Of a stretch of DNA of 32,000 bases, positions 1 to 32,000 are shown one piece after another (positions within the stretch are counted from its first letter, which is position 1; the number at the start of each line of letters is the position of its first letter). Source of the stretch: Nitrosopumilus maritimus SCM1 (GTDB lineage Archaea; Thermoproteota; Nitrososphaeria; Nitrososphaerales; Nitrosopumilaceae). The DNA is taken from NCBI RefSeq assembly GCF_000018465.1, contig NC_010085.1, positions 1,470,001 to 1,502,000 of the forward strand. Direction: 5' to 3'. Under the pieces are notes generated by a model. It worked only from the letters and a program-made list of their open reading frames with translations, was not told where the DNA came from and made no database searches. The position numbers were made by a program, and so were the translations under genes.

Positions 1-123
1 ACCAAATGCTGGTTTCTTTGCTTTTGATTTGGTTGCTTTCTTTTTTGGTGCAGCCTTTTTCTTTGGTGCAGCCTTCTTTTTTGTGGTAGTTTTTCTTTTG
101 GTTGTTTTCTTTTTTACTGCCAA
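1..123 (-). CDS. N-terminal fragment of a lysine/alanine-rich protein that continues past the left window edge (putative TTG start)
   Basis: The minus-strand frame is open from 159 down to 1, after an in-frame TAA at 160-162. There is no ATG; the only start-like codon is TTG at 121-123. Translation: (M)AVKKKTTKRKTTTKKKAAPKKKAAPKKKATKSKAKKPAFG. The direct DNA repeat ggtgcagcctt at 47-57 and 65-75 encodes the KKAAPK repeat. Confidence 0.3.
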   Translation of the reverse strand, partial: MAVKKKTTKRKTTTKKKAAPKKKAAPKKKATKSKAKKPAFG

Positions 124-159
124 TTTCTTGTAGTTGTATTCGAAATAAAGTATAAGAAC

Positions 160-816
160 TTAGAGCTTTACGTAATGTAAAACTAGATGATTTTTGAGCC
201 TCTTTACTGATTTGAGTCTGAGATTAGGAGAATGAGAAATTCTGCTAAATCCAGTACCTCGTAAATAGGAAATAGAGTCTTCTCCACCAAGTAAGTAAGG
301 AGATATCGTTAGTATCATTTCATCAAAGAGATTATGTTTTACAAATTCCCAGTTTACAGTTCCTCCTCCTTCAACCAGTATTGTTTTGATTTTCTTTTTT
401 GATAGTTTTTTCAACAGTAATTTTAAATTCACAGAATCATTACCGGTACTAATTATTTCAACAGGGAATTTTTCTAGTTTTTCAAGATTTTTTTTAGTAA
501 TTTTTTTAGATATTGCAATTATCGTTGGAACTTTGTTACTTGATTGAAGAATTTTTGATGTTTTTGAAATAGTACCTTTAGAATCTAAAACAATTCTGAT
601 AGGGTTTTTTCCTTTAACATGACGAACAGTCAAGAGAGGATTATCACGTGATGCGGTATTTTTTCCAATAAGAATTGCATCTACACTTGAACGTAATTTA
701 TGAAGTCTTTGAATATCTTTTTGTGATGAAAGTTTTGAATCGTTTGTTTTAGTTGCAATTTTTCCATCAACAGATATTGCTCCACTTAGAATAACATGAG
801 GTCTAGATTTTTCCAT
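160..816 (-). CDS. arfC: 2,5-diamino-6-ribosylamino-4(3H)-pyrimidinone 5'-phosphate reductase (RibD C-terminal/DHFR-like fold, archaeal ArfC type)
   Basis: ATG at 814-816. N-terminus PHVILSGAISVDGKIA and later ILVEGGGTVNWEF are typical of RibD-C/ArfC reductases. It is the last gene of the riboflavin operon and overlaps the upstream gene by 14 nt. Confidence 0.85.
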   Translation of the reverse strand: MEKSRPHVILSGAISVDGKIATKTNDSKLSSQKDIQRLHKLRSSVDAILIGKNTASRDNPLLTVRHVKGKNPIRIVLDSKGTISKTSKILQSSNKVPTIIAISKKITKKNLEKLEKFPVEIISTGNDSVNLKLLLKKLSKKKIKTILVEGGGTVNWEFVKHNLFDEMILTISPYLLGGEDSISYLRGTGFSRISHSPNLRLKSVKRLKNHLVLHYVKL

Positions 817-1993
817 GAACTATTTTACCTCCAATCATTACTGCTTGGATTGCAGATTCAGATGCTCTATGTACAATAGATGCATATGGTTCATGCATTG
901 GTTCTAAATCTAATGCATGTTTGTTTAGAAATATGCAATCAGCAATTTTTTTGGTTTCAATTACTCCAATGTCTTTTTTTAGTATTTTTCCTCCATTTAC
1001 GGTAGCCATTTTCAAAATTTCTTTAGGATTGATTCTTTTTTTATGAATGCCCATTGTGACTTTCCAAAGATAATCCATTTCTCTGAACATGTCAGGAGAG
1101 TTTATCATAACATTATCTGTGCCTAATCCAAGCGTACAACCGGCCTTTTGCATCAAAGTAATGTCAGGAATTCCTTCAGCCAAAGAAGAATTTGCTCTTG
1201 GGCAAACTACTATTCCTCGAGTTTTTTTTGCAGCTAGATGAAGATCACTGTTTGATGCATGAGTCATATGAATAAGAAAATGAGGTTTCATGGACAATGC
1301 ACGAATCACTTCAGATTTTCTAGTCATCTTTTTAGATCTTGAAACGCTCTGTTTTGTTTCAGCAGAATGAATTGCTCGAATCTTTGATGTCTTTGAGTAA
1401 TGATTCAATGTTGAAGTACTGTTCTCATTTGCACCACTAACTCCAATACCATCACATTTTTGAAGAATTAGAGGCAATTCCTTGGCTTTTTCTTTAGGAA
1501 TGGGGAGATTTTTTTTGATTTCAGTTGAATTTTGGTAGAAATTAACCCTACCCAAAATAATTGATCGGATTGGAATTTCAGATAATGTTTTTTTCAACAA
1601 GATAACACCATCTAAACCCCCTTCTCTAAAATCAACAAAGGTGGTTATTCCTTTTCTAATCATAGAATGACATGTATTTTTCATAAAATTAGACAAATTT
1701 TCAGGAGGAGTGTTTTTTAGAATTTTTGACTTTGCCCCAAAAACAGGATGTATTTTTTTATCTACAGAACTTTCTAGAGTGACATCTTTTCCAATTGAAT
1801 CACCTATGTGTGTATGTGCATTGATAAATCCTGGGATCAATAAAAGATCTTCACAGTCAATAGAATCCTCTTTACCACTTGGTTTAATGTTAGGTTGAAT
1901 TCGTTTGAATCTACCATCTTGAATTTGTACATTTGTTTTTGAAACAAATTCTAATTCTTTTCCTAAAAGGAGACTAATGTTCTTGATTAACAT
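803..1993 (-). CDS. Metal-dependent amidohydrolase superfamily protein (chlorohydrolase / aminopyrimidine-purine deaminase-like)
   Basis: 396 aa. HxH metal motif PGFINAHTHIGDS near the N-terminus and later GTDN, typical of the ATZ/TRZ-MtaD-guanine deaminase branch. Overlaps arfA by 7 nt (1987-1993) and arfC by 14 nt (803-816). Confidence 0.85.
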   Translation of the reverse strand: MLIKNISLLLGKELEFVSKTNVQIQDGRFKRIQPNIKPSGKEDSIDCEDLLLIPGFINAHTHIGDSIGKDVTLESSVDKKIHPVFGAKSKILKNTPPENLSNFMKNTCHSMIRKGITTFVDFREGGLDGVILLKKTLSEIPIRSIILGRVNFYQNSTEIKKNLPIPKEKAKELPLILQKCDGIGVSGANENSTSTLNHYSKTSKIRAIHSAETKQSVSRSKKMTRKSEVIRALSMKPHFLIHMTHASNSDLHLAAKKTRGIVVCPRANSSLAEGIPDITLMQKAGCTLGLGTDNVMINSPDMFREMDYLWKVTMGIHKKRINPKEILKMATVNGGKILKKDIGVIETKKIADCIFLNKHALDLEPMHEPYASIVHRASESAIQAVMIGGKIVHGKI

Positions 1994-2742
1994 GATAATT
2001 CATAAACTTCAGGTTTTTCTTTTCCTGAATCTCGAATTTCACGAATTGTATCAAGCGATTTTGTGGCTAATTTTACAGCATCTCTACATGTAGAAGCATT
2101 ACCAATACCACAATTCAGAAAAATCTTATCATCATTTTTTATCATGTTAATGAAATCTTGTACAGATTTTTTTCCATCATCACTTGCAACTACCATAAAG
2201 TTATCACCTCCCATAAAAAACGTAAGTGAATTTTTTTCCAGAAAATATTTTGACATTCTTGAATATAATTGAAAGATTATAGATGAAATCTCATATGGAG
2301 AATTGGTTGTTCTTTTAGATGAAAGATCATCAACGTCCAAATGCATTATAGTGATTTTAGAATCAGATGTGTCATCATTAACAAATCCAAAAATATTGTA
2401 TTGTTTGTCTAGTACAACTTCATTCTTCTTTCCGTCATATGCTTTCAAATTTGCTTCAAATGGAGATTCAGCAAAACCAATTGAAATTGTTAGATATACT
2501 TCAAATGATTTTTCCAGTGTTTTTTGAATTTCAATGTGTTCTTCCAAGCCAACTCCATTTGAGACAACAAAAAATTCATCAGCTCTGTTTAGAAAAACAA
2601 GACAATTCTTTTCAGAAAATAATTTTTGTAATTGTTTGTACAGAGATGCTTGAAGCATTTGTAATTCATGCTCTCTATCGCTGCCCAAAGTTAAAGTCCA
2701 TGGACCATAACCTGTTATTTTCAAGATACTTAGTTGAATCAT
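1987..2742 (-). CDS. arfA: GTP cyclohydrolase III (archaeal, forms the FAPy intermediate)
   Basis: The N-terminus MIQLSILKITGYGPWTLTLGSDREHELQMLQASLY matches the MJ0145-type GTP cyclohydrolase III signature (xxYGPWTxT). ATGA start/stop overlap with ribH at 2739-2742. Confidence 0.9.
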   Translation of the reverse strand: MIQLSILKITGYGPWTLTLGSDREHELQMLQASLYKQLQKLFSEKNCLVFLNRADEFFVVSNGVGLEEHIEIQKTLEKSFEVYLTISIGFAESPFEANLKAYDGKKNEVVLDKQYNIFGFVNDDTSDSKITIMHLDVDDLSSKRTTNSPYEISSIIFQLYSRMSKYFLEKNSLTFFMGGDNFMVVASDDGKKSVQDFINMIKNDDKIFLNCGIGNASTCRDAVKLATKSLDTIREIRDSGKEKPEVYELSC

Positions 2743-3155
2743 TTTTGAATCCTTTTGAGTTCTGATGAAATCTTTACGACTGCTTCTACGGCACGTTCAG
2801 CTACAGGTCTAATTCGGGCATGGGCATGTCTTTCCTGCATTCCAGGACCAGATATTCCTAAAGATACAGGTTTTTGGTGTTTAATCGATAAATCAGTAAG
2901 TGCCTGAGCAGCAGCATGAGAAATAACCTCATCATGTTTGGTTTGACCTTTGATAATGGCACCCAAAGTGACTACAGCATCAACATCATTTTTTTGTAAC
3001 AACGTATCAACAATTATGGGCATATCATATGCGCCTGGAACAGAACAAGTATAGGTTATTTTTAATTTCAATGAATCAGCTTTTTCTTGTGCTACTGAAA
3101 GCATTCTAGATGTCACTTCGTCATTGAATTCCGAAACCACTATAGCAATATTCAA
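2739..3155 (-). CDS. ribH: 6,7-dimethyl-8-ribityllumazine synthase
   Basis: 138 aa. IAIVVSEFNDEVT, VPGAYDMP, VVTLGAIIKGQTKHDEVI and SLGISGPGM are classic RibH motifs. The start codon is TTG (3153-3155); no ATG is available. Confidence 0.92.
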   Translation of the reverse strand: MNIAIVVSEFNDEVTSRMLSVAQEKADSLKLKITYTCSVPGAYDMPIIVDTLLQKNDVDAVVTLGAIIKGQTKHDEVISHAAAQALTDLSIKHQKPVSLGISGPGMQERHAHARIRPVAERAVEAVVKISSELKRIQK

Positions 3156-3157
3156 AA

Positions 3158-3823
3158 TTAATGCACCTTAGCGTATTCTAGTAGTTCTTTTCCATCAATT
3201 AATGGAATTCCATTTTGTTTTGCAAACTTTTCGGCTTTATCAACAGACAATGCAGTATATGTTTCAGCATCCATCATTTCACATATTGCAGATACTGGGG
3301 TTAAACCTGCAATCTGTGTAAGATAGACAGACATTTCTGTGTGTCCTTGACGTGCTGCTAGCAAACCTTTTGATGCAATAAGTAAAGGAACGTGTCCTGG
3401 TGTTTTGAAAGATGATGCAAACTTTTTTTGTTTATTTTCAACATTGTAAATATTTGCCATTTCTCGTATTGTTAATGATCTGTCATTATCAGTGATTCCA
3501 GTATAGGTTTGATAATGATTTACAGATAAGGAAAATGTTGGATGATCACCATAAGGAGCTAATCCCATAATCATTTCTTTGTTAGATATAGAAGAATCAG
3601 CTAAAATGTCATGCATGTATTTTAGTTCAAGTGAATTGGCAAATTGATTATCTATTGCAATACAAAGTAATCCACCAGCATGTTGACGCATTCGGGCAAC
3701 ATGTTCAGGAGTAACAAATTCTGCTGCAACCATCATATCAATCTCATTTTCTCGTCCAGCAGAGTCAAACAAGAGAACAAATTCTCCTCTTTTTAGAGAT
3801 TGTAGTGCAGTTTCAAGAGACAT
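3158..3823 (-). CDS. ribB: 3,4-dihydroxy-2-butanone 4-phosphate synthase
   Basis: GEFVLLFDSAGRENEIDMMVAAEFVTPEHVARMRQHAGGLLC and TGITDNDRS are RibB signatures. The ORF-track start at 3880 is a TTG that adds 19 hydrophobic residues. I prefer the ATG at 3821-3823 (MSLETALQSL...). Confidence 0.92.
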   Translation of the reverse strand: MSLETALQSLKRGEFVLLFDSAGRENEIDMMVAAEFVTPEHVARMRQHAGGLLCIAIDNQFANSLELKYMHDILADSSISNKEMIMGLAPYGDHPTFSLSVNHYQTYTGITDNDRSLTIREMANIYNVENKQKKFASSFKTPGHVPLLIASKGLLAARQGHTEMSVYLTQIAGLTPVSAICEMMDAETYTALSVDKAEKFAKQNGIPLIDGKELLEYAKVH

Positions 3824-3901
3824 AAACAAAAAAATCCTCAGACTGATTATAAAGCTTACTTGAGAATTGGTAATTACCAATAAAGTGGTAGTTTTTCAGG
3901 C

Positions 3902-4486
3902 TTATTTTAGAATATATTTTCCGAGAATGTCAGTTTCAATATTAACTTTGTCGCCTACTTTTTTTGTTTGAAAATTAGTAACCTCAATTGTATGAGGAAT
4001 TAATGAAACAGATGCAAGATTTTTTTTGATGTCAGTTACTGTCAAACTTATTCCATCAACTGCAATAGAACCCTTTTTGACTACATATTTTGCCAATTTT
4101 TTAGGTACTTCAAACCAAACTTGAACCTCTTTGGGTTTTTTTTGAATTTTTTTAATTATTCCTACACCATCCACATGTCCTAAAACAAAATGACCTTCTA
4201 GTCTATCTCCAGCCTTTAAACTTCGTTCAATGTTCACTATTCCACCAACCTCAAGATTACCAAGATCAGTTTTCTTTGTTGTTTCTTCAATCATCTCAAA
4301 TATACAACTAGATTTTGATAGTTTTGTTGCAGTAAGACACACACCATTTAGGGCAACACTTTGTCCAATTTTCAATCCCTTTGCATGTTTACCAAGATTT
4401 ACAGTCATCTGTACTGCACTTCGATTTTTTGTATTTTTAGAAATTTTTTCTACTTTACCTATTCCTTTAACAATTCCGGTAAACAT
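3902..4486 (-). CDS. ribE: Riboflavin synthase, bacterial/eukaryotic two-barrel (RibE/RibC) type
   Basis: Canonical MFTGIV start (ATG at 4484-4486; an alternative ATG lies 9 nt upstream at 4495). Motifs: GQSVALNGVCLT, GHFVLGHVDG, KGSIAVDGISLTV, LIPHT. Confidence 0.92.
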   Translation of the reverse strand: MFTGIVKGIGKVEKISKNTKNRSAVQMTVNLGKHAKGLKIGQSVALNGVCLTATKLSKSSCIFEMIEETTKKTDLGNLEVGGIVNIERSLKAGDRLEGHFVLGHVDGVGIIKKIQKKPKEVQVWFEVPKKLAKYVVKKGSIAVDGISLTVTDIKKNLASVSLIPHTIEVTNFQTKKVGDKVNIETDILGKYILK

Positions 4487-4519
4487 CAAAATCATCTAAT
4501 AACTGACGTATAAAATGAT

Positions 4520-5245
4520 TTAGTTAATTTTCATTTTAGATTTTTTTGAATCTAATTCTTCAAATTCATTTTCACAAACCTGATGAAAAAGAGAGCATTT
4601 GTTTTCTTTTGCTGCAATCTTGATTTTTTCCATATCTTTGTTTAGAACCCCTTGAGCTGCTAAAAATGCATTATCGCTATCTCCTAATTTTTCAAATAGT
4701 TTCGATTTTGCAAGAGGTATTTCTTTGAGGCTAGAATCTACCATTTGAGCCTTATCATAAAATTCAACTGCAACTTCATAGTCTCCCAAATGGCTGTGAG
4801 ATATTGCTTTGTTCATCAAAGCTGTAACGTCTGTTGGGTCTATCGCAAGTGCTTTTTCATAGTATTCAAGCGCCTCTTTGTGTTGATTTGATTCATTTAA
4901 TGACAATCCCATACTATTCAACGCCCATGAATCTTTAGGGTTAGAAGAGAGAATTTCTTCACATAATTTTAGAACTTGTTGGTACTCACCTAAACTTTCT
5001 AATGCATAAATTTTATTTTTCAATGCATATGTATCTGATTTTTTTATTTCAAGGACCTTATCACAATAAGATATAGCTTCTTGATATTTTTCAAGATAAA
5101 TTAAAGACAAGCAGATATTTTGAAGTGCAACCATATCATTGGGGATTTTTTCTAGGAGACTCTTGCAATAATTATACATCTCTTCATATTTTCCTGCATT
5201 AAACATTCTAGTTATGACATTGCTAGGATCTAACAGATTAACCAT
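4520..5245 (-). CDS. Tetratricopeptide (TPR) repeat protein
   Basis: 241 aa of repeated ~34-aa units with the TPR pattern (e.g. YEEAISYCDKVLEI, HKEALEYYEKALAIDP, YEVAVEFYDKA). Confidence 0.85.
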   Translation of the reverse strand: MVNLLDPSNVITRMFNAGKYEEMYNYCKSLLEKIPNDMVALQNICLSLIYLEKYQEAISYCDKVLEIKKSDTYALKNKIYALESLGEYQQVLKLCEEILSSNPKDSWALNSMGLSLNESNQHKEALEYYEKALAIDPTDVTALMNKAISHSHLGDYEVAVEFYDKAQMVDSSLKEIPLAKSKLFEKLGDSDNAFLAAQGVLNKDMEKIKIAAKENKCSLFHQVCENEFEELDSKKSKMKIN

Positions 5246-5308
5246 TTCTAATAATTAGATAGAATCTCATTATCTTTAATCTATTGCAAGATAAAGATGA
5301 ATTATTGA

Positions 5309-5452
5309 TTATTTTAGGACTTTACGAATGGTTTCATTCAGCACTTTAGAGTAGCTATAGGAAGATTGTTCTTGTTGAATTAATTTTGCTTGACGTAGGC
5401 GAAGTTTCTTATCAATATCATCGTCAATCATTATGGTAACTCTCTTTGCCAT
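5309..5452 (-). CDS. Small ribbon-helix-helix (CopG/Arc/MetJ-like) DNA-binding protein, 47 aa (not in ORF track)
   Basis: Hand translation from ATG 5450-5452 to TAA 5309-5311: MAKRVTIMIDDDIDKKLRLRQAKLIQQEQSSYSYSKVLNETIRKVLK. The beta-strand (RVTIMID) followed by two helices is the RHH pattern. Confidence 0.6.
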   Translation of the reverse strand: MAKRVTIMIDDDIDKKLRLRQAKLIQQEQSSYSYSKVLNETIRKVLK

Positions 5453-5510
5453 GCGTGAAAAGTATGATGTTTATAATATAACATTATGTGAGGAGTCCCA
5501 AAAATGGGAA

Positions 5511-5861
5511 TTAGGTGTTTATGCTTGATATAACATGTTCAATATTGAAGGGTTTTTGAACTATAGTTACATTCAGTTTTTGTAATTTTTCCTCAGTTAC
5601 TGTACTAGTATCAGCTGTCACTGCAATTATACGTGCTTTAGGTTCAATCTCTTGGATTTTTTTGATTGCATAAAATCCAGAACCATTAGGCATGTTAATA
5701 TCAATAAGAGTAACATCAGGTTTCAATTTTTTATATAGTTTCACAGCAGTAATACCATCAAATCCATTTCCTACAATATTGATTCCTTTTTCTTCTAGAA
5801 ATTCAGAAAATAGTCGAACAGTATCCTCATCATCATCAATGATAATAACAGATCTGCTCAT
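5511..5861 (-). CDS. Stand-alone response-regulator receiver (CheY-like) domain protein
   Basis: VIIIDDDEDT...PDVTLIDINMPNGSG...IIAVTA...KP contains the acidic pocket, the phospho-acceptor Asp (LIDINMP) and the T/K residues. The track start 5876 is TTG. The ATG at 5859-5861 sits about 25 nt from a TATA element. Confidence 0.85.
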   Translation of the reverse strand: MSRSVIIIDDDEDTVRLFSEFLEEKGINIVGNGFDGITAVKLYKKLKPDVTLIDINMPNGSGFYAIKKIQEIEPKARIIAVTADTSTVTEEKLQKLNVTIVQKPFNIEHVISSINT

Positions 5862-5883
5862 AAATTGATAAAACAAATGTGTT

Positions 5884-5896
5884 CTTTATATTTTAG
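5884..5896. promoter_or_regulatory. Shared A/T-rich TATA-like element between divergent genes (bidirectional promoter, short or absent leaders)
   Basis: ctttatattttag lies about 20-25 nt from the ATG at 5914 (+) and about 25 nt from the ATG at 5861 (-). This spacing is typical of archaeal TATA-to-start distance for leaderless mRNAs. Confidence 0.4.
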
Positions 5897-5913
5897 ATCT
5901 CCAGATACCATAT

Positions 5914-6522
5914 ATGCCAGGATTAGACAAATTAATTTCAACATCAATCCCTATCAAAATTAAGAAAAAAATTGATGCAGATACACTAAAAAAAATTGAA
6001 CGAGAATTATTTTTAGAACATGGAATGTCAATTAAACTTGCTACAGAACATTTTCAGACATTATTAAAAATCATTAAAAAAAATTCAGAATTAGACATTA
6101 AGGAATTTGAAAATAAATGTCTAAAAGAAATCATTCAAGTAAAAAAAGTGAAAGAAAATTATCATCTAACCATACTTGATTCAAAACTGGTTCATGTGAT
6201 TTTAGATATGTTTGGAGATGATGAGACTAGAAAAATGATCACATACATTCTAAAGAGTGAACACACCATACCAGAAATTCTAAGAGAATCAGGAATACCT
6301 AAAACCTCAGGATACAGAAAGATAGAGAATCTATTAATCAGTGGATTTTTCATAGAGACTGGAAAAGTGCTTAGTGAAAGTAAAAAAATATCAAAAATAC
6401 AGTGTATTTTTCAAGAGATTTCGATAGATGCAAAAAAAGAAAAATTGACAGTTAGTGGTATTGTGCCTAAGAAAACATTTGAAAAGAGCACAACAATGAA
6501 ATCCATTCTTAAAGAATTATAG
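5914..6522 (+). CDS. Hypothetical protein with a probable winged helix-turn-helix in the C-terminal half
   Basis: 202 aa. The segment TRKMITYILKSEHTIPEILRESGIPKTSGYRKIENLLISGFFIETGK looks like an ArsR/MarR-like wHTH. I see no other recognisable motif. Confidence 0.5.
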   Translation: MPGLDKLISTSIPIKIKKKIDADTLKKIERELFLEHGMSIKLATEHFQTLLKIIKKNSELDIKEFENKCLKEIIQVKKVKENYHLTILDSKLVHVILDMFGDDETRKMITYILKSEHTIPEILRESGIPKTSGYRKIENLLISGFFIETGKVLSESKKISKIQCIFQEISIDAKKEKLTVSGIVPKKTFEKSTTMKSILKEL

Positions 6523-6523
6523 T

Positions 6524-7378
6524 CTACTTTACAAGATCAAGCAAGGCTTTTGCTTGTTTAAAGTGAACTTCATCAATCATTTTCCCTTCAACAGTAGTAG
6601 CACCTTTTCCTTTCTTTGTTGATTCAAGATAGATTTTGCAAACTTTTTCAGCCCATTCTATTTCATTTTTGTTTGGATGAAATAGTTTGTGAGTTACAGA
6701 AATATGATCTGGATGAATAATGCTTTTTCCAGAATAACCCAAACTTTTTCCAACTTTGCAGTCATTTTCTAATCCCTTTGAGTCTTTGAGATCCTGCCAG
6801 ATTGCATCTATTGCAGCTACACCGGCAGCTCGTGCATCCACAGGGATTTTTCTTCTAGAATATTTTGCTCCATCGGCATCTTTGGTATATTCTACACCAA
6901 GATCATTTAGGAGATCAAACACGCCAAAGACTACTGCAACTACTCTTTTACTGCTAGATGCGATTTGGTATGTATTAACAACACCTTCTGCAGATTCAAT
7001 TGAAGGAATTAGTTGTATTGGTTTTAGTTTTCGTTTTTTCTCCAATTCTGAAATGATTTTTTCAATTTTTTTGAGTTCTTTGGTATTGTTTACTTTGGGA
7101 ATAACAATTCCATCAATTCCTTTTTGAACAATTTCTTTAAGATCAGCAGGAATTTTGCCCGATAAAGTGGAATTTGTTCGAACAAAAATTGAAGACTCGT
7201 ATGACTTTTTAGATTTGAGAGCAGTTTTGATTAGCTTTCTTGCATTAACTTTTTCATTGTCTGGGACAGAATCCTCTAAATCAAAGCACACAATATCAGC
7301 CTGAAGTTTTTTTGCTTTTTCTAGAAATCTAGGATTGTTTCCAGGAACAAAAATGAGACTTCTGAAGAGCTGAGTCAT
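6524..7378 (-). CDS. HpcH/HpaI aldolase - citrate lyase beta (CitE) / acyl-CoA lyase-like protein
   Basis: RSLIFVPGNNPRFLEKAKKLQADIVCFDLEDSV is the CitE/malyl-CoA lyase N-terminal signature. Length is 284 aa. IHP near the C-terminus is also typical. Confidence 0.8.
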   Translation of the reverse strand: MTQLFRSLIFVPGNNPRFLEKAKKLQADIVCFDLEDSVPDNEKVNARKLIKTALKSKKSYESSIFVRTNSTLSGKIPADLKEIVQKGIDGIVIPKVNNTKELKKIEKIISELEKKRKLKPIQLIPSIESAEGVVNTYQIASSSKRVVAVVFGVFDLLNDLGVEYTKDADGAKYSRRKIPVDARAAGVAAIDAIWQDLKDSKGLENDCKVGKSLGYSGKSIIHPDHISVTHKLFHPNKNEIEWAEKVCKIYLESTKKGKGATTVEGKMIDEVHFKQAKALLDLVK

Positions 7379-7385
7379 TAAATGA

Positions 7386-8462
7386 CTAAGCGCCTTCAGG
7401 CTTCATAATGATTTTGCCAAAGAAGTCACCCTTTAGCATCTTTGTATGAGCCTCTGCTGCTTGTTCGAAGGTAAAGACAGAGTCAACAATTGATTTTATC
7501 TTTCCTTGACCCATCCAGTATAGACCTTGATCTAATTCAGCTTTAGTTCCTTGTGTTGAACCTAAGACATTGATTCCTTTGAAGAAGATGTGTCTAAGAT
7601 CTATTTGTGCGTCATAACCTGTTGTTGCACCACATGAAACTAGTGTTGCACCATACTTGAGCAATGTTAGTTGCTTGTTGAAGTGAGTTTGACCAATGTG
7701 ATCAAATGCAAGATCAATTCCAGGTGCTTCACCTTTTGTTTTTGCAATTTCTTTTGAAATTTTGAAGACTTCTTTACTCCAGTCGTCTTTTCTGTGGTCT
7801 ACTGCATAATCTGCTCCAAGTTCCTTACATTTGTCTAATTTGTCAGGACTTGCAGTTGCAATGACATCACAGTTGTATAGTTTAGCAATTTGAATTGCAA
7901 AGCTTCCGACACCAGAACCACCACCCATTACGAGTACTGTTTGTCCTGGAGTAATCTTTGCTCTACCAACTAACATGTGCCAGGAGGTAAGAATTGTCAT
8001 TGAAGCTGCTGCTGCATCTTCATATGAAACTCCATCAGGAATTTTTGAAACATTGACTTCTGGTAAGTGTATTTGTTCAGAGTATGCACCCCATAGTGGT
8101 CCAGTTTGGAAACCCCAAACTTGTCTTCGGGTACAGTCAAATTCTCTTCCATCAGTACATGCACTACAAACTCTGCATGCAAGATTTGAGTGAGAGACAA
8201 CTCTGTCACCTACTTTGAAATTTTTAACATCTTCGCCTACGGCGATAACATCTCCAGCTACATCAGAACCTGAAACATGTGGAAGAGGAACTGCTACTGG
8301 AACTCCTCTCATCCCCCAAATATCATTATAATTTAGGGCAGATGCTTTATTGGTAAAAATTACCTCATCTGCTTTTGGTTTTGGTTCGTCTATATCCTGG
8401 ACTTTAAGGATCTTAGCGTAATTATCATCTGGTGCATATTCATTGTATACGACTGCTTTCAT
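7386..8462 (-). CDS. Medium-chain (zinc-type) dehydrogenase/reductase, enoyl-CoA / crotonyl-CoA reductase-like
   Basis: 358 aa. ALNYNDIW, GSDVAGDVIAVGEDV and the Cys cluster CRVCSACTDG are present. The Rossmann motif is VLVMGGGSGVGSFAIQIAK. Confidence 0.8.
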   Translation of the reverse strand: MKAVVYNEYAPDDNYAKILKVQDIDEPKPKADEVIFTNKASALNYNDIWGMRGVPVAVPLPHVSGSDVAGDVIAVGEDVKNFKVGDRVVSHSNLACRVCSACTDGREFDCTRRQVWGFQTGPLWGAYSEQIHLPEVNVSKIPDGVSYEDAAAASMTILTSWHMLVGRAKITPGQTVLVMGGGSGVGSFAIQIAKLYNCDVIATASPDKLDKCKELGADYAVDHRKDDWSKEVFKISKEIAKTKGEAPGIDLAFDHIGQTHFNKQLTLLKYGATLVSCGATTGYDAQIDLRHIFFKGINVLGSTQGTKAELDQGLYWMGQGKIKSIVDSVFTFEQAAEAHTKMLKGDFFGKIIMKPEGA

Positions 8463-8504
8463 GGAATTACAGGCTGGTTACCCATAATTATATTTTATCT
8501 GGGA

Positions 8505-8786
8505 TCAGACACGATTAAACTTAAATTCACGTTTTGGTTGTTGGGTTGAAAGTAAAATTTGCTTTAGTTGATCGTCTGTAATTTGTCCAGGGATTTTTCC
8601 CTGAGTTGCCATTCCTATCAAATATTGTTCAACTAAATCAGCCAGTTCTGGTTTTACCATTTTGATATTGTTTAATCTCATTCTTGCTTCAGGAACTAGG
8701 ATTTGTTTTAGAATCTGTTCTTTTTGTGCAGCTAGTTCGTGATTTGTATTGTCTTGAGGTTGATCGTTTGATTCAGGAAAACTCAT
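8505..8786 (-). CDS. PDCD5/TFAR19-family dsDNA-binding protein
   Basis: 93 aa. ILKQILVPEARMRLNNIKMVKPELADLVEQYLI is the conserved core of archaeal PDCD5-like proteins. Confidence 0.8.
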   Translation of the reverse strand: MSFPESNDQPQDNTNHELAAQKEQILKQILVPEARMRLNNIKMVKPELADLVEQYLIGMATQGKIPGQITDDQLKQILLSTQQPKREFKFNRV

Positions 8787-8793
8787 TTTGAAT

Positions 8794-9246
8794 CTAAGTG
8801 TAAACTTTCAATTGAGGATTTTCAACAATCATTTCTTTTAGAATTTCTGTTGCTAATCTGTCAAGTTTTTGCATACCTTGTTTAGAAACTATACGTCCTT
8901 TCTTCTCAACCTTCTCCAAGTAACCTAATTTCTCTAGTCCATGGATGGCATTTCTAATAATTGCACCGCCAGCGTCTTTGTGATGAGCTGCACCATAACC
9001 AGATGGTTTACCGCCACCATAATCTTTTCTTAATTCGTTAATTCCAATTGGACCATGAAGGTAAATTTTTCTCATAATTGAAGCACATCTAGTATGCCAC
9101 CAATCACGGTTTTGTGGTGGTTTGTCAGCATGAGCTCCAGTTTTTACAAATGGAATCCAAGAAGGAGCTGGAATATCTTCATTTTTTAGGATCTCAGCTA
9201 GCTTTCCTATCAATACATCTGCTGGTACATCGTATACCTTTGCCAT
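8794..9246 (-). CDS. rps19e: 30S ribosomal protein eS19 (S19e)
   Basis: 150 aa. VYDVPADVLIGKLAEILK, WIPFVKTGAHADKPP, DWWHTRCASIMRKIYL and GGAIIRNAIHGLEKLG are eS19 hallmarks. Confidence 0.95.
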   Translation of the reverse strand: MAKVYDVPADVLIGKLAEILKNEDIPAPSWIPFVKTGAHADKPPQNRDWWHTRCASIMRKIYLHGPIGINELRKDYGGGKPSGYGAAHHKDAGGAIIRNAIHGLEKLGYLEKVEKKGRIVSKQGMQKLDRLATEILKEMIVENPQLKVYT

Positions 9247-9277
9247 GAAGACAAAAAATCGAGAATCGTCTTATAAA

Positions 9278-9598
9278 TCATTGAGATATTATTTTGCGAT
9301 ACGTGTGCCCACACAAGTAGCAAGATATTCTGATCGACTTGACAGATGCTCTACCCAAACGAATTCGGGAATTTACTCCAGGCGCAATGAATGATTTACA
9401 TTTTTTGCAAAAAACCATCCGGAGTTCATAAGGCATTCGGATTTTGTGTCGAGTGCTAATTCGTCTTGCAAGAAGAGCTTGGCGTTGAGAGAGTTCAGGA
9501 TCGGTTTTTGCGTTACTAATTGCATTTTGTATTAGAATTTGCATTCTCTCCATTGCAAGTTTTCTTACTGCAGGTTTCACAATAATTTCTAAAGTCAC
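9278..9598 (-). CDS. rnp4: RNase P protein component 4 (Rpp21/Rpr2)
   Basis: The helical N-terminus (AMERMQILIQNA) is followed by a zinc ribbon FCKKCKSFIAPG...CYLCGH. The start codon is GTG (9596-9598). Confidence 0.85.
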   Translation of the reverse strand: MTLEIIVKPAVRKLAMERMQILIQNAISNAKTDPELSQRQALLARRISTRHKIRMPYELRMVFCKKCKSFIAPGVNSRIRLGRASVKSIRISCYLCGHTYRKIISQ

Positions 9599-9632
9599 AC
9601 CTAAAAATTACTTCTCATTAAAATCAAAGATA

Positions 9633-9706
9633 TGCAGTCAGCGGGATTCGAACCCGCGTCACAGGGTTGGAAACCCCGAATACTAACCAGGCTATACTAT
9701 GACTGC
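9633..9706 (-). tRNA. tRNA-Gly (anticodon UCC), 74 nt, CCA not encoded
   Basis: Reverse complement: GCAGUCAUAGUAUAGCCUGGUUAGUAUUCGGGGUUUCCAACCCUGUGACGCGGGUUCGAAUCCCGCUGACUGCA. It folds into a cloverleaf. The acceptor is GCAGUCA/UGACUGC. The anticodon stem is CGGGG/CCCUG with loop UUUCCAA. The T arm is GCGGG-UUCGAAU-CCCGC. Confidence 0.9.
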
Positions 9707-9728
9707 AACAAAATGCAAATTTTTATGC

Positions 9729-10397
9729 CTACATAAAAATGGTTTTTTCGTACTCATAGAGCATTCTGGCAACAACAGTATGACCTTCAAAGGGTTCATT
9801 GCCAACTGAATACATCTGGGCAAATTTTTTTTCAATAGAATCTGAAAAATGTCCTTTCTGGAACCCTCCAAACACAAGACAATAATCAGTATTGATCTCA
9901 GATACAATTTTTTCATACGAATTTTCAGTTCCCTTGGTAGAGAATCCAATTATTTTTGAAGGGTTTATTTCATCAATTAATTCTGAAAATGTTTTATTTT
10001 TGATTTCAAGTAGTGTTTCATTATTTGCAATTATCTTTTTTTCTTTATACAATTTTTCAATCAATCCTGCAAACCTATGATAAGATTTTGGCACATGCAC
10101 ATTTTGACCAAAATAGATCACCTTATCATCAATTGTATGAACATAGAGTTTGATTTTGTTTTTTAGATAAAGTGGAATTGTTGTTGCTTCAAGTATTGAA
10201 AAATGCACAAGGTCTGGTCTACCTCTCTTTAATTCATTGATGATTCCTTTCATTGCTGCAAAGTGCCATGAGTTATCTAGTAGAATTTCCGATGAAAGTT
10301 TTCCGAGTTTTCTTGCATGAGAAATTACTGATTGATGATGTTTTAGTTCAGATGGAACAAGTTCTAATGCTGATTCAGCTAAAACTACAGAAATCAT
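9729..10397 (-). CDS. nep1: Ribosome biogenesis protein Nep1/Emg1 (SSU rRNA pseudouridine N1-methyltransferase, SPOUT)
   Basis: 222 aa. VVLAESALELVP, GRPDLVHFSILEA and LVFGGFQKGHFS match the Nep1 family pattern. Confidence 0.85.
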   Translation of the reverse strand: MISVVLAESALELVPSELKHHQSVISHARKLGKLSSEILLDNSWHFAAMKGIINELKRGRPDLVHFSILEATTIPLYLKNKIKLYVHTIDDKVIYFGQNVHVPKSYHRFAGLIEKLYKEKKIIANNETLLEIKNKTFSELIDEINPSKIIGFSTKGTENSYEKIVSEINTDYCLVFGGFQKGHFSDSIEKKFAQMYSVGNEPFEGHTVVARMLYEYEKTIFM

Positions 10398-10398
10398 T

Positions 10399-11523
10399 TT
10401 AGTTTAACATCTGAATTTGATTCTTAAATTCATTCCAACCTGATTTGGGATTACCATTTTCATCAAACAATCCAGCATTGCATACATAATGATCTAGTCT
10501 CTCAATTACATGCTCACTACTGCCAAAACCTGAACCTCCTACTGTGAGTTTGTCTTCTCCTACCTCTTGTACTTCGAATGCACAAGTTCCTTCAGGTTTG
10601 TCATTTTGCCTATACCATGTGAAAAACTCTAGTTCAGATTCATTTTCTGCATAAAATTCAAAGGATTTTTCTAAAAATTCAGTCTGAGATTCTTCACTTC
10701 CTCCAACAAAGTCAGAGGTACTCCAGCTAATCTCAAAAATTGCAGCATTCCTATCACCTGCCAAATCAATAATTTGTTCTAGGTCTTCTTTTGCTTGTTG
10801 TGGGGTTTTCACCATATCACCTACTGTATCTACAGGAGAATAAGAGAATGCAACAAAATCACCAACATCCAAATCAGTCACAATGTTTTGCAAGTCCTTA
10901 TTCAAAACTTGGTGTAATGCAAATGCATTTCCAATTTTTACATCAGGATGTTTTTCCTTAATTTTATCATATACTCCAACGAATAGTTCTTTGTAAGGAG
11001 GAATGTTTTGTTCGTAATATCTGAATTGAGATTCTGTTTCTCCTGCAAGAATTACAGTATCAACAATATGGTATCGAGACAATATTGCATCAAGAACACT
11101 AACTACTCTATCTTCATTTAGTGATTGGATAGGTGGTTTTCCAATCCAATCTGGAAATGGTCCTAATGTTTCTCCGTTAATTATTGAAAAGTAAAGTGTA
11201 ACTTTGAGATCGTTTTTTTGATTAAAGCTCATCAAGGCATCAGAGTATTGCCAATTGTATTCTCTATGTTCTGGTTCAATTAAATTCCAAAAGAGATAGA
11301 CATTGCTTCTTCCAATTCCAGATTCAGATGCAGTAGAATAGATTTCATCTAACTCTTGTAGTGTTACAGATTGATTTGGAGAGTTAATTACTAGTCCAAT
11401 CTTCTCATTAGTCTTTACAGGTGTAACTTCAGGATTTGAATCACTAGGAATACTGAGAACTCCAGCTATAATGGCAATAACTACTGCCACGCCTATACCT
11501 ACGCCTAGAATCTTCTTATCCAT
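10399..11523 (-). CDS. N-terminally membrane-anchored extracytoplasmic protein, possibly a clan GH-A TIM-barrel glycoside-hydrolase-like fold
   Basis: TM helix GVGIGVAVVIAIIAGVL. FWNLIEPEHREYNWQYSDAL resembles the W-x-IEP-x-G-x-Y-W motif of GH5/GH42-like enzymes. Candidate acidic residues are in LAGETE and IFEISW. The assignment is weak. Confidence 0.4.
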   Translation of the reverse strand: MDKKILGVGIGVAVVIAIIAGVLSIPSDSNPEVTPVKTNEKIGLVINSPNQSVTLQELDEIYSTASESGIGRSNVYLFWNLIEPEHREYNWQYSDALMSFNQKNDLKVTLYFSIINGETLGPFPDWIGKPPIQSLNEDRVVSVLDAILSRYHIVDTVILAGETESQFRYYEQNIPPYKELFVGVYDKIKEKHPDVKIGNAFALHQVLNKDLQNIVTDLDVGDFVAFSYSPVDTVGDMVKTPQQAKEDLEQIIDLAGDRNAAIFEISWSTSDFVGGSEESQTEFLEKSFEFYAENESELEFFTWYRQNDKPEGTCAFEVQEVGEDKLTVGGSGFGSSEHVIERLDHYVCNAGLFDENGNPKSGWNEFKNQIQMLN

Positions 11524-11569
11524 ACGAATTCAAAAAGAAAAGAAAGTAAAAAAGTTGTGATTCTGTTAT

Positions 11570-14224
11570 CTATCCAGAAGTACAACCACTAAATCCACAT
11601 TCAATGCAGATACTGCAACCTTCTACAAATACAAGGTTGTTCTTACATGTTGGACATAGACGATCTTCTGCAACTTCTTCTTGTTGTTGAATTGGTTCAG
11701 ATTTGATTTCTTCGTCATGTACCTTTAATGCAAGTGCTGCATTAACTTGTGATTTGATGTATGGGTTTGTGATTTGTGTTGAAACATAGTTTGTTACATG
11801 TTCACTTGGTGTAACATCAAATGTTTTTTCTGCATTTTCACTTGTCATATGAAGAACTTGTTTGTGTCTAGAGCCATCACGGTACACTGTGATACCTTTT
11901 AGACCAATCTCATGTGCCAACAGATATGCAGATTTTACATCTTCTGCAGTTACATCATATGGCATGTTGATTGTTTTTGCAATTGCATTTCCAATCCAGT
12001 CTTGCCATACACCTTGAGCCATCAAGTGATCAGACCAGTGAATGTCCATTGCGGTTACAAAGACATCTTGCATCCATTGAGGAATTTCATCAATTCCTTT
12101 CAATGAACCATAGTTGTCTGCAATTTTTGCAAGGATTTCATCGTTGTATAGGTTATTTTCTTTTAGGACTTGTTCAACAATCTTGTTTGTATAGAAGAAT
12201 CTTCCTACAGTAACTCTCTTCTCAAATACCAATGCAAATGCAGGTTCCATTCCGTTTGAACAATCTGCAATCATTGACAAAGTACCTGTTGGAGCTACTG
12301 TTGTTGTTAGGACATTTCTAATTCCATATTGTTTGATTTTCTCAACTAGTGCATCCCATTCATAAGAGTGAGATTCTTTTGGCTTTTCATAATAGCCTGC
12401 AACAGGAATCTTTCCTTCAGGATATTCCGTCTTGGAGCACAGTGGGAATTCACCACGAGACTTGGCAAGGGCTACACTTTCTTCCATGGAATAGTATGTT
12501 AAGGCTTCAGATAGTTTGGATTGTAATTCATATCCCTCTTTAGAGTTGTATGGGATTCTTAGTTTGTACAAGAGATCTGCTACTCCCATTACACCTAATC
12601 CAATTCTTCGGGATTCCTTTGATGCTACATTGATCTCTGGAACTGGATAGTGATTAACATCAATGATGTTATCAAGGAATCTTGTAGTCTTTCTGATTGT
12701 TTCTTCATATCTTTGCCAATCAAATTCATAGGTTCCATCTGCTTGTCTCTTTACGAGATTTACTAAATTGATAGAACCAAGATTGCATGATTCGTATGGG
12801 TAAAGACTTTGTTCACCACATGGATTTGTTGCACGTAATGGTGCTTGTCTTGCTTTTGCAAATACATTGTATTTGTTAATTTGATCAAAGAAGATCAAAC
12901 CAGGTTCTGCACTCTTCCATGCAGATAATGCAATCAAGTCAATTAGTTGGTGTGCGTTAATTTCTTTAACTGGTTTTTTGTCACGTGGACTACGTAAAAC
13001 ATAGTTACCATCACTAGTGTTTACAAGTGCATGCCAAAAGTCTTCCCAAACACCAACGCTGACGTTAAAGTTTTCTAAAACACCAGGTTCTGTTTTGTTT
13101 GTGATGAATTTTTCAACATCTGGATGCCATGCTTCAATTATACCCATGTTTGCACCACGTCTCTTTCCTCCTTGTTTAACAACTTCAGTTACAGTGTTAA
13201 TGATGTTCATGAAGGAAACCGGACCGGATGCAACACCTGATGTTGATGCTACAATGTCACCTTCTTCACGAAGATCAGAATAGTTGATTCCAACTCCACC
13301 ACCAGATTTGAAGATTAATGCTGCATCAGAAGTTGATTTCATGATTTCTTCCATGCCATCTTGCATTCCAAGTACAAAGCATGCAGAGAGTTGACCTAGT
13401 CTGCCACCTGCATTCATCATTGTTGGAGAGTTTGGCAAAAAGTCTTGAGAAACCATCAGATCAAAGTACTCTGTGATTTTATCAGCATAGCCATCTAGTT
13501 TCTTTGCTGCAAGTAGTGTCAAAAGTTCTTTGAAGCTTATCTTCATGTGACCTTTGTTTGCAAGTGTTACGTAGTGGTTGATGAGTGATCTGAAATGCCA
13601 TTTGTTGAAGAAATAGTCTCCAACTTTGAATTTGTAATCAAAGGCATCTAGTTTTTCAAGATAAGACTTTGCTTCTTCTACATCTTGTTTTGTATTTCCA
13701 GATTTGTCAAAGACTTGGGCGTCATACATGAGATCACCAATTCCGACAAGTATTGCGACTCTCTCAAACATTTGAGTTGGAGATTCAATAATCTCATTCT
13801 TTCCATTTCTGAAAAGGTATCTTGATGCTAAAACTCTAAGACAATTCAAATCAAACTTTTTGGAGACTGGATCAAGGGCCTTTAGATTCAGGACCTTCAT
13901 TTTCTCGTCTCTTAGTTTTCTTCTCTCATGTCTGTAAACAATGTAGGCTTTTGCAATATCGCTATTGCCACTGTCAATCAAAGTAGACTCTACAATATCT
14001 TGAATATCTTCAACAGTAGGGCTTCTCGTACTAGTGAAGCCTTGCTCTACTAACTTGTTAACAACATTATCTGCTAACTGATCGGCTAGACCACGGTCGG
14101 CTTTAGAGGTGGCAGCCAATGCCTTGTAAATGGCATTTGAAATTTTATCCTTATTGAAAGCCGTTACTGCGCCACTGCGCTTACGGATCTCATTGATAGT
14201 ATTTTCTATTTGTGAATTATCCAT
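11570..14224 (-). CDS. nrdJ: Adenosylcobalamin-dependent ribonucleotide reductase (class II) with N-terminal ATP-cone and C-terminal zinc ribbon
   Basis: 884 aa. There is an ATP-cone at the N-terminus (KRSGAVTAFNKDKISNAIYKA...AKAYIVYRHERR). The catalytic loop is ATNPCGEQSLYPYESCNLGSINL. The C-terminal ribbon is CPTCKNN...CSICIECG. Confidence 0.95.
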   Translation of the reverse strand: MDNSQIENTINEIRKRSGAVTAFNKDKISNAIYKALAATSKADRGLADQLADNVVNKLVEQGFTSTRSPTVEDIQDIVESTLIDSGNSDIAKAYIVYRHERRKLRDEKMKVLNLKALDPVSKKFDLNCLRVLASRYLFRNGKNEIIESPTQMFERVAILVGIGDLMYDAQVFDKSGNTKQDVEEAKSYLEKLDAFDYKFKVGDYFFNKWHFRSLINHYVTLANKGHMKISFKELLTLLAAKKLDGYADKITEYFDLMVSQDFLPNSPTMMNAGGRLGQLSACFVLGMQDGMEEIMKSTSDAALIFKSGGGVGINYSDLREEGDIVASTSGVASGPVSFMNIINTVTEVVKQGGKRRGANMGIIEAWHPDVEKFITNKTEPGVLENFNVSVGVWEDFWHALVNTSDGNYVLRSPRDKKPVKEINAHQLIDLIALSAWKSAEPGLIFFDQINKYNVFAKARQAPLRATNPCGEQSLYPYESCNLGSINLVNLVKRQADGTYEFDWQRYEETIRKTTRFLDNIIDVNHYPVPEINVASKESRRIGLGVMGVADLLYKLRIPYNSKEGYELQSKLSEALTYYSMEESVALAKSRGEFPLCSKTEYPEGKIPVAGYYEKPKESHSYEWDALVEKIKQYGIRNVLTTTVAPTGTLSMIADCSNGMEPAFALVFEKRVTVGRFFYTNKIVEQVLKENNLYNDEILAKIADNYGSLKGIDEIPQWMQDVFVTAMDIHWSDHLMAQGVWQDWIGNAIAKTINMPYDVTAEDVKSAYLLAHEIGLKGITVYRDGSRHKQVLHMTSENAEKTFDVTPSEHVTNYVSTQITNPYIKSQVNAALALKVHDEEIKSEPIQQQEEVAEDRLCPTCKNNLVFVEGCSICIECGFSGCTSG

Positions 14225-14233
14225 TATAATCTC

Positions 14234-14265
14234 CCCGCAAGGGTTATGATCAATGCGGGTATAAA
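14234..14265 (-). promoter_or_regulatory. nrdJ core promoter: TATA box (TTTATA, 14260-14265 on the minus strand) directly followed by the GC-rich inverted repeat CCCGCA-N14-TGCGGG
   Basis: Plus-strand cccgca at 14234-14239 pairs with tgcggg at 14254-14259. The 14-nt spacer contains tgatca. The element lies between the TATA box and the ATG at 14224. Confidence 0.4.
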
Positions 14266-14427
14266 TGATTTGTCAGTTTTTGTCTAAAAGTTCGGTTCAA
14301 AAAATTTGACAACGCTACTATGAACTTCATAATGGCATAACTTCTGCGATAGACGATGATCGCGAAGGTCTGAAACAGATCAAAAAGTTTTCAAAAATGA
14401 TCGTAACTAGTTTTTCATTTATGAATT

Positions 14428-16599
14428 TCAGACAACATATGGAGACTTGCACTTTGGACACTTATCTTCAAACGGTTCATCTTTAAAACCACACTCACCA
14501 CAGATTGCAATGTCTTGAACAGGCTTGAAGGATGTTGTAAGTTCTGATGTCTTCTCAATTGCTTTTTTAATTTCTGCAGGCTTTGCATCTTTGCCGATAT
14601 TTAGTGTTACAAACAATCCCCCGTTTAGCAACTTTGAGAGTTTGTTACACTCAGAGATTGGCTCGCTCTTGGCAGTATAATCAGAGACTTCAGAGGCATC
14701 AATAATGATTCCCTCAGAATAAGAATCACCTTCCATAGAGTTTAAGGATGAATTTTTGCCATATTTCTCACCATCAAGAGTAGCAAATCTGGTTGCACTT
14801 TCAGTTTCAGTCATGCAAATAGCCACAGGATCACCTAATTCTTTGCCTTTTTTGGCGCCAACGTCTACTGCAGTTTCAATTACCTTGTGAAGGATTTCAC
14901 GACCTTCTTTATTATCTTGGAATCCAAGGATGTTAAAGACTGCCTCTTTGAGGCCTACCAAATTGATTACAAGTGAAACATTACTTTTTTGCATATACTG
15001 AGTATTTTTGGCCAAAATTGGATTCAATCCGCGTCTAGTCAAATCAGAAATGTCTTTCTTTCTCAAGGCCATGGAAGATAAAGCTGGTTTCATGAGTAAT
15101 GCCAATCTTGCTCTAAAGTAAGTTTCATCTTTGTTTGATTCAAATGCTAATCTTGGAAGATTGATTGATACTGATTCAAGCATTATTGAAAGTGGACCAG
15201 AACTTTTAGTTGATCCATTAGTAATACCATGACTTGATGTTTGTCCTTTGGCAAACATTACTTTTCCACCAAGTGAAATTATTTCTGATACTGCTGCTGA
15301 AACATCTGTGATCTTTCCTTTTTCATTATCTATGATTAATCCAATTTTTGGAATTGGGGTAAGCTTTGTGTAGTTTTTGTATGCATTAATAATTGAATTA
15401 ATTATTTTTGTATCAGATCCTAATTGTAATCTAATTGAAACGTTAGTACTTGATTTATTGTATTTGGAAGTTGTAGATGCAGTTGCAAATGCTGTAGTTA
15501 ATTTTTGTTCTAGTTCTGGAAGTGATTTTGAATGTTTTGAGAATAGTGAAACAAATCCATCAAGTATAATTTCTTGTGAAGCTTCTTTTGAAAGAAGAGA
15601 GACTACAATAGACAGTGCACTTGTAATTTCATCAAGTTGTTTTGATGCAGGAATTCTTGAAACATCAAGATACTTTCCACCAAGATCAATTCCATCTTCA
15701 ATTAATTCTTTAATGTTAACAAACATTGTATCAGGAATCATTGACCAGATTCCAGGATTTGTAATGTGTAGATCACCAGAAAGATGAGAGTCAGCTACAT
15801 CTTTTGGTAAGATGTTTGTCAGAAGATGTTCAGCAAATACTGTTTGTCCTGTTTTAAACAAGAGACCTTCAGCGCCATTGTCTACATTGTCTAGATTAGT
15901 AATCATCTCTTGAACGTCAAACACAGGCAAGCCTAGGCGTGCAAGCTTGTTGCGGTATTCCTCATGACCATGCTCAAGCAAGACAGAGTTTACCATTTCC
16001 CTGATAAGTGAGCCTGTAAGATAGGTAGTTTGATATTTGTAGATTCTATTTTCAACTTCTTCAGTAATTTTTTGTGCTAATTCAAGTGGGAGGCTACCTT
16101 CACGTACCAATGATTGTATGATTTTGTGAGAATTAAATTCCTCAATTGATTCGTGTGATGTTCTAACATACATCTTTCCACTTTCAATAATTGATCTTTC
16201 TTCAATTTGTCTTGCTAAGCTCAAAACTAGTTTTCCAAGATTTGTAATTGTGTAACGTCTTTCAGATTTGTTTAATGCAACAAGTGATTGTCTAAGTAAT
16301 TTTCTCAAGTGGTATGCAAATTTTCCACTCTCTTTTTTTGATTTGAATCCAGCCAGAGATTTTAATTCTGAATAAGTTAGAGGGCCTTTTGAATTTAGAA
16401 TTCTCAGGATATCGATTCTGTTAGGACTTGCCATGACAGAAAAGATCATTCTGACACGTTTTGATGTAGATTGTAAAATTCCACCGCGTTTTGGTGAATC
16501 TGAATCATCATCTAAGTCTGTATCTAGATCATCGTCATCCATGTCTGCATCTAGATCACCTTCTAGATCCATTTCTAATTCTTCATCAGACATTTTCAT
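14428..16599 (-). CDS. Multidomain protein: acidic tail + ArsR-like wHTH + ATP-cone + class III RNR (NrdD)-like domain + C-terminal zinc ribbon; no glycyl-radical motif
   Basis: 723 aa. wHTH: NRIDILRILNSKGPLTYSELKSLAG...FAYHLRKLLRQSLV. ATP-cone: YVRTSHESIEEFNSHKIIQSLVREG...LIREMVNSVLLEHGHEEY. HLSGDLHITNPG resembles the NrdD G-x-IHIHD region. The C-terminus is CGECGF...CPKCKSPYVV-stop, with nothing resembling R-x-x-G-Y after the ribbon. Confidence 0.7.
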   Translation of the reverse strand: MKMSDEELEMDLEGDLDADMDDDDLDTDLDDDSDSPKRGGILQSTSKRVRMIFSVMASPNRIDILRILNSKGPLTYSELKSLAGFKSKKESGKFAYHLRKLLRQSLVALNKSERRYTITNLGKLVLSLARQIEERSIIESGKMYVRTSHESIEEFNSHKIIQSLVREGSLPLELAQKITEEVENRIYKYQTTYLTGSLIREMVNSVLLEHGHEEYRNKLARLGLPVFDVQEMITNLDNVDNGAEGLLFKTGQTVFAEHLLTNILPKDVADSHLSGDLHITNPGIWSMIPDTMFVNIKELIEDGIDLGGKYLDVSRIPASKQLDEITSALSIVVSLLSKEASQEIILDGFVSLFSKHSKSLPELEQKLTTAFATASTTSKYNKSSTNVSIRLQLGSDTKIINSIINAYKNYTKLTPIPKIGLIIDNEKGKITDVSAAVSEIISLGGKVMFAKGQTSSHGITNGSTKSSGPLSIMLESVSINLPRLAFESNKDETYFRARLALLMKPALSSMALRKKDISDLTRRGLNPILAKNTQYMQKSNVSLVINLVGLKEAVFNILGFQDNKEGREILHKVIETAVDVGAKKGKELGDPVAICMTETESATRFATLDGEKYGKNSSLNSMEGDSYSEGIIIDASEVSDYTAKSEPISECNKLSKLLNGGLFVTLNIGKDAKPAEIKKAIEKTSELTTSFKPVQDIAICGECGFKDEPFEDKCPKCKSPYVV

Positions 16600-16736
16600 G
16601 TATTTTTCTAAAAAAACGCACTAATTAAGACTTATGACAGAATGAATTTGGATCATTTTTGATCATTTTTCTAAATGCATTGAAAGATTTTTGATCTAAT
16701 TTTTAAAAATTGTAAAAAAAGATCAAATAGGAGAGA

Positions 16737-16898
16737 TTATTTTTCTTGAACATCTAGTGAAAACTCGGATGTAGAGAGTTTCTGTCCACATGACGGACAT
16801 TTTCCACTATAAGGATTCATTACATCTTTTAGTGATTTTAACATCTTCATGTTTGTGATCTTTTCACCACATTTTCCACATGTTACTTCTACTGACAT
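16737..16898 (-). CDS. Small zinc-ribbon protein, 53 aa (not in ORF track)
   Basis: Hand translation from ATG 16896-16898 to TAA 16737-16739: MSVEVTCGKCGEKITNMKMLKSLKDVMNPYSGKCPSCGQKLSTSEFSLDVQEK. It has two CxxC knuckles, and an A/T-rich TATA-like region lies about 25 nt upstream. Confidence 0.5.
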   Translation of the reverse strand: MSVEVTCGKCGEKITNMKMLKSLKDVMNPYSGKCPSCGQKLSTSEFSLDVQEK

Positions 16899-16968
16899 GA
16901 AAATGATCATAATCACAAAATAATTAAAAATCGATTTTGATTTTTTTTAATAATTCAAACAAATAATT

Positions 16969-17334
16969 TTACTGTTTTTCGATGATGATTCCTCTTTCAT
17001 CAAAACCAGTGATTTTTGCTGGAGTTCCAACTGGGAGGTCTGCAGGGGTGGCAATTCCTGCCATAAATCCTGAAATTCTCAAATCTGAATTATCTACTTC
17101 GAGTACAACAAAGGCATATGGAGTGTATTTCTCAAAGCCTGCAGGGGGCACCGTAATTATGGTATAGGTAGCAATTTTGCCAATACCATCCAAAAGCACA
17201 TCCTCAAAGCCCTTACTACCACATTCTCTACAGAAATATGCAGTTGAAAGATGAAGATATCCGCATTCAGTACATTTGTGAGTTAGTAGTTTGCCGTTTT
17301 TGGCATTTTCAATTACTTGTTCTTCAATTGACAT
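16969..17334 (-). CDS. DUF35 OB-fold/zinc-ribbon protein (thiolase-associated scaffold)
   Basis: The rubredoxin-like CTECGYLHLSTAYFCRECGS is followed by an OB-fold segment (TYTIITVPP...YAFVVLEVD). I prefer the ATG at 17332-17334 (MSIEEQ...), one nt after the thiolase stop. The track start at 17385 adds an unlikely 17-aa extension overlapping the thiolase. Confidence 0.85.
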   Translation of the reverse strand: MSIEEQVIENAKNGKLLTHKCTECGYLHLSTAYFCRECGSKGFEDVLLDGIGKIATYTIITVPPAGFEKYTPYAFVVLEVDNSDLRISGFMAGIATPADLPVGTPAKITGFDERGIIIEKQ

Positions 17335-17335
17335 T

Positions 17336-18499
17336 TTACACACTCTGGAAAACATGAACAGCACAACTTGCGCCAGTTGCACCAAAGTTATGAGTTAAAC
17401 CAATCTTTGCATCTTTGACAGTTCTTTCACCAGCGTTTCCAGTTAATTGATCATATACTTCAACTACTTGTCCAACACCAGTAGCTCCAATTGGATGTCC
17501 TTTTGATTTAAGACCACCTGATGGATTAATTGAGATATCAGAATTTAGTGCGGTTCTACCTTCACGTACAGCTTCAACACCTTTTCCTTTTTCAAAGAAA
17601 CCCAAGTCTTCAGTGTCAACAACTTCTGCAATTGTAAAGCAGTCATGTACTTCTGCAAAGTCTACATCTTTTGCAGTGATACCTGCCATCTTGTATGCAT
17701 CAGCTGCTGCAAGTTTTGTACTTGGAATTGTCGTCATGTGATCACGTCCTTGCAATGCTGCAGGAGAACCACCACGACCTGAACCAATACATTCAACATA
17801 ATCACCACCGTGTTCTTTTGCAAACTTTTCAGAACATAATATTACAGAACTTGCTCCATCTGAAAATGGACAGCAATCAAATAATTTTAGTGGACTTGCA
17901 ACAACTGCAGAGTTCAATACATCATCAATAGTAATTTTTTTCTGCATGTGAGCTTTTGGATTCAATACACCATTATCATGATTTTTTACTGCAACTCTTG
18001 CAAAGTCTTCTTCAGTAGTGTTAAACTCTGTCATGTAAGCTCTTGCCATTGATGCAAATAATCCTGGAAATGATGCACCTGCTTGACCCTCATAGAAAAA
18101 GTCTGAACAATATGCAAAGTAAGTTGTTGTCCATTCAGTTCCAGTATGAGTTACTTTTTCAACACCAGTTACTAAGAGACAATCATAAAATCCTGCTGCA
18201 ACGTTGGCATATGCTTCTCTAAAGGATACAGAACCACTACCACAGGCAGATTCAATTGTTAATGATGGTTTGTCTGGAATACCTAATCTACTCATCAAAA
18301 CAGGACCAATGTGTACCTGCTTGTCTGCAACTCCAAATACGTTTGAGATGTAGGATGCTTTGATCTCCTTAGGAGAGATTCCAGCACTTTCTATGGCTGC
18401 AACTGATGCCTGAGTAGTAATATCAGCAATGCTATCTGCTAATTTTCCATACTTGGTGCTTCCTGCGCCAAGAACACAAACCTTTTCCACAAATGTCAC
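17336..18499 (-). CDS. Thiolase (acetyl-CoA C-acetyltransferase family)
   Basis: 387 aa. Active-site Cys context ESACGSGS. C-terminal motifs HDCF, NPSGGLKSKGHPIGATG and NFGATGASC. The start codon is GTG (18497-18499). Confidence 0.92.
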   Translation of the reverse strand: MTFVEKVCVLGAGSTKYGKLADSIADITTQASVAAIESAGISPKEIKASYISNVFGVADKQVHIGPVLMSRLGIPDKPSLTIESACGSGSVSFREAYANVAAGFYDCLLVTGVEKVTHTGTEWTTTYFAYCSDFFYEGQAGASFPGLFASMARAYMTEFNTTEEDFARVAVKNHDNGVLNPKAHMQKKITIDDVLNSAVVASPLKLFDCCPFSDGASSVILCSEKFAKEHGGDYVECIGSGRGGSPAALQGRDHMTTIPSTKLAAADAYKMAGITAKDVDFAEVHDCFTIAEVVDTEDLGFFEKGKGVEAVREGRTALNSDISINPSGGLKSKGHPIGATGVGQVVEVYDQLTGNAGERTVKDAKIGLTHNFGATGASCAVHVFQSV

Positions 18500-18547
18500 T
18501 GACCCAAGTCCCTATAAAAATCGTTTTAGTAAATTCATCATAAGAAA

Positions 18548-19006
18548 ATGCCATCAAAGAAATTGCAAACTGTACAGATCAAAAAGACCGTGGTTAGACA
18601 TTCGGTTAAAACTACAAAGTCAAAGACTAGTATCTTCAAAAAAGAGATCATTCAGTATTTGGATGGTAATGGGTATCTATCTTGGTCATCAAAAGACAAA
18701 AAATACATGATTCTTGGAACAAATTCTCCAAAAAATGGATTGGTTCAATGTCCTGAGTGTAAAGTAGGTGAATTGATGGTTATTCGCTCAAGAACAACAA
18801 GGAAGCGATTCATGGGTTGTTCTAACTTTTATGGTGGGTGTAAAGCATCATCACCTTTACTACAAAAGGCAAAACTCAGAGCTACAAAGAGTCCATGTGA
18901 GGTTTGTAAATGGCCAATGGTGATTTTTCGTTACTCACGAAAACAACAATGGAGTAAACAATGCTCAAACTTTAACTGTAAAAGTAGAATCAAGCCTTCA
19001 AAGTAG
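18548..19006 (+). CDS. Basic protein with two topoisomerase-type C4 zinc fingers (zf-C4_Topoisom-like)
   Basis: CPECKVGELMVIRSRTTRKRFMGCSNFYGGCKAS and CEVCKWPMVIFRYS...CSNFNCKS resemble the C-terminal zinc fingers of topoisomerase I. The N-terminus is Lys-rich. The 3' end overlaps the convergent nitrilase gene by 17 nt. Confidence 0.7.
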   Translation: MPSKKLQTVQIKKTVVRHSVKTTKSKTSIFKKEIIQYLDGNGYLSWSSKDKKYMILGTNSPKNGLVQCPECKVGELMVIRSRTTRKRFMGCSNFYGGCKASSPLLQKAKLRATKSPCEVCKWPMVIFRYSRKQQWSKQCSNFNCKSRIKPSK

Positions 19007-19796
19007 GATAGATATCAGTTCTTCTATTTTTGAGTAATGGTAAAACTTTGCGTATTTGTTTTACTTTTTTGAGATCTATGTTGACATATCCTATTCCTTG
19101 TTTCTTTTTCATATCAAGTAAAATTTTTCCATATGGATCAACAACTAGACTTCTTCCACAGTAAATGTTTCCAACTTGATCAGGTGCAATGACATAACAG
19201 CCATTTTCAATTGCACGAGTTTTGTTTATTGTAATCCAATGTTCTTCTTTCATGTTTCCTTTAACCCAAGCTGATGGCGCAACTAAAACTTCAGAACCTG
19301 CAGCTGCAAGTGAGCGTGACATTTCAGGAAAACGTAAATCATAACATATCATCATTCCAACTTTACCAATTGTTGTCTTTACAGGCTTTGCAATCTTTGA
19401 ACCTGATGCCATCTTGTCTGATTCTCTAAAACCTAATGCATCATAGAGATGAATTTTTCTGTAAGTAGAGATCACTTTACCGGTTTTGTCAATTACAAAT
19501 GAAGTGTCATATACTCTATCTTTTTTTCTACTCTTCTCATAAAATGAGCCTACAACTTGAACATGATTTTCTTTTGCAGTATTAGCAATAGTGTTTACAA
19601 AGTTTCCATTAATGGTTTCAGCTAGAGTGGCAAGTTGTTTTGGTGTTTGAGAAGAATTTGTGTAAAACATCATAAATTCTGGAAATGCACAAAGCGTTGC
19701 ATTTTTGGAAGCAGCTTTCTCAATGAATGAAATAATTTTTTTTAGATTAGTTTCTTTGTTTGTTGATGCTTTGAATTGTACAACTGCAGCTTTCAT
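18990..19796 (-). CDS. Carbon-nitrogen hydrolase (nitrilase/amidase superfamily)
   Basis: 268 aa. The catalytic triad contexts are FPEF (Glu), YRKIHLY (Lys) and MMICYDLRFPE (Cys). Confidence 0.85.
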   Translation of the reverse strand: MKAAVVQFKASTNKETNLKKIISFIEKAASKNATLCAFPEFMMFYTNSSQTPKQLATLAETINGNFVNTIANTAKENHVQVVGSFYEKSRKKDRVYDTSFVIDKTGKVISTYRKIHLYDALGFRESDKMASGSKIAKPVKTTIGKVGMMICYDLRFPEMSRSLAAAGSEVLVAPSAWVKGNMKEEHWITINKTRAIENGCYVIAPDQVGNIYCGRSLVVDPYGKILLDMKKKQGIGYVNIDLKKVKQIRKVLPLLKNRRTDIYPTLKA

Positions 19797-19836
19797 TGCA
19801 AATTAATAATCAAATGACAATAAAAGGAAAACGATT

Positions 19837-19857
19837 GGTACAATCGCAAAATGTACC
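19837..19857. promoter_or_regulatory. Perfect inverted repeat GGTACA-N9-TGTACC just upstream of the nitrilase promoter
   Basis: ggtaca at 19837-19842 and tgtacc at 19852-19857. On the minus strand it precedes a TTTTATT element that is about 24 nt from the ATG at 19796. Confidence 0.3.
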
Positions 19858-19961
19858 ATTTTCTTCTTATGTAAATTAGTCATACTAGAAACATACCGAC
19901 CATAGTGTGTATGTCAACCTGCGACTGGCAGGGATTATCCAGTCACTTTTTTAAAAAATAA

Positions 19962-20138
19962 TTAGAGTTGGTTTCCAGCTAAAAACCAGTTTTCTTTTGG
20001 ATTATCTTCAAAAACAACAATAACATGATTTTCTTTTGTTTTTAGAATTTCAACTGCTGATTTTGTGATTGCTTTTGCGTATTCGTCTTTTTGTTCCTGT
20101 GTTCTTCCAGGATACATTGATACTGTAATCAATGGCAT
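19962..20138 (-). CDS. 4-oxalocrotonate tautomerase family protein, 58 aa (not in ORF track)
   Basis: Hand translation from ATG 20136-20138 to TAA 19962-19964: MPLITVSMYPGRTQEQKDEYAKAITKSAVEILKTKENHVIVVFEDNPKENWFLAGNQL. Pro directly after Met, then x-I-x-V...GRT-x-EQK, is the 4-OT signature. Confidence 0.75.
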   Translation of the reverse strand: MPLITVSMYPGRTQEQKDEYAKAITKSAVEILKTKENHVIVVFEDNPKENWFLAGNQL

Positions 20139-20171
20139 GAAAACTCAAACTAGAATCAAGAATTTATGCTT

Positions 20172-20930
20172 TCAATAATCTGGTCTGTATCCGTATCGTG
20201 TACCATAAGTGTATTCAGAACTGTGTGTTTTTTTGTAGAGATAACCAGTTGCAAATCCTATTGCAAATCCTCCAATGTGTGCCATGTATGCAACACCACC
20301 ACCTGCAACACCAAAGCCACCTATGAAAAATGGTAAGAGATTTTGGAAGACCAACCAAAATGGCAAGAACCATCGTGCTTGAATATGCATCATTCTCCAA
20401 AAGAAACCCAACATAAGAAAAGTGGTAATTCTAACTCTAGGGAACATTGCCAAGTATGCGCCAAGTACTCCAGAAATTGCTCCTGATGCGCCAACTGCAG
20501 GAATAGAACTTGTAGGATCAATTACAATGTGGGCAAAACCCGCACCAACTCCCCATGCAAGATAAATTAAAAGAAATTTTGCTTTGCCAAATTTTAGTTC
20601 AATATTATCACCAAAGATCCACAAAAATAACATGTTACCACCCAAATGCATCAAACCTCCGTGCATAAACATAGAACTAAACAATGAAAAGTACGGAGTA
20701 TCAGGACAAGAAATTCCTGGTTGAATCATTGATGAGAAACCAGTAATACAACTAGGAACTGCTCCCCATTCAAAAAACATGAATGCAGCACTTTGATTAG
20801 AAAATTCCCAAAATTGACCAGTAACAGCTACTTCGTAGAAAAATATTACAACATTGAGTATGATTAATCCAATTGTAATTTTTGGTTTGAATCCTGGAGG
20901 ATGTGGGTTTTCATCTCTTAATGGTAACAT
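20172..20930 (-). CDS. Rhomboid-family intramembrane serine protease
   Basis: Polytopic. HGGLMHLGGNMLFLWIFG (the H-x4-H-x3-N region) and the catalytic GASGAISGVLGA, followed by AHIGGF, are rhomboid hallmarks. Confidence 0.9.
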   Translation of the reverse strand: MLPLRDENPHPPGFKPKITIGLIILNVVIFFYEVAVTGQFWEFSNQSAAFMFFEWGAVPSCITGFSSMIQPGISCPDTPYFSLFSSMFMHGGLMHLGGNMLFLWIFGDNIELKFGKAKFLLIYLAWGVGAGFAHIVIDPTSSIPAVGASGAISGVLGAYLAMFPRVRITTFLMLGFFWRMMHIQARWFLPFWLVFQNLLPFFIGGFGVAGGGVAYMAHIGGFAIGFATGYLYKKTHSSEYTYGTRYGYRPDY

Positions 20931-20970
20931 TAGTTGTTTAGTTTCAATGAAATTTGTATAATAAGATTTT

Positions 20971-22524
20971 TCAATTTTGAATTTGTATTATTCCCTCTTT
21001 GATCAGAAATTGAATTCCTTGTACAAAGGCATCATCATCAATTGCACCTTCTGCCCACCACCCTGCATTGTTTTTAATCCATGCTGGAATTTCATTAGAA
21101 CCAGAATTTTCACCTGAAGATGTAGCAGGTATTAGTAGAACATTTTCTTTGATTAAAAATTGAATTCCTTGTACAAAGGCATCATCATCAATTGCACCTT
21201 CTGCCCACCAACCTGCATTGTTTTTAATCCATGCTGGAACAGTTTCAATTTCAGGCTCACTAGGATGAATTACTAGAATGAAATTACCTTTGGACAAAGA
21301 ATTTCCATCAATATTTGATAATACAAAATTTGCAGTTCCTACTTGATTTTCATTAAATTGTATTTTGTGTGAATTTGGCAATTCAGAATTTACATTTCCT
21401 ACCAAATGTTTTGAAAATATTTCAGAATTATTTTGAACTATTGATAAATCATATTCTACTATTTTCTTTGTTTTATCTGAAAAGATCTCTTCTAAACTAA
21501 GAAAGAATGTAACTTCTTTTCCAGATTTGATAACTTCAGGTTCCCATGACAAGAAAACTTTGTATCTTAAATCAGGAGTTGCGAATTCAAGAGGAAATTT
21601 CACCTCATCACTTGGTTGCAGTTCAAAAATTATCATATCATCAGAGTATTTTGAAGCATCATTACGAATTTGTTTTAGTAATTCTTGATTTAGAACAATG
21701 TGAATGGTTCTATCTTCAAATGAATAATCATCAATATTTACAGTATCATCAGGTAATGGAATGTCATTAACAATTGCTTGATATGTTGTAAAAAGAAAAT
21801 CTCCAAATGTGTTTGGAACTCTAAGCTCTTGATGAACCACACTTAGTTGTTCTAAATCTTGATTCCAATCAAAAGGCATAGAAATTGTTACTTTATTTGA
21901 ATCAAAATTAAATGAATCAAGTTTATCAAAATATGAAATAACTTGAATCGTTTGTTCATTATTTTGAGAATCTGATACTTGAAATGATTTTATTTCAGCT
22001 AGACTAATTGCTCCTTGTAGTTGTACTTCATCAGATAAAACATTGGAATCAGAATCAATAGATAGTATTTTGACATTATACTCATACAGGCCACCAGACA
22101 TGAAAATAGGACCCCGCATAATTAGAGATGATTCATTTTTTATCCAACCCCCTAGTACAGGCTCAATTTCTCCGTCTATAGTGATATTTTCAGAATTTTC
22201 AGTAATTACTTTGATTGATAGATATCCTAGTTCACCATGAAATATTTCTTTGAAAATTTGTTTGCCATCTTTTTTTAATTCAAATTCAAATGTAACATGT
22301 TCAATTATTGCATCAGTATTTGCATCAAACAATCGAAGTGAAATATATTTTTCAGATTCTTCAGGATCATATATTGAGGGAGAAATTGAAATTGAAAGCG
22401 ATGCATCTTTGTTTTCAATTTTAACTGGAGGCAAAACTTCTCCTCCTAATCCATGACCAAAAGCAAATGACGAACAAAGTGAAGATATTAAAAATGCAAA
22501 TAATATTGCGTTAAGAATTTTCAA
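20971..22524 (-). CDS. Secreted protein, paralogue family member A: signal peptide, beta-rich modules, two C-terminal aromatic 'WW-G-x-I-x-D' modules
   Basis: 517 aa. Signal peptide MKILNAILFAFLISSLCSSFAFG|HG. The C-terminus carries 2x PAWIKNNAGWWAEGAIDDDAFVQGIQFLIKE. The start codon is TTG (22522-22524); there is no nearby ATG. Confidence 0.8.
   Translation of the reverse strand: MKILNAILFAFLISSLCSSFAFGHGLGGEVLPPVKIENKDASLSISISPSIYDPEESEKYISLRLFDANTDAIIEHVTFEFELKKDGKQIFKEIFHGELGYLSIKVITENSENITIDGEIEPVLGGWIKNESSLIMRGPIFMSGGLYEYNVKILSIDSDSNVLSDEVQLQGAISLAEIKSFQVSDSQNNEQTIQVISYFDKLDSFNFDSNKVTISMPFDWNQDLEQLSVVHQELRVPNTFGDFLFTTYQAIVNDIPLPDDTVNIDDYSFEDRTIHIVLNQELLKQIRNDASKYSDDMIIFELQPSDEVKFPLEFATPDLRYKVFLSWEPEVIKSGKEVTFFLSLEEIFSDKTKKIVEYDLSIVQNNSEIFSKHLVGNVNSELPNSHKIQFNENQVGTANFVLSNIDGNSLSKGNFILVIHPSEPEIETVPAWIKNNAGWWAEGAIDDDAFVQGIQFLIKENVLLIPATSSGENSGSNEIPAWIKNNAGWWAEGAIDDDAFVQGIQFLIKEGIIQIQN
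21008..21242. repeat. 235-bp segment identical to 22707-22941 (copy A); contains an internal 83-bp unit twice (21007-21089, 21157-21239)
   Basis: Base-by-base comparison by eye at a constant offset of 1699 nt found no mismatch. The internal units differ at one position (21061 c vs 21211 a). Confidence 0.85.
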
Positions 22525-22567
22525 GATTTTTAAATTAGGAGAATCTGTTATAAAAAAATAATAGATG

Positions 22568-22605
22568 AGAAACTGGCAACCAAGATGACTCCTCCTAGTT
22601 TCTCA
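22568..22605 (-). terminator. Intergenic hairpin (8-bp stem GAGAAACT/AGTTTCTC, 22-nt loop) followed on the minus strand by a T-run; possible terminator or attenuator between paralogues B and A
   Basis: Stem arms at 22568-22575 and 22598-22605. On the minus strand the hairpin is followed by atctattattttttta, which merges into the TATA-like region of the downstream gene. Confidence 0.3.
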
Positions 22606-22675
22606 CCGACTATGGCCTGTAAGATGAGTTAATACAAAATAGATTAAAACATAATTGGTACATTCGTCGTATATA

Positions 22676-24547
22676 CTATACTTGTAAGATTCCATTTGTT
22701 ATCAAGAATTGAATTCCTTGTACAAAGGCATCATCATCAATTGCACCTTCTGCCCACCACCCTGCATTGTTTTTAATCCATGCTGGAATTTCATTAGAAC
22801 CAGAATTTTCACCTGAAGATGTAGCAGGTATTAGTAGAACATTTTCTTTGATTAAAAATTGAATTCCTTGTACAAAGGCATCATCATCAATTGCACCTTC
22901 TGCCCACCAACCTGCATTGTTTTTAATCCATGCTGGAACAGCAGGTTTTGTTTCTCCAACAGTTACTGATCCAATCATCCATGGGTGAAGAGTACAATAG
23001 TAGTCAAAAGTTCCATTTTCTTCAAATTTGAAGGAGAATTTTTCCCCTGCAGCCACAACCCCACTATCAAAGATACCAGAAGACCCTTCATCAGGAGTTC
23101 CAGATGTGACTGTATGAGCTGAACTGTCCTTGTTATCCCATAATACGATTTGATTAGGCTCAATAGTCAAACTAGCAGGAAGGTAACAAGAGTTATCTGT
23201 TTCACATCCGGGTAATGATGTTCCAATACCAATATCTACAAAATGATCACCAATCAATTCTTCTTTTGGTTCAGATACTTTGAATGAAAATTCTCCCGAA
23301 GTATCAAAGTTGTTTACATTTGAAATCCTTACAAGTGCCGCACCAACTTGATCAAAGTTTATTTTGACAGAATCAGTTCCGTCATGTGCTTCCAATCCCT
23401 GTTTTGATTCTATTATCCTACCATTAAGAAAAACATCTAGATCATAGACGTTTTGTTGAATAATTACATTAGAAATTGGATCATGGAATTCTATATGCAT
23501 TGTAACATCATTACCAGGATTAATTTTTCCTTTGGGTGTTAGAGATAAATGAAATTTCCAGTCTTCTTCAGAAGACAATTGAATTACTTTATCACCATTC
23601 TCTAATGAAGCATCACTTTTTTGAACATCTCTTAATTTGCCTGATTGAATGCCAAAGATCATTTTATCATTTAATTCAGGAGGATTTTCATCAATCATTT
23701 TCAATAATTTTTTTGATGAAAGTAAAAAGTGAACTACAATTTCCTCATTACCAGAACGATCAATTGTTCCAAAATAAGAAATATCATTTACAGTCAACAT
23801 TATATCATGATTTTCAAAAATATCTACTGTCTTTGGAATATAATATTCAGCATGAACAAAGGGAATTGATTCGATAAAGTCTTCATTCCAATCAAATAGC
23901 ATTTGTGCAGTAAGTTTTTTGTCTCTTTGATCATAGTGAAAGTTATCTATTTTATCAAAATATGTTGCAAACATCAAATCATGTGTTACATCATCAATGT
24001 CAATAGAAAATGGGATAAATTCTCCCATAGTAAACATAATTTGAAATGGTGTTTCAGTTTCAGATACGGGCTCATTTTCAATTGATAATAAGGTCATTTG
24101 AACATCAATTAGTCCCCCTTCCAAAAATAATGGAGCCTCAATAGTCAAAGGAGAATCATTTGAGGCTAGCCAGGCATCATTTTCTGCAGTTTCACCTGAA
24201 AAATTCACGTTAGAGCTAGGTATGATTAATGTTCGAAGTTTTTCATCAGGAGAATATGCATCAAATTCTACAATCAGATTTCCTTGTCCATCAAAGATCT
24301 CAACTTTATGTTCAACACCTAAAACTACTTGTCCAGTATCATCATTAATTGTTGTAATATCAAAAGTAACATGTTCTTCGTTTCCTTCTAAAATTGAAGG
24401 ACTTGTTTCTAATTGTACTTTGAAATAATTTTGGTTGATAAAAATAATATCACTTTCCTCACTACCAGAACCTCCACCATATGCGATTTGTGTTGATCCA
24501 AAAATCAAAAGTAGATAGAGAGCTCCAAGAAATAACTTATGATTCAT
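22676..24547 (-). CDS. Secreted protein, paralogue B: signal peptide, beta-rich modules, type-1 copper (cupredoxin/plastocyanin-like) domain, two C-terminal aromatic modules
   Basis: Signal peptide MNHKLFLGALYLLLIFGSTQIAYG (ATG at 24545-24547; the track start 24556 is TTG). Cupredoxin ligand pattern: SSAHTVTSG ... FDYYCTLHPWMIGSVTV (His, Cys, His, Met). The C-terminal 2x PAWIKNNAGWWAEGAIDDDAFVQGIQFLI is identical to paralogue A. Confidence 0.85.
   Translation of the reverse strand: MNHKLFLGALYLLLIFGSTQIAYGGGSGSEESDIIFINQNYFKVQLETSPSILEGNEEHVTFDITTINDDTGQVVLGVEHKVEIFDGQGNLIVEFDAYSPDEKLRTLIIPSSNVNFSGETAENDAWLASNDSPLTIEAPLFLEGGLIDVQMTLLSIENEPVSETETPFQIMFTMGEFIPFSIDIDDVTHDLMFATYFDKIDNFHYDQRDKKLTAQMLFDWNEDFIESIPFVHAEYYIPKTVDIFENHDIMLTVNDISYFGTIDRSGNEEIVVHFLLSSKKLLKMIDENPPELNDKMIFGIQSGKLRDVQKSDASLENGDKVIQLSSEEDWKFHLSLTPKGKINPGNDVTMHIEFHDPISNVIIQQNVYDLDVFLNGRIIESKQGLEAHDGTDSVKINFDQVGAALVRISNVNNFDTSGEFSFKVSEPKEELIGDHFVDIGIGTSLPGCETDNSCYLPASLTIEPNQIVLWDNKDSSAHTVTSGTPDEGSSGIFDSGVVAAGEKFSFKFEENGTFDYYCTLHPWMIGSVTVGETKPAVPAWIKNNAGWWAEGAIDDDAFVQGIQFLIKENVLLIPATSSGENSGSNEIPAWIKNNAGWWAEGAIDDDAFVQGIQFLITNGILQV
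22707..22941. repeat. 235-bp segment identical to 21008-21242 (copy B); internal 83-bp units at 22707-22788 and 22856-22938
   Basis: Same comparison as for copy A. The flanks diverge immediately outside the block. Confidence 0.85.
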
Positions 24548-24590
24548 GTCAATCAAAATGTTGTAAATTATTTTAAGTTAACAAAAATTC

Positions 24591-26402
24591 TCAGACTTTG
24601 ATTAATCCAGATGCCATCAAGAATTTGATTCCATTTGCAAATTCTACATCAGTAAGATGACCTTCAGACCACCAACCTGCATTATTTCTTACCCACATTG
24701 GAATTGATGTTATGTTTACATCTTCATCAACAATTTCTTCTGCAGCAGATACACTAATGATATTTTCTTGAACTAGATACTCAATACCTTTTGCAAAGTC
24801 TGGATCATTGATTTGTCCATCAGACCACCACATTGCATTCTTCTTTACCCAATCCGGAATTGCAATGTCAGTTGAAACAGAAGTTATTGTAGGTTTTGAC
24901 ATATCAATGTCACTTGAAACCGGAGTTACTGTAGGTCTAGGTGTTTCAACAAATATCTCTGAATCATCTGAAACCATATGAACGCCAGTATCAAGAACTA
25001 ATGCTCTTGCAACTATTTCCATACTATCAGCAGTAGTGTATGGTCGTGGTAATGTAATGTCTTCATATTCAATGTAAATTGTATCACCATTTGTAACTCT
25101 CAATCTATTTTGCTCTTGAGAAGAATCTCCAGTGGTCATAAAGAACTCGCCTGGAAGATAATTGATATAGTGAGGATGTTCATATCCTACAAAGTAATTA
25201 GGAGTACTTCCAACTTCAAAGGAACCATGTCTAGGTACAACTTCTTCTAAAATTGCTTCAGGTGCAACTTGGAATGAGAAATTTACTTCTTGACCAGGTT
25301 GATCAAAGATGTTAGAAACTACAATTTTAGCAGAGCCTCTCTCATCAAAGCGAATTGGTTCTACACCTTGTCCGTCTACCCAATATTGATCATTTCTTGA
25401 TTCAATTAATTCACCGTTAAGATAGATATCCATATCATAAGACAATCCCATCTCGTGGATGTCAGTTAAGCCATCATGAACCATTAAGTTAAAGTCATAA
25501 TCTTGATCAACACCAATTACACCACCTGGTTCAGTCCAGAGATATGTTTTCCATTCTCCATCAGGAGTGTATTTTGTTAATGAGCTTGCAGCTGGTTCAC
25601 TCAAGTGACGATCATATACTGCATTCTGAATTTTTGCATGATCCATATCTTTTACAAATTGAACACCAACAAATATTCCTGCTTTATCTGAATCTGAATA
25701 TACTTTAACATAATTTGTGAAAAATTCTCGGTGGTGCTTCCACAAGTCGGTATCACGTATGAAAAATGTGACTTTTTCATTTACATCATAGGTATCTTTG
25801 TGGAATTCAGCTTGTCCCATTTGCCAAGTATAATATGCAGTTTTGTAAACATGTTGATCTTCATTATATTCCCAGTCAACTGTTAATCTACCATCTTGTG
25901 TAGATGTTGCAATCATTACAGCCCTATCATGTGCTGAAATATTCATTCCATCTGGATCCATAGTCATTCCAGGTGTTTTAACAGTAGTAAGAAATGTATC
26001 ATGAACAGTATAACGCATTGCACCTGTCAATTTTACAACTCCCATGAATATGCCAGTATCAGGGCCAGTTTCTGTAAACTCAACGCCATTTACACGGTTG
26101 GCATCAGTGTAGACATCAATTGGATTTGATGTGGTACCAATTTGTTCAATTTTATCATCATCCTCGTTCCATCCTGGAGCATAAATCAAGACGTTTACTC
26201 TATCAGTCCAGCCAATTCCTTCATATCTTTCATTACAATCTTGTAGTTTGAAAGTTTCATTTGCACAGAATTTCATTATAATTCCTGCTGATTTTTGTAC
26301 ATTTGTAAAACCAGTATCAGCTAAGACTGGGGATATTGTAATTGTAGATGTTAAAATTACCATAAATGCGAAAATTGCAATTGTTCCCATACTTTTTGCC
26401 AT
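24591..26402 (-). CDS. Secreted protein, paralogue C: signal peptide, large beta-rich region, two diverged C-terminal aromatic modules
   Basis: Likely start MAKSMGTIAIFAFMVILTSTITISPVLA|D (ATG 26400-26402; the track start 26462 adds 20 aa before the signal peptide). C-terminal modules are IPDWVKKNAMWWSDGQINDPDFAKGIEYLV and IPMWVRNNAGWWSEGHLTDVEFANGIKFLM. The segment YDMDIYLNGELIES...AKIVVSNI...FSFQV is related to segments in paralogues A and B. Confidence 0.8.
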   Translation of the reverse strand: MAKSMGTIAIFAFMVILTSTITISPVLADTGFTNVQKSAGIIMKFCANETFKLQDCNERYEGIGWTDRVNVLIYAPGWNEDDDKIEQIGTTSNPIDVYTDANRVNGVEFTETGPDTGIFMGVVKLTGAMRYTVHDTFLTTVKTPGMTMDPDGMNISAHDRAVMIATSTQDGRLTVDWEYNEDQHVYKTAYYTWQMGQAEFHKDTYDVNEKVTFFIRDTDLWKHHREFFTNYVKVYSDSDKAGIFVGVQFVKDMDHAKIQNAVYDRHLSEPAASSLTKYTPDGEWKTYLWTEPGGVIGVDQDYDFNLMVHDGLTDIHEMGLSYDMDIYLNGELIESRNDQYWVDGQGVEPIRFDERGSAKIVVSNIFDQPGQEVNFSFQVAPEAILEEVVPRHGSFEVGSTPNYFVGYEHPHYINYLPGEFFMTTGDSSQEQNRLRVTNGDTIYIEYEDITLPRPYTTADSMEIVARALVLDTGVHMVSDDSEIFVETPRPTVTPVSSDIDMSKPTITSVSTDIAIPDWVKKNAMWWSDGQINDPDFAKGIEYLVQENIISVSAAEEIVDEDVNITSIPMWVRNNAGWWSEGHLTDVEFANGIKFLMASGLIKV

Positions 26403-26470
26403 ATGAAATCTAAAACATTGTTTTGAATATAATGGGAATGGTTCATTCGATAAATGTACCATTAGATCTA

Positions 26471-27802
26471 TTATTTGACCTCAACGTGACAGGAATGGAA
26501 ATGTTCACTCCATTTTGAATGACCTACAAATCTTTTTGACTCAAATTCTTGCAGGTCAGTAAATGTAGTACTAGTTTTACCAACTGTGTTTCCCTTGGCA
26601 TCCAAAAAAGATATTGAGAGTTCGACTTGAGGTCGCTTTAGATGATCATTATGATATTGACCAGAAATTGTTACTAGTCCAAAATCATCACGTATACATG
26701 AAAAATTTTCTACACCTTGAATTGCAGATTTTTCTGGTTCAATAGATTTCGGTACAGTTTGAATTGGATTAGAAGAGTCTTGGGAAATATTTTCTTGAAT
26801 ATCTTTTTGTAAAATATGATGTAATTGAGAACTCATGTGATCATTATTGAAATACGCAATTTTTTTTAGAATTTCACTCATAAATCTAGTTGTAGGCTCG
26901 GTTTCATCTAAGATTAGATCAGAGACATCATAATTGTAGTGTTCATTATGTTGATCAAATATGATAACATGTATTATGAAATTTTCATAAATGCATGATG
27001 TTAATCCACCCTTTGAAGTATAGTTAAACAAACATTCAGAATTTTCATTTGGGTTTCCACTAAGATATGCAGATTCGAATACTTTGTCTTTATTTTCAAA
27101 AGAATTCCAATAGTCATCTAAATCATTTTTGTTGTTAAATTCAATTATTTGCATTGTTAATGTAGGTACTTTGAATTTGTAAAAAATTGGTTCGTATACT
27201 CTAGTAATGTCATTGAAAATAATTTTGACAGAATCTACAACACCTTCTTTTTCTTCAAATTCATATTCAGTTGAAAATGTTCTCCACTTTGTCTCTTTTG
27301 TAATATTCAAAATTTCTTTATCATTTAACAAATATTTTTCAAGACTTGATTGGAATGTTTCATCATTTGAAAAGATACTTTGCTCGGGGTTGTATTCTAG
27401 ATACCCAACTTCTCTCAAGTAATGAATTGTTCTAAGAAATTGTAAATCACTTATTTTTCCATCAATCCACCATTCTGCTCTATCTTTAACCCAATATGGA
27501 ATTAATTCTAAAGTCTTTTCTTCGTATAATTCGGGAATATCTTGAATTACAGTTTTTGCAGTATTGATTAGAATTTCTTGTGATTTTATTTCATCAGGTA
27601 TGATATTTTTATCAAGAATGTTTTGAATTAGTGCTAAAAATTCAGAATCAGACATTTGCCCATCTATCCAGATAGAAGTAGTCTGTCTTACCCAATCAGG
27701 GAATATGCTAGGCTCAGAATCATCTCCAAAAACAGGATTTTGGAGTGAAATTACAAGTAAGAGGACAGTGATTGCAAATAATGAACTGATTTTTAGATTC
27801 AT
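26471..27802 (-). CDS. Secreted protein, paralogue D: signal peptide followed by two N-terminal aromatic modules, then an unrelated C-terminal region
   Basis: ATG at 27800-27802 (MNLKISSLFAITVLLLVISLQNPVFG) shares one nt with the upstream TGA (27802-27804). Modules: FPDWVRQTTSIWIDGQMSDSEFLALIQNIL and IPYWVKDRAEWWIDGKISDLQFLRTIHYL. Confidence 0.8.
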   Translation of the reverse strand: MNLKISSLFAITVLLLVISLQNPVFGDDSEPSIFPDWVRQTTSIWIDGQMSDSEFLALIQNILDKNIIPDEIKSQEILINTAKTVIQDIPELYEEKTLELIPYWVKDRAEWWIDGKISDLQFLRTIHYLREVGYLEYNPEQSIFSNDETFQSSLEKYLLNDKEILNITKETKWRTFSTEYEFEEKEGVVDSVKIIFNDITRVYEPIFYKFKVPTLTMQIIEFNNKNDLDDYWNSFENKDKVFESAYLSGNPNENSECLFNYTSKGGLTSCIYENFIIHVIIFDQHNEHYNYDVSDLILDETEPTTRFMSEILKKIAYFNNDHMSSQLHHILQKDIQENISQDSSNPIQTVPKSIEPEKSAIQGVENFSCIRDDFGLVTISGQYHNDHLKRPQVELSISFLDAKGNTVGKTSTTFTDLQEFESKRFVGHSKWSEHFHSCHVEVK

Positions 27803-29169
27803 CAAGTAGAAACCTCCTTTGAGAATTGTGATAGTGCATCTCCAAAGTCAGCATCACTGGAATCATACTTTGCATACTCTACACTTCCACAAAGTAACAG
27901 CCAACCTCTTACCTTGCCAAATGCATCTGATTTTGATTCATCAAGCACACTTAGTAACTCTTGGTTTGTCATTTCTTTGTAAATTTCCATATTTTGTGAA
28001 TAATAGTATCGAATTGCCTGACTGAGTGTTTCAAATGCTTCTTTTCTTTGATTATTATCAAACAAATTCTGAGATTTGTTTATCATTTGTTGAGTTAATT
28101 CTCTAAAGTCAGTTTGAGGCTTTGACACTTGCAATAGTGGTTCTTCATACTTTCTTTCTGATAATTTCTTGCGCAATAGATATCCAAATACTGCTAATGC
28201 AACAAATACTGGAATAATCAAGAGTAGTGAAATATTTTCAAAGCTTTGTGTAGGTGCAGTTACTTGGAACGGATTACTCTGTAATGAATCACGTATGTGT
28301 CTTGTATTTTCGAACTTTGGTTTTTCAAATTTGAAATTATCAAATATGTTTTCTGGTTCACTTGTAGGTGCAGAAACAGCTATACCAGTATCAGGTAATT
28401 TACCAGGTGGAAGCTGTTCACCAGACAATATACCATCAAATAGTTGCAGAGTCTGTTCAGAGAATGCATCATTCATTCTTTCTTGAATTTGTTCTTTAGT
28501 TAGTAAGAGATAGTTTGGAGAGTATTCCCTTAGATCAAACTCACCCTCACCACTAAACGTAGCATCTTCCATCATTTGTCTACCAAGTGTGAATTCTTTA
28601 GGAGTAAAGATGTCGTTTGGAATTGCTGCTAAATTATCCATACTGTATCCACGTTCAAGCACAAAAAGCTCCAAGTTTGAGTTTGGATTATAATCAAATG
28701 CCTGACCTTTTATCAAATATCTACTATCTCCAATAGGATCAAGCAAAGCTTCTGCAATTTCGACATAGCCATCAGAAAATCGGTCATAATATTTTATTTT
28801 ATGTTTAAAACTTTCTTGTCTAAGATCTCGTTGTTCAATTAGCATTCCATTTAGAATTTGACCTTCTTCTGAATCAATTGTAATTTTATAATCTCCAATA
28901 GAGTAGTTGTTACCTGTAATGAATTTATCATAAATTGGTTTTACAGATTCTGTATTTTCTACTACCAATTCTTCATAGCTGGAAACTATTTCAGCTTCTT
29001 GCGTTGTAACATGTTCTTTTTCAAGTTGCCCTTCAATTAACCAATCCATTTGAATTTCGGTAGATTCTGCAAATGCAGGATTCACAGCTATGAGAGGTAA
29101 TAACAAAAAGATTCCAATAATTTTTTTGCTAAAAAGTAAAGAGTTATGCGACAATTCTATACCTGCCAT
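27802..29169 (-). CDS. Type I membrane protein: signal peptide, ~290-aa extracytoplasmic domain, one TM helix, ~120-aa cytoplasmic helical tail (DUF4129-like by eye)
   Basis: Signal peptide IIGIFLLLPLIAVNPAFA|E. TM helix ISLLLIIPVFVALAVFGYLL followed by RKK. The tail AIRYYYSQ...MTNQELLSVL...CGSVEYAKYDSS resembles the DUF4129 pattern seen next to MoxR/DUF58 genes. It overlaps the vWA gene by 26 nt. Confidence 0.75.
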   Translation of the reverse strand: MAGIELSHNSLLFSKKIIGIFLLLPLIAVNPAFAESTEIQMDWLIEGQLEKEHVTTQEAEIVSSYEELVVENTESVKPIYDKFITGNNYSIGDYKITIDSEEGQILNGMLIEQRDLRQESFKHKIKYYDRFSDGYVEIAEALLDPIGDSRYLIKGQAFDYNPNSNLELFVLERGYSMDNLAAIPNDIFTPKEFTLGRQMMEDATFSGEGEFDLREYSPNYLLLTKEQIQERMNDAFSEQTLQLFDGILSGEQLPPGKLPDTGIAVSAPTSEPENIFDNFKFEKPKFENTRHIRDSLQSNPFQVTAPTQSFENISLLLIIPVFVALAVFGYLLRKKLSERKYEEPLLQVSKPQTDFRELTQQMINKSQNLFDNNQRKEAFETLSQAIRYYYSQNMEIYKEMTNQELLSVLDESKSDAFGKVRGWLLLCGSVEYAKYDSSDADFGDALSQFSKEVST

Positions 29170-30094
29170 AAATTATGTAAGCATCAATTAGCAATAATCC
29201 AATTGCAGCAGCTATAAACCAATCTCTTATTGTAGAATATTCAATTTCATAAGCAAGATTAGAGCTAAGATTAACAAAAATTTCATTTAATGTTTGCTCA
29301 TCAAGTGATTTGTAGTAATTTCCAGAGGTTTGTTGTGCAATAATTACAAGTGTTTCTTCATCTAATTCTGCATATTGTGGTTCGCCATAGATATCATCTC
29401 TTAGAAAAACAGGTTCAATTGAACCTAATCCAATTGTATGAATTTGGACATTGTTGATTTTTGCATACTCTGTTGCTTCTTCTGGTGTTACTAATCCGGA
29501 ATTATGTACTCCGTCACTCAGTAAGATCACTACACCTTTCTTGTCAGGAATTGATGAAGCCATATCTACTCCAAGTGCAAGTCCATCTCCAATGGCAGTA
29601 GCACCCAATCCTTGTTCTATTGATGAAATTGCATTAACTGATTTTTCTTTATCAGGTGTAAGGTAAGAAACAGTTGTTGCACCTGACTCAAAGAGAACAA
29701 CTCCCACATTATGCTGAGGTCCCATTTTTAGAATCAGATTATTTATGGCGTTTTTTGCAGCATCCAGACGTGTTGGCTCATAATCTGTGGCTGCCATACT
29801 TTCAGAACCATCTAAAACTATGCTCAAATTGATGCCATTTTCAACTGATAGTGTTGGGATTTGAGGATTTGCAAGTCCAATAATTGCCAATCCGAGAATC
29901 CCCATCATCAAGACAAATGGCAAATGTTTTCGCAGAAAGTTTTTGCCCATTACAGATTTTTTTACAATTTTTAGTGAGCTAAATTTCATGATAGAATCTT
30001 TTTTCTCAGAATTGTATTTTGAATAAAGAACATACAATCCAGGAATTATCAAAAGCAAAAATAATGCATAAAGATATTCAAAATGAATTTCCAT
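29144..30094 (-). CDS. Membrane-anchored von Willebrand factor A domain protein (BatA-like)
   Basis: Two N-terminal TM helices and one C-terminal TM helix. vWA MIDAS motif VLDGSESM (D-x-S-x-S), then LLSDGVHN. The gene directly abuts DUF58 (stop at 30095-30097, ATG at 30092-30094). Confidence 0.85.
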   Translation of the reverse strand: MEIHFEYLYALFLLLIIPGLYVLYSKYNSEKKDSIMKFSSLKIVKKSVMGKNFLRKHLPFVLMMGILGLAIIGLANPQIPTLSVENGINLSIVLDGSESMAATDYEPTRLDAAKNAINNLILKMGPQHNVGVVLFESGATTVSYLTPDKEKSVNAISSIEQGLGATAIGDGLALGVDMASSIPDKKGVVILLSDGVHNSGLVTPEEATEYAKINNVQIHTIGLGSIEPVFLRDDIYGEPQYAELDEETLVIIAQQTSGNYYKSLDEQTLNEIFVNLSSNLAYEIEYSTIRDWFIAAAIGLLLIDAYIIYGRYRIVA

Positions 30095-30967
30095 CTATTT
30101 TCTCCTCCGAGTATGAATATAGCGATTAAATGTAACATCAAAGGGTTCCTCATTTGAAAGATTCAAAAAATCAACTCCCAGTTTTTTCATTTCATATTCA
30201 ATTTCTTCTCTAGTCTTCTTAATAAGATTAGAATACTCTTCTTGGAATTTTTTATCAGAAGTGTTTACCAGTATTTGTTCTCCAGATTCTGCATCCTCTA
30301 GATATACATGACCAATTTCAGGAATCTCTGTTTCACGAATATCAGAAATATTTACTAAAACAATTTGATGTTTTAATTTTAGATATTGCAATGGCTTTAC
30401 GAATGAATCTGACATAAAATCTGAAACAACAAAAACAACACTTCGACGTTTTAGATTTTTTTGTAATTCTGATAATGATCTAAAGATATCTGTTTGTGTA
30501 CTTTGAGGAGTGTATTCTAATAATTTTTTTAAAATTTCCATCATGTGTTTTTTGCCTTTTTTTGCAGGAACAAATTTTTCCAATGAATCTGTAAAAAGAC
30601 CCAATCCAACTCTGTCATTGTTCTTTAGTGCAGAAAACATCAGAGAAGCTGTTATCTCAAATCCAAGTTCTTTTTTACTCTTTACAAAACCAAAGTCATT
30701 ACTTGCAGACATGTCCATTACAACATAGACGTTAAGCTCTTTTTCTTCGACAAACTCTTTTACAAAAAGATCATTGTATCTAGCTGAAACATTCCAATCC
30801 ACTCTTCTGGCATCATCACCAGCTGCATACTCTCTAACCTCAGAGAACTCAATTCCTCCACCTCTAAATCTGGACCTGTAGGCACCAGATTCCATGCCTT
30901 CGACTAGATTTTTGGTCTTGATATCCAGGTTTTTTACCTGCTTCAAGAGTTCTGTGAGTTCAGTCAT
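30095..30967 (-). CDS. DUF58 family protein (degenerate vWA-like, MoxR partner)
   Basis: GGGIEFSEVREYAAGDDARRVDWNVSAR and YVVMDMSASN are the DUF58 signature. It sits 9 nt downstream of moxR. Confidence 0.85.
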   Translation of the reverse strand: MTELTELLKQVKNLDIKTKNLVEGMESGAYRSRFRGGGIEFSEVREYAAGDDARRVDWNVSARYNDLFVKEFVEEKELNVYVVMDMSASNDFGFVKSKKELGFEITASLMFSALKNNDRVGLGLFTDSLEKFVPAKKGKKHMMEILKKLLEYTPQSTQTDIFRSLSELQKNLKRRSVVFVVSDFMSDSFVKPLQYLKLKHQIVLVNISDIRETEIPEIGHVYLEDAESGEQILVNTSDKKFQEEYSNLIKKTREEIEYEMKKLGVDFLNLSNEEPFDVTFNRYIHTRRRK

Positions 30968-30976
30968 GGCCTAAAC

Positions 30977-31999
30977 CTAAGGCGGATTGATTTTTTCTAA
31001 AACAAAGTCAATTACCTTATCAGAGGTAATTCCGTTTGCTTCTGCCTCAAATGTCAAAATTATTCTATGTCTGAGAACTTCGTGTGCAACAGCTTTGACA
31101 TCTTCTGGAATAATGAAGCCCCTTCCATTAAGCATGGCATTTGCTTTTGCAGTTCTCATTAACCAAATTGATGCTCTAGGAGATGCTCCAAACTCTATCA
31201 TATTTTCTAAATCTAGATCATAGTCTTTTGGAGTTCGTGTTGCATTTACAATATCTGCGATATATTCTGTAACTACTTTATCAGCATAAATTTTTTCATT
31301 GAATTTTTGAATTTCTAAAATTTCTTCAGGACTGATAATTGTATTTACTTTATCTTCTTGTTCAGATGAATTTTTTTCAATAATCTCGAGTTCTTCTTGT
31401 TTTGAAGGATAATCAATTAAAATTTTCAGAGCAAATCTATCAACTTGTGCTTCAGGAAGTTTGTATGTTCCCTCGTTTTCAATTGGGTTTTGTGTTGCAA
31501 GAACTAGGAATGGTTTTTTTAATTCAAATGTGTCTCCGTGTATGCTGACATTTCTTTCTTGCATTGCTTCAAGTAATGCTGATTGGACTTTGGGTGGTGC
31601 ACGATTAATCTCATCAGCAAGCACAAAATTATGAAATATCGGACCCTTTTGTGTTACAAATGATCCTGAGGCATTCTTGTAAATTTTTGTTCCTAAAATA
31701 TCTGCTGGAAGTAAATCGGGTGTAAATTGAATTCTAACATGATCAACATTGAAAATTTGTGCCATTGTCTTTACCATCAATGTCTTTGCTAAACCAGGAA
31801 CACTCTCTAAGAGTACATGGCCATCAGCTATTATTGAAATGAGAATTTTCTGTAAAGCGTCTTGTTGTCCAATCACAACTTTATGAGATTCTTCAAAAAC
31901 TGCATTTAGTTTCTTTGCATACTTTTGAGCTTGCTCACTTAGCTTTTTGATATCTTCATTTGATACCGAATAGTTTACGTGATTCTCTCTCAGTGCCAT
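30977..31999 (-). CDS. MoxR-family AAA+ ATPase (AAA_3)
   Basis: 340 aa. VVIGQQDALQKILISIIADGHVLLESVPGLAKT (Walker A), VLADEINRAPPKVQSALLEAMQE (Walker B / sensor region) and ATQNPIENEGTYKLPEAQVDRF. ATG at 31997-31999, 1 nt from the window edge, so an upstream start cannot be excluded. Confidence 0.92.
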   Translation of the reverse strand: MALRENHVNYSVSNEDIKKLSEQAQKYAKKLNAVFEESHKVVIGQQDALQKILISIIADGHVLLESVPGLAKTLMVKTMAQIFNVDHVRIQFTPDLLPADILGTKIYKNASGSFVTQKGPIFHNFVLADEINRAPPKVQSALLEAMQERNVSIHGDTFELKKPFLVLATQNPIENEGTYKLPEAQVDRFALKILIDYPSKQEELEIIEKNSSEQEDKVNTIISPEEILEIQKFNEKIYADKVVTEYIADIVNATRTPKDYDLDLENMIEFGASPRASIWLMRTAKANAMLNGRGFIIPEDVKAVAHEVLRHRIILTFEAEANGITSDKVIDFVLEKINPP

Positions 32000-32000
32000 G

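Follow-up and report, generated by a model that had tools for sequence, protein, structure and literature searches.

The amidohydrolase encoded inside the riboflavin gene cluster of Nitrosopumilus is most likely the pyrimidine deaminase of the archaeal riboflavin/F420-precursor pathway, and would belong to the cog0402-type amidohydrolases, with a (beta/alpha)8 fold and a single bound metal. Its 396-aa open reading frame begins with ATG and occupies positions 803..1993 on the minus strand of the window, by which we mean the whole 32,000-nucleotide stretch of DNA that was analyzed; the chromosome carrying the cluster measures 1,645,259 bp. A sequence-only reading of the window had put this protein forward as a candidate for the 2,5-diamino-6-ribitylamino-pyrimidinone 5'-phosphate deaminase, and its membership in the MJ0699 family, its deaminase-type active site, its conserved position beside arfC or arfA, and the lack of a detectable RibD-type deaminase in the genome all support the proposal. 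To our knowledge, pyrimidine deamination is, phosphatase aside, the last archaeal step of this pathway without an experimentally assigned enzyme. The reading had also regarded the deamination step as unassigned, and the searchable literature, outside which many subscription-journal papers lie, yielded neither an assay assigning the step nor any biochemical or genetic experiment on a member of the family.

The role itself is already in print as a prediction. Osterman (2010) and Rodionova (2017) put forward MJ0699 and HVO_2483 as candidates for the pyrimidine deaminase of archaea, 'PyrD', and PMC5397151 (citing Osterman et al. 2010) and PMC8305020 propose the family for this role. The published prediction rests on the way these genes cluster on the chromosome and co-occur with those for riboflavin synthesis, and both patterns were also found here. 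Since the family had been proposed earlier, the idea drawn from the window is correct but not new, a well-supported rediscovery of a predicted role; with the hypothesis in print and a SEED annotation in existence, the window adds comparative support and no new idea. If the assignment is right, it represents a non-orthologous displacement, with a TIM-barrel amidohydrolase in place of the cytidine-deaminase-fold RibD/Rib2, and it would correct the labels 'chlorohydrolase' and 'amidohydrolase family protein' across archaea, including the abundant marine ammonia oxidizers.

Organization of the riboflavin gene cluster

The amidohydrolase gene occupies position X in the arrangement ribE-ribB-ribH-arfA-X-arfC, all on the minus strand. 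The rib genes begin with ribE (3902..4495), whose product is a riboflavin synthase of the bacterial type carrying two lumazine-binding domains (NF006767, 228 bits; two PF00677 matches). The second is ribB (3158..3823; TIGR00506, 219.5 bits), which likely starts at the ATG at 3823-3821; the ORF program extended the frame to a TTG at 3880, and the family matches start only at residue 19-20 of this TTG-started frame. Next are ribH (2739..3155), encoding 6,7-dimethyl-8-ribityllumazine synthase (TIGR00114, 131.2 bits; PF00885, 117 bits), and arfA (1987..2742), encoding a 251-aa GTP cyclohydrolase III (PF05165 GCH_III, 164.2 bits). The latter lies upstream of the amidohydrolase gene, while arfC (160..816) lies downstream on the same strand and encodes the 218-aa archaeal 2,5-diamino-6-ribosylamino-pyrimidinone 5'-phosphate reductase (TIGR01508 rib_reduct_arch, 195.5 bits; cut-off, 186.45 bits).

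Both junctions of the amidohydrolase gene were read directly. At the arfA/amidohydrolase junction (...atcATGttaa), the amidohydrolase ATG (1993-1991) and the arfA TAA (1989-1987) produce a 7-nt overlap, while at the amidohydrolase/arfC junction (...ttcATGgaaaaatcTAG) the arfC ATG (816-814) and the amidohydrolase TAG (805-803) produce one of 14 nt. These are the values given in the sequence-only reading, and overlaps of this kind suggest that translation of the three genes may be coupled. The operon contains neither arfB nor a RibD-type deaminase domain, as had been noted from the window; a creatininase-family gene located elsewhere in the genome, discussed below, lay outside the view of that reading.

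Family identity, active site and predicted fold

The protein matched PF01979 (Amidohydro_1) with 129.9 bits and NF005552 (PRK07213 'chlorohydrolase') with 330.7 bits. Membership in the latter was taken as a full-length match above the curated equivalog cut-off of 294 bits, and the observed match aligns residues 1-387 with positions 2-377 of the 382-position model. A search of the whole genome with NF005552 returned a single locus, the amidohydrolase gene itself. MJ0699 of M. jannaschii (UniProt Q58110; identified by name and accession) scored 589 bits against the same model, and the two proteins are 35% identical over the catalytic core (BLASTP, E 5e-51). The Nitrosopumilus protein shares with the MJ0699/HVO_2483 family its equivalog model, its invariant residues and the kind of riboflavin-gene linkage. 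It differs from MJ0699 in being more divergent (330 vs 589 bits) and in overlapping arfA and arfC, and otherwise in nothing essential; the function of the family as a whole is a predicted one. Judged by its sequence, the gene is a predicted metal-dependent deaminase of the MJ0699 family.

The HxH motif reported by the sequence-only reading is present as H60/H62. Together with D65, H209, E212, H242, D293 and N294, these residues were invariant in 50 diverse homologues (28-73% identity), and the same eight were still invariant in divergent family members at 20-23% identity. The HxH, HxxE (H209/E212), H242 and D293 set aligns with the motifs of PDB 3lnp and follows the cog0402-type layout, with HxH after strand 1, HxxE after strand 5, the His after strand 6 and the Asp after strand 8. 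The AF2 model (pLDDT 96, pTM 0.94) folds as a distorted (beta/alpha)8 barrel, to which the N and C termini add a small beta-sandwich, and Foldseek placed it at TM 0.80-0.87 to 4gbd, 3lnp, 4v1x, 7ww2, 3ls9 and 6oha. The best PDB neighbours were all deaminases or dechlorinases, namely MTA/adenosine deaminases, AtzA, TrzN, the isocytosine deaminase Vcz and guanine deaminases, and a profile search of the PDB was consistent with them. The protein had been placed in the branch containing aminopurine and aminopyrimidine deaminases, a placement that the deaminase-type active site and the nearest folds (guanine, isocytosine and MTA deaminases) uphold.

When compared to the cog0402 deaminases (guanine deaminase, Vcz / 8-oxoguanine deaminase 7ww2, Tm0936 1p1m, AtzA/TrzN), the Nitrosopumilus protein shares their fold (TM 0.80-0.87) together with their metal/proton-shuttle set of HxH, HxxE, H and D. 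In contrast, it is only 15-22% identical to them and approximately 40-60 residues shorter, and the family-specific motifs NAHTHxGDSxxKD, DFREGG, CPRxN and GTDNxMxNSPDxFREM replace those of the purine deaminases. The RibD N-terminal domain and fungal Rib2, which serve the pathway step proposed here, have a cytidine-deaminase fold and an unrelated active site; the corresponding zinc-binding domain, PF00383, found no match in the amidohydrolase. The protein likewise matched neither the PF02633 creatininase domain nor the ArfB model NF033501.

Proposed reaction and substrate

Modelled on characterized relatives, the reaction would begin with H60, H62, H209 and D293 holding Zn or Fe together with a water molecule. 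H242 and D293 would activate the metal-bound water, E212 of the HxxE motif would hand a proton to the ring nitrogen, and the hydroxide would attack C2 of the ArfC product, 2,5-diamino-6-ribitylamino-4(3H)-pyrimidinone 5'-phosphate, with departure of ammonia. The expected product is 5-amino-6-ribitylamino-2,4(1H,3H)-pyrimidinedione 5'-phosphate. Such a conversion of a 2-amino-4-oxopyrimidine into a 2,4-dioxo compound is the chemistry of guanine, isocytosine and pterin deaminases; among the cog0402 enzymes compared, it is carried out by those acting on guanine and isocytosine. Two further residues, K88 and R266, are invariant and specific to the family and probably contact the 5'-phosphate, while D65, E124, N268, N294 and E305 probably contact the ribityl chain.

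The same chemistry could act on another form of the substrate, either the ribosylamino compound before ArfC, as in the bacterial order, or the dephosphorylated ribityl compound. The order of the steps is not fixed by sequence, and in the operon the gene precedes arfC. However, the order published for M. jannaschii places reduction before deamination (Graupner et al. 2002, cited by PMC5397151), and K88 and R266, both basic and invariant, point to a ligand that is anionic and phosphorylated; we therefore regard another substrate form as unlikely. Rib2, too, works on the ribityl form once reduction has taken place, as in the archaeal route.

Conservation of gene order and phyletic pattern

The linkage of the deaminase candidate to arfA and arfC, whose examination across archaea had been suggested along with the original proposal, proved to be deeply conserved among archaeal lineages. 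The order arfA-X-arfC, with overlapping ends, was found in 21/21 Nitrosopumilaceae (the genome of the window and 20 others sampled). In four further Thermoproteota families, X adjoins arfC or arfA at 24-37% identity, and adjacency to one or the other was seen in Nitrososphaeria, other Thermoproteota, Korarchaeota and Asgard archaea. For example, the order is ribB-ribH-ribC-arfC-X in Korarchaeota, ribB-ribH-ribC-arfA-X-arfC on a Jordarchaeales contig, cofH-cofG/X-arfC in Lokiarchaeota and X-ECH-arfC-cofG-cofH in Bathyarchaeota. Since arfA-X-arfC is kept in the 20 other Nitrosopumilaceae and on the Jordarchaeales contig, it is not a chance arrangement. A search for related loci with a 10-sequence alignment gave Nitrosopumilaceae for all of its best 80 loci and thus carries no cross-phylum information.

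The systematic genome survey covered 151 Thermoproteota genomes, with co-occurrence counts that come from related, non-independent genomes. Within it, an ArfC-type reductase was present in 35/35 genomes with a family match of at least 150 bits, GCH III was not found in 6 of these 35, and neither a RibD deaminase-reductase fusion nor GCH II was detected in any of the 151. The gene remains adjacent to arfC even in genomes where no arfA was detected. Among exceptions to the linkage, the 13 Thermoproteaceae-like genomes of the sample carry adjacent arfA and arfC and, elsewhere, a sole family match to a divergent 354-aa protein (92.9 bits, under the family cut-off); one ArfC-positive genome of the 151 (G053) gave no family match at all. 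In Methanococcus vannielii and on a Halobacteriales (Hikarchaeum) contig, the family gene lies away from the rib genes.

These patterns bear on the possibility that the protein deaminates an unrelated substrate (MTA, SAH, 5'-deoxyadenosine, guanine, pterin or isocytosine) and merely resides in the rib operon. The nearest solved structures, those of MTA/adenosine, guanine and isocytosine deaminases, would fit such a role, as would the unlinked Methanococcus gene and the fact that this is the sole cog0402-type amidohydrolase of a small genome. In contrast, the scores against the curated models of those enzymes fall far under the cut-offs, reaching for instance 102.7 of the 522 required for 5'-deoxyadenosine deaminase, 67.8 of 375 for guanine deaminase and 55.6 of 779 for MTA/SAH deaminase, and M. 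jannaschii has a separate characterized 5'-deoxyadenosine deaminase, MJ1541. Linkage to arfC, arfA, ribB, ribH and cofGH is repeated across phyla at 24-40% identity, and strong family matches are confined to the ArfC-bearing genomes of the survey, all of which makes an unrelated substrate very unlikely.

Other deaminases and the ArfB alternative

Regarding other proteins that might deaminate the pyrimidine, the search of the Nitrosopumilus genome for ribD-deaminase homologues, also suggested by the sequence-only reading, detected no RibD-type deaminase domain; the RibD model matched only arfC, over reductase positions 124-336. Two proteins with the cytidine-deaminase fold are encoded and score as dCMP and cytidine deaminases. 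A 202-aa dCMP-deaminase-like protein was considered as Rib2-like and set aside: its gene adjoins polB, it scores only on ComEB/dCMP-type models and it has no match to the RibD model. The two other Amidohydro_1 genes of the genome, one adenine-deaminase-like and one dihydroorotase/hydantoinase-like, are not candidates either.

About as improbable as an unrelated substrate is the view that the family comprises formamidases or bifunctional deformylase/deaminases, or takes part in an unknown diaminopyrimidine route with, for example, a PF02649 (FolE2/MptA-type) cyclohydrolase in Bathyarchaeia-like genomes, which have the gene and arfC and no detectable GCH II or III.

The formamidases ArfB and BrbF share the pathway with this protein and in some cases an operon with its gene, but their fold is that of creatininase and their reaction is formamide hydrolysis. 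The M. jannaschii control genome contains both a PF02633 match, the characterized ArfB (MJ0116), and MJ0699. The search for arfB homologues in Nitrosopumilus, likewise proposed with the original idea, returned a single creatininase-family homologue (G000:197069-197710), which reached just 38 bits on the ArfB model (cut-off, 180 bits). Elsewhere, one operon (L123) is arranged as ribB-ribH-arfA-X-arfC-creatininase-ribE, and an Altiarchaeota locus (L124) has X, a creatininase gene and ribB clustered. The family-score pattern of the rib-linked creatininase matches that of the Nitrosopumilus homologue. BrbF, a creatininase-family protein distant from ArfB, is a proven formamidase on the ArfA product (PMC9478397).

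The sequence-only reading had named as its alternative that the amidohydrolase could be a non-orthologous replacement of ArfB, hydrolyzing the formamide of the ArfA product 2-amino-5-formylamino-6-ribosylamino-4(3H)-pyrimidinone 5'-phosphate while another protein served as deaminase. Such a role would suit a gene that immediately follows arfA in Nitrosopumilaceae and in a number of further lineages, in an operon that has no creatininase-fold gene and a genome whose sole homologue scores so low on the ArfB model; yet the co-occurrence of X and a creatininase gene in single rib clusters and in M. jannaschii, the score pattern shared by the rib-linked and Nitrosopumilus creatininases, the BrbF precedent for a distant formamidase acting on the same substrate, the persistence of X beside arfC where arfA was not found, and the fact that the characterized HxH/HxxE/H/D neighbours are all deaminases, deiminases or dechlorinases and no formamidases leave it the least probable of the readings considered.

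Putative promoter and operator

As the pyrimidine deaminase of the pathway, the amidohydrolase would probably be co-transcribed with ribB, ribH, arfA and arfC from a promoter likely controlled by RbkR. A probable RbkR operator (3856..3891, no strand assigned), composed of two abutting TTAC-N10-GTAA palindromes of which the second has one mismatch, precedes ribB-ribH-arfA-deaminase-arfC. PMC5397151 describes both the RbkR consensus and a two-site layout for Thaumarchaeota, and the operator agrees with each; the exact palindrome occurs at the same offset in 42/48 Nitrosopumilaceae loci. A TATA-like box of the TTTATAAT type, read directly on the minus strand (3845..3853) about 26 nt ahead of the ATG of ribB, may represent the promoter; the string ACTTTATAAT is kept in the related loci inspected.

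Organization and regulation of the riboflavin cluster

The genome of N. maritimus SCM1, a single contig of 1,645,259 bp with a G+C content of approximately 33%, carries on the minus strand of the window a compact riboflavin cluster composed of ribE (3902-4495), ribB (3158-3880 according to the ORF tool), ribH (2739-3155), arfA encoding GTP cyclohydrolase III (1987-2742), the gene of a 396-aa amidohydrolase (hereafter X; 803-1993), and arfC encoding the archaeal pyrimidine reductase (160-816). The junctions atcATGttaa and ttcATGgaaaaatcTAG, read directly, gave overlaps of 7 nt between X and arfA and 14 nt between X and arfC, in agreement with the sequence-only reading. The closest homologues of the amidohydrolase were all from Nitrosopumilus, and the gene is intact, real, and deeply conserved. 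The riboflavin synthase gene ribE is of the bacterial two-domain type (two Lum_binding domains); the early steps of the operon are archaeal-type (ArfA, ArfC).

Two abutting TTAC-N10-GTAA palindromes, the second with one mismatch, were located at 3856-3891, within the 78-nt spacer between the ribE stop codon (3902) and the probable ATG of ribB (3823-3821). A TTTATAAT box comes next, some 26 nt ahead of this ATG; palindromes and box together span 3845-3891. The palindromes agree with the RbkR operator consensus and two-site layout given for Thaumarchaeota by Rodionova et al. (2017; PMC5397151), and in 42 of 48 Nitrosopumilaceae loci an exact palindrome lay at an identical offset. X therefore probably lies within an RbkR-controlled ribB-ribH-arfA-X-arfC transcript. 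The TTG start (3880) assigned to ribB by the ORF tool is probably wrong; the reading frame from this codon runs through the palindrome site.

Family assignment and predicted function of X

The 396-aa protein matched Pfam Amidohydro_1 and passed a single NCBIfam curated cut-off, that of NF005552 (PRK07213, 'chlorohydrolase'; 330.7 bits versus 294), while its scores fell far below the cut-offs of the models for 5'-deoxyadenosine deaminase (102.7 versus 522), guanine deaminase (67.8 versus 375), and MTA/SAH deaminase (55.6 versus 779). Among 1.8 billion representative proteins, 181 clusters matched it at E <= 1e-30, and with distant members as queries the family was found in Asgard lineages, Korarchaeota, Bathyarchaeota, Altiarchaeota, Halobacteriales, Methanobacterium, and Methanococcales. 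By cluster look-up, one Methanocaldococcus member was 'Uncharacterized protein MJ0699' (UniProt Q58110), which scored 589 bits on NF005552 and shared 35% identity with the X protein (E 5e-51).

The RibD deaminase domain apparently has no archaeal orthologues (Rodionova et al. 2017, PMC5397151), and HVO_2483 and MJ0699, with a mutual identity of 34%, have been named as candidates for the deaminase step, which was still to be confirmed by experiment (Pfeiffer and Dyall-Smith 2021, PMC8305020). The idea was published in 2010 and 2017 and is also built into SEED annotation; the sequence-only reading thus arrived anew at an existing prediction. No assay or knockout of any family member was found in the literature covered, most subscription journals being outside the search.

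Across an alignment of 50 representatives (28-73% identity), residues H60, H62, D65, H209, E212, H242, D293, and N294 showed no variation, and they were unchanged even in members at 20-23% identity. This HxH/HxxE/H/D pattern is that of mononuclear cog0402 deaminases, and in a profile alignment the motifs coincided with the equivalent positions of PDB 3lnp. The AlphaFold2 model built from the 50-sequence alignment (pLDDT 96, pTM 0.94) had Foldseek neighbours at TM 0.80-0.87 and 15-22% identity, including MTA/adenosine deaminases, atrazine and triazine hydrolases, the isocytosine deaminase Vcz, guanine deaminases, and formiminoglutamate deiminase. All function-named neighbours were deaminases, deiminases, or triazine hydrolases, the remaining few being uncharacterised amidohydrolases. 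Solved structures include no member of the X family itself. Guanine and isocytosine deaminases take the 2-amino group off a 2-amino-4-oxopyrimidine ring, the chemistry required of X.

Other deaminases were searched for as well. The RibD deaminase-reductase fusion and GTP cyclohydrolase II were found in none of 151 Thermoproteota genomes, and in N. maritimus the RibD model matched at arfC with its reductase half only. The two CDA-fold proteins of the genome scored as dCMP and cytidine deaminases, and its remaining two Amidohydro_1 genes were adenine-deaminase-like and dihydroorotase/hydantoinase-like. With its MJ0699-family identity, deaminase-type active site and fold, and rib linkage, X is thus a strong candidate for the missing enzyme and is predicted with good confidence to encode the 2,5-diamino-6-ribitylamino-4(3H)-pyrimidinone 5'-phosphate deaminase.

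Synteny and co-occurrence

The 151 sampled Thermoproteota genomes are interrelated, so the following counts are descriptive, not statistical. The order arfA-X-arfC with ribB and ribH upstream was found in 21 of 21 Nitrosopumilaceae, N. maritimus included, and X adjoined arfC or arfA in four further families at 24-37% identity. Linkage extended to contigs of Korarchaeota (ribB-ribH-ribC-arfC-X), Jordarchaeales (ribB-ribH-ribC-arfA-X-arfC, with overlapping ends), Lokiarchaeota (cofH-cofG divergent from X-arfC), Bathyarchaeota (X-ECH-arfC-cofG-cofH), and Njordarchaeia (X, a PF02649 cyclohydrolase gene, arfC). CofG/CofH use 5-amino-6-ribitylaminouracil, the dephosphorylated product of the reaction proposed for X, so their linkage fits a deaminase role. 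Clustering with rib genes was not seen in Methanococcus vannielii or on a Halobacteriales contig.

All 35 sampled genomes with an X-family match of at least 150 bits also carried an ArfC-type reductase, while GTP cyclohydrolase III was not found in six of them and creatininase in three; X thus tracks arfC, the producer of its proposed substrate, rather than arfA. In the Thermoproteaceae-like genomes (n = 13), arfA lay beside arfC, but the only family member was a divergent 354-aa protein (92.9 bits; NF005552 its sole NCBIfam match) located elsewhere. One ArfC-positive genome of the sample had no X-family match.

Candidate formamidase

The sequence-only reading had offered, as an alternative, that X could be a non-orthologous replacement of ArfB, the formamide hydrolase. 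A search of the genome did return a creatininase-family homologue (252 aa; contig C1, 197069-197710; 1462-2220 of locus L001, minus strand), overlapped by about 31 nt by a purU-like formyltetrahydrofolate deformylase gene (L001:2190-3059). Its score on the ArfB model was weak (38 bits), but the proven bacterial formamidase BrbF likewise belongs to the creatininase family while standing far from ArfB (PMC9478397). Against a replacement, X and a creatininase-family gene occur together not only in N. maritimus but also in the ribB-ribH-arfA-X-arfC-creatininase-ribE operon of contig L123, with a separate gene per step, on an Altiarchaeota contig alongside ribB, and in the control genome of M. jannaschii, which carries MJ0699 plus a creatininase-family gene, MJ0116, the characterised ArfB. 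Moreover, the X family stays with the ArfC-type reductase even in the six genomes without detected GTP cyclohydrolase III, and a replacement of ArfB by X is very improbable.

The creatininase of the L123 operon and the N. maritimus protein (29% identity, E 6e-29) did not differ in their pattern of model scores, on the strength of which the latter is likely the ArfB/BrbF-type formamidase of N. maritimus. One source labels protein P0337 of L123 (ENA contig k141_1334257) 'Methylomirabilota bacterium', but the rib operon on this contig, with arfA, X, arfC, and a creatininase gene, is of archaeal type, and the contig is probably archaeal and mis-binned.

Lineages without detected arfA

The deaminase candidate adjoined arfC in the sampled genomes G002, G114, G028 (L005, L006, L010), G144, G150 (L029, L030), and G087, in which GTP cyclohydrolase III was undetected; lumazine synthase was missing too in G002, G114, G028, and G087, each of which had one PF02649 (FolE2/MptA-type) gene. 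In genomes of this kind, the X and arfC pair may supply FO synthase (cofG/cofH) only. On the Njordarchaeia contig (L117), the PF02649 gene (GCHY-1, FolE2/MptA-type GTP cyclohydrolase; 5151-6092) was situated between the deaminase candidate and arfC, and its product may be an alternative first pathway enzyme in lineages lacking arfA. On the Lokiarchaeota contig L122, a 243-aa gene (5964-6695) with only a faint NUDIX match and no NCBIfam match directly follows X-arfC, opposite cofG-cofH, and could be a candidate for the phosphatase step.

Follow-up and report, generated by a model that had tools for sequence, protein, structure and literature searches.

Bacterial NrdR, a Zn ribbon and ATP-cone protein, is the closest described counterpart of the locus presented here. 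By its expected logic, nucleotide status controls nrd transcription (PMC9110341). An earlier note on this DNA stated that archaea are without an assigned NrdR equivalent; this was too strong, as NrdR is reported to be rare in archaea, not absent (PMC9110341). A second related system is the class III RNR NrdD of the archaeal type, which has a glutaredoxin/thioredoxin-like partner. The HxHD motif of NrdD binds the substrate triphosphate (PMC11226230). The ArsR/SmtB proteins are stand-alone metal or redox sensors of ~100–120 aa.

GfcR is composed of an HTH and a phosphoribosyltransferase-like domain, and PurR of B. subtilis is an enzyme-derived transcription factor. Haloferax GfcR is presented as an archaeal regulator of a novel type (PMC10838023) and NrtR is a Nudix-related regulator (PMC2330246). 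In GfcR, NrtR and PurR, an HTH is fused to a domain that is derived from a pathway enzyme and is reused as a ligand sensor.

X, an open reading frame in Nitrosopumilus maritimus SCM1 (NC_010085.1), displays a fusion of this type, however its ancestor is a radical enzyme of ~600 aa, i.e. an RNR. X is located at 14428..16599, has an ATG start and a chain length of 723 aa, and is made up of a wHTH, an ATP-cone, an NrdD-like pseudoenzyme body and a Zn ribbon. (Positions are those of the analyzed window, a 32-kb stretch at 1,470,001–1,502,000; X, its neighbor nrdJ and the elements of their promoter regions are all on the minus strand.) X shares with NrdR the combination of an ATP-cone with a DNA-binding domain and a genomic linkage to RNR genes; in both cases, phased repeated sites precede an RNR gene as well as the gene of the regulator itself. 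X is several times longer than a Zn ribbon and ATP-cone protein, and unlike NrdR it bears a dead RNR barrel of ~460 aa. Whereas NrdR has an N-terminal Zn ribbon, X has an ArsR-type wHTH, and its sole Zn ribbon is C-terminal and of the NrdD type. The cone of X is without the Lys-Arg pair, there are no NrdR boxes near X or nrdJ, and the origin of X appears to be independent, with the cone inherited from NrdD. X may work in the manner of NrdR, but it falls outside that family and its DNA-binding part is unrelated.

The cone, barrel and Zn ribbon of X are homologous to those of NrdD and have the same fold. X differs in lacking the glycyl-radical domain and the thiyl Cys, in its degraded HxHD motif and added wHTH, in scoring below the equivalog cut-off, and in its occurrence in obligate aerobes. 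In sequence, the N-terminal domain is matched best by ArsR/SmtB proteins (PF12840; YgaV, HlyU, ArsR, CadC), but in X the wHTH is a module of a 723-aa protein.

To our knowledge, the control of RNR transcription in archaea is essentially unknown. The X family is a concrete and testable candidate RNR regulator in marine ammonia oxidizers and Bathyarchaeia, both of which are very abundant. It is described here from computational observations on architecture, loss of catalytic residues, pattern of constraint, gene linkage and GATC arrays.

The family comprises 1251 clusters at 50% identity and at least 598 genome loci, and spans Nitrososphaeria and Bathyarchaeia. An ortholog in Nitrosopumilus sp. 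has 96% identity, and X falls within the orthogroup set given as common to three cultured Nitrosopumilus strains (PMC6593220). Annotation of the family is inconsistent, and thousands of database records read "anaerobic ribonucleoside-triphosphate reductase". This label wrongly implies that aerobic AOA make dNTPs anaerobically, and it can mislead metabolic reconstructions as well as metagenome and metatranscriptome surveys. Full-text literature searches yielded no description of the family, which probably represents a regulator of DNA-precursor synthesis not described before. Family size, conservation and a confident fold rule out that X is a decaying pseudogene.

Domain layout and NrdD ancestry of X

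From the N- to the C-terminus, X displays an acidic tail, an ArsR-like wHTH, an ATP-cone, the NrdD body and a Zn ribbon, followed by the stop codon. The earlier note had given this order with coordinates, and both are borne out by the ORF call and the Pfam domain positions. The D/E-rich acidic tail (residues 1–45; 16465..16599) is predicted to be disordered, with pLDDT <50 at residues 1–40 of an AF2 model whose overall values are pLDDT 88.1 and pTM 0.80. No other segment of the family is so poorly conserved (mean identity 0.17); in other lineages its length varies or it is absent.

The NrdD-like alpha/beta-barrel body (residues 233–690; 14530..15903) was identified by a PDB profile search and Foldseek and is without catalytic residues. 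The lone X sequence finds NrdD in the PDB only at E~0.3, and a family profile is required for significance: 9d3x (E = 5e-38), 8p23 (7.6e-36), 4coi (3.7e-31) and T4 1h78 (1.6e-30). In a Foldseek search with the AF2 model, NrdD accounts for each of the top 36 matches, with a TM on target of up to 0.66. The homology of X to the class III RNR NrdD, with its ten-stranded alpha/beta barrel fold, is firm.

PF13597 (NRDD) gives 95 bits on X. The best stretch, residues 473–719, corresponds to profile positions 278–529 of 562; thus the match stops short of the glycyl-radical portion of the profile. The NrdD equivalog TIGR02487 gives 86.8 bits, about one quarter of its cut-off of 326.35. No glycyl-radical motif (R-V-x-G-Y or R-x-x-G-Y) is present in X, in agreement with what was first noticed by eye. 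The C-terminal NrdD-type Zn ribbon (C700, C703, C714, C717; 14428..14529) aligns with Ec C644, C647, C662 and C665 and carries no glycyl-radical domain. The earlier note was right about this CxxC...CxxC ribbon, but the stop codon comes six rather than five residues past the last Cys. In Bathyarchaeia members of the family that retain a tail, the radical Gly is in most cases replaced by A, S, T, N, D or K; the genuine NrdDs that adjoin X there retain WWSR[VI]TGYY (RVTGYY or RITGYY) and QCCRI.

Alignment with NrdD reveals a loss beyond that of the radical Gly. Ile459 (15223..15225) stands where NrdD has its thiyl-radical Cys at the finger-loop tip (Ec C384), both in a MAFFT alignment with E. coli NrdD and in a view anchored on the NLPR motif. 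With MAFFT, Cys is found at the columns of Ec C384 (thiyl, "GCR") and Ec C175 in 0/57 family members. X has six Cys only (595, 651 and the four of the ribbon) and none in the finger loop, which is remodeled in the NLPR-anchored view. In that view a few Bathyarchaeia members still carry a finger-loop Cys ("GCR"). The NLPR structural motif itself is retained (N480-L-P-R483; 15151..15162), with N in 57/57, P in 56/57 and R in 53/57 of the family.

The X sequence HLSGDLHITN aligns with HERGDIHYHD of E. coli NrdD, which confirms the NrdD-like motif noticed earlier in place of G-x-IHIHD and shows HxHD changed to HITN. The remnant motif, H278-I-T-N281, is at 15757..15768 by alignment to E. coli "IHYHD" (its numbering was hand-counted from the invariant D270 and G275 of the family alignment). 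The consensus at this site across the family is H-I-x-N. A Pfam scan of the remaining 29 ORFs in the window shows no radical-SAM/NrdG-like gene, as had been observed for the activase.

The absence of a glycyl-radical tail and of the thiyl Cys, the degraded HxHD and the equivalog score far below cut-off support the view, already put forward in the earlier note, that X is a catalytically dead NrdD scaffold. With its catalytic residues gone and a DNA-binding domain acquired, X is probably a regulator of DNA-precursor synthesis rather than an enzyme.

The wHTH and the ATP-cone

The ArsR/SmtB-like wHTH encompasses residues 46–130 (16210..16464), with HTH_20 at residues 56–108 and DUF7347 at 52–126 (nt ~16210–16464). 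PF12840 matches with an E-value of 8.2e-8 (32.5 bits, cut-off 27) and PF24038 with 2.9e-10. A profile of this region searched against the PDB yields YgaV, HlyU, PagR, ArsR and CadC, with E = 0.004–0.13. The NCBIfam ArsR/SmtB subfamily NF033788 scores 23.5, below its cut-off of 55. In the putative recognition helix (FAYHLRKL), Y96-H97 is invariant in the family.

The ATP-cone is of a variant type (residues 142–232; 15904..16176), with a PF03477 match at residues 143–215 that gives 35.5 bits (cut-off 25.8). In alignment with bona fide cones it retains F155, K159-I160 and Y215-R216, and R221 is also marked. The hairpin reads VRTSHE vs. the canonical VRKRDG, i.e. the Lys-Arg dyad is replaced by Thr-Ser. 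In canonical cones this Lys-Arg pair is described as holding the nucleotide phosphates (PMC11226230), so nucleotide binding by X is not to be assumed. The VRTS variant is common to X and the adjoining Bathyarchaeia NrdD.

Both domains had been proposed from the sequence; both score above the Pfam cut-offs, and constraint across the family is strongest in them. Mean identity is highest in the cone (0.54), followed by the wHTH (0.42), and is 0.20–0.30 in the barrel. Between Nitrosopumilus and Nitrosotenuis the N-terminal module (wHTH and cone) is 98% identical and the whole protein 74%. By these alignment values, constraint sits on the regulatory module rather than on the barrel.

Gene neighborhood and promoter regions

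The presumed target of X is nrdJ (11570..14224), a class II B12-dependent RNR gene (TIGR02504, 722.6 bits; PF02867, 1.3e-145). It encodes an N-terminal canonical ATP-cone (PF03477, 3.3e-22) and a C-terminal Cys-rich tail, and it adjoins X as the earlier note had claimed. It is directly downstream of X in 77/80 Nitrosopumilaceae loci, and the other three contigs end before nrdJ; these 80 loci are kin, so that counts over them are not independent. The block from thiolase to GH is collinear throughout Nitrosopumilaceae, and X-nrdJ synteny is therefore weak evidence there. In 6/6 sampled Bathyarchaeia loci, the unit directly downstream of X is (glutaredoxin-like)-nrdD, where nrdD is a genuine class III gene. 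A tandem duplication could have left this adjacency behind. X is without an adjoining RNR gene in Conexivisphaera, in a Nitrososphaerales-type genome and in two other Nitrososphaerota lineages. The loci support a linkage of X to a class II RNR gene in one archaeal class and to a class III RNR gene in another.

The X promoter region (16600..16736) has GATC at 16651, 16661, 16693 and 16721, upstream of GTCATAAGTCTTAATTAGT, a BRE/TATA-like block at ~16620–16638 that is conserved among loci. The X-nrdJ intergenic region (14225..14427) has GATC at 14248, 14358, 14378 and 14399. It also contains the palindrome TATGAAgTTCATA (14319–14331), the conserved GTAGCGTTGTCAAA..TTGAACCG (14293–14318) and a TATA-like CATTTATACCC (~14257–14267). 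Of the other intergenic regions in the window, 0/4 contain GATC. Over Nitrosopumilaceae there are 24.9 GATC per kb in the X promoter and 12.9 in the nrdJ promoter vs. 3.6 in 562 other intergenic segments, an enrichment of 7-fold and 3.6-fold, respectively. Despite sequence turnover, GATC is found in 79/80 X promoters and 78/78 nrdJ promoters. The spacings peak at about 10, 20 and 30 bp, with a broad periodicity peak.

Bathyarchaeia, Conexivisphaera and the locus L087 have no GATC arrays upstream of X, which rules them out as an operator common across phyla. As the recognition helix is conserved where the arrays are lacking, GATC may serve another factor. The arrays are candidate operators in Nitrosopumilaceae only. 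Upstream of the Bathyarchaeia nrdD operon, a TATACA repeat ~11 bp apart was seen by eye only.

Several other elements were considered. A CACAAGT/GTCAYAAGTYTT element as a common operator of X and nrdJ was rejected: it is specific to the X promoter and does not fit the nrdJ promoter, and CACAAGT occurs elsewhere at about the frequency estimated from base composition. A search for NrdR boxes (acaCwAtATaTwGtgt) gave one match with 3 mismatches, at 21355, away from X and nrdJ, where 4.2 are expected by chance. The palindrome at 14319–14331 varies among loci in a manner that resembles covariation. A stable sense-strand RNA hairpin between X and nrdJ is unsupported, since Rfam yields nothing for the intergenic region at gathering or E-value level, and folding of 68 unique loci gives a mean z of -0.56 with the antisense more stable in 46 and the sense in 18.

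Proposed regulation by X and alternative readings

With moderate confidence, X is considered a pseudoenzyme that serves RNR and nucleotide metabolism as a transcription factor and that arose from a duplicated archaeal NrdD. A class III nrdD would have been duplicated, lost its radical chemistry and gained an N-terminal ArsR-type wHTH. The NrdD-like barrel would serve as a dimeric scaffold, perhaps with a retained effector pocket, and the conserved cone would sense the adenine-nucleotide (ATP/dATP) or dNTP state. We infer DNA binding, the ligand, the sign of regulation and the targets along these lines: the nucleotide signal would alter the presentation of the wHTH or the oligomerization of X, which would then bind, or release, phased sites in the promoters of its own gene and of the neighboring RNR gene. 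This gene would be nrdJ in Nitrosopumilus and nrdD in Bathyarchaeia, and dNTP supply would be set by transcription. A more far-reaching proposal is that X represents an unrecognized, phylum-spanning class of master regulators of archaeal dNTP supply. A whole RNR would here be turned into an allosteric sensor that drives the wHTH, using a variant activity-site cone and a retained dimer-interface specificity pocket; this is offered as a tentative possibility, on which doubt outweighs confidence.

It is unlikely, though far from negligible, that the GATC arrays are unrelated to X and belong to another factor, to a GATC-specific methylation system or to a lineage-specific promoter feature. They are limited to Nitrosopumilaceae while the wHTH is conserved more widely, their periodicity is broad, and a D12-class DNA methyltransferase gene is near X in L087. 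An unrelated feature is harder to reconcile with an enrichment specific to the two promoters flanking X, and with arrays that outlast sequence turnover in nearly all loci. X could also be a transcription factor whose regulon is not, or not mainly, RNR, with the adjacency to nrdJ or nrdD being historical; this has a rather small chance. Candidate targets would be the thiolase/OB/Zn-ribbon genes upstream of X, the pyrBI genes of pyrimidine synthesis, or replication and cell cycle genes. The order thiolase-OB-small Zn ribbon-X persists in L087, where nrdJ is elsewhere, pyrB/pyrI is beside X in the locus L092 and close to it in Bathyarchaeia, and an RFC gene is near X in L091. Against this, GATC arrays occur at the X and nrdJ promoters and at none of the four other intergenic regions of the window, and an RNR-derived cone is a natural sensor of dNTP status.

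Less probable again is a regulatory or accessory subunit that does not bind DNA, a dead partner that takes up nucleotides and, by protein-protein contacts, modulates NrdJ or NrdD activity or buffers dNTPs, with the wHTH acting as a protein-interaction or oligomerization module. Pseudoenzyme paralogs frequently regulate their active relatives, X adjoins RNR genes, its barrel is kept with a confident fold, and no cross-phylum operator was found. Such a subunit would however have a class II partner in one lineage and a class III partner in another, and the quaternary structures of these differ; X also occurs at a distance from RNR genes in four lineages, and the invariant Y96 and H97 lie in a wHTH that matches DNA-binding ArsR/SmtB regulators. 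That X is still an enzyme, either an RNR or a glycyl-radical-type or novel radical enzyme with unrecognized residues or partner, is very improbable. The reductase name in many records, the retained NLPR motif and Zn ribbon, and the finger-loop Cys of a few Bathyarchaeia members would fit an enzyme, but the radical Gly is lacking, the thiyl-column Cys is missing in 57/57, HxHD is degraded, the barrel is poorly conserved, the NCBIfam score is one quarter of the equivalog cut-off and the window has no activase. The host is moreover an aerobic ammonia oxidizer with its own nrdJ, and oxygen destroys the glycyl radical of class III RNRs (PMC3019208).

If X is the proposed pseudoenzyme regulator, a large radical enzyme has become a transcription factor with the evolutionary intermediates still visible. 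Under the more far-reaching proposal, the allosteric apparatus with which the cell reads its dNTP pools would be that of the controlled enzyme itself. This would be an independent and convergent answer to the problem solved by NrdR in bacteria, operating in the ocean's most abundant archaea and across hosts of class II and class III RNRs.

Members of the X family display graded states: some have a tail with a mutated radical Gly, in others the tail is lost, and in still others the Zn ribbon is lost as well.

Architecture and descent of X

X is an open reading frame of 723 amino acids at positions 14428–16599 of the window (minus strand), in DNA of low GC content (~33%), and its best protein match is a Nitrosopumilus sp. 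sequence with 96% identity. Pfam searches show an ArsR-like winged helix-turn-helix (wHTH; HTH_20 at residues 56–108, 32.5 bits, and DUF7347 at residues 52–126), an ATP-cone at residues 143–215 (35.5 bits, cut-off 25.8) and NRDD (95 bits). The best stretch of the NRDD match covers profile positions 278–529 of 562, thus the glycyl-radical part of the profile is not reached. X scores 86.8 bits with the NCBIfam NrdD equivalog model, whose cut-off is 326. The downstream gene, nrdJ (11570–14224, minus strand), encodes a class II B12-dependent ribonucleotide reductase (RNR) with its own canonical ATP-cone. The earlier note had described X accurately, domain coordinates included, except in the count of residues after the last cysteine of the zinc ribbon, which is six and not five. 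Its statement that the window has no activase gene also holds, as none of the 29 other open reading frames scanned encodes a radical-SAM/NrdG-like protein.

Residues 1–45 (positions 16465–16599) form a D/E-rich disordered tail ahead of the wHTH, which varies in length or is absent in other lineages; a role as an autoinhibitory DNA mimic is speculation. A cluster of riboflavin biosynthesis genes (RibD_C, GTP cyclohydrolase III, lumazine synthase, DHBP synthase, riboflavin synthase) and one of MoxR-DUF58-VWA/BatA genes, at positions 160–4495 and 29144–31999 respectively, are ordinary context.

As a single sequence, X finds PDB entries with E ~0.3 at best. A profile built from 57 diverse family members matches the class III RNRs of S. 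thermophilus (9d3x, E = 5e-38), P. copri (8p23, 7.6e-36), T. maritima (4coi, 3.7e-31) and T4 (1h78, 1.6e-30). The AlphaFold2 model made from the 57-member alignment is confident (mean pLDDT 88.1, pTM 0.80), with disorder limited to the acidic tail, and its top 36 Foldseek matches in PDB are all NrdD, at 11%–16% identity. Its descent places X in the NrdD superfamily.

The alignment to a characterised NrdD that the earlier note had proposed was made with the E. coli enzyme. No cysteine is found at the thiyl-radical Cys384 column in any of the 57 members (I in 15, L in 13, V in 8, S in 5, T in 3, and others), nor at the Cys175 column (0/57). The structural NLPR motif is retained (N 57/57, P 56/57, R 53/57), as are the four zinc-ribbon cysteines in 52 of the 57; X has six cysteines in total, at positions 595 and 651 and in the ribbon. 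An alignment-independent view anchored on NLPR agrees that the thiyl cysteine is missing: the finger loop reads SHGITNGS in X, QCCRI or QCCAYC in genuine archaeal NrdDs and MGCRSF in E. coli. The HxHD motif, by which real NrdDs hold their substrate triphosphate (PMC11226230), is H-I-T-N in X. Four independent catalytic features are absent or degraded, and X falls outside NrdD on every catalytic feature. It is thus almost certainly a catalytically dead NrdD scaffold carrying a wHTH and an ATP-cone, and this part of the reading is secure.

The N-terminal module and the family

Mean pairwise identity over the family is 0.54 in the cone, 0.42 in the wHTH, 0.20–0.30 in parts of the NrdD-like barrel and 0.17 in the acidic tail. 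Between Nitrosotenuis and the window the wHTH-plus-cone module has 98% identity (entire proteins, 74%), and a Nitrososphaerales-type homolog has 78% in this module (~50% overall). V145-R146 and F155 of the cone are invariant, and so is Y96-H97 within FAYHLRKL, the putative recognition helix. Profile matches of the wHTH to DNA-binding ArsR/SmtB proteins (YgaV, HlyU, PagR, ArsR, CadC) are marginal (E = 0.004–0.13) but agree with each other and with Pfam. Together these data indicate that the functional core of X is its N-terminal module rather than the reductase body.

The cone was aligned with bona fide cones from the window's NrdJ, E. coli NrdD and one Bathyarchaeia NrdD. X keeps F155, K159-I160, I199..V203 and Y215-R216, but the canonical hairpin V-R-K-R-D-G is V-R-T-S-H-E. 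In P. copri NrdD the Lys7/Arg8 pair contacts phosphates (PMC11226230); this Lys-Arg pair is thus lost in X and only the preceding Arg146 is left. Nucleotide binding by the cone is plausible. The same variant, as QVRTSK, is present in the genuine NrdD encoded beside X in one Bathyarchaeia lineage. It thus came to X from an enzyme, and this speaks for X as a duplicated archaeal NrdD.

At E ≤ 1e-3 a search of 1.84 billion cluster representatives yielded 1251 clusters; at E ≤ 1e-30 the number was 189. The alignment begins at about residue 45 of X in nearly all full-length matches, thus the wHTH is ancestral to the family. Among 97 representatives of at least 550 aa, the zinc ribbon is followed by a 21–50-aa tail in 39 and by a tail of 20 aa or less, as in X, in 34, and is absent in 24. 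The tailed form is that of Bathyarchaeia. Most of its tails align with the glycyl-radical segment, with the radical glycine often replaced by A, S, T, N, D or K (e.g. YSRSLAKYLP vs canonical WSRITGYYQ), and the finger loop has a cysteine in a few (TGCRF) and T, S, N, L or E in most. This variation is what relaxed constraint on a disused catalytic site should produce. P0254, a 1206-aa protein from the search, is a genuine NrdD with a RITGYY tail and with ~470 extra residues placed exactly in the finger loop (…SSNCCAYL…), which look like an intein at the thiyl-cysteine site.

By source name, further members are from the cultured Conexivisphaera calida (WP_174447857.1), other Nitrososphaerota and one Asgard ("Ranarchaeia") MAG, and a scan of species-representative genomes shows at least 598 loci with X. 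Source annotations conflict: "anaerobic ribonucleoside-triphosphate reductase", "ArsR family transcriptional regulator", "helix-turn-helix domain-containing protein" and "DUF7347 domain-containing protein". The orthogroup table common to three Nitrosopumilus strains in a proteomics study (PMC6593220) gives the X ortholog as "ribonucleoside-triphosphate reductase". Reading X as a non-enzyme corrects a widespread misannotation.

Gene neighbourhood

In Nitrosopumilaceae, nrdJ immediately follows X in 77 of 80 loci, and the contig ends first in the other three. Because gene order is kept over the entire block thiolase-OB-small Zn ribbon-X-nrdJ-GH, this adjacency is weak evidence by itself. In Bathyarchaeia, a genuine class III nrdD directly follows X in all six loci sampled (L082–L085, L089, L090; L084 and L085 have the same X protein), and a glutaredoxin- or thioredoxin-like gene usually accompanies it; the nrdD products in L082–L085 have an intact RVTGYY or RITGYY motif. 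Linkage to two RNR classes is the expectation for an RNR-dedicated regulator. The Bathyarchaeia adjacency could also be a relic of tandem duplication, with nrdJ later replacing nrdD in place. No RNR neighbour of X was found in Conexivisphaera, the Nitrososphaerales-type genome (L087) or L091, a locus from another Nitrososphaerota lineage.

The aspartate carbamoyltransferase genes pyrB/pyrI (catalytic and regulatory chains) are just past nrdD in all six Bathyarchaeia loci, and in L092, from another Nitrososphaerota lineage, they directly adjoin X without an intervening nrdD. This may reflect an ancestral neighbourhood of nucleotide-metabolism genes and, possibly, more targets of X.

Immediately upstream of X is a 53-aa CxxC...CxxC zinc-ribbon open reading frame (16737–16898, minus strand), which could encode a functional companion of X. 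Of the 80 Nitrosopumilaceae loci, 79 have it (in the last one the contig stops just upstream of X); it also precedes X in L087 (57% identity), is not conserved in Conexivisphaera and matches no Pfam family. The C-terminus of NrdJ (11570–11680) has a Cys-rich segment, CPTC...CSICIECGFSGC, resembling the zinc-finger tail known from many class II enzymes. In three comparison loci (L040, L079, L081) the tblastn match to NrdJ is limited to the initial ~1.4 kb, and the gene after nrdJ is displaced by >1 kb in two of them, L040 and L079; this suggests an intein or other insertion in nrdJ of some lineages.

Candidate operators and the regulatory reading

The word GATC occurs four times in 14225–14427 (0.7 expected), upstream of nrdJ, and four times in 16600–16736 (0.5 expected), upstream of X, though in a single window alone a cluster of three to four is not unusual by chance; it is not found in the window's other four intergenic regions (921 bp total). 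Over the 80 loci, which are related so that counts are not independent, the word reaches 24.9 copies per kb ahead of X and 12.9 ahead of nrdJ, compared with 3.6 per kb in 562 further intergenic segments. It is present upstream of X in 79/80 and of nrdJ in 78/78, though number and position turn over. Adjacent spacings peak at 10–11, 19–21 and 27–29 bp upstream of X and at 18–21, 28 and 39–40 bp upstream of nrdJ, and vector strength is maximal at a period of 9.5–10 bp (0.45 and 0.62, respectively). This phasing resembles what iterated sites on one helix face would give. GATC arrays upstream of X were not found in Bathyarchaeia, Conexivisphaera or L087. Because of this absence, the kinship of the loci and chance clustering, GATC can be assigned to X only hypothetically. 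The words may alternatively be methylation sites, a reading on which a D12-class (Dam-like) DNA methyltransferase gene bears; it lies with an IS66 transposase at 2426–3283 of L087, a few kb from X. A third GATC cluster (16527–16566) is within the coding DNA of the acidic tail.

The best-supported mechanism, and a moderately probable one, is that X senses nucleotides and regulates transcription of the RNR gene beside it. The earlier note had proposed a dead RNR scaffold turned into a DNA-binding dNTP sensor controlling nrdJ; the dead scaffold with wHTH and cone stands, while the regulatory role is what we infer. NrdR is the closest functional analogue (ATP-cone with a DNA-binding domain, nrd-gene linkage, phased sites). 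X differs from it in DNA-binding domain, size and boxes, and on these it falls outside NrdR; no bacterial NrdR box is present. As the X cone derives from NrdD, X would be a convergent solution. It bears a conceptual likeness to PurR, an enzyme-derived transcription factor. Others of this kind that it joins conceptually are NrtR (PMC2330246) and GfcR (PMC10838023). Full-text literature searches found no description of the family; RNR genes controlled through a cone, and transcription factors that derive from enzymes, are already known, and the architecture and family of X are undescribed. How archaea regulate RNR is an open question, for which X is a testable candidate from very abundant organisms.

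A short palindrome, TATGAAgTTCATA, has a fixed place upstream of nrdJ (14319–14331, minus strand) and is followed by a conserved block, GTAGCG-TTGTCAAA..TTGAACCG (14293–14318, minus strand). In other Nitrosopumilaceae lineages the palindrome at that position has another sequence (TACAATcaaaATTGTA, CTCCAACactaGTTGGAG or TTCCAAaatttcTTGGAA). A stable sense-strand RNA hairpin at this palindrome is unsupported by folding statistics (mean z −0.56). In Bathyarchaeia, a repeated ATACA..TATACA word, ~11 bp apart (cATACAaaattttATACAac), was seen by eye only upstream of the (grx)-nrdD operon (L082 10311–10399, L083 10308–10570, L084 10302–10498) and is a possible lineage-specific operator.

What the first reader, a model, noticed from the sequence alone, without database searches (positions are those of the whole stretch)
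20172..31999. Candidate undescribed envelope system: MoxR-DUF58-vWA-membrane protein module in one array with four secreted repeat-bearing paralogues (one cupredoxin) and a rhomboid protease
Seen: nine consecutive minus-strand genes. The junctions are a 9-nt gap (30977/30967), direct abutment (30095/30094), a 26-nt overlap (29144-29169) and a one-nt stop/start overlap (27800-27804). Gaps of 68 (or 8), 43 (or 34), 151 and 40 nt follow. The first four genes are a Bat-operon-like MoxR/DUF58/vWA set plus a single-pass membrane protein. The fifth gene, a secreted protein, is translationally coupled to that set, which argues for a functional link. Established: MoxR AAA+ / vWA pairs act as maturation or cofactor-insertion chaperones (CoxD/CoxE for the Cu-Mo site of CO dehydrogenase, NorQ/NorD for NO reductase, CbbQ/CbbO for Rubisco). 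The classical MoxR-DUF58-BatA operon has no defined substrate. Inference: this module may have dedicated extracytoplasmic clients. These would be a family of surface proteins, including a blue-copper protein, whose assembly, metal loading or anchoring it assists. The downstream rhomboid could process the single-pass member. In an organism whose energy metabolism relies on periplasmic copper proteins, this is worth testing.
Basis: partly seen in the sequence, partly recalled or inferred. Interest (0 to 1): 0.8.

Follow-up and report, generated by a model that had tools for sequence, protein, structure and literature searches.

The report
MoxR-linked envelope island of Nitrosopumilus
A marine ammonia-oxidising archaeon keeps a membrane-spanning AAA+ ATPase module beside a fixed set of secreted surface proteins (one blue-copper, one S-layer-like). 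The pairing survives many genome rearrangements, which suggests, but does not prove, that they work together at the cell envelope.

Summary
The nine minus-strand genes, their junctions and the repeated aromatic module are all real.

- **Gene 4 (455 aa) is the hub.** Its transmembrane helix and cytoplasmic helical tail mark the fourth gene of a self-contained MoxR-DUF58-BatA operon. That operon also occurs in a bacterium and another archaeon, with unrelated neighbours.
- **Genes 5-7 stay with gene 4.** In every thaumarchaeal lineage sampled (GC 25-53%), gene 4 sits beside gene 5, and almost always beside gene 6 (homologous to the membrane-proximal domains of the S-layer protein) and gene 7 (cupredoxin). 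This holds through at least six rearrangements and changed flanks.
- **The MoxR triad is usually adjacent.** It is absent within 10 kb in one or two lineages.
- **Looser neighbours.** Gene 8 and the rhomboid are not part of the conserved set.
- **The aromatic module is not a client tag.** It is a two-helix, Trp-rich unit found in many secreted proteins far from any MoxR. It is replaced by a CFI-box membrane anchor in distant orthologues, so it is probably a general surface-attachment device.
- **The island continues past base 32000.** It carries a recurrent metal theme.

The function remains inferred. I rate it a new variant of the Bat-type MoxR/vWA operon.

The parts
30977..31999 (-). g1: MoxR-type AAA+ ATPase (340 aa), cytoplasmic
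   Evidence: Pfam AAA_3 E 1.2e-62 and AAA_lid_2 1.7e-22. Walker A (GLAKT) and Walker B (LADEINR) motifs are present.
30095..30967 (-). g2: DUF58 protein (290 aa), a vWA-like cytoplasmic partner of MoxR
   Evidence: Pfam DUF58 E 3.7e-69. DMSAS MIDAS motif at aa 85. No TM segment.
29144..30094 (-). g3: BatA-type membrane vWA protein (316 aa). Three TM segments; the vWA domain (aa 89-273, nt 29276-29830) is predicted to face outward.
   Evidence: Pfam BatA, VWA and VWA_2. NCBIfam BatA-like. TM segments at aa 5-23, 54-72 and 292-310, with a Lys-rich loop between TM1 and TM2. DGSES MIDAS motif. The homologue BB0173 has three TM helices and a periplasmic vWA domain (PMC5700661).
27802..29169 (-). 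g4: hub protein (455 aa). It has a signal/anchor sequence, a thaumarchaeon-specific acidic ectodomain, a TM helix (aa 313-335, nt 28165-28233) and a cytoplasmic four-helix tail (aa 336-455, nt 27805-28164).
   Evidence: No Pfam family. 722 close homologues, all named ones Nitrosopumilus or Thaumarchaeota. The tail is conserved in fourth genes of MoxR operons elsewhere. In the AF2 model the tail has pLDDT 80-89 and the ectodomain below 50.
26471..27805 (-). g5: secreted 444-aa protein. Two N-terminal aromatic modules (nt 27596-27703 and 27395-27502) and a C-terminal FxLYD-like domain.
   Evidence: Signal peptide. Module HMM hits. NCBIfam FxLYD_dom E 2.6e-5. Adjacent to g4 in every locus with enough DNA.
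24591..26462 (-). g6: secreted 623-aa protein. It carries S-layer-protein-like segments (nt 25662-26216 and 24996-25154), an Ig-like domain and two C-terminal modules (nt 24753-24860 and 24597-24704).
   Evidence: phmmer against PDB 8c8k (N. maritimus S-layer protein) gives E 2.1e-23. g6 aa 83-267 match aa 1376-1552, and aa 437-489 match aa 1563-1614. That stretch is the membrane-proximal base of the S-layer: domain 8 is modelled up to about aa 1499 and domain 9 up to 1616 (PMC11153153).
22676..24556 (-). g7: secreted 626-aa protein. It has a beta-sandwich core paralogous to g8, a type-1 cupredoxin domain (nt 22958-23194) and two C-terminal modules (nt 22832-22939 and 22682-22789).
   Evidence: Pfam Copper-bind 31.3 bits against cut-off 21.2. 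Best PDB matches are thaumarchaeal-type cupredoxins 9cck and 5fc9. AHTV...YYCTLHPWM ligands are present. 29% identical to g8 over 530 aa.
20971..22524 (-). g8: secreted 517-aa protein of the His1 beta-sandwich family, with two C-terminal modules (nt 21133-21240 and 20983-21090). It is a lineage-specific extra copy, not a conserved member.
   Evidence: The mature N-terminus HGLGG is conserved in the g8, U1 and U2 families. H1, H208, E210, D242 and H252 are invariant. The AF2 model has pLDDT 80.7, three beta-sandwich domains and two helix-turn-helix modules. Found only in the window, L002, L013 and L026.
20172..20930 (-). g9: rhomboid intramembrane serine protease (252 aa). It is a neighbour of the island, not a conserved member.
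   Evidence: Pfam Rhomboid E 3e-32; rhombosortase model 21 bits against cut-off 84. It is retained next to the nitrilase gene where g1-g7 are absent. It is absent from L020, L107, L112, L113 and L114.
20983..21242 (-). 260-nt stretch encoding the g8 module pair, 97% identical to nt 22682-22941 of g7 (recent gene conversion or duplication)
   Evidence: the repeat finder family D2. The rest of g7 and g8 is only about 29% identical at protein level.

Best explanation
The region is most of a conserved envelope gene island of marine Thaumarchaeota (Nitrosopumilaceae and relatives).

**The core module (shown).** The core is a Bat-type, membrane-spanning MoxR module.
- MoxR (g1) and DUF58 (g2) are cytoplasmic.
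- BatA (g3) is a three-TM protein whose MIDAS-bearing vWA domain faces the space under the S-layer.
- g4 is a single-pass protein. Its TM helix and cytoplasmic four-helix tail are the signature of the fourth gene of such operons in other phyla. Its ectodomain is specific to Thaumarchaeota.

**The linked proteins (shown).** Three acidic secreted proteins are genomically tied to g4. These are g5, g6 (homologous to the membrane-proximal part of the S-layer protein) and g7 (beta-sandwich core plus blue-copper domain). A His-rich 4-TM protein, an ArsR/MarR-type double winged-helix regulator and the module protein U4 recur with the island in most lineages where enough DNA was available (within reach in L001, L017, L020, L112, L113, L114; U4 was not found in L112). 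In this genome they would lie beyond the window end.

**How it works (inferred).** The shared cytoplasmic tail docks g4 to the MoxR/DUF58 ATPase. ATP-driven remodelling then acts through g4 and BatA on the assembly, positioning or metal state of g5-g7 in the pseudo-periplasm.

**The aromatic module (shown, with an inferred role).** It is a two-helix, Trp-rich unit. It is a general surface-attachment device of many secreted proteins, not a tag for MoxR clients.

**Not part of the set.** g8 and the rhomboid are neighbours only.

In short, the anatomy, the homologies and the conserved neighbourhood are shown. The physical coupling, any ATP-dependent action on g5-g7 and any role in copper handling are inferred.
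For: **1. g4 belongs to the MoxR module.**
- A profile search finds 356 representatives. The distant ones (500-600 aa) match only the membrane-proximal region, the TM helix and the tail.
- Two of them are the fourth gene, with 4-nt overlaps, of MoxR-DUF58-BatA operons in a bacterium (L102) and in an archaeon (L105).
- The tail motif K.A..A.R.Y.S..E.T..E..C..VEFAKY..F is conserved throughout.
- L113 carries both a canonical fourth gene and a thaumarchaeal g4 with the same tail.

**2. g4-g5-g6-g7 stay together.**
- They are together in 21 species representatives with g4 identity from 90 down to 37%.
- They are also together in L026, L052, L068, L069, L076, L107-L110 and L112-L115.
- This spans GC 0.25-0.53 and at least six gene orders and orientations.
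- The flanks differ: nitrilase/thiolase, TatC and PurS, PHO4/PhoU, cytochrome b, AmoC.

**3. The MoxR triad accompanies them.**
- It is adjacent to g4 in all of these except L107/L108 and L109.
- L084 keeps a truncated g3 next to U4 and the rhomboid. This is a deletion scar showing loss of g1-g7 as one block.

**4. The topology allows trans-membrane coupling.** BatA-type vWA domains face the periplasm (PMC5700661). g4 has a positively charged stretch after its TM helix and a confidently folded tail.

**5. The partners belong to the envelope.**
- All have signal peptides and pI 4.2-4.7.
- g6 is homologous to the membrane-proximal part of NmSLP, aa 1376-1614.

**6. Role of the aromatic module.**
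- The AF2 model shows a helix-turn-helix for each module.
- Distant g7 and U2-type orthologues replace the modules with a CFI-box-CTERM anchor, E 1e-20.
- The module occurs at the N- or C-terminus of diverse secreted proteins.
Against: - There is no expression, interaction or phenotype data. The library holds no paper linking MoxR to ammonia-oxidising archaea.
- The four-gene MoxR operon is self-contained elsewhere, with unrelated neighbours. It does not need such clients.
- In L107/L108 and L109 the g4-g7 set has no MoxR triad within 10 kb, so g4-g7 may work without it. Whether a triad lies elsewhere in those genomes could not be checked.
- Nitrosopumilus genomes are highly syntenic in general. 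The housekeeping flanks are also conserved in close relatives. Only the distant lineages, each seen once or twice, discriminate.
- Translational coupling is not conserved. g5 is inverted in about 11 loci and the triad is divergent in about 17.
- The g4 ectodomain could not be modelled (pLDDT below 50).
- No docking surface for MoxR or DUF58 has been demonstrated.
Confidence: 0.5

Rival explanations
1. Coincidental adjacency. An ordinary, self-contained Bat-like MoxR operon with a general envelope or stress function happens to sit inside a surface-protein island. The two stay together only because these small genomes rearrange little.
For: - The operon occurs alone with unrelated neighbours in other phyla.
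- Housekeeping flanks are also syntenic among close Nitrosopumilus genomes.
- The g4-g7 set exists without an adjacent triad in L107-L109.
- Module proteins are mostly elsewhere.
Against: - Adjacency survives at least six rearrangements, a GC range of 0.25-0.53 and complete turnover of the flanks.
- g4 shares its tail with the canonical fourth gene and, in this genome, sits in that slot.
- The block is lost as a unit.
Confidence: 0.28
2. Copper-handling island. The module and its partners acquire, buffer or insert copper for proteins of the pseudo-periplasm. The MoxR/vWA pair acts as a metal-insertion chaperone across the membrane.
For: - g7 has an intact type-1 copper site.
- Distant g7 orthologues replace the cupredoxin with His/Met-rich repeats, and a g6 orthologue has His-rich inserts.
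- The g7/g8/U1/U2 superfamily has an invariant H..E..D..H constellation and usually a mature N-terminal His.
- The island carries a 4-TM protein with five invariant His and an ArsR/MarR-type regulator.
- A plastocyanin-like gene lies in the upstream block.
- Copper-limited N. viennensis induces ArsR, DsbD and blue-copper genes of unknown function (PMC7785015). L109 has a DsbD-like gene next to the set.
Against: - No metal binding has been shown.
- g1 is not of the CbbQ/NorQ/CoxD type.
- His-rich and acidic surface proteins are common.
- Fold search gave only generic Ig-like matches.
Confidence: 0.15
3. [quoted passage not shown]
For: - g6 is homologous to the membrane-proximal part of NmSLP, aa 1376-1614.
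- The S-layer anchor in N. maritimus is unresolved (PMC11153153).
- The modules are interchangeable with a membrane anchor.
Against: - NmSLP itself lacks the aromatic module.
- The g1-g7 block can be deleted in some lineages, which argues against an essential S-layer role.
Confidence: 0.1
4. The rhomboid (g9) processes g4 or the secreted paralogues as a dedicated protease of the system.
For: - The rhomboid follows the island in 12 of 21 species loci.
- It has GASG and AHIGG catalytic motifs.
Against: - It stays with the nitrilase gene where g1-g7 are missing (L033, L035, L039, L062, L073, L080, L084).
- It is absent from the island in L002, L004, L020, L021, L107 and L112-L114.
- It is not a rhombosortase (21 bits against cut-off 84).
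Confidence: 0.05
5. An anti-phage or conflict system of the MoxR-vWA ternary type.
For: - Weak bpMoxR hit, E 1e-11.
- Weak DolB hit, E 2.9e-5.
Against: - AAA_3 scores far higher, at 210 bits.
- There is no PADLOC family for g2-g8.
- There is no effector or beta-propeller partner.
- The location is chromosomal and stable across species.
Confidence: 0.02

Closest known systems
Bat (Bacteroides aerotolerance) operons and their spirochaete counterparts (Borrelia bb0170-bb0176, Leptospira batABD)
   Same: - MoxR AAA_3 ATPase, a DUF58 protein and a BatA-type three-TM vWA protein in that order.
- The vWA domain faces the extracytoplasmic side (PMC5700661).
- No defined substrate.
   Different: - No BatB, BatC (TPR), BatD or BatE (SH3) genes.
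- The fourth gene is a single-pass protein with a helical cytoplasmic tail and, here, a thaumarchaeon-specific ectodomain.
- It is conserved beside a set of secreted proteins.
Four-gene MoxR-DUF58-BatA-'fourth gene' operon in a Vulcanimicrobiota bacterium MAG and an unnamed archaeon (L102, L105)
   Same: - Same order, sizes and 4-nt overlaps.
- The fourth protein shares the TM helix and tail with g4.
   Different: - Its ectodomain is a different one: a beta-sandwich plus a Gln-rich segment.
- It often has an Rx4-6H motif in the tail that the window protein lacks.
- There are no g5-g7 or module proteins nearby.
MoxR/vWA metal-centre or enzyme maturation pairs (CoxD/CoxE, NorQ/NorD, CbbQ/CbbO)
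   Same: [quoted passage not shown] In these systems genomic linkage to the client is the main clue to function.
   Different: - Those ATPases are of the CbbQ/NorQ/CoxD types with soluble vWA partners and cytoplasmic or membrane-enzyme clients.
- Here the ATPase is of the AAA_3 type, the vWA domain is outside the membrane and the candidate partners are secreted.
Nitrosopumilus maritimus S-layer protein NmSLP (Nmar_1547, PDB 8c8k)
   Same: g6 aa 83-267 and 437-489 are homologous to NmSLP aa 1376-1614, the membrane-proximal base of the lattice.
   Different: - g6 is 623 aa, not 1734.
- It has an inserted Ig-like domain and two aromatic modules that NmSLP lacks.
C-terminal surface-anchoring devices (CFI-box-CTERM, PGF-CTERM, SLH domains)
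   Same: The aromatic module pair occupies the position that a CFI-box-CTERM anchor holds in distant orthologues. It is shared by many unrelated secreted proteins.
   Different: - It is not a transmembrane segment or a known sorting signal.
- It is a soluble two-helix Trp-rich unit, can be N-terminal (g5) and has no Pfam or NCBIfam model.

Membership tests
Bat-type MoxR operon | MoxR ATPase of the AAA_3 type with an AAA_lid_2 domain | tested here: met
   g1: AAA_3 210 bits and AAA_lid_2 79 bits.
Bat-type MoxR operon | Adjacent DUF58 protein | tested here: met
   g2: DUF58 232.6 bits, 9 nt downstream of g1.
Bat-type MoxR operon | BatA: N-terminal BatA domain, vWA domain with MIDAS motif, three TM helices | tested here: met
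   g3: BatA 31.7 bits against cut-off 25.9, and VWA 66.7 bits. Three hydrophobic segments. DGSES motif.
Bat-type MoxR operon | Further Bat genes (BatB second vWA, BatC TPR, BatD, BatE SH3) | tested here: not met
   No such domains in the window or in the loci. Only 1 of 75 distant g4 relatives has a weak BatD hit, E 0.0012.
Bat-type MoxR operon | Aerotolerance or oxidative-stress phenotype | not testable with these tools
   Needs genetics or physiology.
CoxD/NorQ/CbbQ-type maturation chaperones | ATPase of the CbbQ/NorQ/CoxD subfamily with a soluble NorD/CbbO/CoxE-type vWA partner next to the client enzyme | tested here: not met
   g1 is best matched by AAA_3; the AAA_5 hit is only 43.8 bits. 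There are no CbbQ_C or VWA_CoxE hits. The vWA partners are DUF58 and membrane BatA.
DUF4381 (small TM protein of bacterial MoxR operons) | Match to PF14316 at or above its gathering score | tested here: inconclusive
   g4 and 14 close homologues give no hit even at E 10. Two of 75 distant relatives hit below the cut-off (25.4 bits against 27.2; best E 9.9e-6) over the TM helix and tail.
HEPN domain (for the g4 tail) | Four-helix HEPN fold with an Rx4-6H motif | tested here: inconclusive
   Foldseek best hits are HEPN proteins, but at E 0.16-0.2. Pfam HEPN hits occur in 2 of 75 distant relatives. Distant relatives have RxxxxH, whereas the window protein has RYYYSQ.
Type-1 (blue) copper cupredoxin | Cupredoxin domain above the family threshold, with His, Cys, His and Met ligands | tested here: met
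   g7 aa 457-533: PF00127 31.3 bits against 21.2. PDB 9cck 6.7e-16 and 5fc9 6.4e-12. AHTV...YYCTLHPWM.
Rhomboid protease / rhombosortase | Rhomboid domain with catalytic Ser and His. For a rhombosortase, also a match to TIGR03902 at its cut-off. | tested here: met
   Rhomboid: met. PF01694 scores 112 bits, and GASG and AHIGG motifs are present. Rhombosortase: not met. TIGR03902 scores 21 bits against cut-off 84.
Thaumarchaeal S-layer protein (NmSLP family) | Full array of about ten Ig-like domains forming the lattice | tested here: not met
   g6 matches only NmSLP aa 1376-1552 and 1563-1614. It is an S-layer-related protein, not an S-layer protein.
CFI-box-CTERM proteins | C-terminal NF041770 domain | tested here: not met
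   None of g4-g8 has it. Distant orthologues of g7 and U2, and the neighbour U5, do have it at E about 1e-20.
Histidine-brace copper proteins (LPMO, CopC-like) | Mature N-terminal His plus a second His forming a copper site on a beta-sandwich | tested here: inconclusive
   His1 follows the signal peptide in the g8, U1 and U2 families and in distant g7 proteins. H208 and H252 are invariant. The model is a beta-sandwich, but fold hits are generic: GbpA at E 1e-4 with TM below 0.2. The geometry could not be inspected.
Anti-phage defence systems (PADLOC) | Match to a defence-system model | tested here: not met
   Only a weak generic AAA+ hit of g1 to DolB, 21.5 bits.

The most novel reading that the evidence does not exclude
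Marine ammonia-oxidising archaea possess a dedicated ATP-powered trans-membrane machine. A cytoplasmic MoxR/DUF58 motor is coupled, through the g4 tail and BatA, to an extracytoplasmic platform. That platform loads copper into, or assembles, a set of pseudo-periplasmic proteins beneath the S-layer: the g7 blue-copper protein, the His1 beta-sandwich family and the S-layer-like g6. The whole is sensed and regulated by a His-rich 4-TM protein and an ArsR-type regulator. This would give the substrate-less Bat-type MoxR operons their first defined clients. It would also give marine ammonia oxidisers a copper-handling pathway.
Probability: 0.15. Interest if true: 0.85.

Novelty: new variant of a known kind. 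Interest (0 to 1): 0.6.

Why it matters
**An open question about MoxR operons.** Bat-type MoxR-DUF58-BatA operons are very widespread, and no substrate is known for them. This thaumarchaeal version is unusual in two ways. A recognisable component of the module, the fourth gene, has acquired a lineage-specific ectodomain. It is also held beside the same three secreted proteins across deep rearrangements. That yields concrete candidate partners to test.

**Relevance to ammonia oxidisers.** These organisms dominate marine nitrification and depend on extracytoplasmic copper proteins. How marine strains handle copper is unknown. What anchors and populates the space under their S-layer is also unknown.

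**New sequence families.** The work defines three families that have no Pfam or NCBIfam model:
- the Trp-rich two-helix attachment module;
- the His1 beta-sandwich family, which NCBI labels 'peptidase';
- the g4 hub family.

Tried and rejected
- **Pfam scan of g4 and 14 homologues at E 10.** No DUF4381 or DUF4129 hit. My recalled resemblance is supported only weakly, through distant relatives.
- **Module-only homologue search.** The tandem-pair profile returned only short fragments, of limited value.
- **Metagenome scan with the broad module alignment.** A narrower alignment worked, but it is biased toward U1/g8-type modules.
- **Structure prediction of g8 with locus-derived homologues.** Redone with database hits.
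- **AF2 model of g4.** The ectodomain could not be modelled.
- **Profile comparison of g4 with the g8 family.** No relationship.
- **Comparison of A1 with A5.** Circular, because A5 contains the window protein. Not used as evidence.
- **Module profile against PDB.** Only chance hits to HIV MPER epitope scaffolds, E 0.24 or higher.
- **Literature searches.** Nothing was found on MoxR, DUF58 or vWA in ammonia-oxidising archaea, or on the CFI-box.
- **N. maritimus SCM1 locus tags.** I could not determine them, so published copper-limitation datasets could not be queried.
- **The L107 lineage.** I could not check whether it holds a MoxR triad elsewhere on its 916-kb contig.
- **Bacterial promoter and terminator scans.** Not used, because they do not apply to archaea.

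Full report
**1. Observation**

The junctions read as described in the sequence. These are a 9-nt gap g1/g2, an abutment g2/g3, a 26-nt overlap g3/g4 and a TGATG overlap g4/g5. Then come gaps of 8 (or 68), 34 (or 43), 151 and 40 nt.

Domain searches gave the following:
- g1 is a MoxR ATPase (AAA_3, AAA_lid_2).
- g2 is a DUF58 protein.
- g3 is a BatA-type vWA protein with an intact MIDAS motif.
- g7 contains a type-1 cupredoxin with all four ligands.
- g9 is a rhomboid.
- g4, g5, g6 and g8 have no Pfam family.

The aromatic module occurs twice in each of g5-g8 and nowhere else in the window.

Three cautions apply.
- Almost the whole window is transcribed from the minus strand, so co-orientation says little.
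- The 'paralogues' are heterogeneous.
- The array is truncated by the window end.

**2. Anatomy**

- **g3** has two N-terminal TM segments separated by a Lys-rich loop, then the vWA domain and a third TM segment. The Borrelia homologue BB0173 has this arrangement, with the vWA domain in the periplasm (PMC5700661).
- **g4** has an N-terminal signal/anchor sequence, an acidic ectodomain of about 280 aa, one TM helix followed by LRKKLSERK, and a 120-aa tail. AlphaFold models the tail confidently as a helical bundle. The ectodomain is not modelled.
- **g5-g8** all have signal peptides and pI 4.2-4.7.
- **g6** is homologous (E 2e-23) to residues 1376-1614 of the N. maritimus S-layer protein. That stretch is the membrane-proximal base of the lattice (PMC11153153).
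- **g8** was modelled with 69 homologues (pLDDT 80.7). It consists of three beta-sandwich domains followed by two helix-turn-helix units, which are the aromatic modules. Fold search returned only generic Ig-like strings.

**3. Comparative genomics anchored on g4**

A scan of species-representative genomes gave 21 loci with g4 identity from 90 down to 37%. I annotated them with the window proteins and a module HMM.

- The MoxR triad and g5 flank g4 in all loci with enough DNA.
- g6 and g7 follow in nearly all.
- The triad is inverted (divergent from g4) in about half of the loci, and g5 is inverted in about a third.
- Most loci also carry further genes upstream of MoxR:
  - three more module proteins (U1, U2, U4);
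  - a 4-TM protein (U3) with five invariant histidines;
  - a double winged-helix ArsR/MarR-type regulator;
  - a CFI-box protein;
  - a plastocyanin-like gene.

More distant lineages keep the same set in yet other orders and with different flanks.

| Locus | GC | Arrangement |
|---|---|---|
| L110 | 0.53 | MoxR divergent from g4; g5 inverted; g6 follows |
| L112 | 0.35 | MoxR divergent; g4, g5, then regulator and U3, then g7 and g6 inverted |
| L113 | 0.33 | g4 and g5 convergent with a full MoxR operon that has its own fourth gene; U4, regulator and U3 nearby |
| L114 | 0.30 | Triad divergent; g4, inverted g5, g6, g7, U3, regulator, U4 |
| L115 | 0.25 | MoxR divergent; g4; g5 inverted (short contig) |
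| L107/L108, L109 | 0.32, 0.35 | g4 with g5 and g6 (plus g7 in L107/L108; a different module protein follows g5 in L109); no MoxR triad within 10 kb |

**4. g4 outside Thaumarchaeota**

An exhaustive profile search found 356 representatives. The distant ones match only the membrane-proximal part, the TM helix and the tail.

- Two of them are the fourth, overlapping gene of MoxR-DUF58-BatA operons. One is in a Vulcanimicrobiota bacterium and one in another archaeon. Their neighbours are unrelated and include no module proteins.
- The tail motif is conserved across all of them.
- L113 has both a canonical fourth gene inside its MoxR operon and a thaumarchaeal g4 with g5. g4 is therefore a paralogue that kept the tail and changed the ectodomain.
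- In the window, g4 occupies the fourth-gene slot.

This is the strongest argument that g4 connects the ATPase module to g5-g7.

**5. Comparative genomics anchored on the module**

A metagenome scan with a module-pair alignment returned 80 loci, which I annotated.

- Only a few contain g1-g4.
- Many show the U1-U2-U3-U4 block.
- Many others show module proteins in at least four unrelated recurrent contexts. These proteins have diverse architectures, with N- or C-terminal modules.
- In L033, L035, L039, L073 and L080 the block ends with U4 and runs straight into the rhomboid and nitrilase genes. In L062 it does so after U2.
- L084 retains a truncated g3 at that junction. The g1-g7 block can therefore be lost as a unit, while U1-U4 and the rhomboid remain.
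- In sponge-type lineages, orthologues of g7 and U2 lack the modules (g7 also lacks the cupredoxin). They end in His/Met-rich repeats plus a CFI-box-CTERM anchor.

Taken together, the module looks like a general attachment device and not a mark of MoxR clients.

**6. Metal theme**

- g7 has a blue-copper site, which distant orthologues replace with His/Met-rich repeats.
- The g7/g8/U1/U2 superfamily has invariant H208, E210, D242 and H252 (mature g8 numbering). It usually also has a His as the first mature residue.
- U3 has five invariant His and sits next to an ArsR-type regulator.
- In N. viennensis, copper limitation induces ArsR, DsbD and blue-copper genes of unknown function (PMC7785015).

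This is suggestive only. No metal binding was tested, and I could not inspect the model coordinates.

**7. Mechanism and rivals**

| Explanation | Confidence |
|---|---|
| Thaumarchaeal variant of the four-gene Bat-type module. g4, with BatA, couples the cytoplasmic MoxR/DUF58 ATPase to g5-g7 in the pseudo-periplasm. | 0.5 |
| Coincidental adjacency of an independent Bat-like operon and a surface-protein island | 0.28 |
| Copper-handling island (a more specific version of the best explanation) | 0.15 |
| S-layer anchoring or assembly system | 0.1 |
| Rhomboid as a dedicated protease of the system | 0.05 |
| Anti-phage or conflict system | 0.02 |

The dedicated-rhomboid idea is contradicted by the gene's distribution. 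The defence-system idea is excluded as far as these libraries can tell.

**8. Comparison with known systems**

- The module meets the defining features of the MoxR-DUF58-BatA core of Bat operons. It lacks BatB through BatE.
- It does not belong to the CoxD/NorQ/CbbQ chaperone families.
- The relation of the g4 tail to DUF4381 or HEPN is only hinted at.
- No paper in the library connects MoxR or vWA genes with ammonia-oxidising archaea.

I therefore classify it as a new variant of a known kind. It comes with three sequence families that lack Pfam and NCBIfam models.

**9. Limits**

- All evidence is comparative and structural prediction.
- Several distant lineages are each represented by a single contig.
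- Absence of the triad was judged only within 10 kb.
- Start codons and transcription units are inferred.

Noticed in passing
window 20983-21242 and 22682-22941: The DNA encoding the C-terminal module pairs of g8 and g7 is 97% identical over 260 nt. The rest of the two proteins is only about 29% identical. This looks like recent gene conversion between paralogues.
   Followed up: partly
L001 4958-5377 and 5370-5870 (upstream of MoxR, beyond window base 32000); also L017, L020, L112, L113, L114: A 4-TM protein of about 130 aa has five invariant histidines and two invariant glutamates. It overlaps the start of a 166-aa double winged-helix ArsR/MarR-type regulator. The pair travels with the island in these lineages. 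It may be a metal sensor and regulator.
   Followed up: partly
L017 14553-16889, L018 14431-17061, L020 14822-17212, L017 187-2220: In sponge-type, GC-rich relatives the g7 and U2 orthologues lack the aromatic modules (g7 also lacks the cupredoxin). They carry long His/Met-rich repeats (HEAMMKE..., DEHGHGDD...) and a CFI-box-CTERM domain instead.
   Followed up: partly
window 20971-22524 (g8), and the U1, U2 and distant g7 families in many loci: The mature proteins start with His directly after the signal peptide (G|HGLGG). They share invariant H208, E210, D242 and H252. NCBI names these proteins 'peptidase' without support from any model.
   Followed up: partly
L084 14280-14843: A truncated BatA gene (only aa 130-315) lies between U4 and the rhomboid. 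It is a deletion scar of the whole g1-g7 block.
   Followed up: yes
L010 10064-11299 and 12719-16143: In this genome g4 is split into two ORFs and g7 is missing, while g6 has three modules. This is either decay of the set or an error in the assembly.
   Followed up: no
P0307, P0332, P0297, P0347, L020 g4, L113 2898-4361: The cytoplasmic tail of the generic fourth gene carries an Rx4-6H motif (AIRLYLSH and similar) and resembles HEPN four-helix bundles weakly. The window g4 has Gln in place of the His.
   Followed up: partly
L110 2540-3200: A HEPN / nucleotidyltransferase toxin-antitoxin pair is inserted between g4 and the inverted g5 in one GC-rich lineage.
   Followed up: no
L113 97-7237: One lineage has two members of the g4 family side by side. 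One is a canonical fourth gene abutting BatA. The other is a thaumarchaeal-type g4 overlapping g5, convergent with the MoxR operon.
   Followed up: partly
window 14428-16599: A 723-aa ORF combines an N-terminal HTH (HTH_20, DUF7347), an ATP-cone and a partial match to the anaerobic ribonucleotide reductase family NRDD. It sits next to an 884-aa ribonucleotide reductase large-subunit gene (Ribonuc_red_lgC barrel). This is an unusual architecture in an aerobic ammonia oxidiser.
   Followed up: no
module copies, e.g. window 21133-21240: The only PDB sequence hits of the module profile are chance-level matches (E 0.24 or higher) to scaffolds carrying the Trp-rich membrane-proximal epitope of HIV gp41. 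This is a reminder that such Trp-rich helices can sit at membrane interfaces.
   Followed up: no

What the first reader, a model, noticed from the sequence alone, without database searches (positions are those of the whole stretch)
20974..27706. Unrecognised ~35-aa aromatic module in tandem pairs (8 copies in 4 secreted proteins), with dockerin/EF-hand-like spacing
Seen: the modules lie at 20974-21240, 22679-22939 and 24594-24860 (C-terminal pairs) and at 27392-27706 (N-terminal pair, right after the signal peptide). Consensus by eye: P-x-W-[IV]-[KR]-x-x-A-x-W-W-x-[DE]-G-x-[ILM]-x-D-x-[DE]-F-x-x-[GA]-I-x-[FY]-L. There are always two copies, 50-67 aa apart, at either protein terminus, which suggests an autonomous targeting, anchoring or interaction module. 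I do not recognise it as a named domain. Inference: the segment [DE]-G-x-I-[NSTD]-D-x-[DE]-F-x3-I-x-[FY]-L has the same spacing as the second half of a dockerin F-hand (D-G-x-V-N-x-x-D-L-x3-L-x-Y-L). Dockerins also occur as tandem duplicated segments. The module could therefore be a dockerin-like assembly tag, or alternatively an S-layer or cell-envelope anchor.
Basis: partly seen in the sequence, partly recalled or inferred. Interest (0 to 1): 0.75.

Follow-up and report, generated by a model that had tools for sequence, protein, structure and literature searches.

The report
Unnamed tryptophan-rich tag on archaeal exported proteins
Four neighbouring exported proteins of the ammonia-oxidising archaeon Nitrosopumilus maritimus carry a small, unnamed two-repeat helical domain that occurs in thousands of proteins of this lineage and most likely holds otherwise soluble exported proteins at the cell envelope; it is not a dockerin or an EF-hand.

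Summary
There are eight 37-aa modules in four adjacent minus-strand genes of N. maritimus SCM1 (Nmar_1636 and Nmar_1638 matched exactly). Each is significant against a profile built from other organisms (7e-11 to 1.5e-23), and there are none elsewhere in the window.

The module belongs to a large unnamed family: 5,642 clusters at 50% identity. Named hits are all Nitrosopumilaceae or Nitrosotalea. It has no Pfam, NCBIfam or PDB sequence match and I found no paper on it.

Of 277 proteins, 252 carry exactly two copies about 50 aa apart, mostly at the extreme C-terminus or just after the signal peptide. AlphaFold2 gives a confident four-helix domain (pLDDT 88) with no Foldseek match in the PDB.

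The dockerin/EF-hand reading fails. Loop positions 1 and 3 are G/K and W (99%), and they lie inside a helix.

The carriers have signal peptides (121/123), no other membrane segment (0/123), and more than 60 unrelated passenger families. In several passenger families the pair is replaced at the same position by a PEFG-CTERM membrane-anchor signal, and the two never occur together.

My best reading (about 0.5) is a non-covalent envelope-retention module. Its binding partner is unknown.

The parts
20971..22524 (-). P1 = Nmar_1636 (ABX13532.1), 517 aa. Signal peptide, beta-sandwich passenger, C-terminal module pair.
   Evidence: ORF. Exact match to the N. maritimus SCM1 protein. AlphaFold2 full-length model pLDDT 87.9.
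21127..21240 (-). P1 module 1 (residues 429-466)
   Evidence: (i-E 1.1e-21)
20977..21090 (-). P1 module 2 (residues 479-516)
   Evidence: (i-E 1.5e-23)
22676..24556 (-). P2 (by position Nmar_1637), 626 aa. A paralogue of P1 with an inserted cupredoxin domain and a C-terminal module pair.
22958..23194 (-). Cupredoxin (plastocyanin-type) domain of P2, residues 455-533. Contains C-x2-H-x3-M.
   Evidence: Pfam PF00127, E 2.9e-7, above the curated cutoff. Sequence.
22826..22939 (-). P2 module 1 (residues 540-577)
   Evidence: (i-E 1.4e-21)
22679..22789 (-). P2 module 2 (residues 590-626)
   Evidence: (i-E 4.5e-23)
24591..26462 (-). P3 = Nmar_1638 (ABX13534.1), 623 aa. Signal peptide (probably starting at Met21), beta-rich passenger that shares one beta-sandwich with P1 and P2, and a C-terminal module pair.
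24747..24860 (-). P3 module 1 (residues 535-572)
   Evidence: (i-E 5.2e-21)
24594..24704 (-). P3 module 2 (residues 587-623)
   Evidence: (i-E 1.1e-18)
26471..27805 (-). P4 (by position Nmar_1639), 444 aa. Signal peptide, N-terminal module pair with a long 29-aa linker, unknown middle region, C-terminal FxLYD domain.
   Evidence: NCBIfam NF038353, 24.0 bits against a cutoff of 23.
27590..27703 (-). P4 module 1 (residues 35-72), the most divergent copy
   Evidence: (i-E 7e-11)
27389..27502 (-). P4 module 2 (residues 102-139)
   Evidence: (i-E 5e-13)
20983..21242 (.). 260-nt DNA repeat, 97% identical to 22682-22941 (the 3' ends of P1 and P2). It contains two of the four 88-nt repeats that are 97-100% identical. 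This is a gene-conversion or recent-duplication tract limited to the module region.
   Evidence: The P1 and P2 passengers are only 28% identical at the protein level.
22682..22941 (.). Second copy of the 260-nt DNA repeat

Best explanation
Each 37-aa module is a helix, short loop, helix repeat. Two modules joined by a 12-13-aa Ser/Thr/Pro-rich linker fold back on each other into one small, acidic, tryptophan-rich four-helix domain of about 87 aa.

This domain is a lineage-specific, portable localisation tag of Nitrosopumilales. It is attached through flexible linkers to either end of Sec-exported proteins that are otherwise soluble. I propose that it holds them non-covalently at the cell envelope, meaning the membrane surface, the S-layer underside or another pseudoperiplasmic receptor. 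It would do for these proteins what a PEFG-CTERM membrane-anchor signal does for their paralogues.

Shown here: the domain exists and its predicted fold is confident, it is modular, it occurs on exported proteins without other anchors, and it is interchangeable and mutually exclusive with PEFG-CTERM.

Inferred, not shown: that it binds an envelope component at all, and which one.
For: (1) Autonomous fold. AlphaFold2 on the isolated pair with a 71-sequence alignment gives pLDDT 88 and pTM 0.77, with helices 5-15, 21-33, 55-65 and 71-83. The same helices appear at pLDDT 86-89 in full-length P1, separated from the passenger by lower-confidence linkers.

(2) Modularity. 252 of 277 family members have exactly two copies 48-51 aa apart, most at the very C-terminus or just after the signal peptide. 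Ninety-three long members carry 64 different Pfam passenger families, including M10, S8, thermopsin and C11 peptidases, PsbP, MG2, NHL, deacetylase, PEBP and amine oxidase.

(3) Exported and otherwise unanchored. 121 of 123 complete module-bearing ORFs have an N-terminal hydrophobic signal-like segment, and none of the 123 has a further TM-like segment.

(4) Replacement by a known anchor signal. Among the 120 closest homologues of the P1 passenger, 51 end in two modules, 8 in one module, and 57 instead end in PEFx + TM helix + basic tail directly after the same last beta-strand. N. maritimus Nmar_1676 is such a paralogue and passes the curated PEFG-CTERM model TIGR04296 (31.8 bits against a cutoff of 25). 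In 80 related loci plus the window, 18 module-bearing ORFs from about four further passenger families, including the P2 cupredoxin, have PEFx-tailed homologues. None of the 131 module-bearing ORFs has both devices.

(5) An ABC-transporter phosphonate-binding protein, encoded next to its ATPase and permease genes, has a signal peptide followed by the module pair at its N-terminus (L081). In cells without an outer membrane such binding proteins normally need a tether (established knowledge).

(6) Polar positions K6, N7, N8, D19 and Q27 are 67-92% conserved across unrelated carriers. This fits a shared ligand.

(7) All 80 best genomic loci are from Nitrosopumilaceae, and Nitrosotalea also has the module. 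This fits a lineage-specific envelope ligand.
Against: - There is no binding or localisation data. I found no paper on the motif or on Nmar_1636-1639.
- No partner has been identified.
- The tight S-layer of N. maritimus might retain large exported proteins without any tag.
- The domain is acidic (mean net charge -5.6). Simple electrostatic binding to the S-layer pores, which are lined with negatively charged residues (PMC11153153), is therefore unlikely.
- Some proteins have 3-6 modules or internal pairs, so a terminal position is not obligatory.
- Interchange with PEFG-CTERM shows that the two are alternatives. It does not show that they do the same job: the pair could mark proteins for release or for a different compartment.
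Confidence: 0.5

Rival explanations
1. Dockerin-like assembly tag. The pair binds a cohesin-like module on a scaffold protein and gathers exoenzymes into a complex.
For: Tandem duplicated segment at a protein terminus on many different enzymes. The spacing G-x-I-x-D-x-x-F resembles the second half of an F-hand loop.
Against: Ca-ligand positions 1 and 3 are G/K and W and lie inside helix A. Each repeat has two helices, not a loop plus one helix. No dockerin or EF-hand family is among the Pfam families matched by two or more of 71 pairs at E<=10. Foldseek against the PDB finds no dockerin. hhalign against two dockerins gives 0.1-7% probability, although the dockerin/EF-hand control reached only 13%. 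No cohesin candidate is known.
Confidence: 0.1
2. Homotypic association domain. Pairs on different exported proteins bind each other and oligomerise or network the carriers.
For: The two copies share one consensus and are pseudo-symmetric. Proteins with 3 or 5 modules exist, which leaves one module unpaired within the chain. The pairs of adjacent P1 and P2 are kept identical by gene conversion.
Against: AlphaFold2 satisfies the pair within one chain with high confidence. An association domain does not explain why PEFG-CTERM replaces it, or why it sits on a transporter binding protein. Modules follow their host protein across species rather than becoming uniform within a genome: the P3 pair is 42% identical to the P1 pair, while fragments of P3-type proteins from other assemblies are 66-80% identical to the P3 pair.
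Confidence: 0.12
3. Glycan-binding or exopolysaccharide-binding module, like a carbohydrate-binding module. It would target S-layer N-glycans or another polysaccharide. This is a special case of envelope retention if the glycan is on the cell.
For: Tryptophan content is 6.7%, with six Trp in 87 aa. On the helical wheel the Trp residues of helix A span more than half the circumference, so some may be exposed. Asn and Gln residues are conserved. The N. maritimus S-layer protein carries 17 glycans per monomer (PMC11153153).
Against: All-helical carbohydrate-binding modules are unusual (established knowledge). The S-layer glycans project away from the cell, whereas large carriers are expected beneath the S-layer. 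There is no similarity to any carbohydrate-binding family.
Confidence: 0.12
4. Secretion or sorting signal read by a dedicated machine, analogous to the T9SS C-terminal domain or a sortase signal, rather than a binding domain.
For: It is terminal, lineage-specific, and an alternative to the PEFG-CTERM sorting signal.
Against: It works at either terminus and internally. It is a confidently folded domain with no TM segment. All carriers already have Sec-type signal peptides.
Confidence: 0.05
5. Calcium-binding EF-hand-type pair acting as a sensor or a stabiliser.
For: Four helices in two helix-loop-helix units. Acidic residues at loop positions 5, 9 and 12. Weak, non-significant match to calerythrin (E 0.17).
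Against: The loop has about 5 residues, not 12. Positions 1 and 3 cannot act as ligands. No EF-hand hit from Foldseek or Pfam.
Confidence: 0.03

Closest known systems
PEFG-CTERM sorting domain (TIGR04296) of Thaumarchaeota
   Same: Same lineage, same kinds of exported carriers, and the same position directly after the last passenger domain. The two are interchangeable between paralogues such as Nmar_1636 (pair) and Nmar_1676 (PEFG-CTERM), and they never occur together.
   Different: PEFG-CTERM is a short motif plus a TM helix plus a basic tail, presumed to be processed and anchored in the membrane (PMC6593220). The pair is a soluble, folded 87-aa helical domain with no TM segment, and it can also sit at the N-terminus.
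Type I dockerin (Pfam PF00404)
   Same: Tandem duplicated segment of similar total size at the terminus of many different exoenzymes. Partial spacing match (G, I/V, hydrophobic residue). Portable tag logic.
   Different: No Ca-binding loop, two helices per repeat, no sequence or fold match, no known cohesin partner, archaeal lineage-specific family.
S-layer homology (SLH) domain (Pfam PF00395)
   Same: Helix-loop-helix repeats of 40-55 aa in tandem at the termini of exported proteins, acting as non-covalent envelope anchors. There is a weak local resemblance, I-x-x-L-x-x-x-G-I-I: 12 of 71 pairs hit the SLH model, and hhalign aligns 14 columns.
   Different: The hits are far below significance (best E 0.026, hhalign probability 6-7%). 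The module comes in two copies rather than three. It lacks the TRAE motif (sequence). SLH ligands are bacterial pyruvylated cell-wall polymers, which archaea lack (established knowledge).
EF-hand pair
   Same: Two helix-loop-helix units forming a four-helix domain. The G-x-I spacing is followed by an acidic residue and then an aromatic one.
   Different: The loop has about 5 residues instead of 12. Ligand positions 1 and 3 are G/K and W. No fold or HMM match.

Membership tests
Dockerin (PF00404) | Two 12-residue Ca-binding loops D-x-[DN]-x-[DN]-G-x-[IV]-[DN]-x-x-D | tested here: not met
   In 563 modules the aligned positions are: position 1 G61%/K15%, position 3 W99%, position 5 D/E 74%, position 9 D/S/T/G/N, position 12 D/S/E/T/A. 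The invariant Asp is at position 10.
Dockerin (PF00404) | Match to the family HMM | tested here: not met
   No Dockerin_1 hit on the four proteins at E<=1. At E<=10 it is not among the families matched by two or more of 71 pairs.
Dockerin (PF00404) | Dockerin fold: loop-helix repeated twice, three helices in total | tested here: not met
Dockerin (PF00404) | Cognate cohesin partner encoded in the genome | not testable with these tools
   The whole N. maritimus genome could not be scanned. No cohesin domain turned up in the window ORFs scanned against Pfam.
EF-hand | 12-residue loop with ligands at positions 1, 3, 5, 7, 9 and 12 between two helices | tested here: not met
   The calerythrin match is not significant (E 0.17).
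SLH domain (PF00395) | HMM match above the curated threshold, and the TRAE motif | tested here: not met
   Best E 0.026 in 12 of 71 pairs. hhalign probability 6-7% over 14 columns. No TRAE motif in the consensus.
PEFG-CTERM (TIGR04296) | PEFG-like motif, then a TM helix, then a basic tail at the C-terminus | tested here: not met
   None of the 131 module-bearing ORFs has it, and the four window proteins give no hit. Paralogues without the pair do have it.
Peptidase (the database label on these proteins) | A recognisable peptidase domain or an HExxH-type active site | tested here: not met
   No peptidase family in Pfam or NCBIfam for P1-P4. No HExxH motif. The P1 fold matches only generic strings of Ig/MG beta-sandwich domains.
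Unnamed Nitrosopumilales W-rich tandem helix-loop-helix domain (this family) | 37-aa module I-P-x-W-[IV]-K-N-N-A-G-W-W..G-x-I-x-D-x-x-F..G-I-Q-[YF]-L in a tandem pair, on a protein with a signal peptide | tested here: met
   All eight window copies score 7e-11 to 1.5e-23 against the external profile. All four carriers have signal-like N-termini.

The most novel reading that the evidence does not exclude
The pair is the recognition handle of an undescribed surface-organisation system specific to ammonia-oxidising archaea. A single conserved receptor in the pseudoperiplasm (the S-layer inner face, a SlaB-like stalk, or a lineage-specific glycolipid) would dock hundreds of different exported proteins, including copper proteins, proteases and transporter binding proteins. 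This would make it a non-covalent counterpart of archaeosortase/PEFG-CTERM anchoring, with a fold not seen in solved structures.
Probability: 0.3. Interest if true: 0.75.

Novelty: new variant of a known kind. Interest (0 to 1): 0.55.

Why it matters
Marine ammonia-oxidising archaea are among the most abundant microbes on Earth, and their key chemistry takes place in the thin space between the membrane and the S-layer. How proteins are positioned there is essentially unknown.

This tag marks a large share of their exported proteome: 5,642 clusters at 50% identity. It has no Pfam or NCBIfam model. In public records many of its carriers are labelled 'peptidase', which nothing tested here supports for P1-P4.

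Defining the tag has three uses.
- It corrects annotation.
- It gives a simple sequence marker for one class of envelope proteins.
- It makes a concrete experiment possible: use the isolated 87-aa domain as bait to find what it binds.

It could also serve as a display or retention tag in organisms that are otherwise hard to manipulate genetically.

Tried and rejected
- Profile searches of PDB sequences with the single-module and pair profiles gave only chance-level hits: calerythrin at E 0.17 and eL39 at E 0.84.
- I ran hhalign against small dockerin, SLH and calmodulin alignments. All probabilities were below 8%, but the dockerin/EF-hand positive control reached only 13%. The test is underpowered and I treat it as inconclusive.
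- Pfam hits of the pair at relaxed thresholds (Dioxygenase_N in 22 of 71, HTH_52, SLH, F-93_WHD) are all below the curated thresholds. I judged them shared chance similarity among homologous queries. NCBIfam gave nothing consistent.
- Literature searches for the motif strings, for Nmar_1636-1639, for Nitrosopumilus plus dockerin/cohesin, and for COG5549 found nothing relevant. The supplements of two N. maritimus papers do not mention these genes.
- My recollection that the 'peptidase' label spreads from a COG of module-bearing metalloproteases could not be verified. It remains a guess.
The binding-protein argument rests on one metagenomic example.
- The idea that the repeat is a DNA-level element rather than a protein domain was rejected. 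The P3 and P4 copies, and thousands of homologues, conserve the protein sequence but not the DNA.
Full report
**What is in the window**

Positions 20971-27805 hold four consecutive minus-strand ORFs:
- P1, 20971-22524, 517 aa
- P2, 22676-24556, 626 aa
- P3, 24591-26462, 623 aa
- P4, 26471-27805, 444 aa

Exact-sequence look-up identifies P1 as ABX13532.1 and P3 as Nmar_1638 of Nitrosopumilus maritimus SCM1. The genes are therefore Nmar_1636-1639; the numbers for P2 and P4 are inferred from position.

All four proteins begin with a signal-peptide-like segment. The gene order on the minus strand is MoxR ATPase, DUF58, BatA-type vWA protein, P5, P4, P3, P2, P1, rhomboid protease.

**Checking the observation**

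I built a profile from 563 distinct modules of other organisms and ran it against all window ORFs. The eight copies score independent E-values from 7e-11 to 1.5e-23, and the next best ORF scores 0.23. Start-to-start spacing is 50, 50, 52 and 67 aa.

The copies are not all independent. The two copies in P1 and the two in P2 are 97-100% identical over 88 nt. The 3' ends of P1 and P2 share a 260-nt tract at 97% identity, of which about 235 nt are identical. The rest of these two paralogues is only 28% identical at the protein level. This points to gene conversion, or a very recent duplication, limited to the module region.

**How large the family is**

- An exhaustive HMM search of 1.84 billion representative proteins finds 5,642 clusters at E<=1e-3 and 3,479 at E<=1e-10.
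- A word-indexed search with a pair profile finds at least 3,674 clusters at 90% identity.
- Source names are 'hypothetical protein' or 'peptidase' from Nitrosopumilus, Nitrosopumilaceae or Thaumarchaeota.
Nitrosotalea also has the module.
- No Pfam or NCBIfam model matches the module, in the full proteins or in 71 isolated pairs at relaxed thresholds.
- Profile searches of PDB sequences give only chance-level hits.
- No paper in the library contains the motif or the four locus tags.

**Anatomy of the module and the pair**

The consensus from 563 modules is I-P-x-W-[IV]-K-N-N-A-G-W-W-[AS]-[DE]-G-x-I-x-D-x-x-F-V-x-G-I-Q-[YF]-L-[IV]-x-x-G-I-[IM]-x-[VI].

Of 277 family members, 252 have exactly two copies 48-51 aa apart, 19 have three to six, and 6 have a single detected copy. 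Most pairs end within two residues of the C-terminus or start 20-37 residues from the N-terminus. Two giant proteins have internal pairs roughly every 500 aa. The linker between the copies is 12-13 aa long and rich in S, T, P, G, E and Q.

The two copies share one consensus. Copies within one protein are more alike (69% identity) than copies from different proteins (59%), and 24% of proteins have copies that are at least 80% identical. This indicates repeated homogenisation within genes.

AlphaFold2 on the P1 pair with a 71-sequence alignment gives pLDDT 88 and pTM 0.77. It predicts four helices (5-15, 21-33, 55-65, 71-83), so each module is a helix, a loop of about 5 residues, and a second helix. 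The same helices appear in the full-length P1 model at pLDDT 86-89, set off from the passenger by lower-confidence linkers. Foldseek of the pair against the PDB gives nothing better than E=7.5 and TM 0.27. The domain is acidic (mean net charge -5.6) and 6.7% tryptophan.

**The dockerin/EF-hand idea**

If the conserved Gly is set to EF-loop position 6, the positions read as follows:

| EF-loop position | Residue in the module |
|---|---|
| 1 | G or K |
| 3 | W (99%) |
| 5 | D/E |
| 8 | I |
| 9 | D/S/T/G/N |
| 10 | the near-invariant Asp (not a ligand position) |
| 12 | D/S/E/T/A |
| 13 | F |

Residues at positions 1-4 belong to helix A in the model, so there is no 12-residue loop. A dockerin repeat is a loop plus one helix, whereas this repeat has two helices (established knowledge).

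Among the Pfam families matched by two or more of 71 pairs at E<=10, none is a dockerin or EF-hand family. The PDB fold search finds none either. hhalign against verified dockerin, SLH and calmodulin sequences gave probabilities below 8%. That test was underpowered, because the dockerin/EF-hand control reached only 13%. Membership in the dockerin or EF-hand families is not supported.

**What the context says about function**

The carriers are exported and otherwise unanchored. 121 of 123 complete module-bearing ORFs in 80 loci plus the window have an N-terminal hydrophobic segment. The same crude test scores 166 of 362 background ORFs positive. None of the 123 has a further TM-like segment.

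The passengers are very diverse. Ninety-three long members carry 64 Pfam families, among them M10, S8, thermopsin and C11 peptidases, PsbP, MG2, NHL, polysaccharide deacetylase, PEBP and amine oxidase. In the window, P2 carries a plastocyanin-type cupredoxin.

Module-bearing genes cluster. Thirty-one of 81 loci, counting the window, have two to four of them within about 12 kb.

The most informative result came from searching the P1 passenger alone. Its 120 closest homologues sort as follows:

| C-terminal ending | Number of homologues |
|---|---|
| Two modules | 51 |
| One module | 8 |
| PEFx + TM helix + basic tail, directly after the same last beta-strand | 57 |
| Truncated | 4 |

One PEFx-tailed protein is Nmar_1676 from the same genome. 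It passes the curated PEFG-CTERM model TIGR04296 at 31.8 bits against a cutoff of 25. In the loci set, 18 module-bearing ORFs from about four further passenger families have PEFx-tailed homologues. These include the P2 cupredoxin, which is 56% identical to its PEFx-tailed counterpart. None of the 131 module-bearing ORFs has both devices. PEFG-CTERM is regarded as a membrane-anchoring sorting signal (PMC6593220). The pair and a membrane anchor are therefore mutually exclusive alternatives at the same position.

One further example points the same way. On a metagenomic contig, an ABC-transporter phosphonate-binding protein encoded next to its ATPase and permease genes has a signal peptide followed by the pair. 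Such binding proteins normally need a tether in cells without an outer membrane (established knowledge).

**Interpretation**

I conclude that the pair is an autonomous, portable localisation domain. The most likely function is non-covalent retention of exported soluble proteins at the envelope. My confidence is about 0.5 for the retention function and much higher for 'modular exported-protein tag'. The ligand is unknown.

Rivals that remain open:
- a protein scaffold partner (the dockerin-like logic without homology)
- homotypic association between pairs
- glycan binding
- a sorting signal
- Ca2+ binding (the least likely)

Arguments against my reading:
- There is no experimental localisation data.
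- The tight S-layer may make a tether unnecessary.
- The domain is acidic, and the S-layer pores are lined with negatively charged residues (PMC11153153).
- Odd-numbered and internal arrays of modules exist.

**The passengers**

P1 folds confidently (pLDDT 87.9) into a string of beta-sandwich domains. These match only generic Ig/MG-domain proteins such as integrin, complement and alpha-2-macroglobulin, at TM<=0.21. None of P1-P4 has a peptidase family hit or an HExxH motif. The 'peptidase' and 'secreted Zn-dependent protease' labels in public records are therefore unsupported for these proteins. They probably spread through the shared module from genuine module-bearing proteases; this is inference. 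P1, P2 and P3 share the beta-sandwich that precedes the pair.

**Novelty and limits**

The family is abundant in databases but, as far as these tools show, it is unnamed, uncharacterised and without a solved or recognisably similar structure. It is a new family doing a familiar kind of job, a terminal targeting module on exoproteins, in a lineage where envelope organisation matters for global nitrogen cycling.

Limits of this work:
- The taxonomic range beyond the best hits, and the copy number per genome, were not measured.
- No partner search was possible.

Noticed in passing
window 20983-21242 and 22682-22941: The 3' ends of the adjacent paralogues P1 and P2 share a 260-nt tract at 97% identity (about 235 nt identical), while their passengers are only 28% identical at the protein level. 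Within each gene the two module copies are also 97-100% identical over 88 nt. This looks like gene conversion limited to the module region.
   Followed up: partly
window 22440-22455 (P1 residues 24-29) and alignment A7: The P1/Nmar_1676 family has a nearly invariant G-H-G-L-G-G-E directly at the predicted signal-peptide cleavage site, so the mature N-terminus may be a histidine. Further histidines are invariant or nearly so (H76, H96, H231, H275). This hints at a metal, possibly copper, site in a family that also acquired a cupredoxin in P2. An AA10 LPMO appears among the weak fold hits (rank 23).
   Followed up: no
window 20971-26462; public records: P1, its orthologues and P3 are labelled 'peptidase' or 'secreted periplasmic Zn-dependent protease' in NCBI and UniRef. 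They have no peptidase domain, no HExxH motif, and an Ig/MG-like beta-sandwich fold. This is probably annotation spread through the shared C-terminal module.
   Followed up: partly
window 20172-20930 (-): A rhomboid-family intramembrane protease gene (PF01694, E 3e-32) lies about 40 nt downstream of P1 on the same strand. Whether it has any link to processing of the neighbouring exported proteins is unknown.
   Followed up: no
window 27802-31999 (-): MoxR AAA+ ATPase (30977-31999), DUF58 (30095-30967), BatA-type vWA protein (29144-30094) and an uncharacterised signal-peptide/TM protein P5 (27802-29169) lie directly upstream. The P5 stop overlaps the P4 start by 4 nt, so P4 may be co-transcribed with a Bat/MoxR-type cluster.
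   Followed up: partly
L081 (IMGVR_UViG_3300006340_000718) 3980-6357: A contig classed as viral carries tail-fibre-like ORFs next to a cellular ABC transporter operon. Its phosphonate-binding protein has a signal peptide plus an N-terminal module pair. The contig may be a chimera, or a virus carrying host genes.
   Followed up: partly
L082 (IMGVR_UViG_3300022670_001029) 76-783 and 6795-8318: A second 'viral' contig encodes a cupredoxin-fragment/HYR-domain protein ending in a module pair. Nearby is a 507-aa ORF with a long S-Q-I-[GRD] tetrapeptide repeat array.
   Followed up: no
proteins P0295, P0296, P0302, P0307, P0309, P0311: Several metagenomic orthologues of P1 (458-469 aa) have only one module. 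The two copies are often near-identical at the DNA level, so these may be short-read assembly collapses rather than true single-module proteins.
   Followed up: no
window 24894-25151 (P3 residues 438-523): Weak match (E 1.3e-4, 19 bits, far below the cutoff of 1400) to the Kustd1514 anammox S-layer glycoprotein family. It probably reflects a shared beta-sandwich domain.
   Followed up: no
window 14428-16599 (-): A 723-aa ORF combines an HTH domain, an ATP-cone and a partial NrdD-like (anaerobic ribonucleotide reductase) region. It sits next to an 884-aa ribonucleotide reductase large-subunit gene at 11570-14224. This is an unusual architecture in an aerobic ammonia oxidiser.
   Followed up: no

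Follow-up and report, generated by a model that had tools for sequence, protein, structure and literature searches.

Probable recent gene conversion between the C-terminal repeat modules of two adjacent secreted-protein genes in Nitrosopumilus maritimus SCM1

Two paralogous genes for secreted proteins lie side by side in a 32,000-nt stretch of the Nitrosopumilus maritimus SCM1 chromosome (GCF_000018465.1, NC_010085.1, positions 1,470,001–1,502,000 of the forward strand). This stretch is referred to here as the window, and coordinates are those of the window unless genome positions are named. The genes, their repeat units and the neighbouring elements are as follows.

20172..20930, minus strand: rhomboid protease gene (PF01694, E 3e-32), the fixed downstream anchor of a variable array
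20931..20970, minus strand: 40-nt spacer from the ORF1 stop to the rhomboid start, with a conserved TTATTATAC element (from alignment)
20971..22524, minus strand: ORF1, a secreted protein of 517 aa made up of signal peptide, beta-rich body and C-terminal repeat pair (ORF listing; orthologues at 62–89%)
20974..21007, minus strand: unconverted ORF1-type tail (…KEGIIQIQN), as in the ORF1 orthologue tails of relatives G126, G003 and G012
21002..21089, minus strand: ORF1 repeat unit 2 (repeat family D1, 97% to unit 1)
21008..21242, minus strand: probable converted (recipient) tract in ORF1, comprising repeat 1, the linker and most of repeat 2 (235/235 to 22707–22941)
21152..21239, minus strand: ORF1 repeat unit 1, an 88-nt DNA unit (repeat family D1)
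22525..22675, minus strand: ORF2–ORF1 intergenic spacer with a hairpin and T-run at about 22552–22608 (RNA fold −19.5 kcal/mol, z = −3.1)
22676..24556, minus strand: ORF2, a secreted paralogue of 626 aa whose cupredoxin domain (aa 455–533; PF00127, E 2.9e-07) precedes the repeat pair (body 28% to ORF1)
22679..22706, minus strand: ORF2-type tail (…TNGILQV), as in the ORF2 orthologue tails of G029, G126, G147 and G003
22701..22788, minus strand: ORF2 repeat unit 2 (repeat family D1)
22707..22941, minus strand: probable donor tract in ORF2 (orthologous similarity to relatives' ORF2 modules)
22851..22938, minus strand: ORF2 repeat unit 1 (repeat family D1, 100% to ORF1 unit 1)
24591..26462, minus strand: ORF3, the next module-bearing paralogue, not homogenised (repeat units 66–70% to the block)
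26471..27805, minus strand: ORF4, a paralogue with an N-terminal repeat pair, not homogenised (HMM census)

Both ORF1 and ORF2 appear in the ORF listing as complete reading frames with signal peptides; Pfam and NCBIfam profile searches returned no match for ORF1. In 26 of 32 surveyed genomes, a module-bearing gene is the nearest upstream ORF of at least 150 aa to the rhomboid gene, and the TTATTATAC-bearing spacer is conserved in 12/12 aligned sequences, irrespective of the upstream gene. The ORF2–ORF1 spacer is kept in G029, although G029 is without ORF1.

The blocks 21008–21242 and 22707–22941 sit at the 3' ends of the two genes and are equal at 235/235 bases, as a preliminary description of this DNA had claimed; the maximal exact match has precisely these coordinates and is broken off by mismatches at positions 21007 and 21243. 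A repeat search of the window, the kind of self-comparison which that description had proposed, recovers the pair and lengthens it to 260 nt at 97% (20983–21242 versus 22682–22941). Because the blocks match throughout, none of the 78 codons of the tract carries a synonymous difference between ORF1 and ORF2, and the dS of 0.095 between the two modules (87 codons) is due to the unconverted tails. The internal duplication described earlier is also present: a unit recurs with a 150-nt period, 21007–21089 and 21157–21239 differing by one mismatch in 83 nt, at 21061. Both genes carry this one difference between their repeats 1 and 2, which fits a one-time transfer of the entire block. Identity had been described as stopping abruptly at both borders; this is so at the 5' border (in gene sense), but past the 3' border about 68% identity persists for 25 nt into the diverged tails. 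The rest of the two genes is, as had been suggested, only distantly similar, the bodies sharing 28% amino-acid identity over ~570 aligned columns. These bodies are genuinely paralogous, but of old divergence.

Both blocks code for two tandem copies of a helical repeat of 37 residues, with a linker. About 20 genes in this genome carry the repeat, many of them in same-strand arrays, and the module domain is present in 80/80 sampled genomes of the family. The identity of the two blocks is well past chance or protein-level constraint: pairwise nucleotide identity among the genome's 35 repeat units has a median of 60% and stands at 77% at the 95th percentile, and the next-closest tandem-pair module (about 263 nt), located elsewhere in the genome, reaches 83% identity. 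The repeat is covered by no Pfam or NCBIfam match, and the profiles of known envelope anchors (SLH PF00395, dockerin PF00404 and PEFG-CTERM) do not match it. The best E values were 0.13 in sequence and profile searches against the PDB and 2.7 in a Foldseek fold search. An AF2 model of the module predicts a confident four-helix unit (pLDDT 86.5) and is uninformative on the binding partner; the module may serve as an 'anchor', as the preliminary description had it. The homogenised piece is the conserved part of the proteins, not the variable part.

Related loci with both genes provide the main comparison. Between the ORF1 and ORF2 modules of this genome there are 3/240 differences, with a longest identical run of 233 in the alignment, versus 59/237 in G126 (run of 21), 66/237 in G147 (30) and 81/237 in G003 (14). 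The corresponding dS values in these relatives are 1.25, 1.48 and 2.9. At four more metagenome loci with both genes the modules are 57–59% identical, with runs of 7–8 nt, bringing the two-gene loci found to be unhomogenised to seven (three genomes and four metagenome contigs). An eighth, on metagenome contig L056, contains a partial 75-nt tract in repeat 2. A sliding-window identity scan along both genes could not delimit the tract, the module being conserved in any case.

The same relatives bear on direction and timing. The ORF1 module of this genome is only 79% identical to the ORF1 module of G126, though the ORF1 bodies share 87%, and it shares 92% with the ORF2 module of G126, which argues for ORF2 as the donor and for a date later than the split from that relative. 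The ORF1 module shows the ORF2 state at 24 of 26 diagnostic sites. The ORF2 module is intact and looks orthologous to those of the relatives: its identities to them (G126 93%, G030 89%, G029 88%) parallel those of the ORF2 bodies (92, 87 and 85%). The conversion is non-reciprocal, the similarity of ORF2 to G126 being unchanged between module and body (93% versus 92%). The tails of ORF1 and ORF2 each agree with their own orthologues. In a module tree, the two copies of this genome pair (support 97/98) within the ORF2 clade (95/95), and the remaining four ORF1 modules form a separate clade (95/90). An AU test rejects an ORF2-only clade that leaves out the ORF1 of this genome (p = 0.003); other AU tests on the 240-column alignment kept alternative placements (p = 0.06–0.29), most of them being weak because the alignment is short and an unrooted tree can satisfy the constraints trivially. 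The case for conversion is therefore built on direct difference counts rather than on AU tests, which mostly lacked power at 240 columns. ORF2 as the likely donor, transfer from ORF2 to ORF1, and a date after the split from the nearest relative (G126) are supported by these sequence comparisons. The unconverted relatives, the tree and the diagnostic sites bear out the earlier proposal that the C-terminal module has undergone recent gene conversion or concerted evolution beside diverged bodies.

It is thus very probable that a recent non-reciprocal gene conversion put the C-terminal module of ORF2 onto ORF1 in the lineage of this genome. About 235 bp, covering repeat 1, the linker and most of repeat 2, would have been copied to ORF1, 1,699 bp downstream on the same strand, following the split from the closest sequenced two-gene relative. 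The molecular route may have been strand invasion or double-strand-break repair with the paralogous module as template, and could have started at patches of 20–30 identical bases in modules that would have been ~75–79% identical beforehand. The tract takes up all the available homology; it stops where homology stops, the upstream domains being unrelated and the downstream tails and 3' flanks dissimilar. Since few residues separate the two module types, the change is probably near-neutral. The event would be one case of ongoing concerted evolution in the repeat family.

Among other explanations, the one that survives best, while unlikely, is that an ORF1 allele with a ready ORF2-type module was gained from a close strain via homologous recombination in the conserved flanks. 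The nearest ORF1 orthologue, P0001 (89% amino-acid identity; protein sequence only), has an ORF2-type repeat 1, linker and repeat 2, so that part of the history may be older than this lineage, or the allele may be an import. A further orthologue, P0002 (85%), has an ORF2-type linker and repeat 2, and the locus is flexible, occurring in many configurations. However, the tract is 100% identical to the genome's own ORF2, itself ~7% off the nearest sequenced ORF2 module, and the P0001 module differs from that of this genome at several residues and in the tail. An imported allele would need a near-clonal donor, and conversion would still be the originating event.

An assembly, consensus or polishing artefact, in which the modules differ in the real chromosome or the duplication was created by repeat mis-assembly, is less probable again. 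Repeats are a classic cause of assembly collapse, but collapse would remove the interval, not homogenise the modules. The genome is a single closed contig with no N, the 235-bp block is short and lies between unique in-frame flanks, and the tail and 3' flank of each gene agree with its own orthologue. Moreover, the two-gene layout recurs in the closed relatives G126 and G147, at spacings of 1,698 and 1,694 bp, which makes an error of this kind unlikely.

The notion that a DNA- or RNA-level constraint (a regulatory RNA, binding site or mobile element) holds the 235 bp identical without recombination has the identity itself as its sole support and is scarcely credible. An Rfam search of 20000–25000 gave nothing at E <= 0.1, the block is in-frame coding sequence of a domain found in every sampled genome of the family, and 25–43% of module sites differ in the same gene pair of G126, G147, G003 and the four metagenome loci. 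DNA-level functional constraint was rejected as the cause of the identity, as was a mobile element, the block being an in-frame domain with no inverted repeats and no transposase. Equally negligible is a recent whole-gene duplication followed by very fast divergence outside the module: the genes adjoin on the same strand and are paralogous, but with bodies only 28% identical, each having its own orthologues (64–91%) in other genomes with both genes, the duplication is older than the genus and the orthologue pattern refutes a recent one. Programmed antigenic variation of the kind known from pilE/pilS, vlsE cassettes or DGRs was also rejected, both genes being complete and the homogenised part being the conserved one; the ORF listing contains no reverse transcriptase or cassette array.

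Homogenisation is also apparent within single genes, where the repeats are more alike than position-matched repeats in orthologues. Repeat 1 and repeat 2 are 100% identical in ORF1 of G126, 99% in ORF1 of G012, 96% in ORF1 of G003, 95% in ORF2 of both G015 and G029, and within 95–100% in ORF1 of G147; by comparison, units of other genes in that repeat-unit set reach 83–92% at best. On the unit tree, the repeat 1/repeat 2 label changes 8 times, equal to shuffled labels. The two repeats of one gene are homogenised again and again, lineage by lineage. Homogenised ends like those of ORF1 and ORF2 are also seen in a second family, with PEFG-CTERM ends, at 306–309 kb of the genome. Diversifying selection, which the preliminary description had invoked, finds no support at the level of whole genes, where dN/dS is 0.13–0.21; this is purifying, though looser than that of the neighbours (0.03–0.10).

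The preliminary description had also envisaged that the 1.7-kb interval might be deleted or fused by way of the repeats, and had proposed comparing relatives for chimeric or deleted variants; both kinds were found. In G030, G047 and G037 the ORF2 body is joined to an ORF1-type tail and the 40-nt flank, with three different breakpoints, and no ORF1 body occurs elsewhere in these assemblies (best 35%). G047 is a closed genome; G030 and G037 are fragmented MAGs, in which repeat collapse is possible. Another relative has lost ORF1 through an illegitimate deletion. Recombination between the modules of adjacent same-strand genes has probably given rise to fusion and deletion alleles in other species.

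Gene conversion and chimeras are known among paralogous outer-membrane adhesins of Helicobacter pylori (babA/babB, sabA/sabB and hopM/hopN). As at the present locus, functional middles diverge while ends, including the C-terminal envelope-attachment part, are homogenised, transfer is non-reciprocal, and strains carry chimeric or deleted alleles. In contrast to H. pylori, the host here, an archaeon, has an S-layer and lacks an outer membrane, and its two genes lie in tandem; what is homogenised is a predicted soluble helical repeat pair rather than a beta-barrel, and neither phase variation nor host immune pressure is implied. Bacterial cell-surface binding repeats, which include choline-binding repeats, SLH triplets and the repeats of staphylococcal and streptococcal surface proteins, evolve in concert. 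They too have intragenic repeats that are closer than the equivalent repeats of orthologues and that mediate deletions; unlike them, the present repeat has no Pfam or NCBIfam family and no solved-structure match, and occurs in just two copies per gene. In archaea, gene conversion keeps the genome copies of polyploid haloarchaea and methanogens equal, and Sulfolobus shows short-tract conversion. There, as here, homologous-recombination machinery acts on near-identical archaeal DNA, but those cases concern allelic chromosome copies or experimental markers, whereas the present one is ectopic and involves diverged paralogues in a small-genome ammonia oxidiser. A full-text literature search found no report of gene conversion in Nitrosopumilus, and the papers it retrieved mentioned conversion solely in the context of ploidy. 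The locus also resembles the replacement flexible genomic islands of cell-surface genes in marine prokaryotes (PMC3990693, PMC4010524), being a surface-protein array of variable content between conserved flanks, reshaped by homologous recombination. It differs from them in that the substrate is internal, namely the C-terminal module that the cargo genes have in common, with breakpoints mappable inside the module.

Ectopic conversion is an ordinary kind of recombination; here the donor, direction and timing are readable from relatives. More speculatively, the module might be a portable recombination handle for the whole exoprotein repertoire, generating much of the surface-protein diversity of the Nitrosopumilaceae. 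This suggestion, which we regard as possible but doubtful, arises because three bodies (ORF1-type, ORF2-type and an orthologue of the gene at genome position 1504304) share, in different species, one and the same tail and 40-nt flank next to the rhomboid gene, and because the PEFG-CTERM family behaves likewise. If so, module-to-module recombination would keep converting, fusing and deleting, and possibly exchanging, the protein bodies while the envelope-attachment ends stay fixed.

The ocean's most abundant cells include ammonia-oxidising archaea, whose genomes are small and streamlined; to our knowledge these archaea are still without a genetic system. Their cell-surface genes are thought to be important for interactions with viruses and grazers. 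Two cautions follow for work on these proteins: module trees do not follow gene history, and short-read MAGs may collapse or mis-join the arrays. A datable, directional conversion, together with mapped fusion and deletion alleles, would constitute direct genomic evidence of active ectopic homologous recombination in ammonia-oxidising archaea, and indicates that recombination shapes their cell-surface gene repertoire.

The identity shared by the 3′ ends of two neighbouring genes of N. maritimus SCM1 is the product of a clean, recent and directional ectopic gene conversion of about 235 bp, ORF2 onto ORF1. The two genes encode secreted-protein paralogues:

20971-22524, minus strand: ORF1, 517 aa, block at the 3′ end
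22676-24556, minus strand: ORF2, 626 aa, block at the 3′ end

The blocks are equal at 235/235 positions (window 21008-21242 and 22707-22941), and the exact match is not extendable by one base on either side. A repeat search extended the block pair to 260 nt at 97%, and recovered an 88-nt unit in four copies with a 150-nt period; 21007-21089 and 21157-21239 differ by one mismatch, at 21061, and the two units of the other gene differ by the same mismatch. The gene bodies show 28% identity in alignment, and ORF2 contains a cupredoxin domain (PF00127, aa 455-533) that ORF1 lacks. As to identity, period, mismatch and diverged bodies, the preliminary description was right in all details.

The block product, here called the module, consists of a 37-residue repeat (consensus roughly IPxWIKNNAGWWAEGxIDDxxFVxGIQFLIxxGI) present twice in tandem, with a Ser/Thr-rich linker of ~13 residues between. 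An HMM census of the SCM1 genome (one contig, 1,645,259 bp, 34.2% GC) found 35 units in 20 ORFs, the majority of them paired at the very C-terminal end of signal-peptide proteins; seven genes with a C-terminal repeat pair lie at 1.49-1.51 Mb. No Pfam or NCBIfam model matches the repeat, nor does any solved structure in profile and fold searches. AlphaFold2 models of 15 paralogous pairs predict four helices, forming two helix-loop-helix units (pLDDT 86.5). In profile searches the module occurs in 80/80 sampled genomes of the same family, from 17 genera, and in 0/70 from other families of the class.

Compared pairwise at the nucleotide level, the 35 units show a median identity of 60% (95th percentile 77%). 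Nearest in the genome after the block pair itself is a tandem-pair module at 1,506,099, with 83% over 263 nt. Synonymous-site identity in the module family is therefore not maintained by protein-level constraint. Other dispersed repeats of block-pair quality are few in a genome self-comparison. Two larger dispersed duplications comprise 5 kb at 93-94% (C1:1096305-1101510 and 1411703-1416986) and 1.4 kb at 90% (C1:1154553-1155971 and 1525099-1526518).

Two other closed genomes from the genus share the order ORF2-ORF1-rhomboid protease gene: G126 (orthologues of ORF1 at 85% and ORF2 at 91% aa) and G147 (81% and 87%). The order is kept in the related genome G003, with 2 kb inserted between ORF2 and ORF1, and is present in metagenome contig L056 and four further metagenome loci.

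Comparison of the ORF1 and ORF2 modules within each genome or locus
SCM1: 3/240 differences, longest identical run 233
L056: about 79% identity, longest run 75, in repeat 2 only
G126: 59/237 differences, longest run 21
G147: 66/237 differences, longest run 30
G003: 81/237 differences, longest run 14
L057, L059, L060 and L062 (metagenome loci): 57-59% identity, longest run 7-8

Between ORF1 and ORF2 of SCM1 the module dS is 0.095, wholly from the unconverted tails, as against 0.83 in L056 and 1.25-2.9 in G126, G147 and G003. Homogenisation is therefore specific to the SCM1 lineage; L056 has a smaller, independent tract. The recent conversion that had been proposed from the SCM1 sequence is thus upheld by the unconverted two-gene relatives G126, G147 and G003 (59-81 differences per 237).

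The ORF1 bodies of SCM1 and G126 are 87% identical, yet their ORF1 modules agree at only 79%; with the ORF2 module of G126, the SCM1 ORF1 module agrees at 92%. The SCM1 ORF2 module matches its G126 counterpart at 93%, in keeping with bodies at 92%. At 24 of 26 diagnostic sites, which separate ORF1 orthologues from the ORF2 orthologues of relatives G030 and G029, ORF1 of SCM1 is in the ORF2 state. Its linker belongs to the ORF2 type; the nine residues that end the protein (KEGIIQIQN) and the 3′ flank belong to the ORF1 type. ORF2 has a tail of its own type (TNGILQV). In a module tree the two SCM1 copies pair (97/98) within the ORF2 clade (95/95), the remaining four ORF1 modules grouping as a separate clade (95/90). 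AU tests on 240 columns, a length at which they are of limited use, rejected one relevant constraint (p = 0.003) and did not reject the others (p = 0.06-0.29). Together, the comparison with G126, the diagnostic sites and the tree identify ORF2 as donor and ORF1 as recipient, in an event after the split from G126. With no differences in 235 bp (~58 synonymous sites) and a dS of 0.3-0.44 between SCM1 and G126, a rough estimate would place the conversion in the most recent sixth or so of the interval since SCM1 and G126 parted. Upstream of repeat 1, the proteins are unrelated in sequence, ORF1 ending a beta-rich domain and ORF2 the cupredoxin domain; past the FLI motif in repeat 2, the tails keep 68% identity over 25 nt, after which the flanks are unrelated. 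The tract thus takes up the entire region able to form heteroduplex, and its abrupt borders are limits of homology, for which no selective explanation is needed.

Repeats also evolve in concert within genes. In most orthologues, repeats 1 and 2 of one gene are closer to each other than to the units of other genes: 100% over 112 nt in G126 ORF1, 99%, 98% and 96% in ORF1 of G012, G147 and G003, and 95% in ORF2 of both G015 and G029, the best unit from any other gene reaching 83-92% (11-gene set). Lineage-specific substitutions are common to both repeats (e.g. DDE, DDQ, KSN…DDET). A far more divergent type of ORF2 module is found in G051 and four metagenome loci (57-62% to the remaining ORF1 and ORF2 modules of the comparison; repeats 1 and 2 of G051 only 59%), which suggests an older conversion as the source of the ORF1-like ORF2 module in the SCM1 clade.

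Outside the window, at genome C1:306341-308381, three tandem minus-strand paralogues (306367-307275, 307314-308231 and 308235-309122) encode proteins 33-46% identical and have a common 131-173-bp block at 98.6-100%, spanning PEFG-CTERM-like ends (…VVPEFGTIAAMILAVAIISIIAVSAKSRLSIMPRY) and 3′ flank. The end-homogenisation signature of ORF1 and ORF2 thus recurs in another exoprotein family.

Deletion or fusion of the interval had been anticipated, and relatives carry such alleles. In a single-marker tree (nrdJ, 2.6 kb), G030 is sister to SCM1 (97/98), followed by G029 and G057 (100/100) and then G051 and G047; G003, G012, G037, G015 and G050 form the other clade. ORF1 is absent from G030, G029, G047, G037, G057 and G015 (best body match assembly-wide <=35%), and G051 has an ORF1-like gene (62%) on another contig. 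In three genomes the ORF2 orthologue continues into an ORF1-type tail and the conserved 40-nt pre-rhomboid spacer, with three crossover points: inside repeat 2 in G030 (fragmented MAG), between repeat 1 and linker in G047 (closed genome), and in the last codons in G037 (fragmented MAG). Such fusions are what recombination between the two direct-repeat modules would be expected to yield. G029 retains the ORF2 tail and 3′ spacer, hairpin and T-run included, and lacks ORF1 from ~25 nt upstream of the start to ~10-18 nt before the stop, leaving a short remnant; this is a deletion of another, illegitimate kind. G021 and G036 have an orthologue of the genome-1504304 gene (73% aa) with an ORF1-like tail (KEGILQISS and KEGIMQISN) followed by the same 40-nt spacer, consistent with a module-to-module event spanning about 13 kb. 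Since ORF1-type and ORF2-type flanks are each found in both major clades, the two-gene state was probably ancestral and the losses independent; alleles may also have spread laterally.

Several observations concern the surroundings. The ORF2-ORF1 spacer contains a conserved hairpin (22552-22608, minus strand; stem GAGAAACT/AGTTTCTC plus extensions, then a T-run; -19.5 kcal/mol, z = -3.1), kept in G029 despite the ORF1 deletion, which looks like the ORF2 terminator. In 26/32 genomes of the genus (surveyed with loci L021-L032, L055 and L068-L087), a module-bearing exoprotein gene, of any paralogue, has the rhomboid protease gene (20172-20930) as its constant neighbour downstream, and the locus occurs in at least six configurations; a protease-substrate relationship is conceivable. 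In G050 (L029, G050:C58, 2525-4352) an orthologue of ORF6, the gene on the vWA side, begins no more than ~450 nt past the rhomboid gene in truncated form (aa 111-315 only), implying a large deletion that would have taken ORF1-ORF5 and the 5′ part of ORF6. The three extra genes between ORF2 and ORF1 in G003 (L024, G003:C14, 10895-12802) encode a winged-helix-like regulator, with a homologue in the G012 array, and two small secreted proteins. The ORF1 body has two further paralogues in SCM1 (51% identity, C1:991335-992582 and C1:1535442-1536701); no member of this subfamily occurs in the closest relatives G030, G029 and G057 (best match <=35%), and this patchiness suggests gain or loss of the entire subfamily. 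ORF1 homologues (P0003, P0005, P0008 and others) are named ‘peptidase’ by NCBI; ORF1 itself matches no peptidase model in Pfam or NCBIfam, and the name looks unsupported.

The diversifying selection envisaged in the preliminary description found no gene-wide support. Against G126 or G147, the ORF1 body has a dN/dS of 0.19-0.21 and the ORF2 body one of 0.13-0.14, compared with 0.03-0.10 for ORF3 (the next module-bearing paralogue upstream, not homogenised), the rhomboid gene and a nitrilase-family neighbour; ORF1 and ORF2 proteins evolve faster than their neighbours, yet under purifying selection. That an assembly artefact produced the 235-bp identity is highly improbable, given a closed, N-free contig, a short block, intact reading frames, tails and flanks that each agree with their own orthologue, and the same two-gene architecture in two closed relatives.

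Ectopic gene conversion of this kind is well known in bacteria. The SCM1 event is a further case of a known phenomenon, with no earlier report for Nitrosopumilus found in the literature searched. The locus is a recombination hot spot, and the converted tract belongs to a family-restricted exoprotein module evolving in concert.
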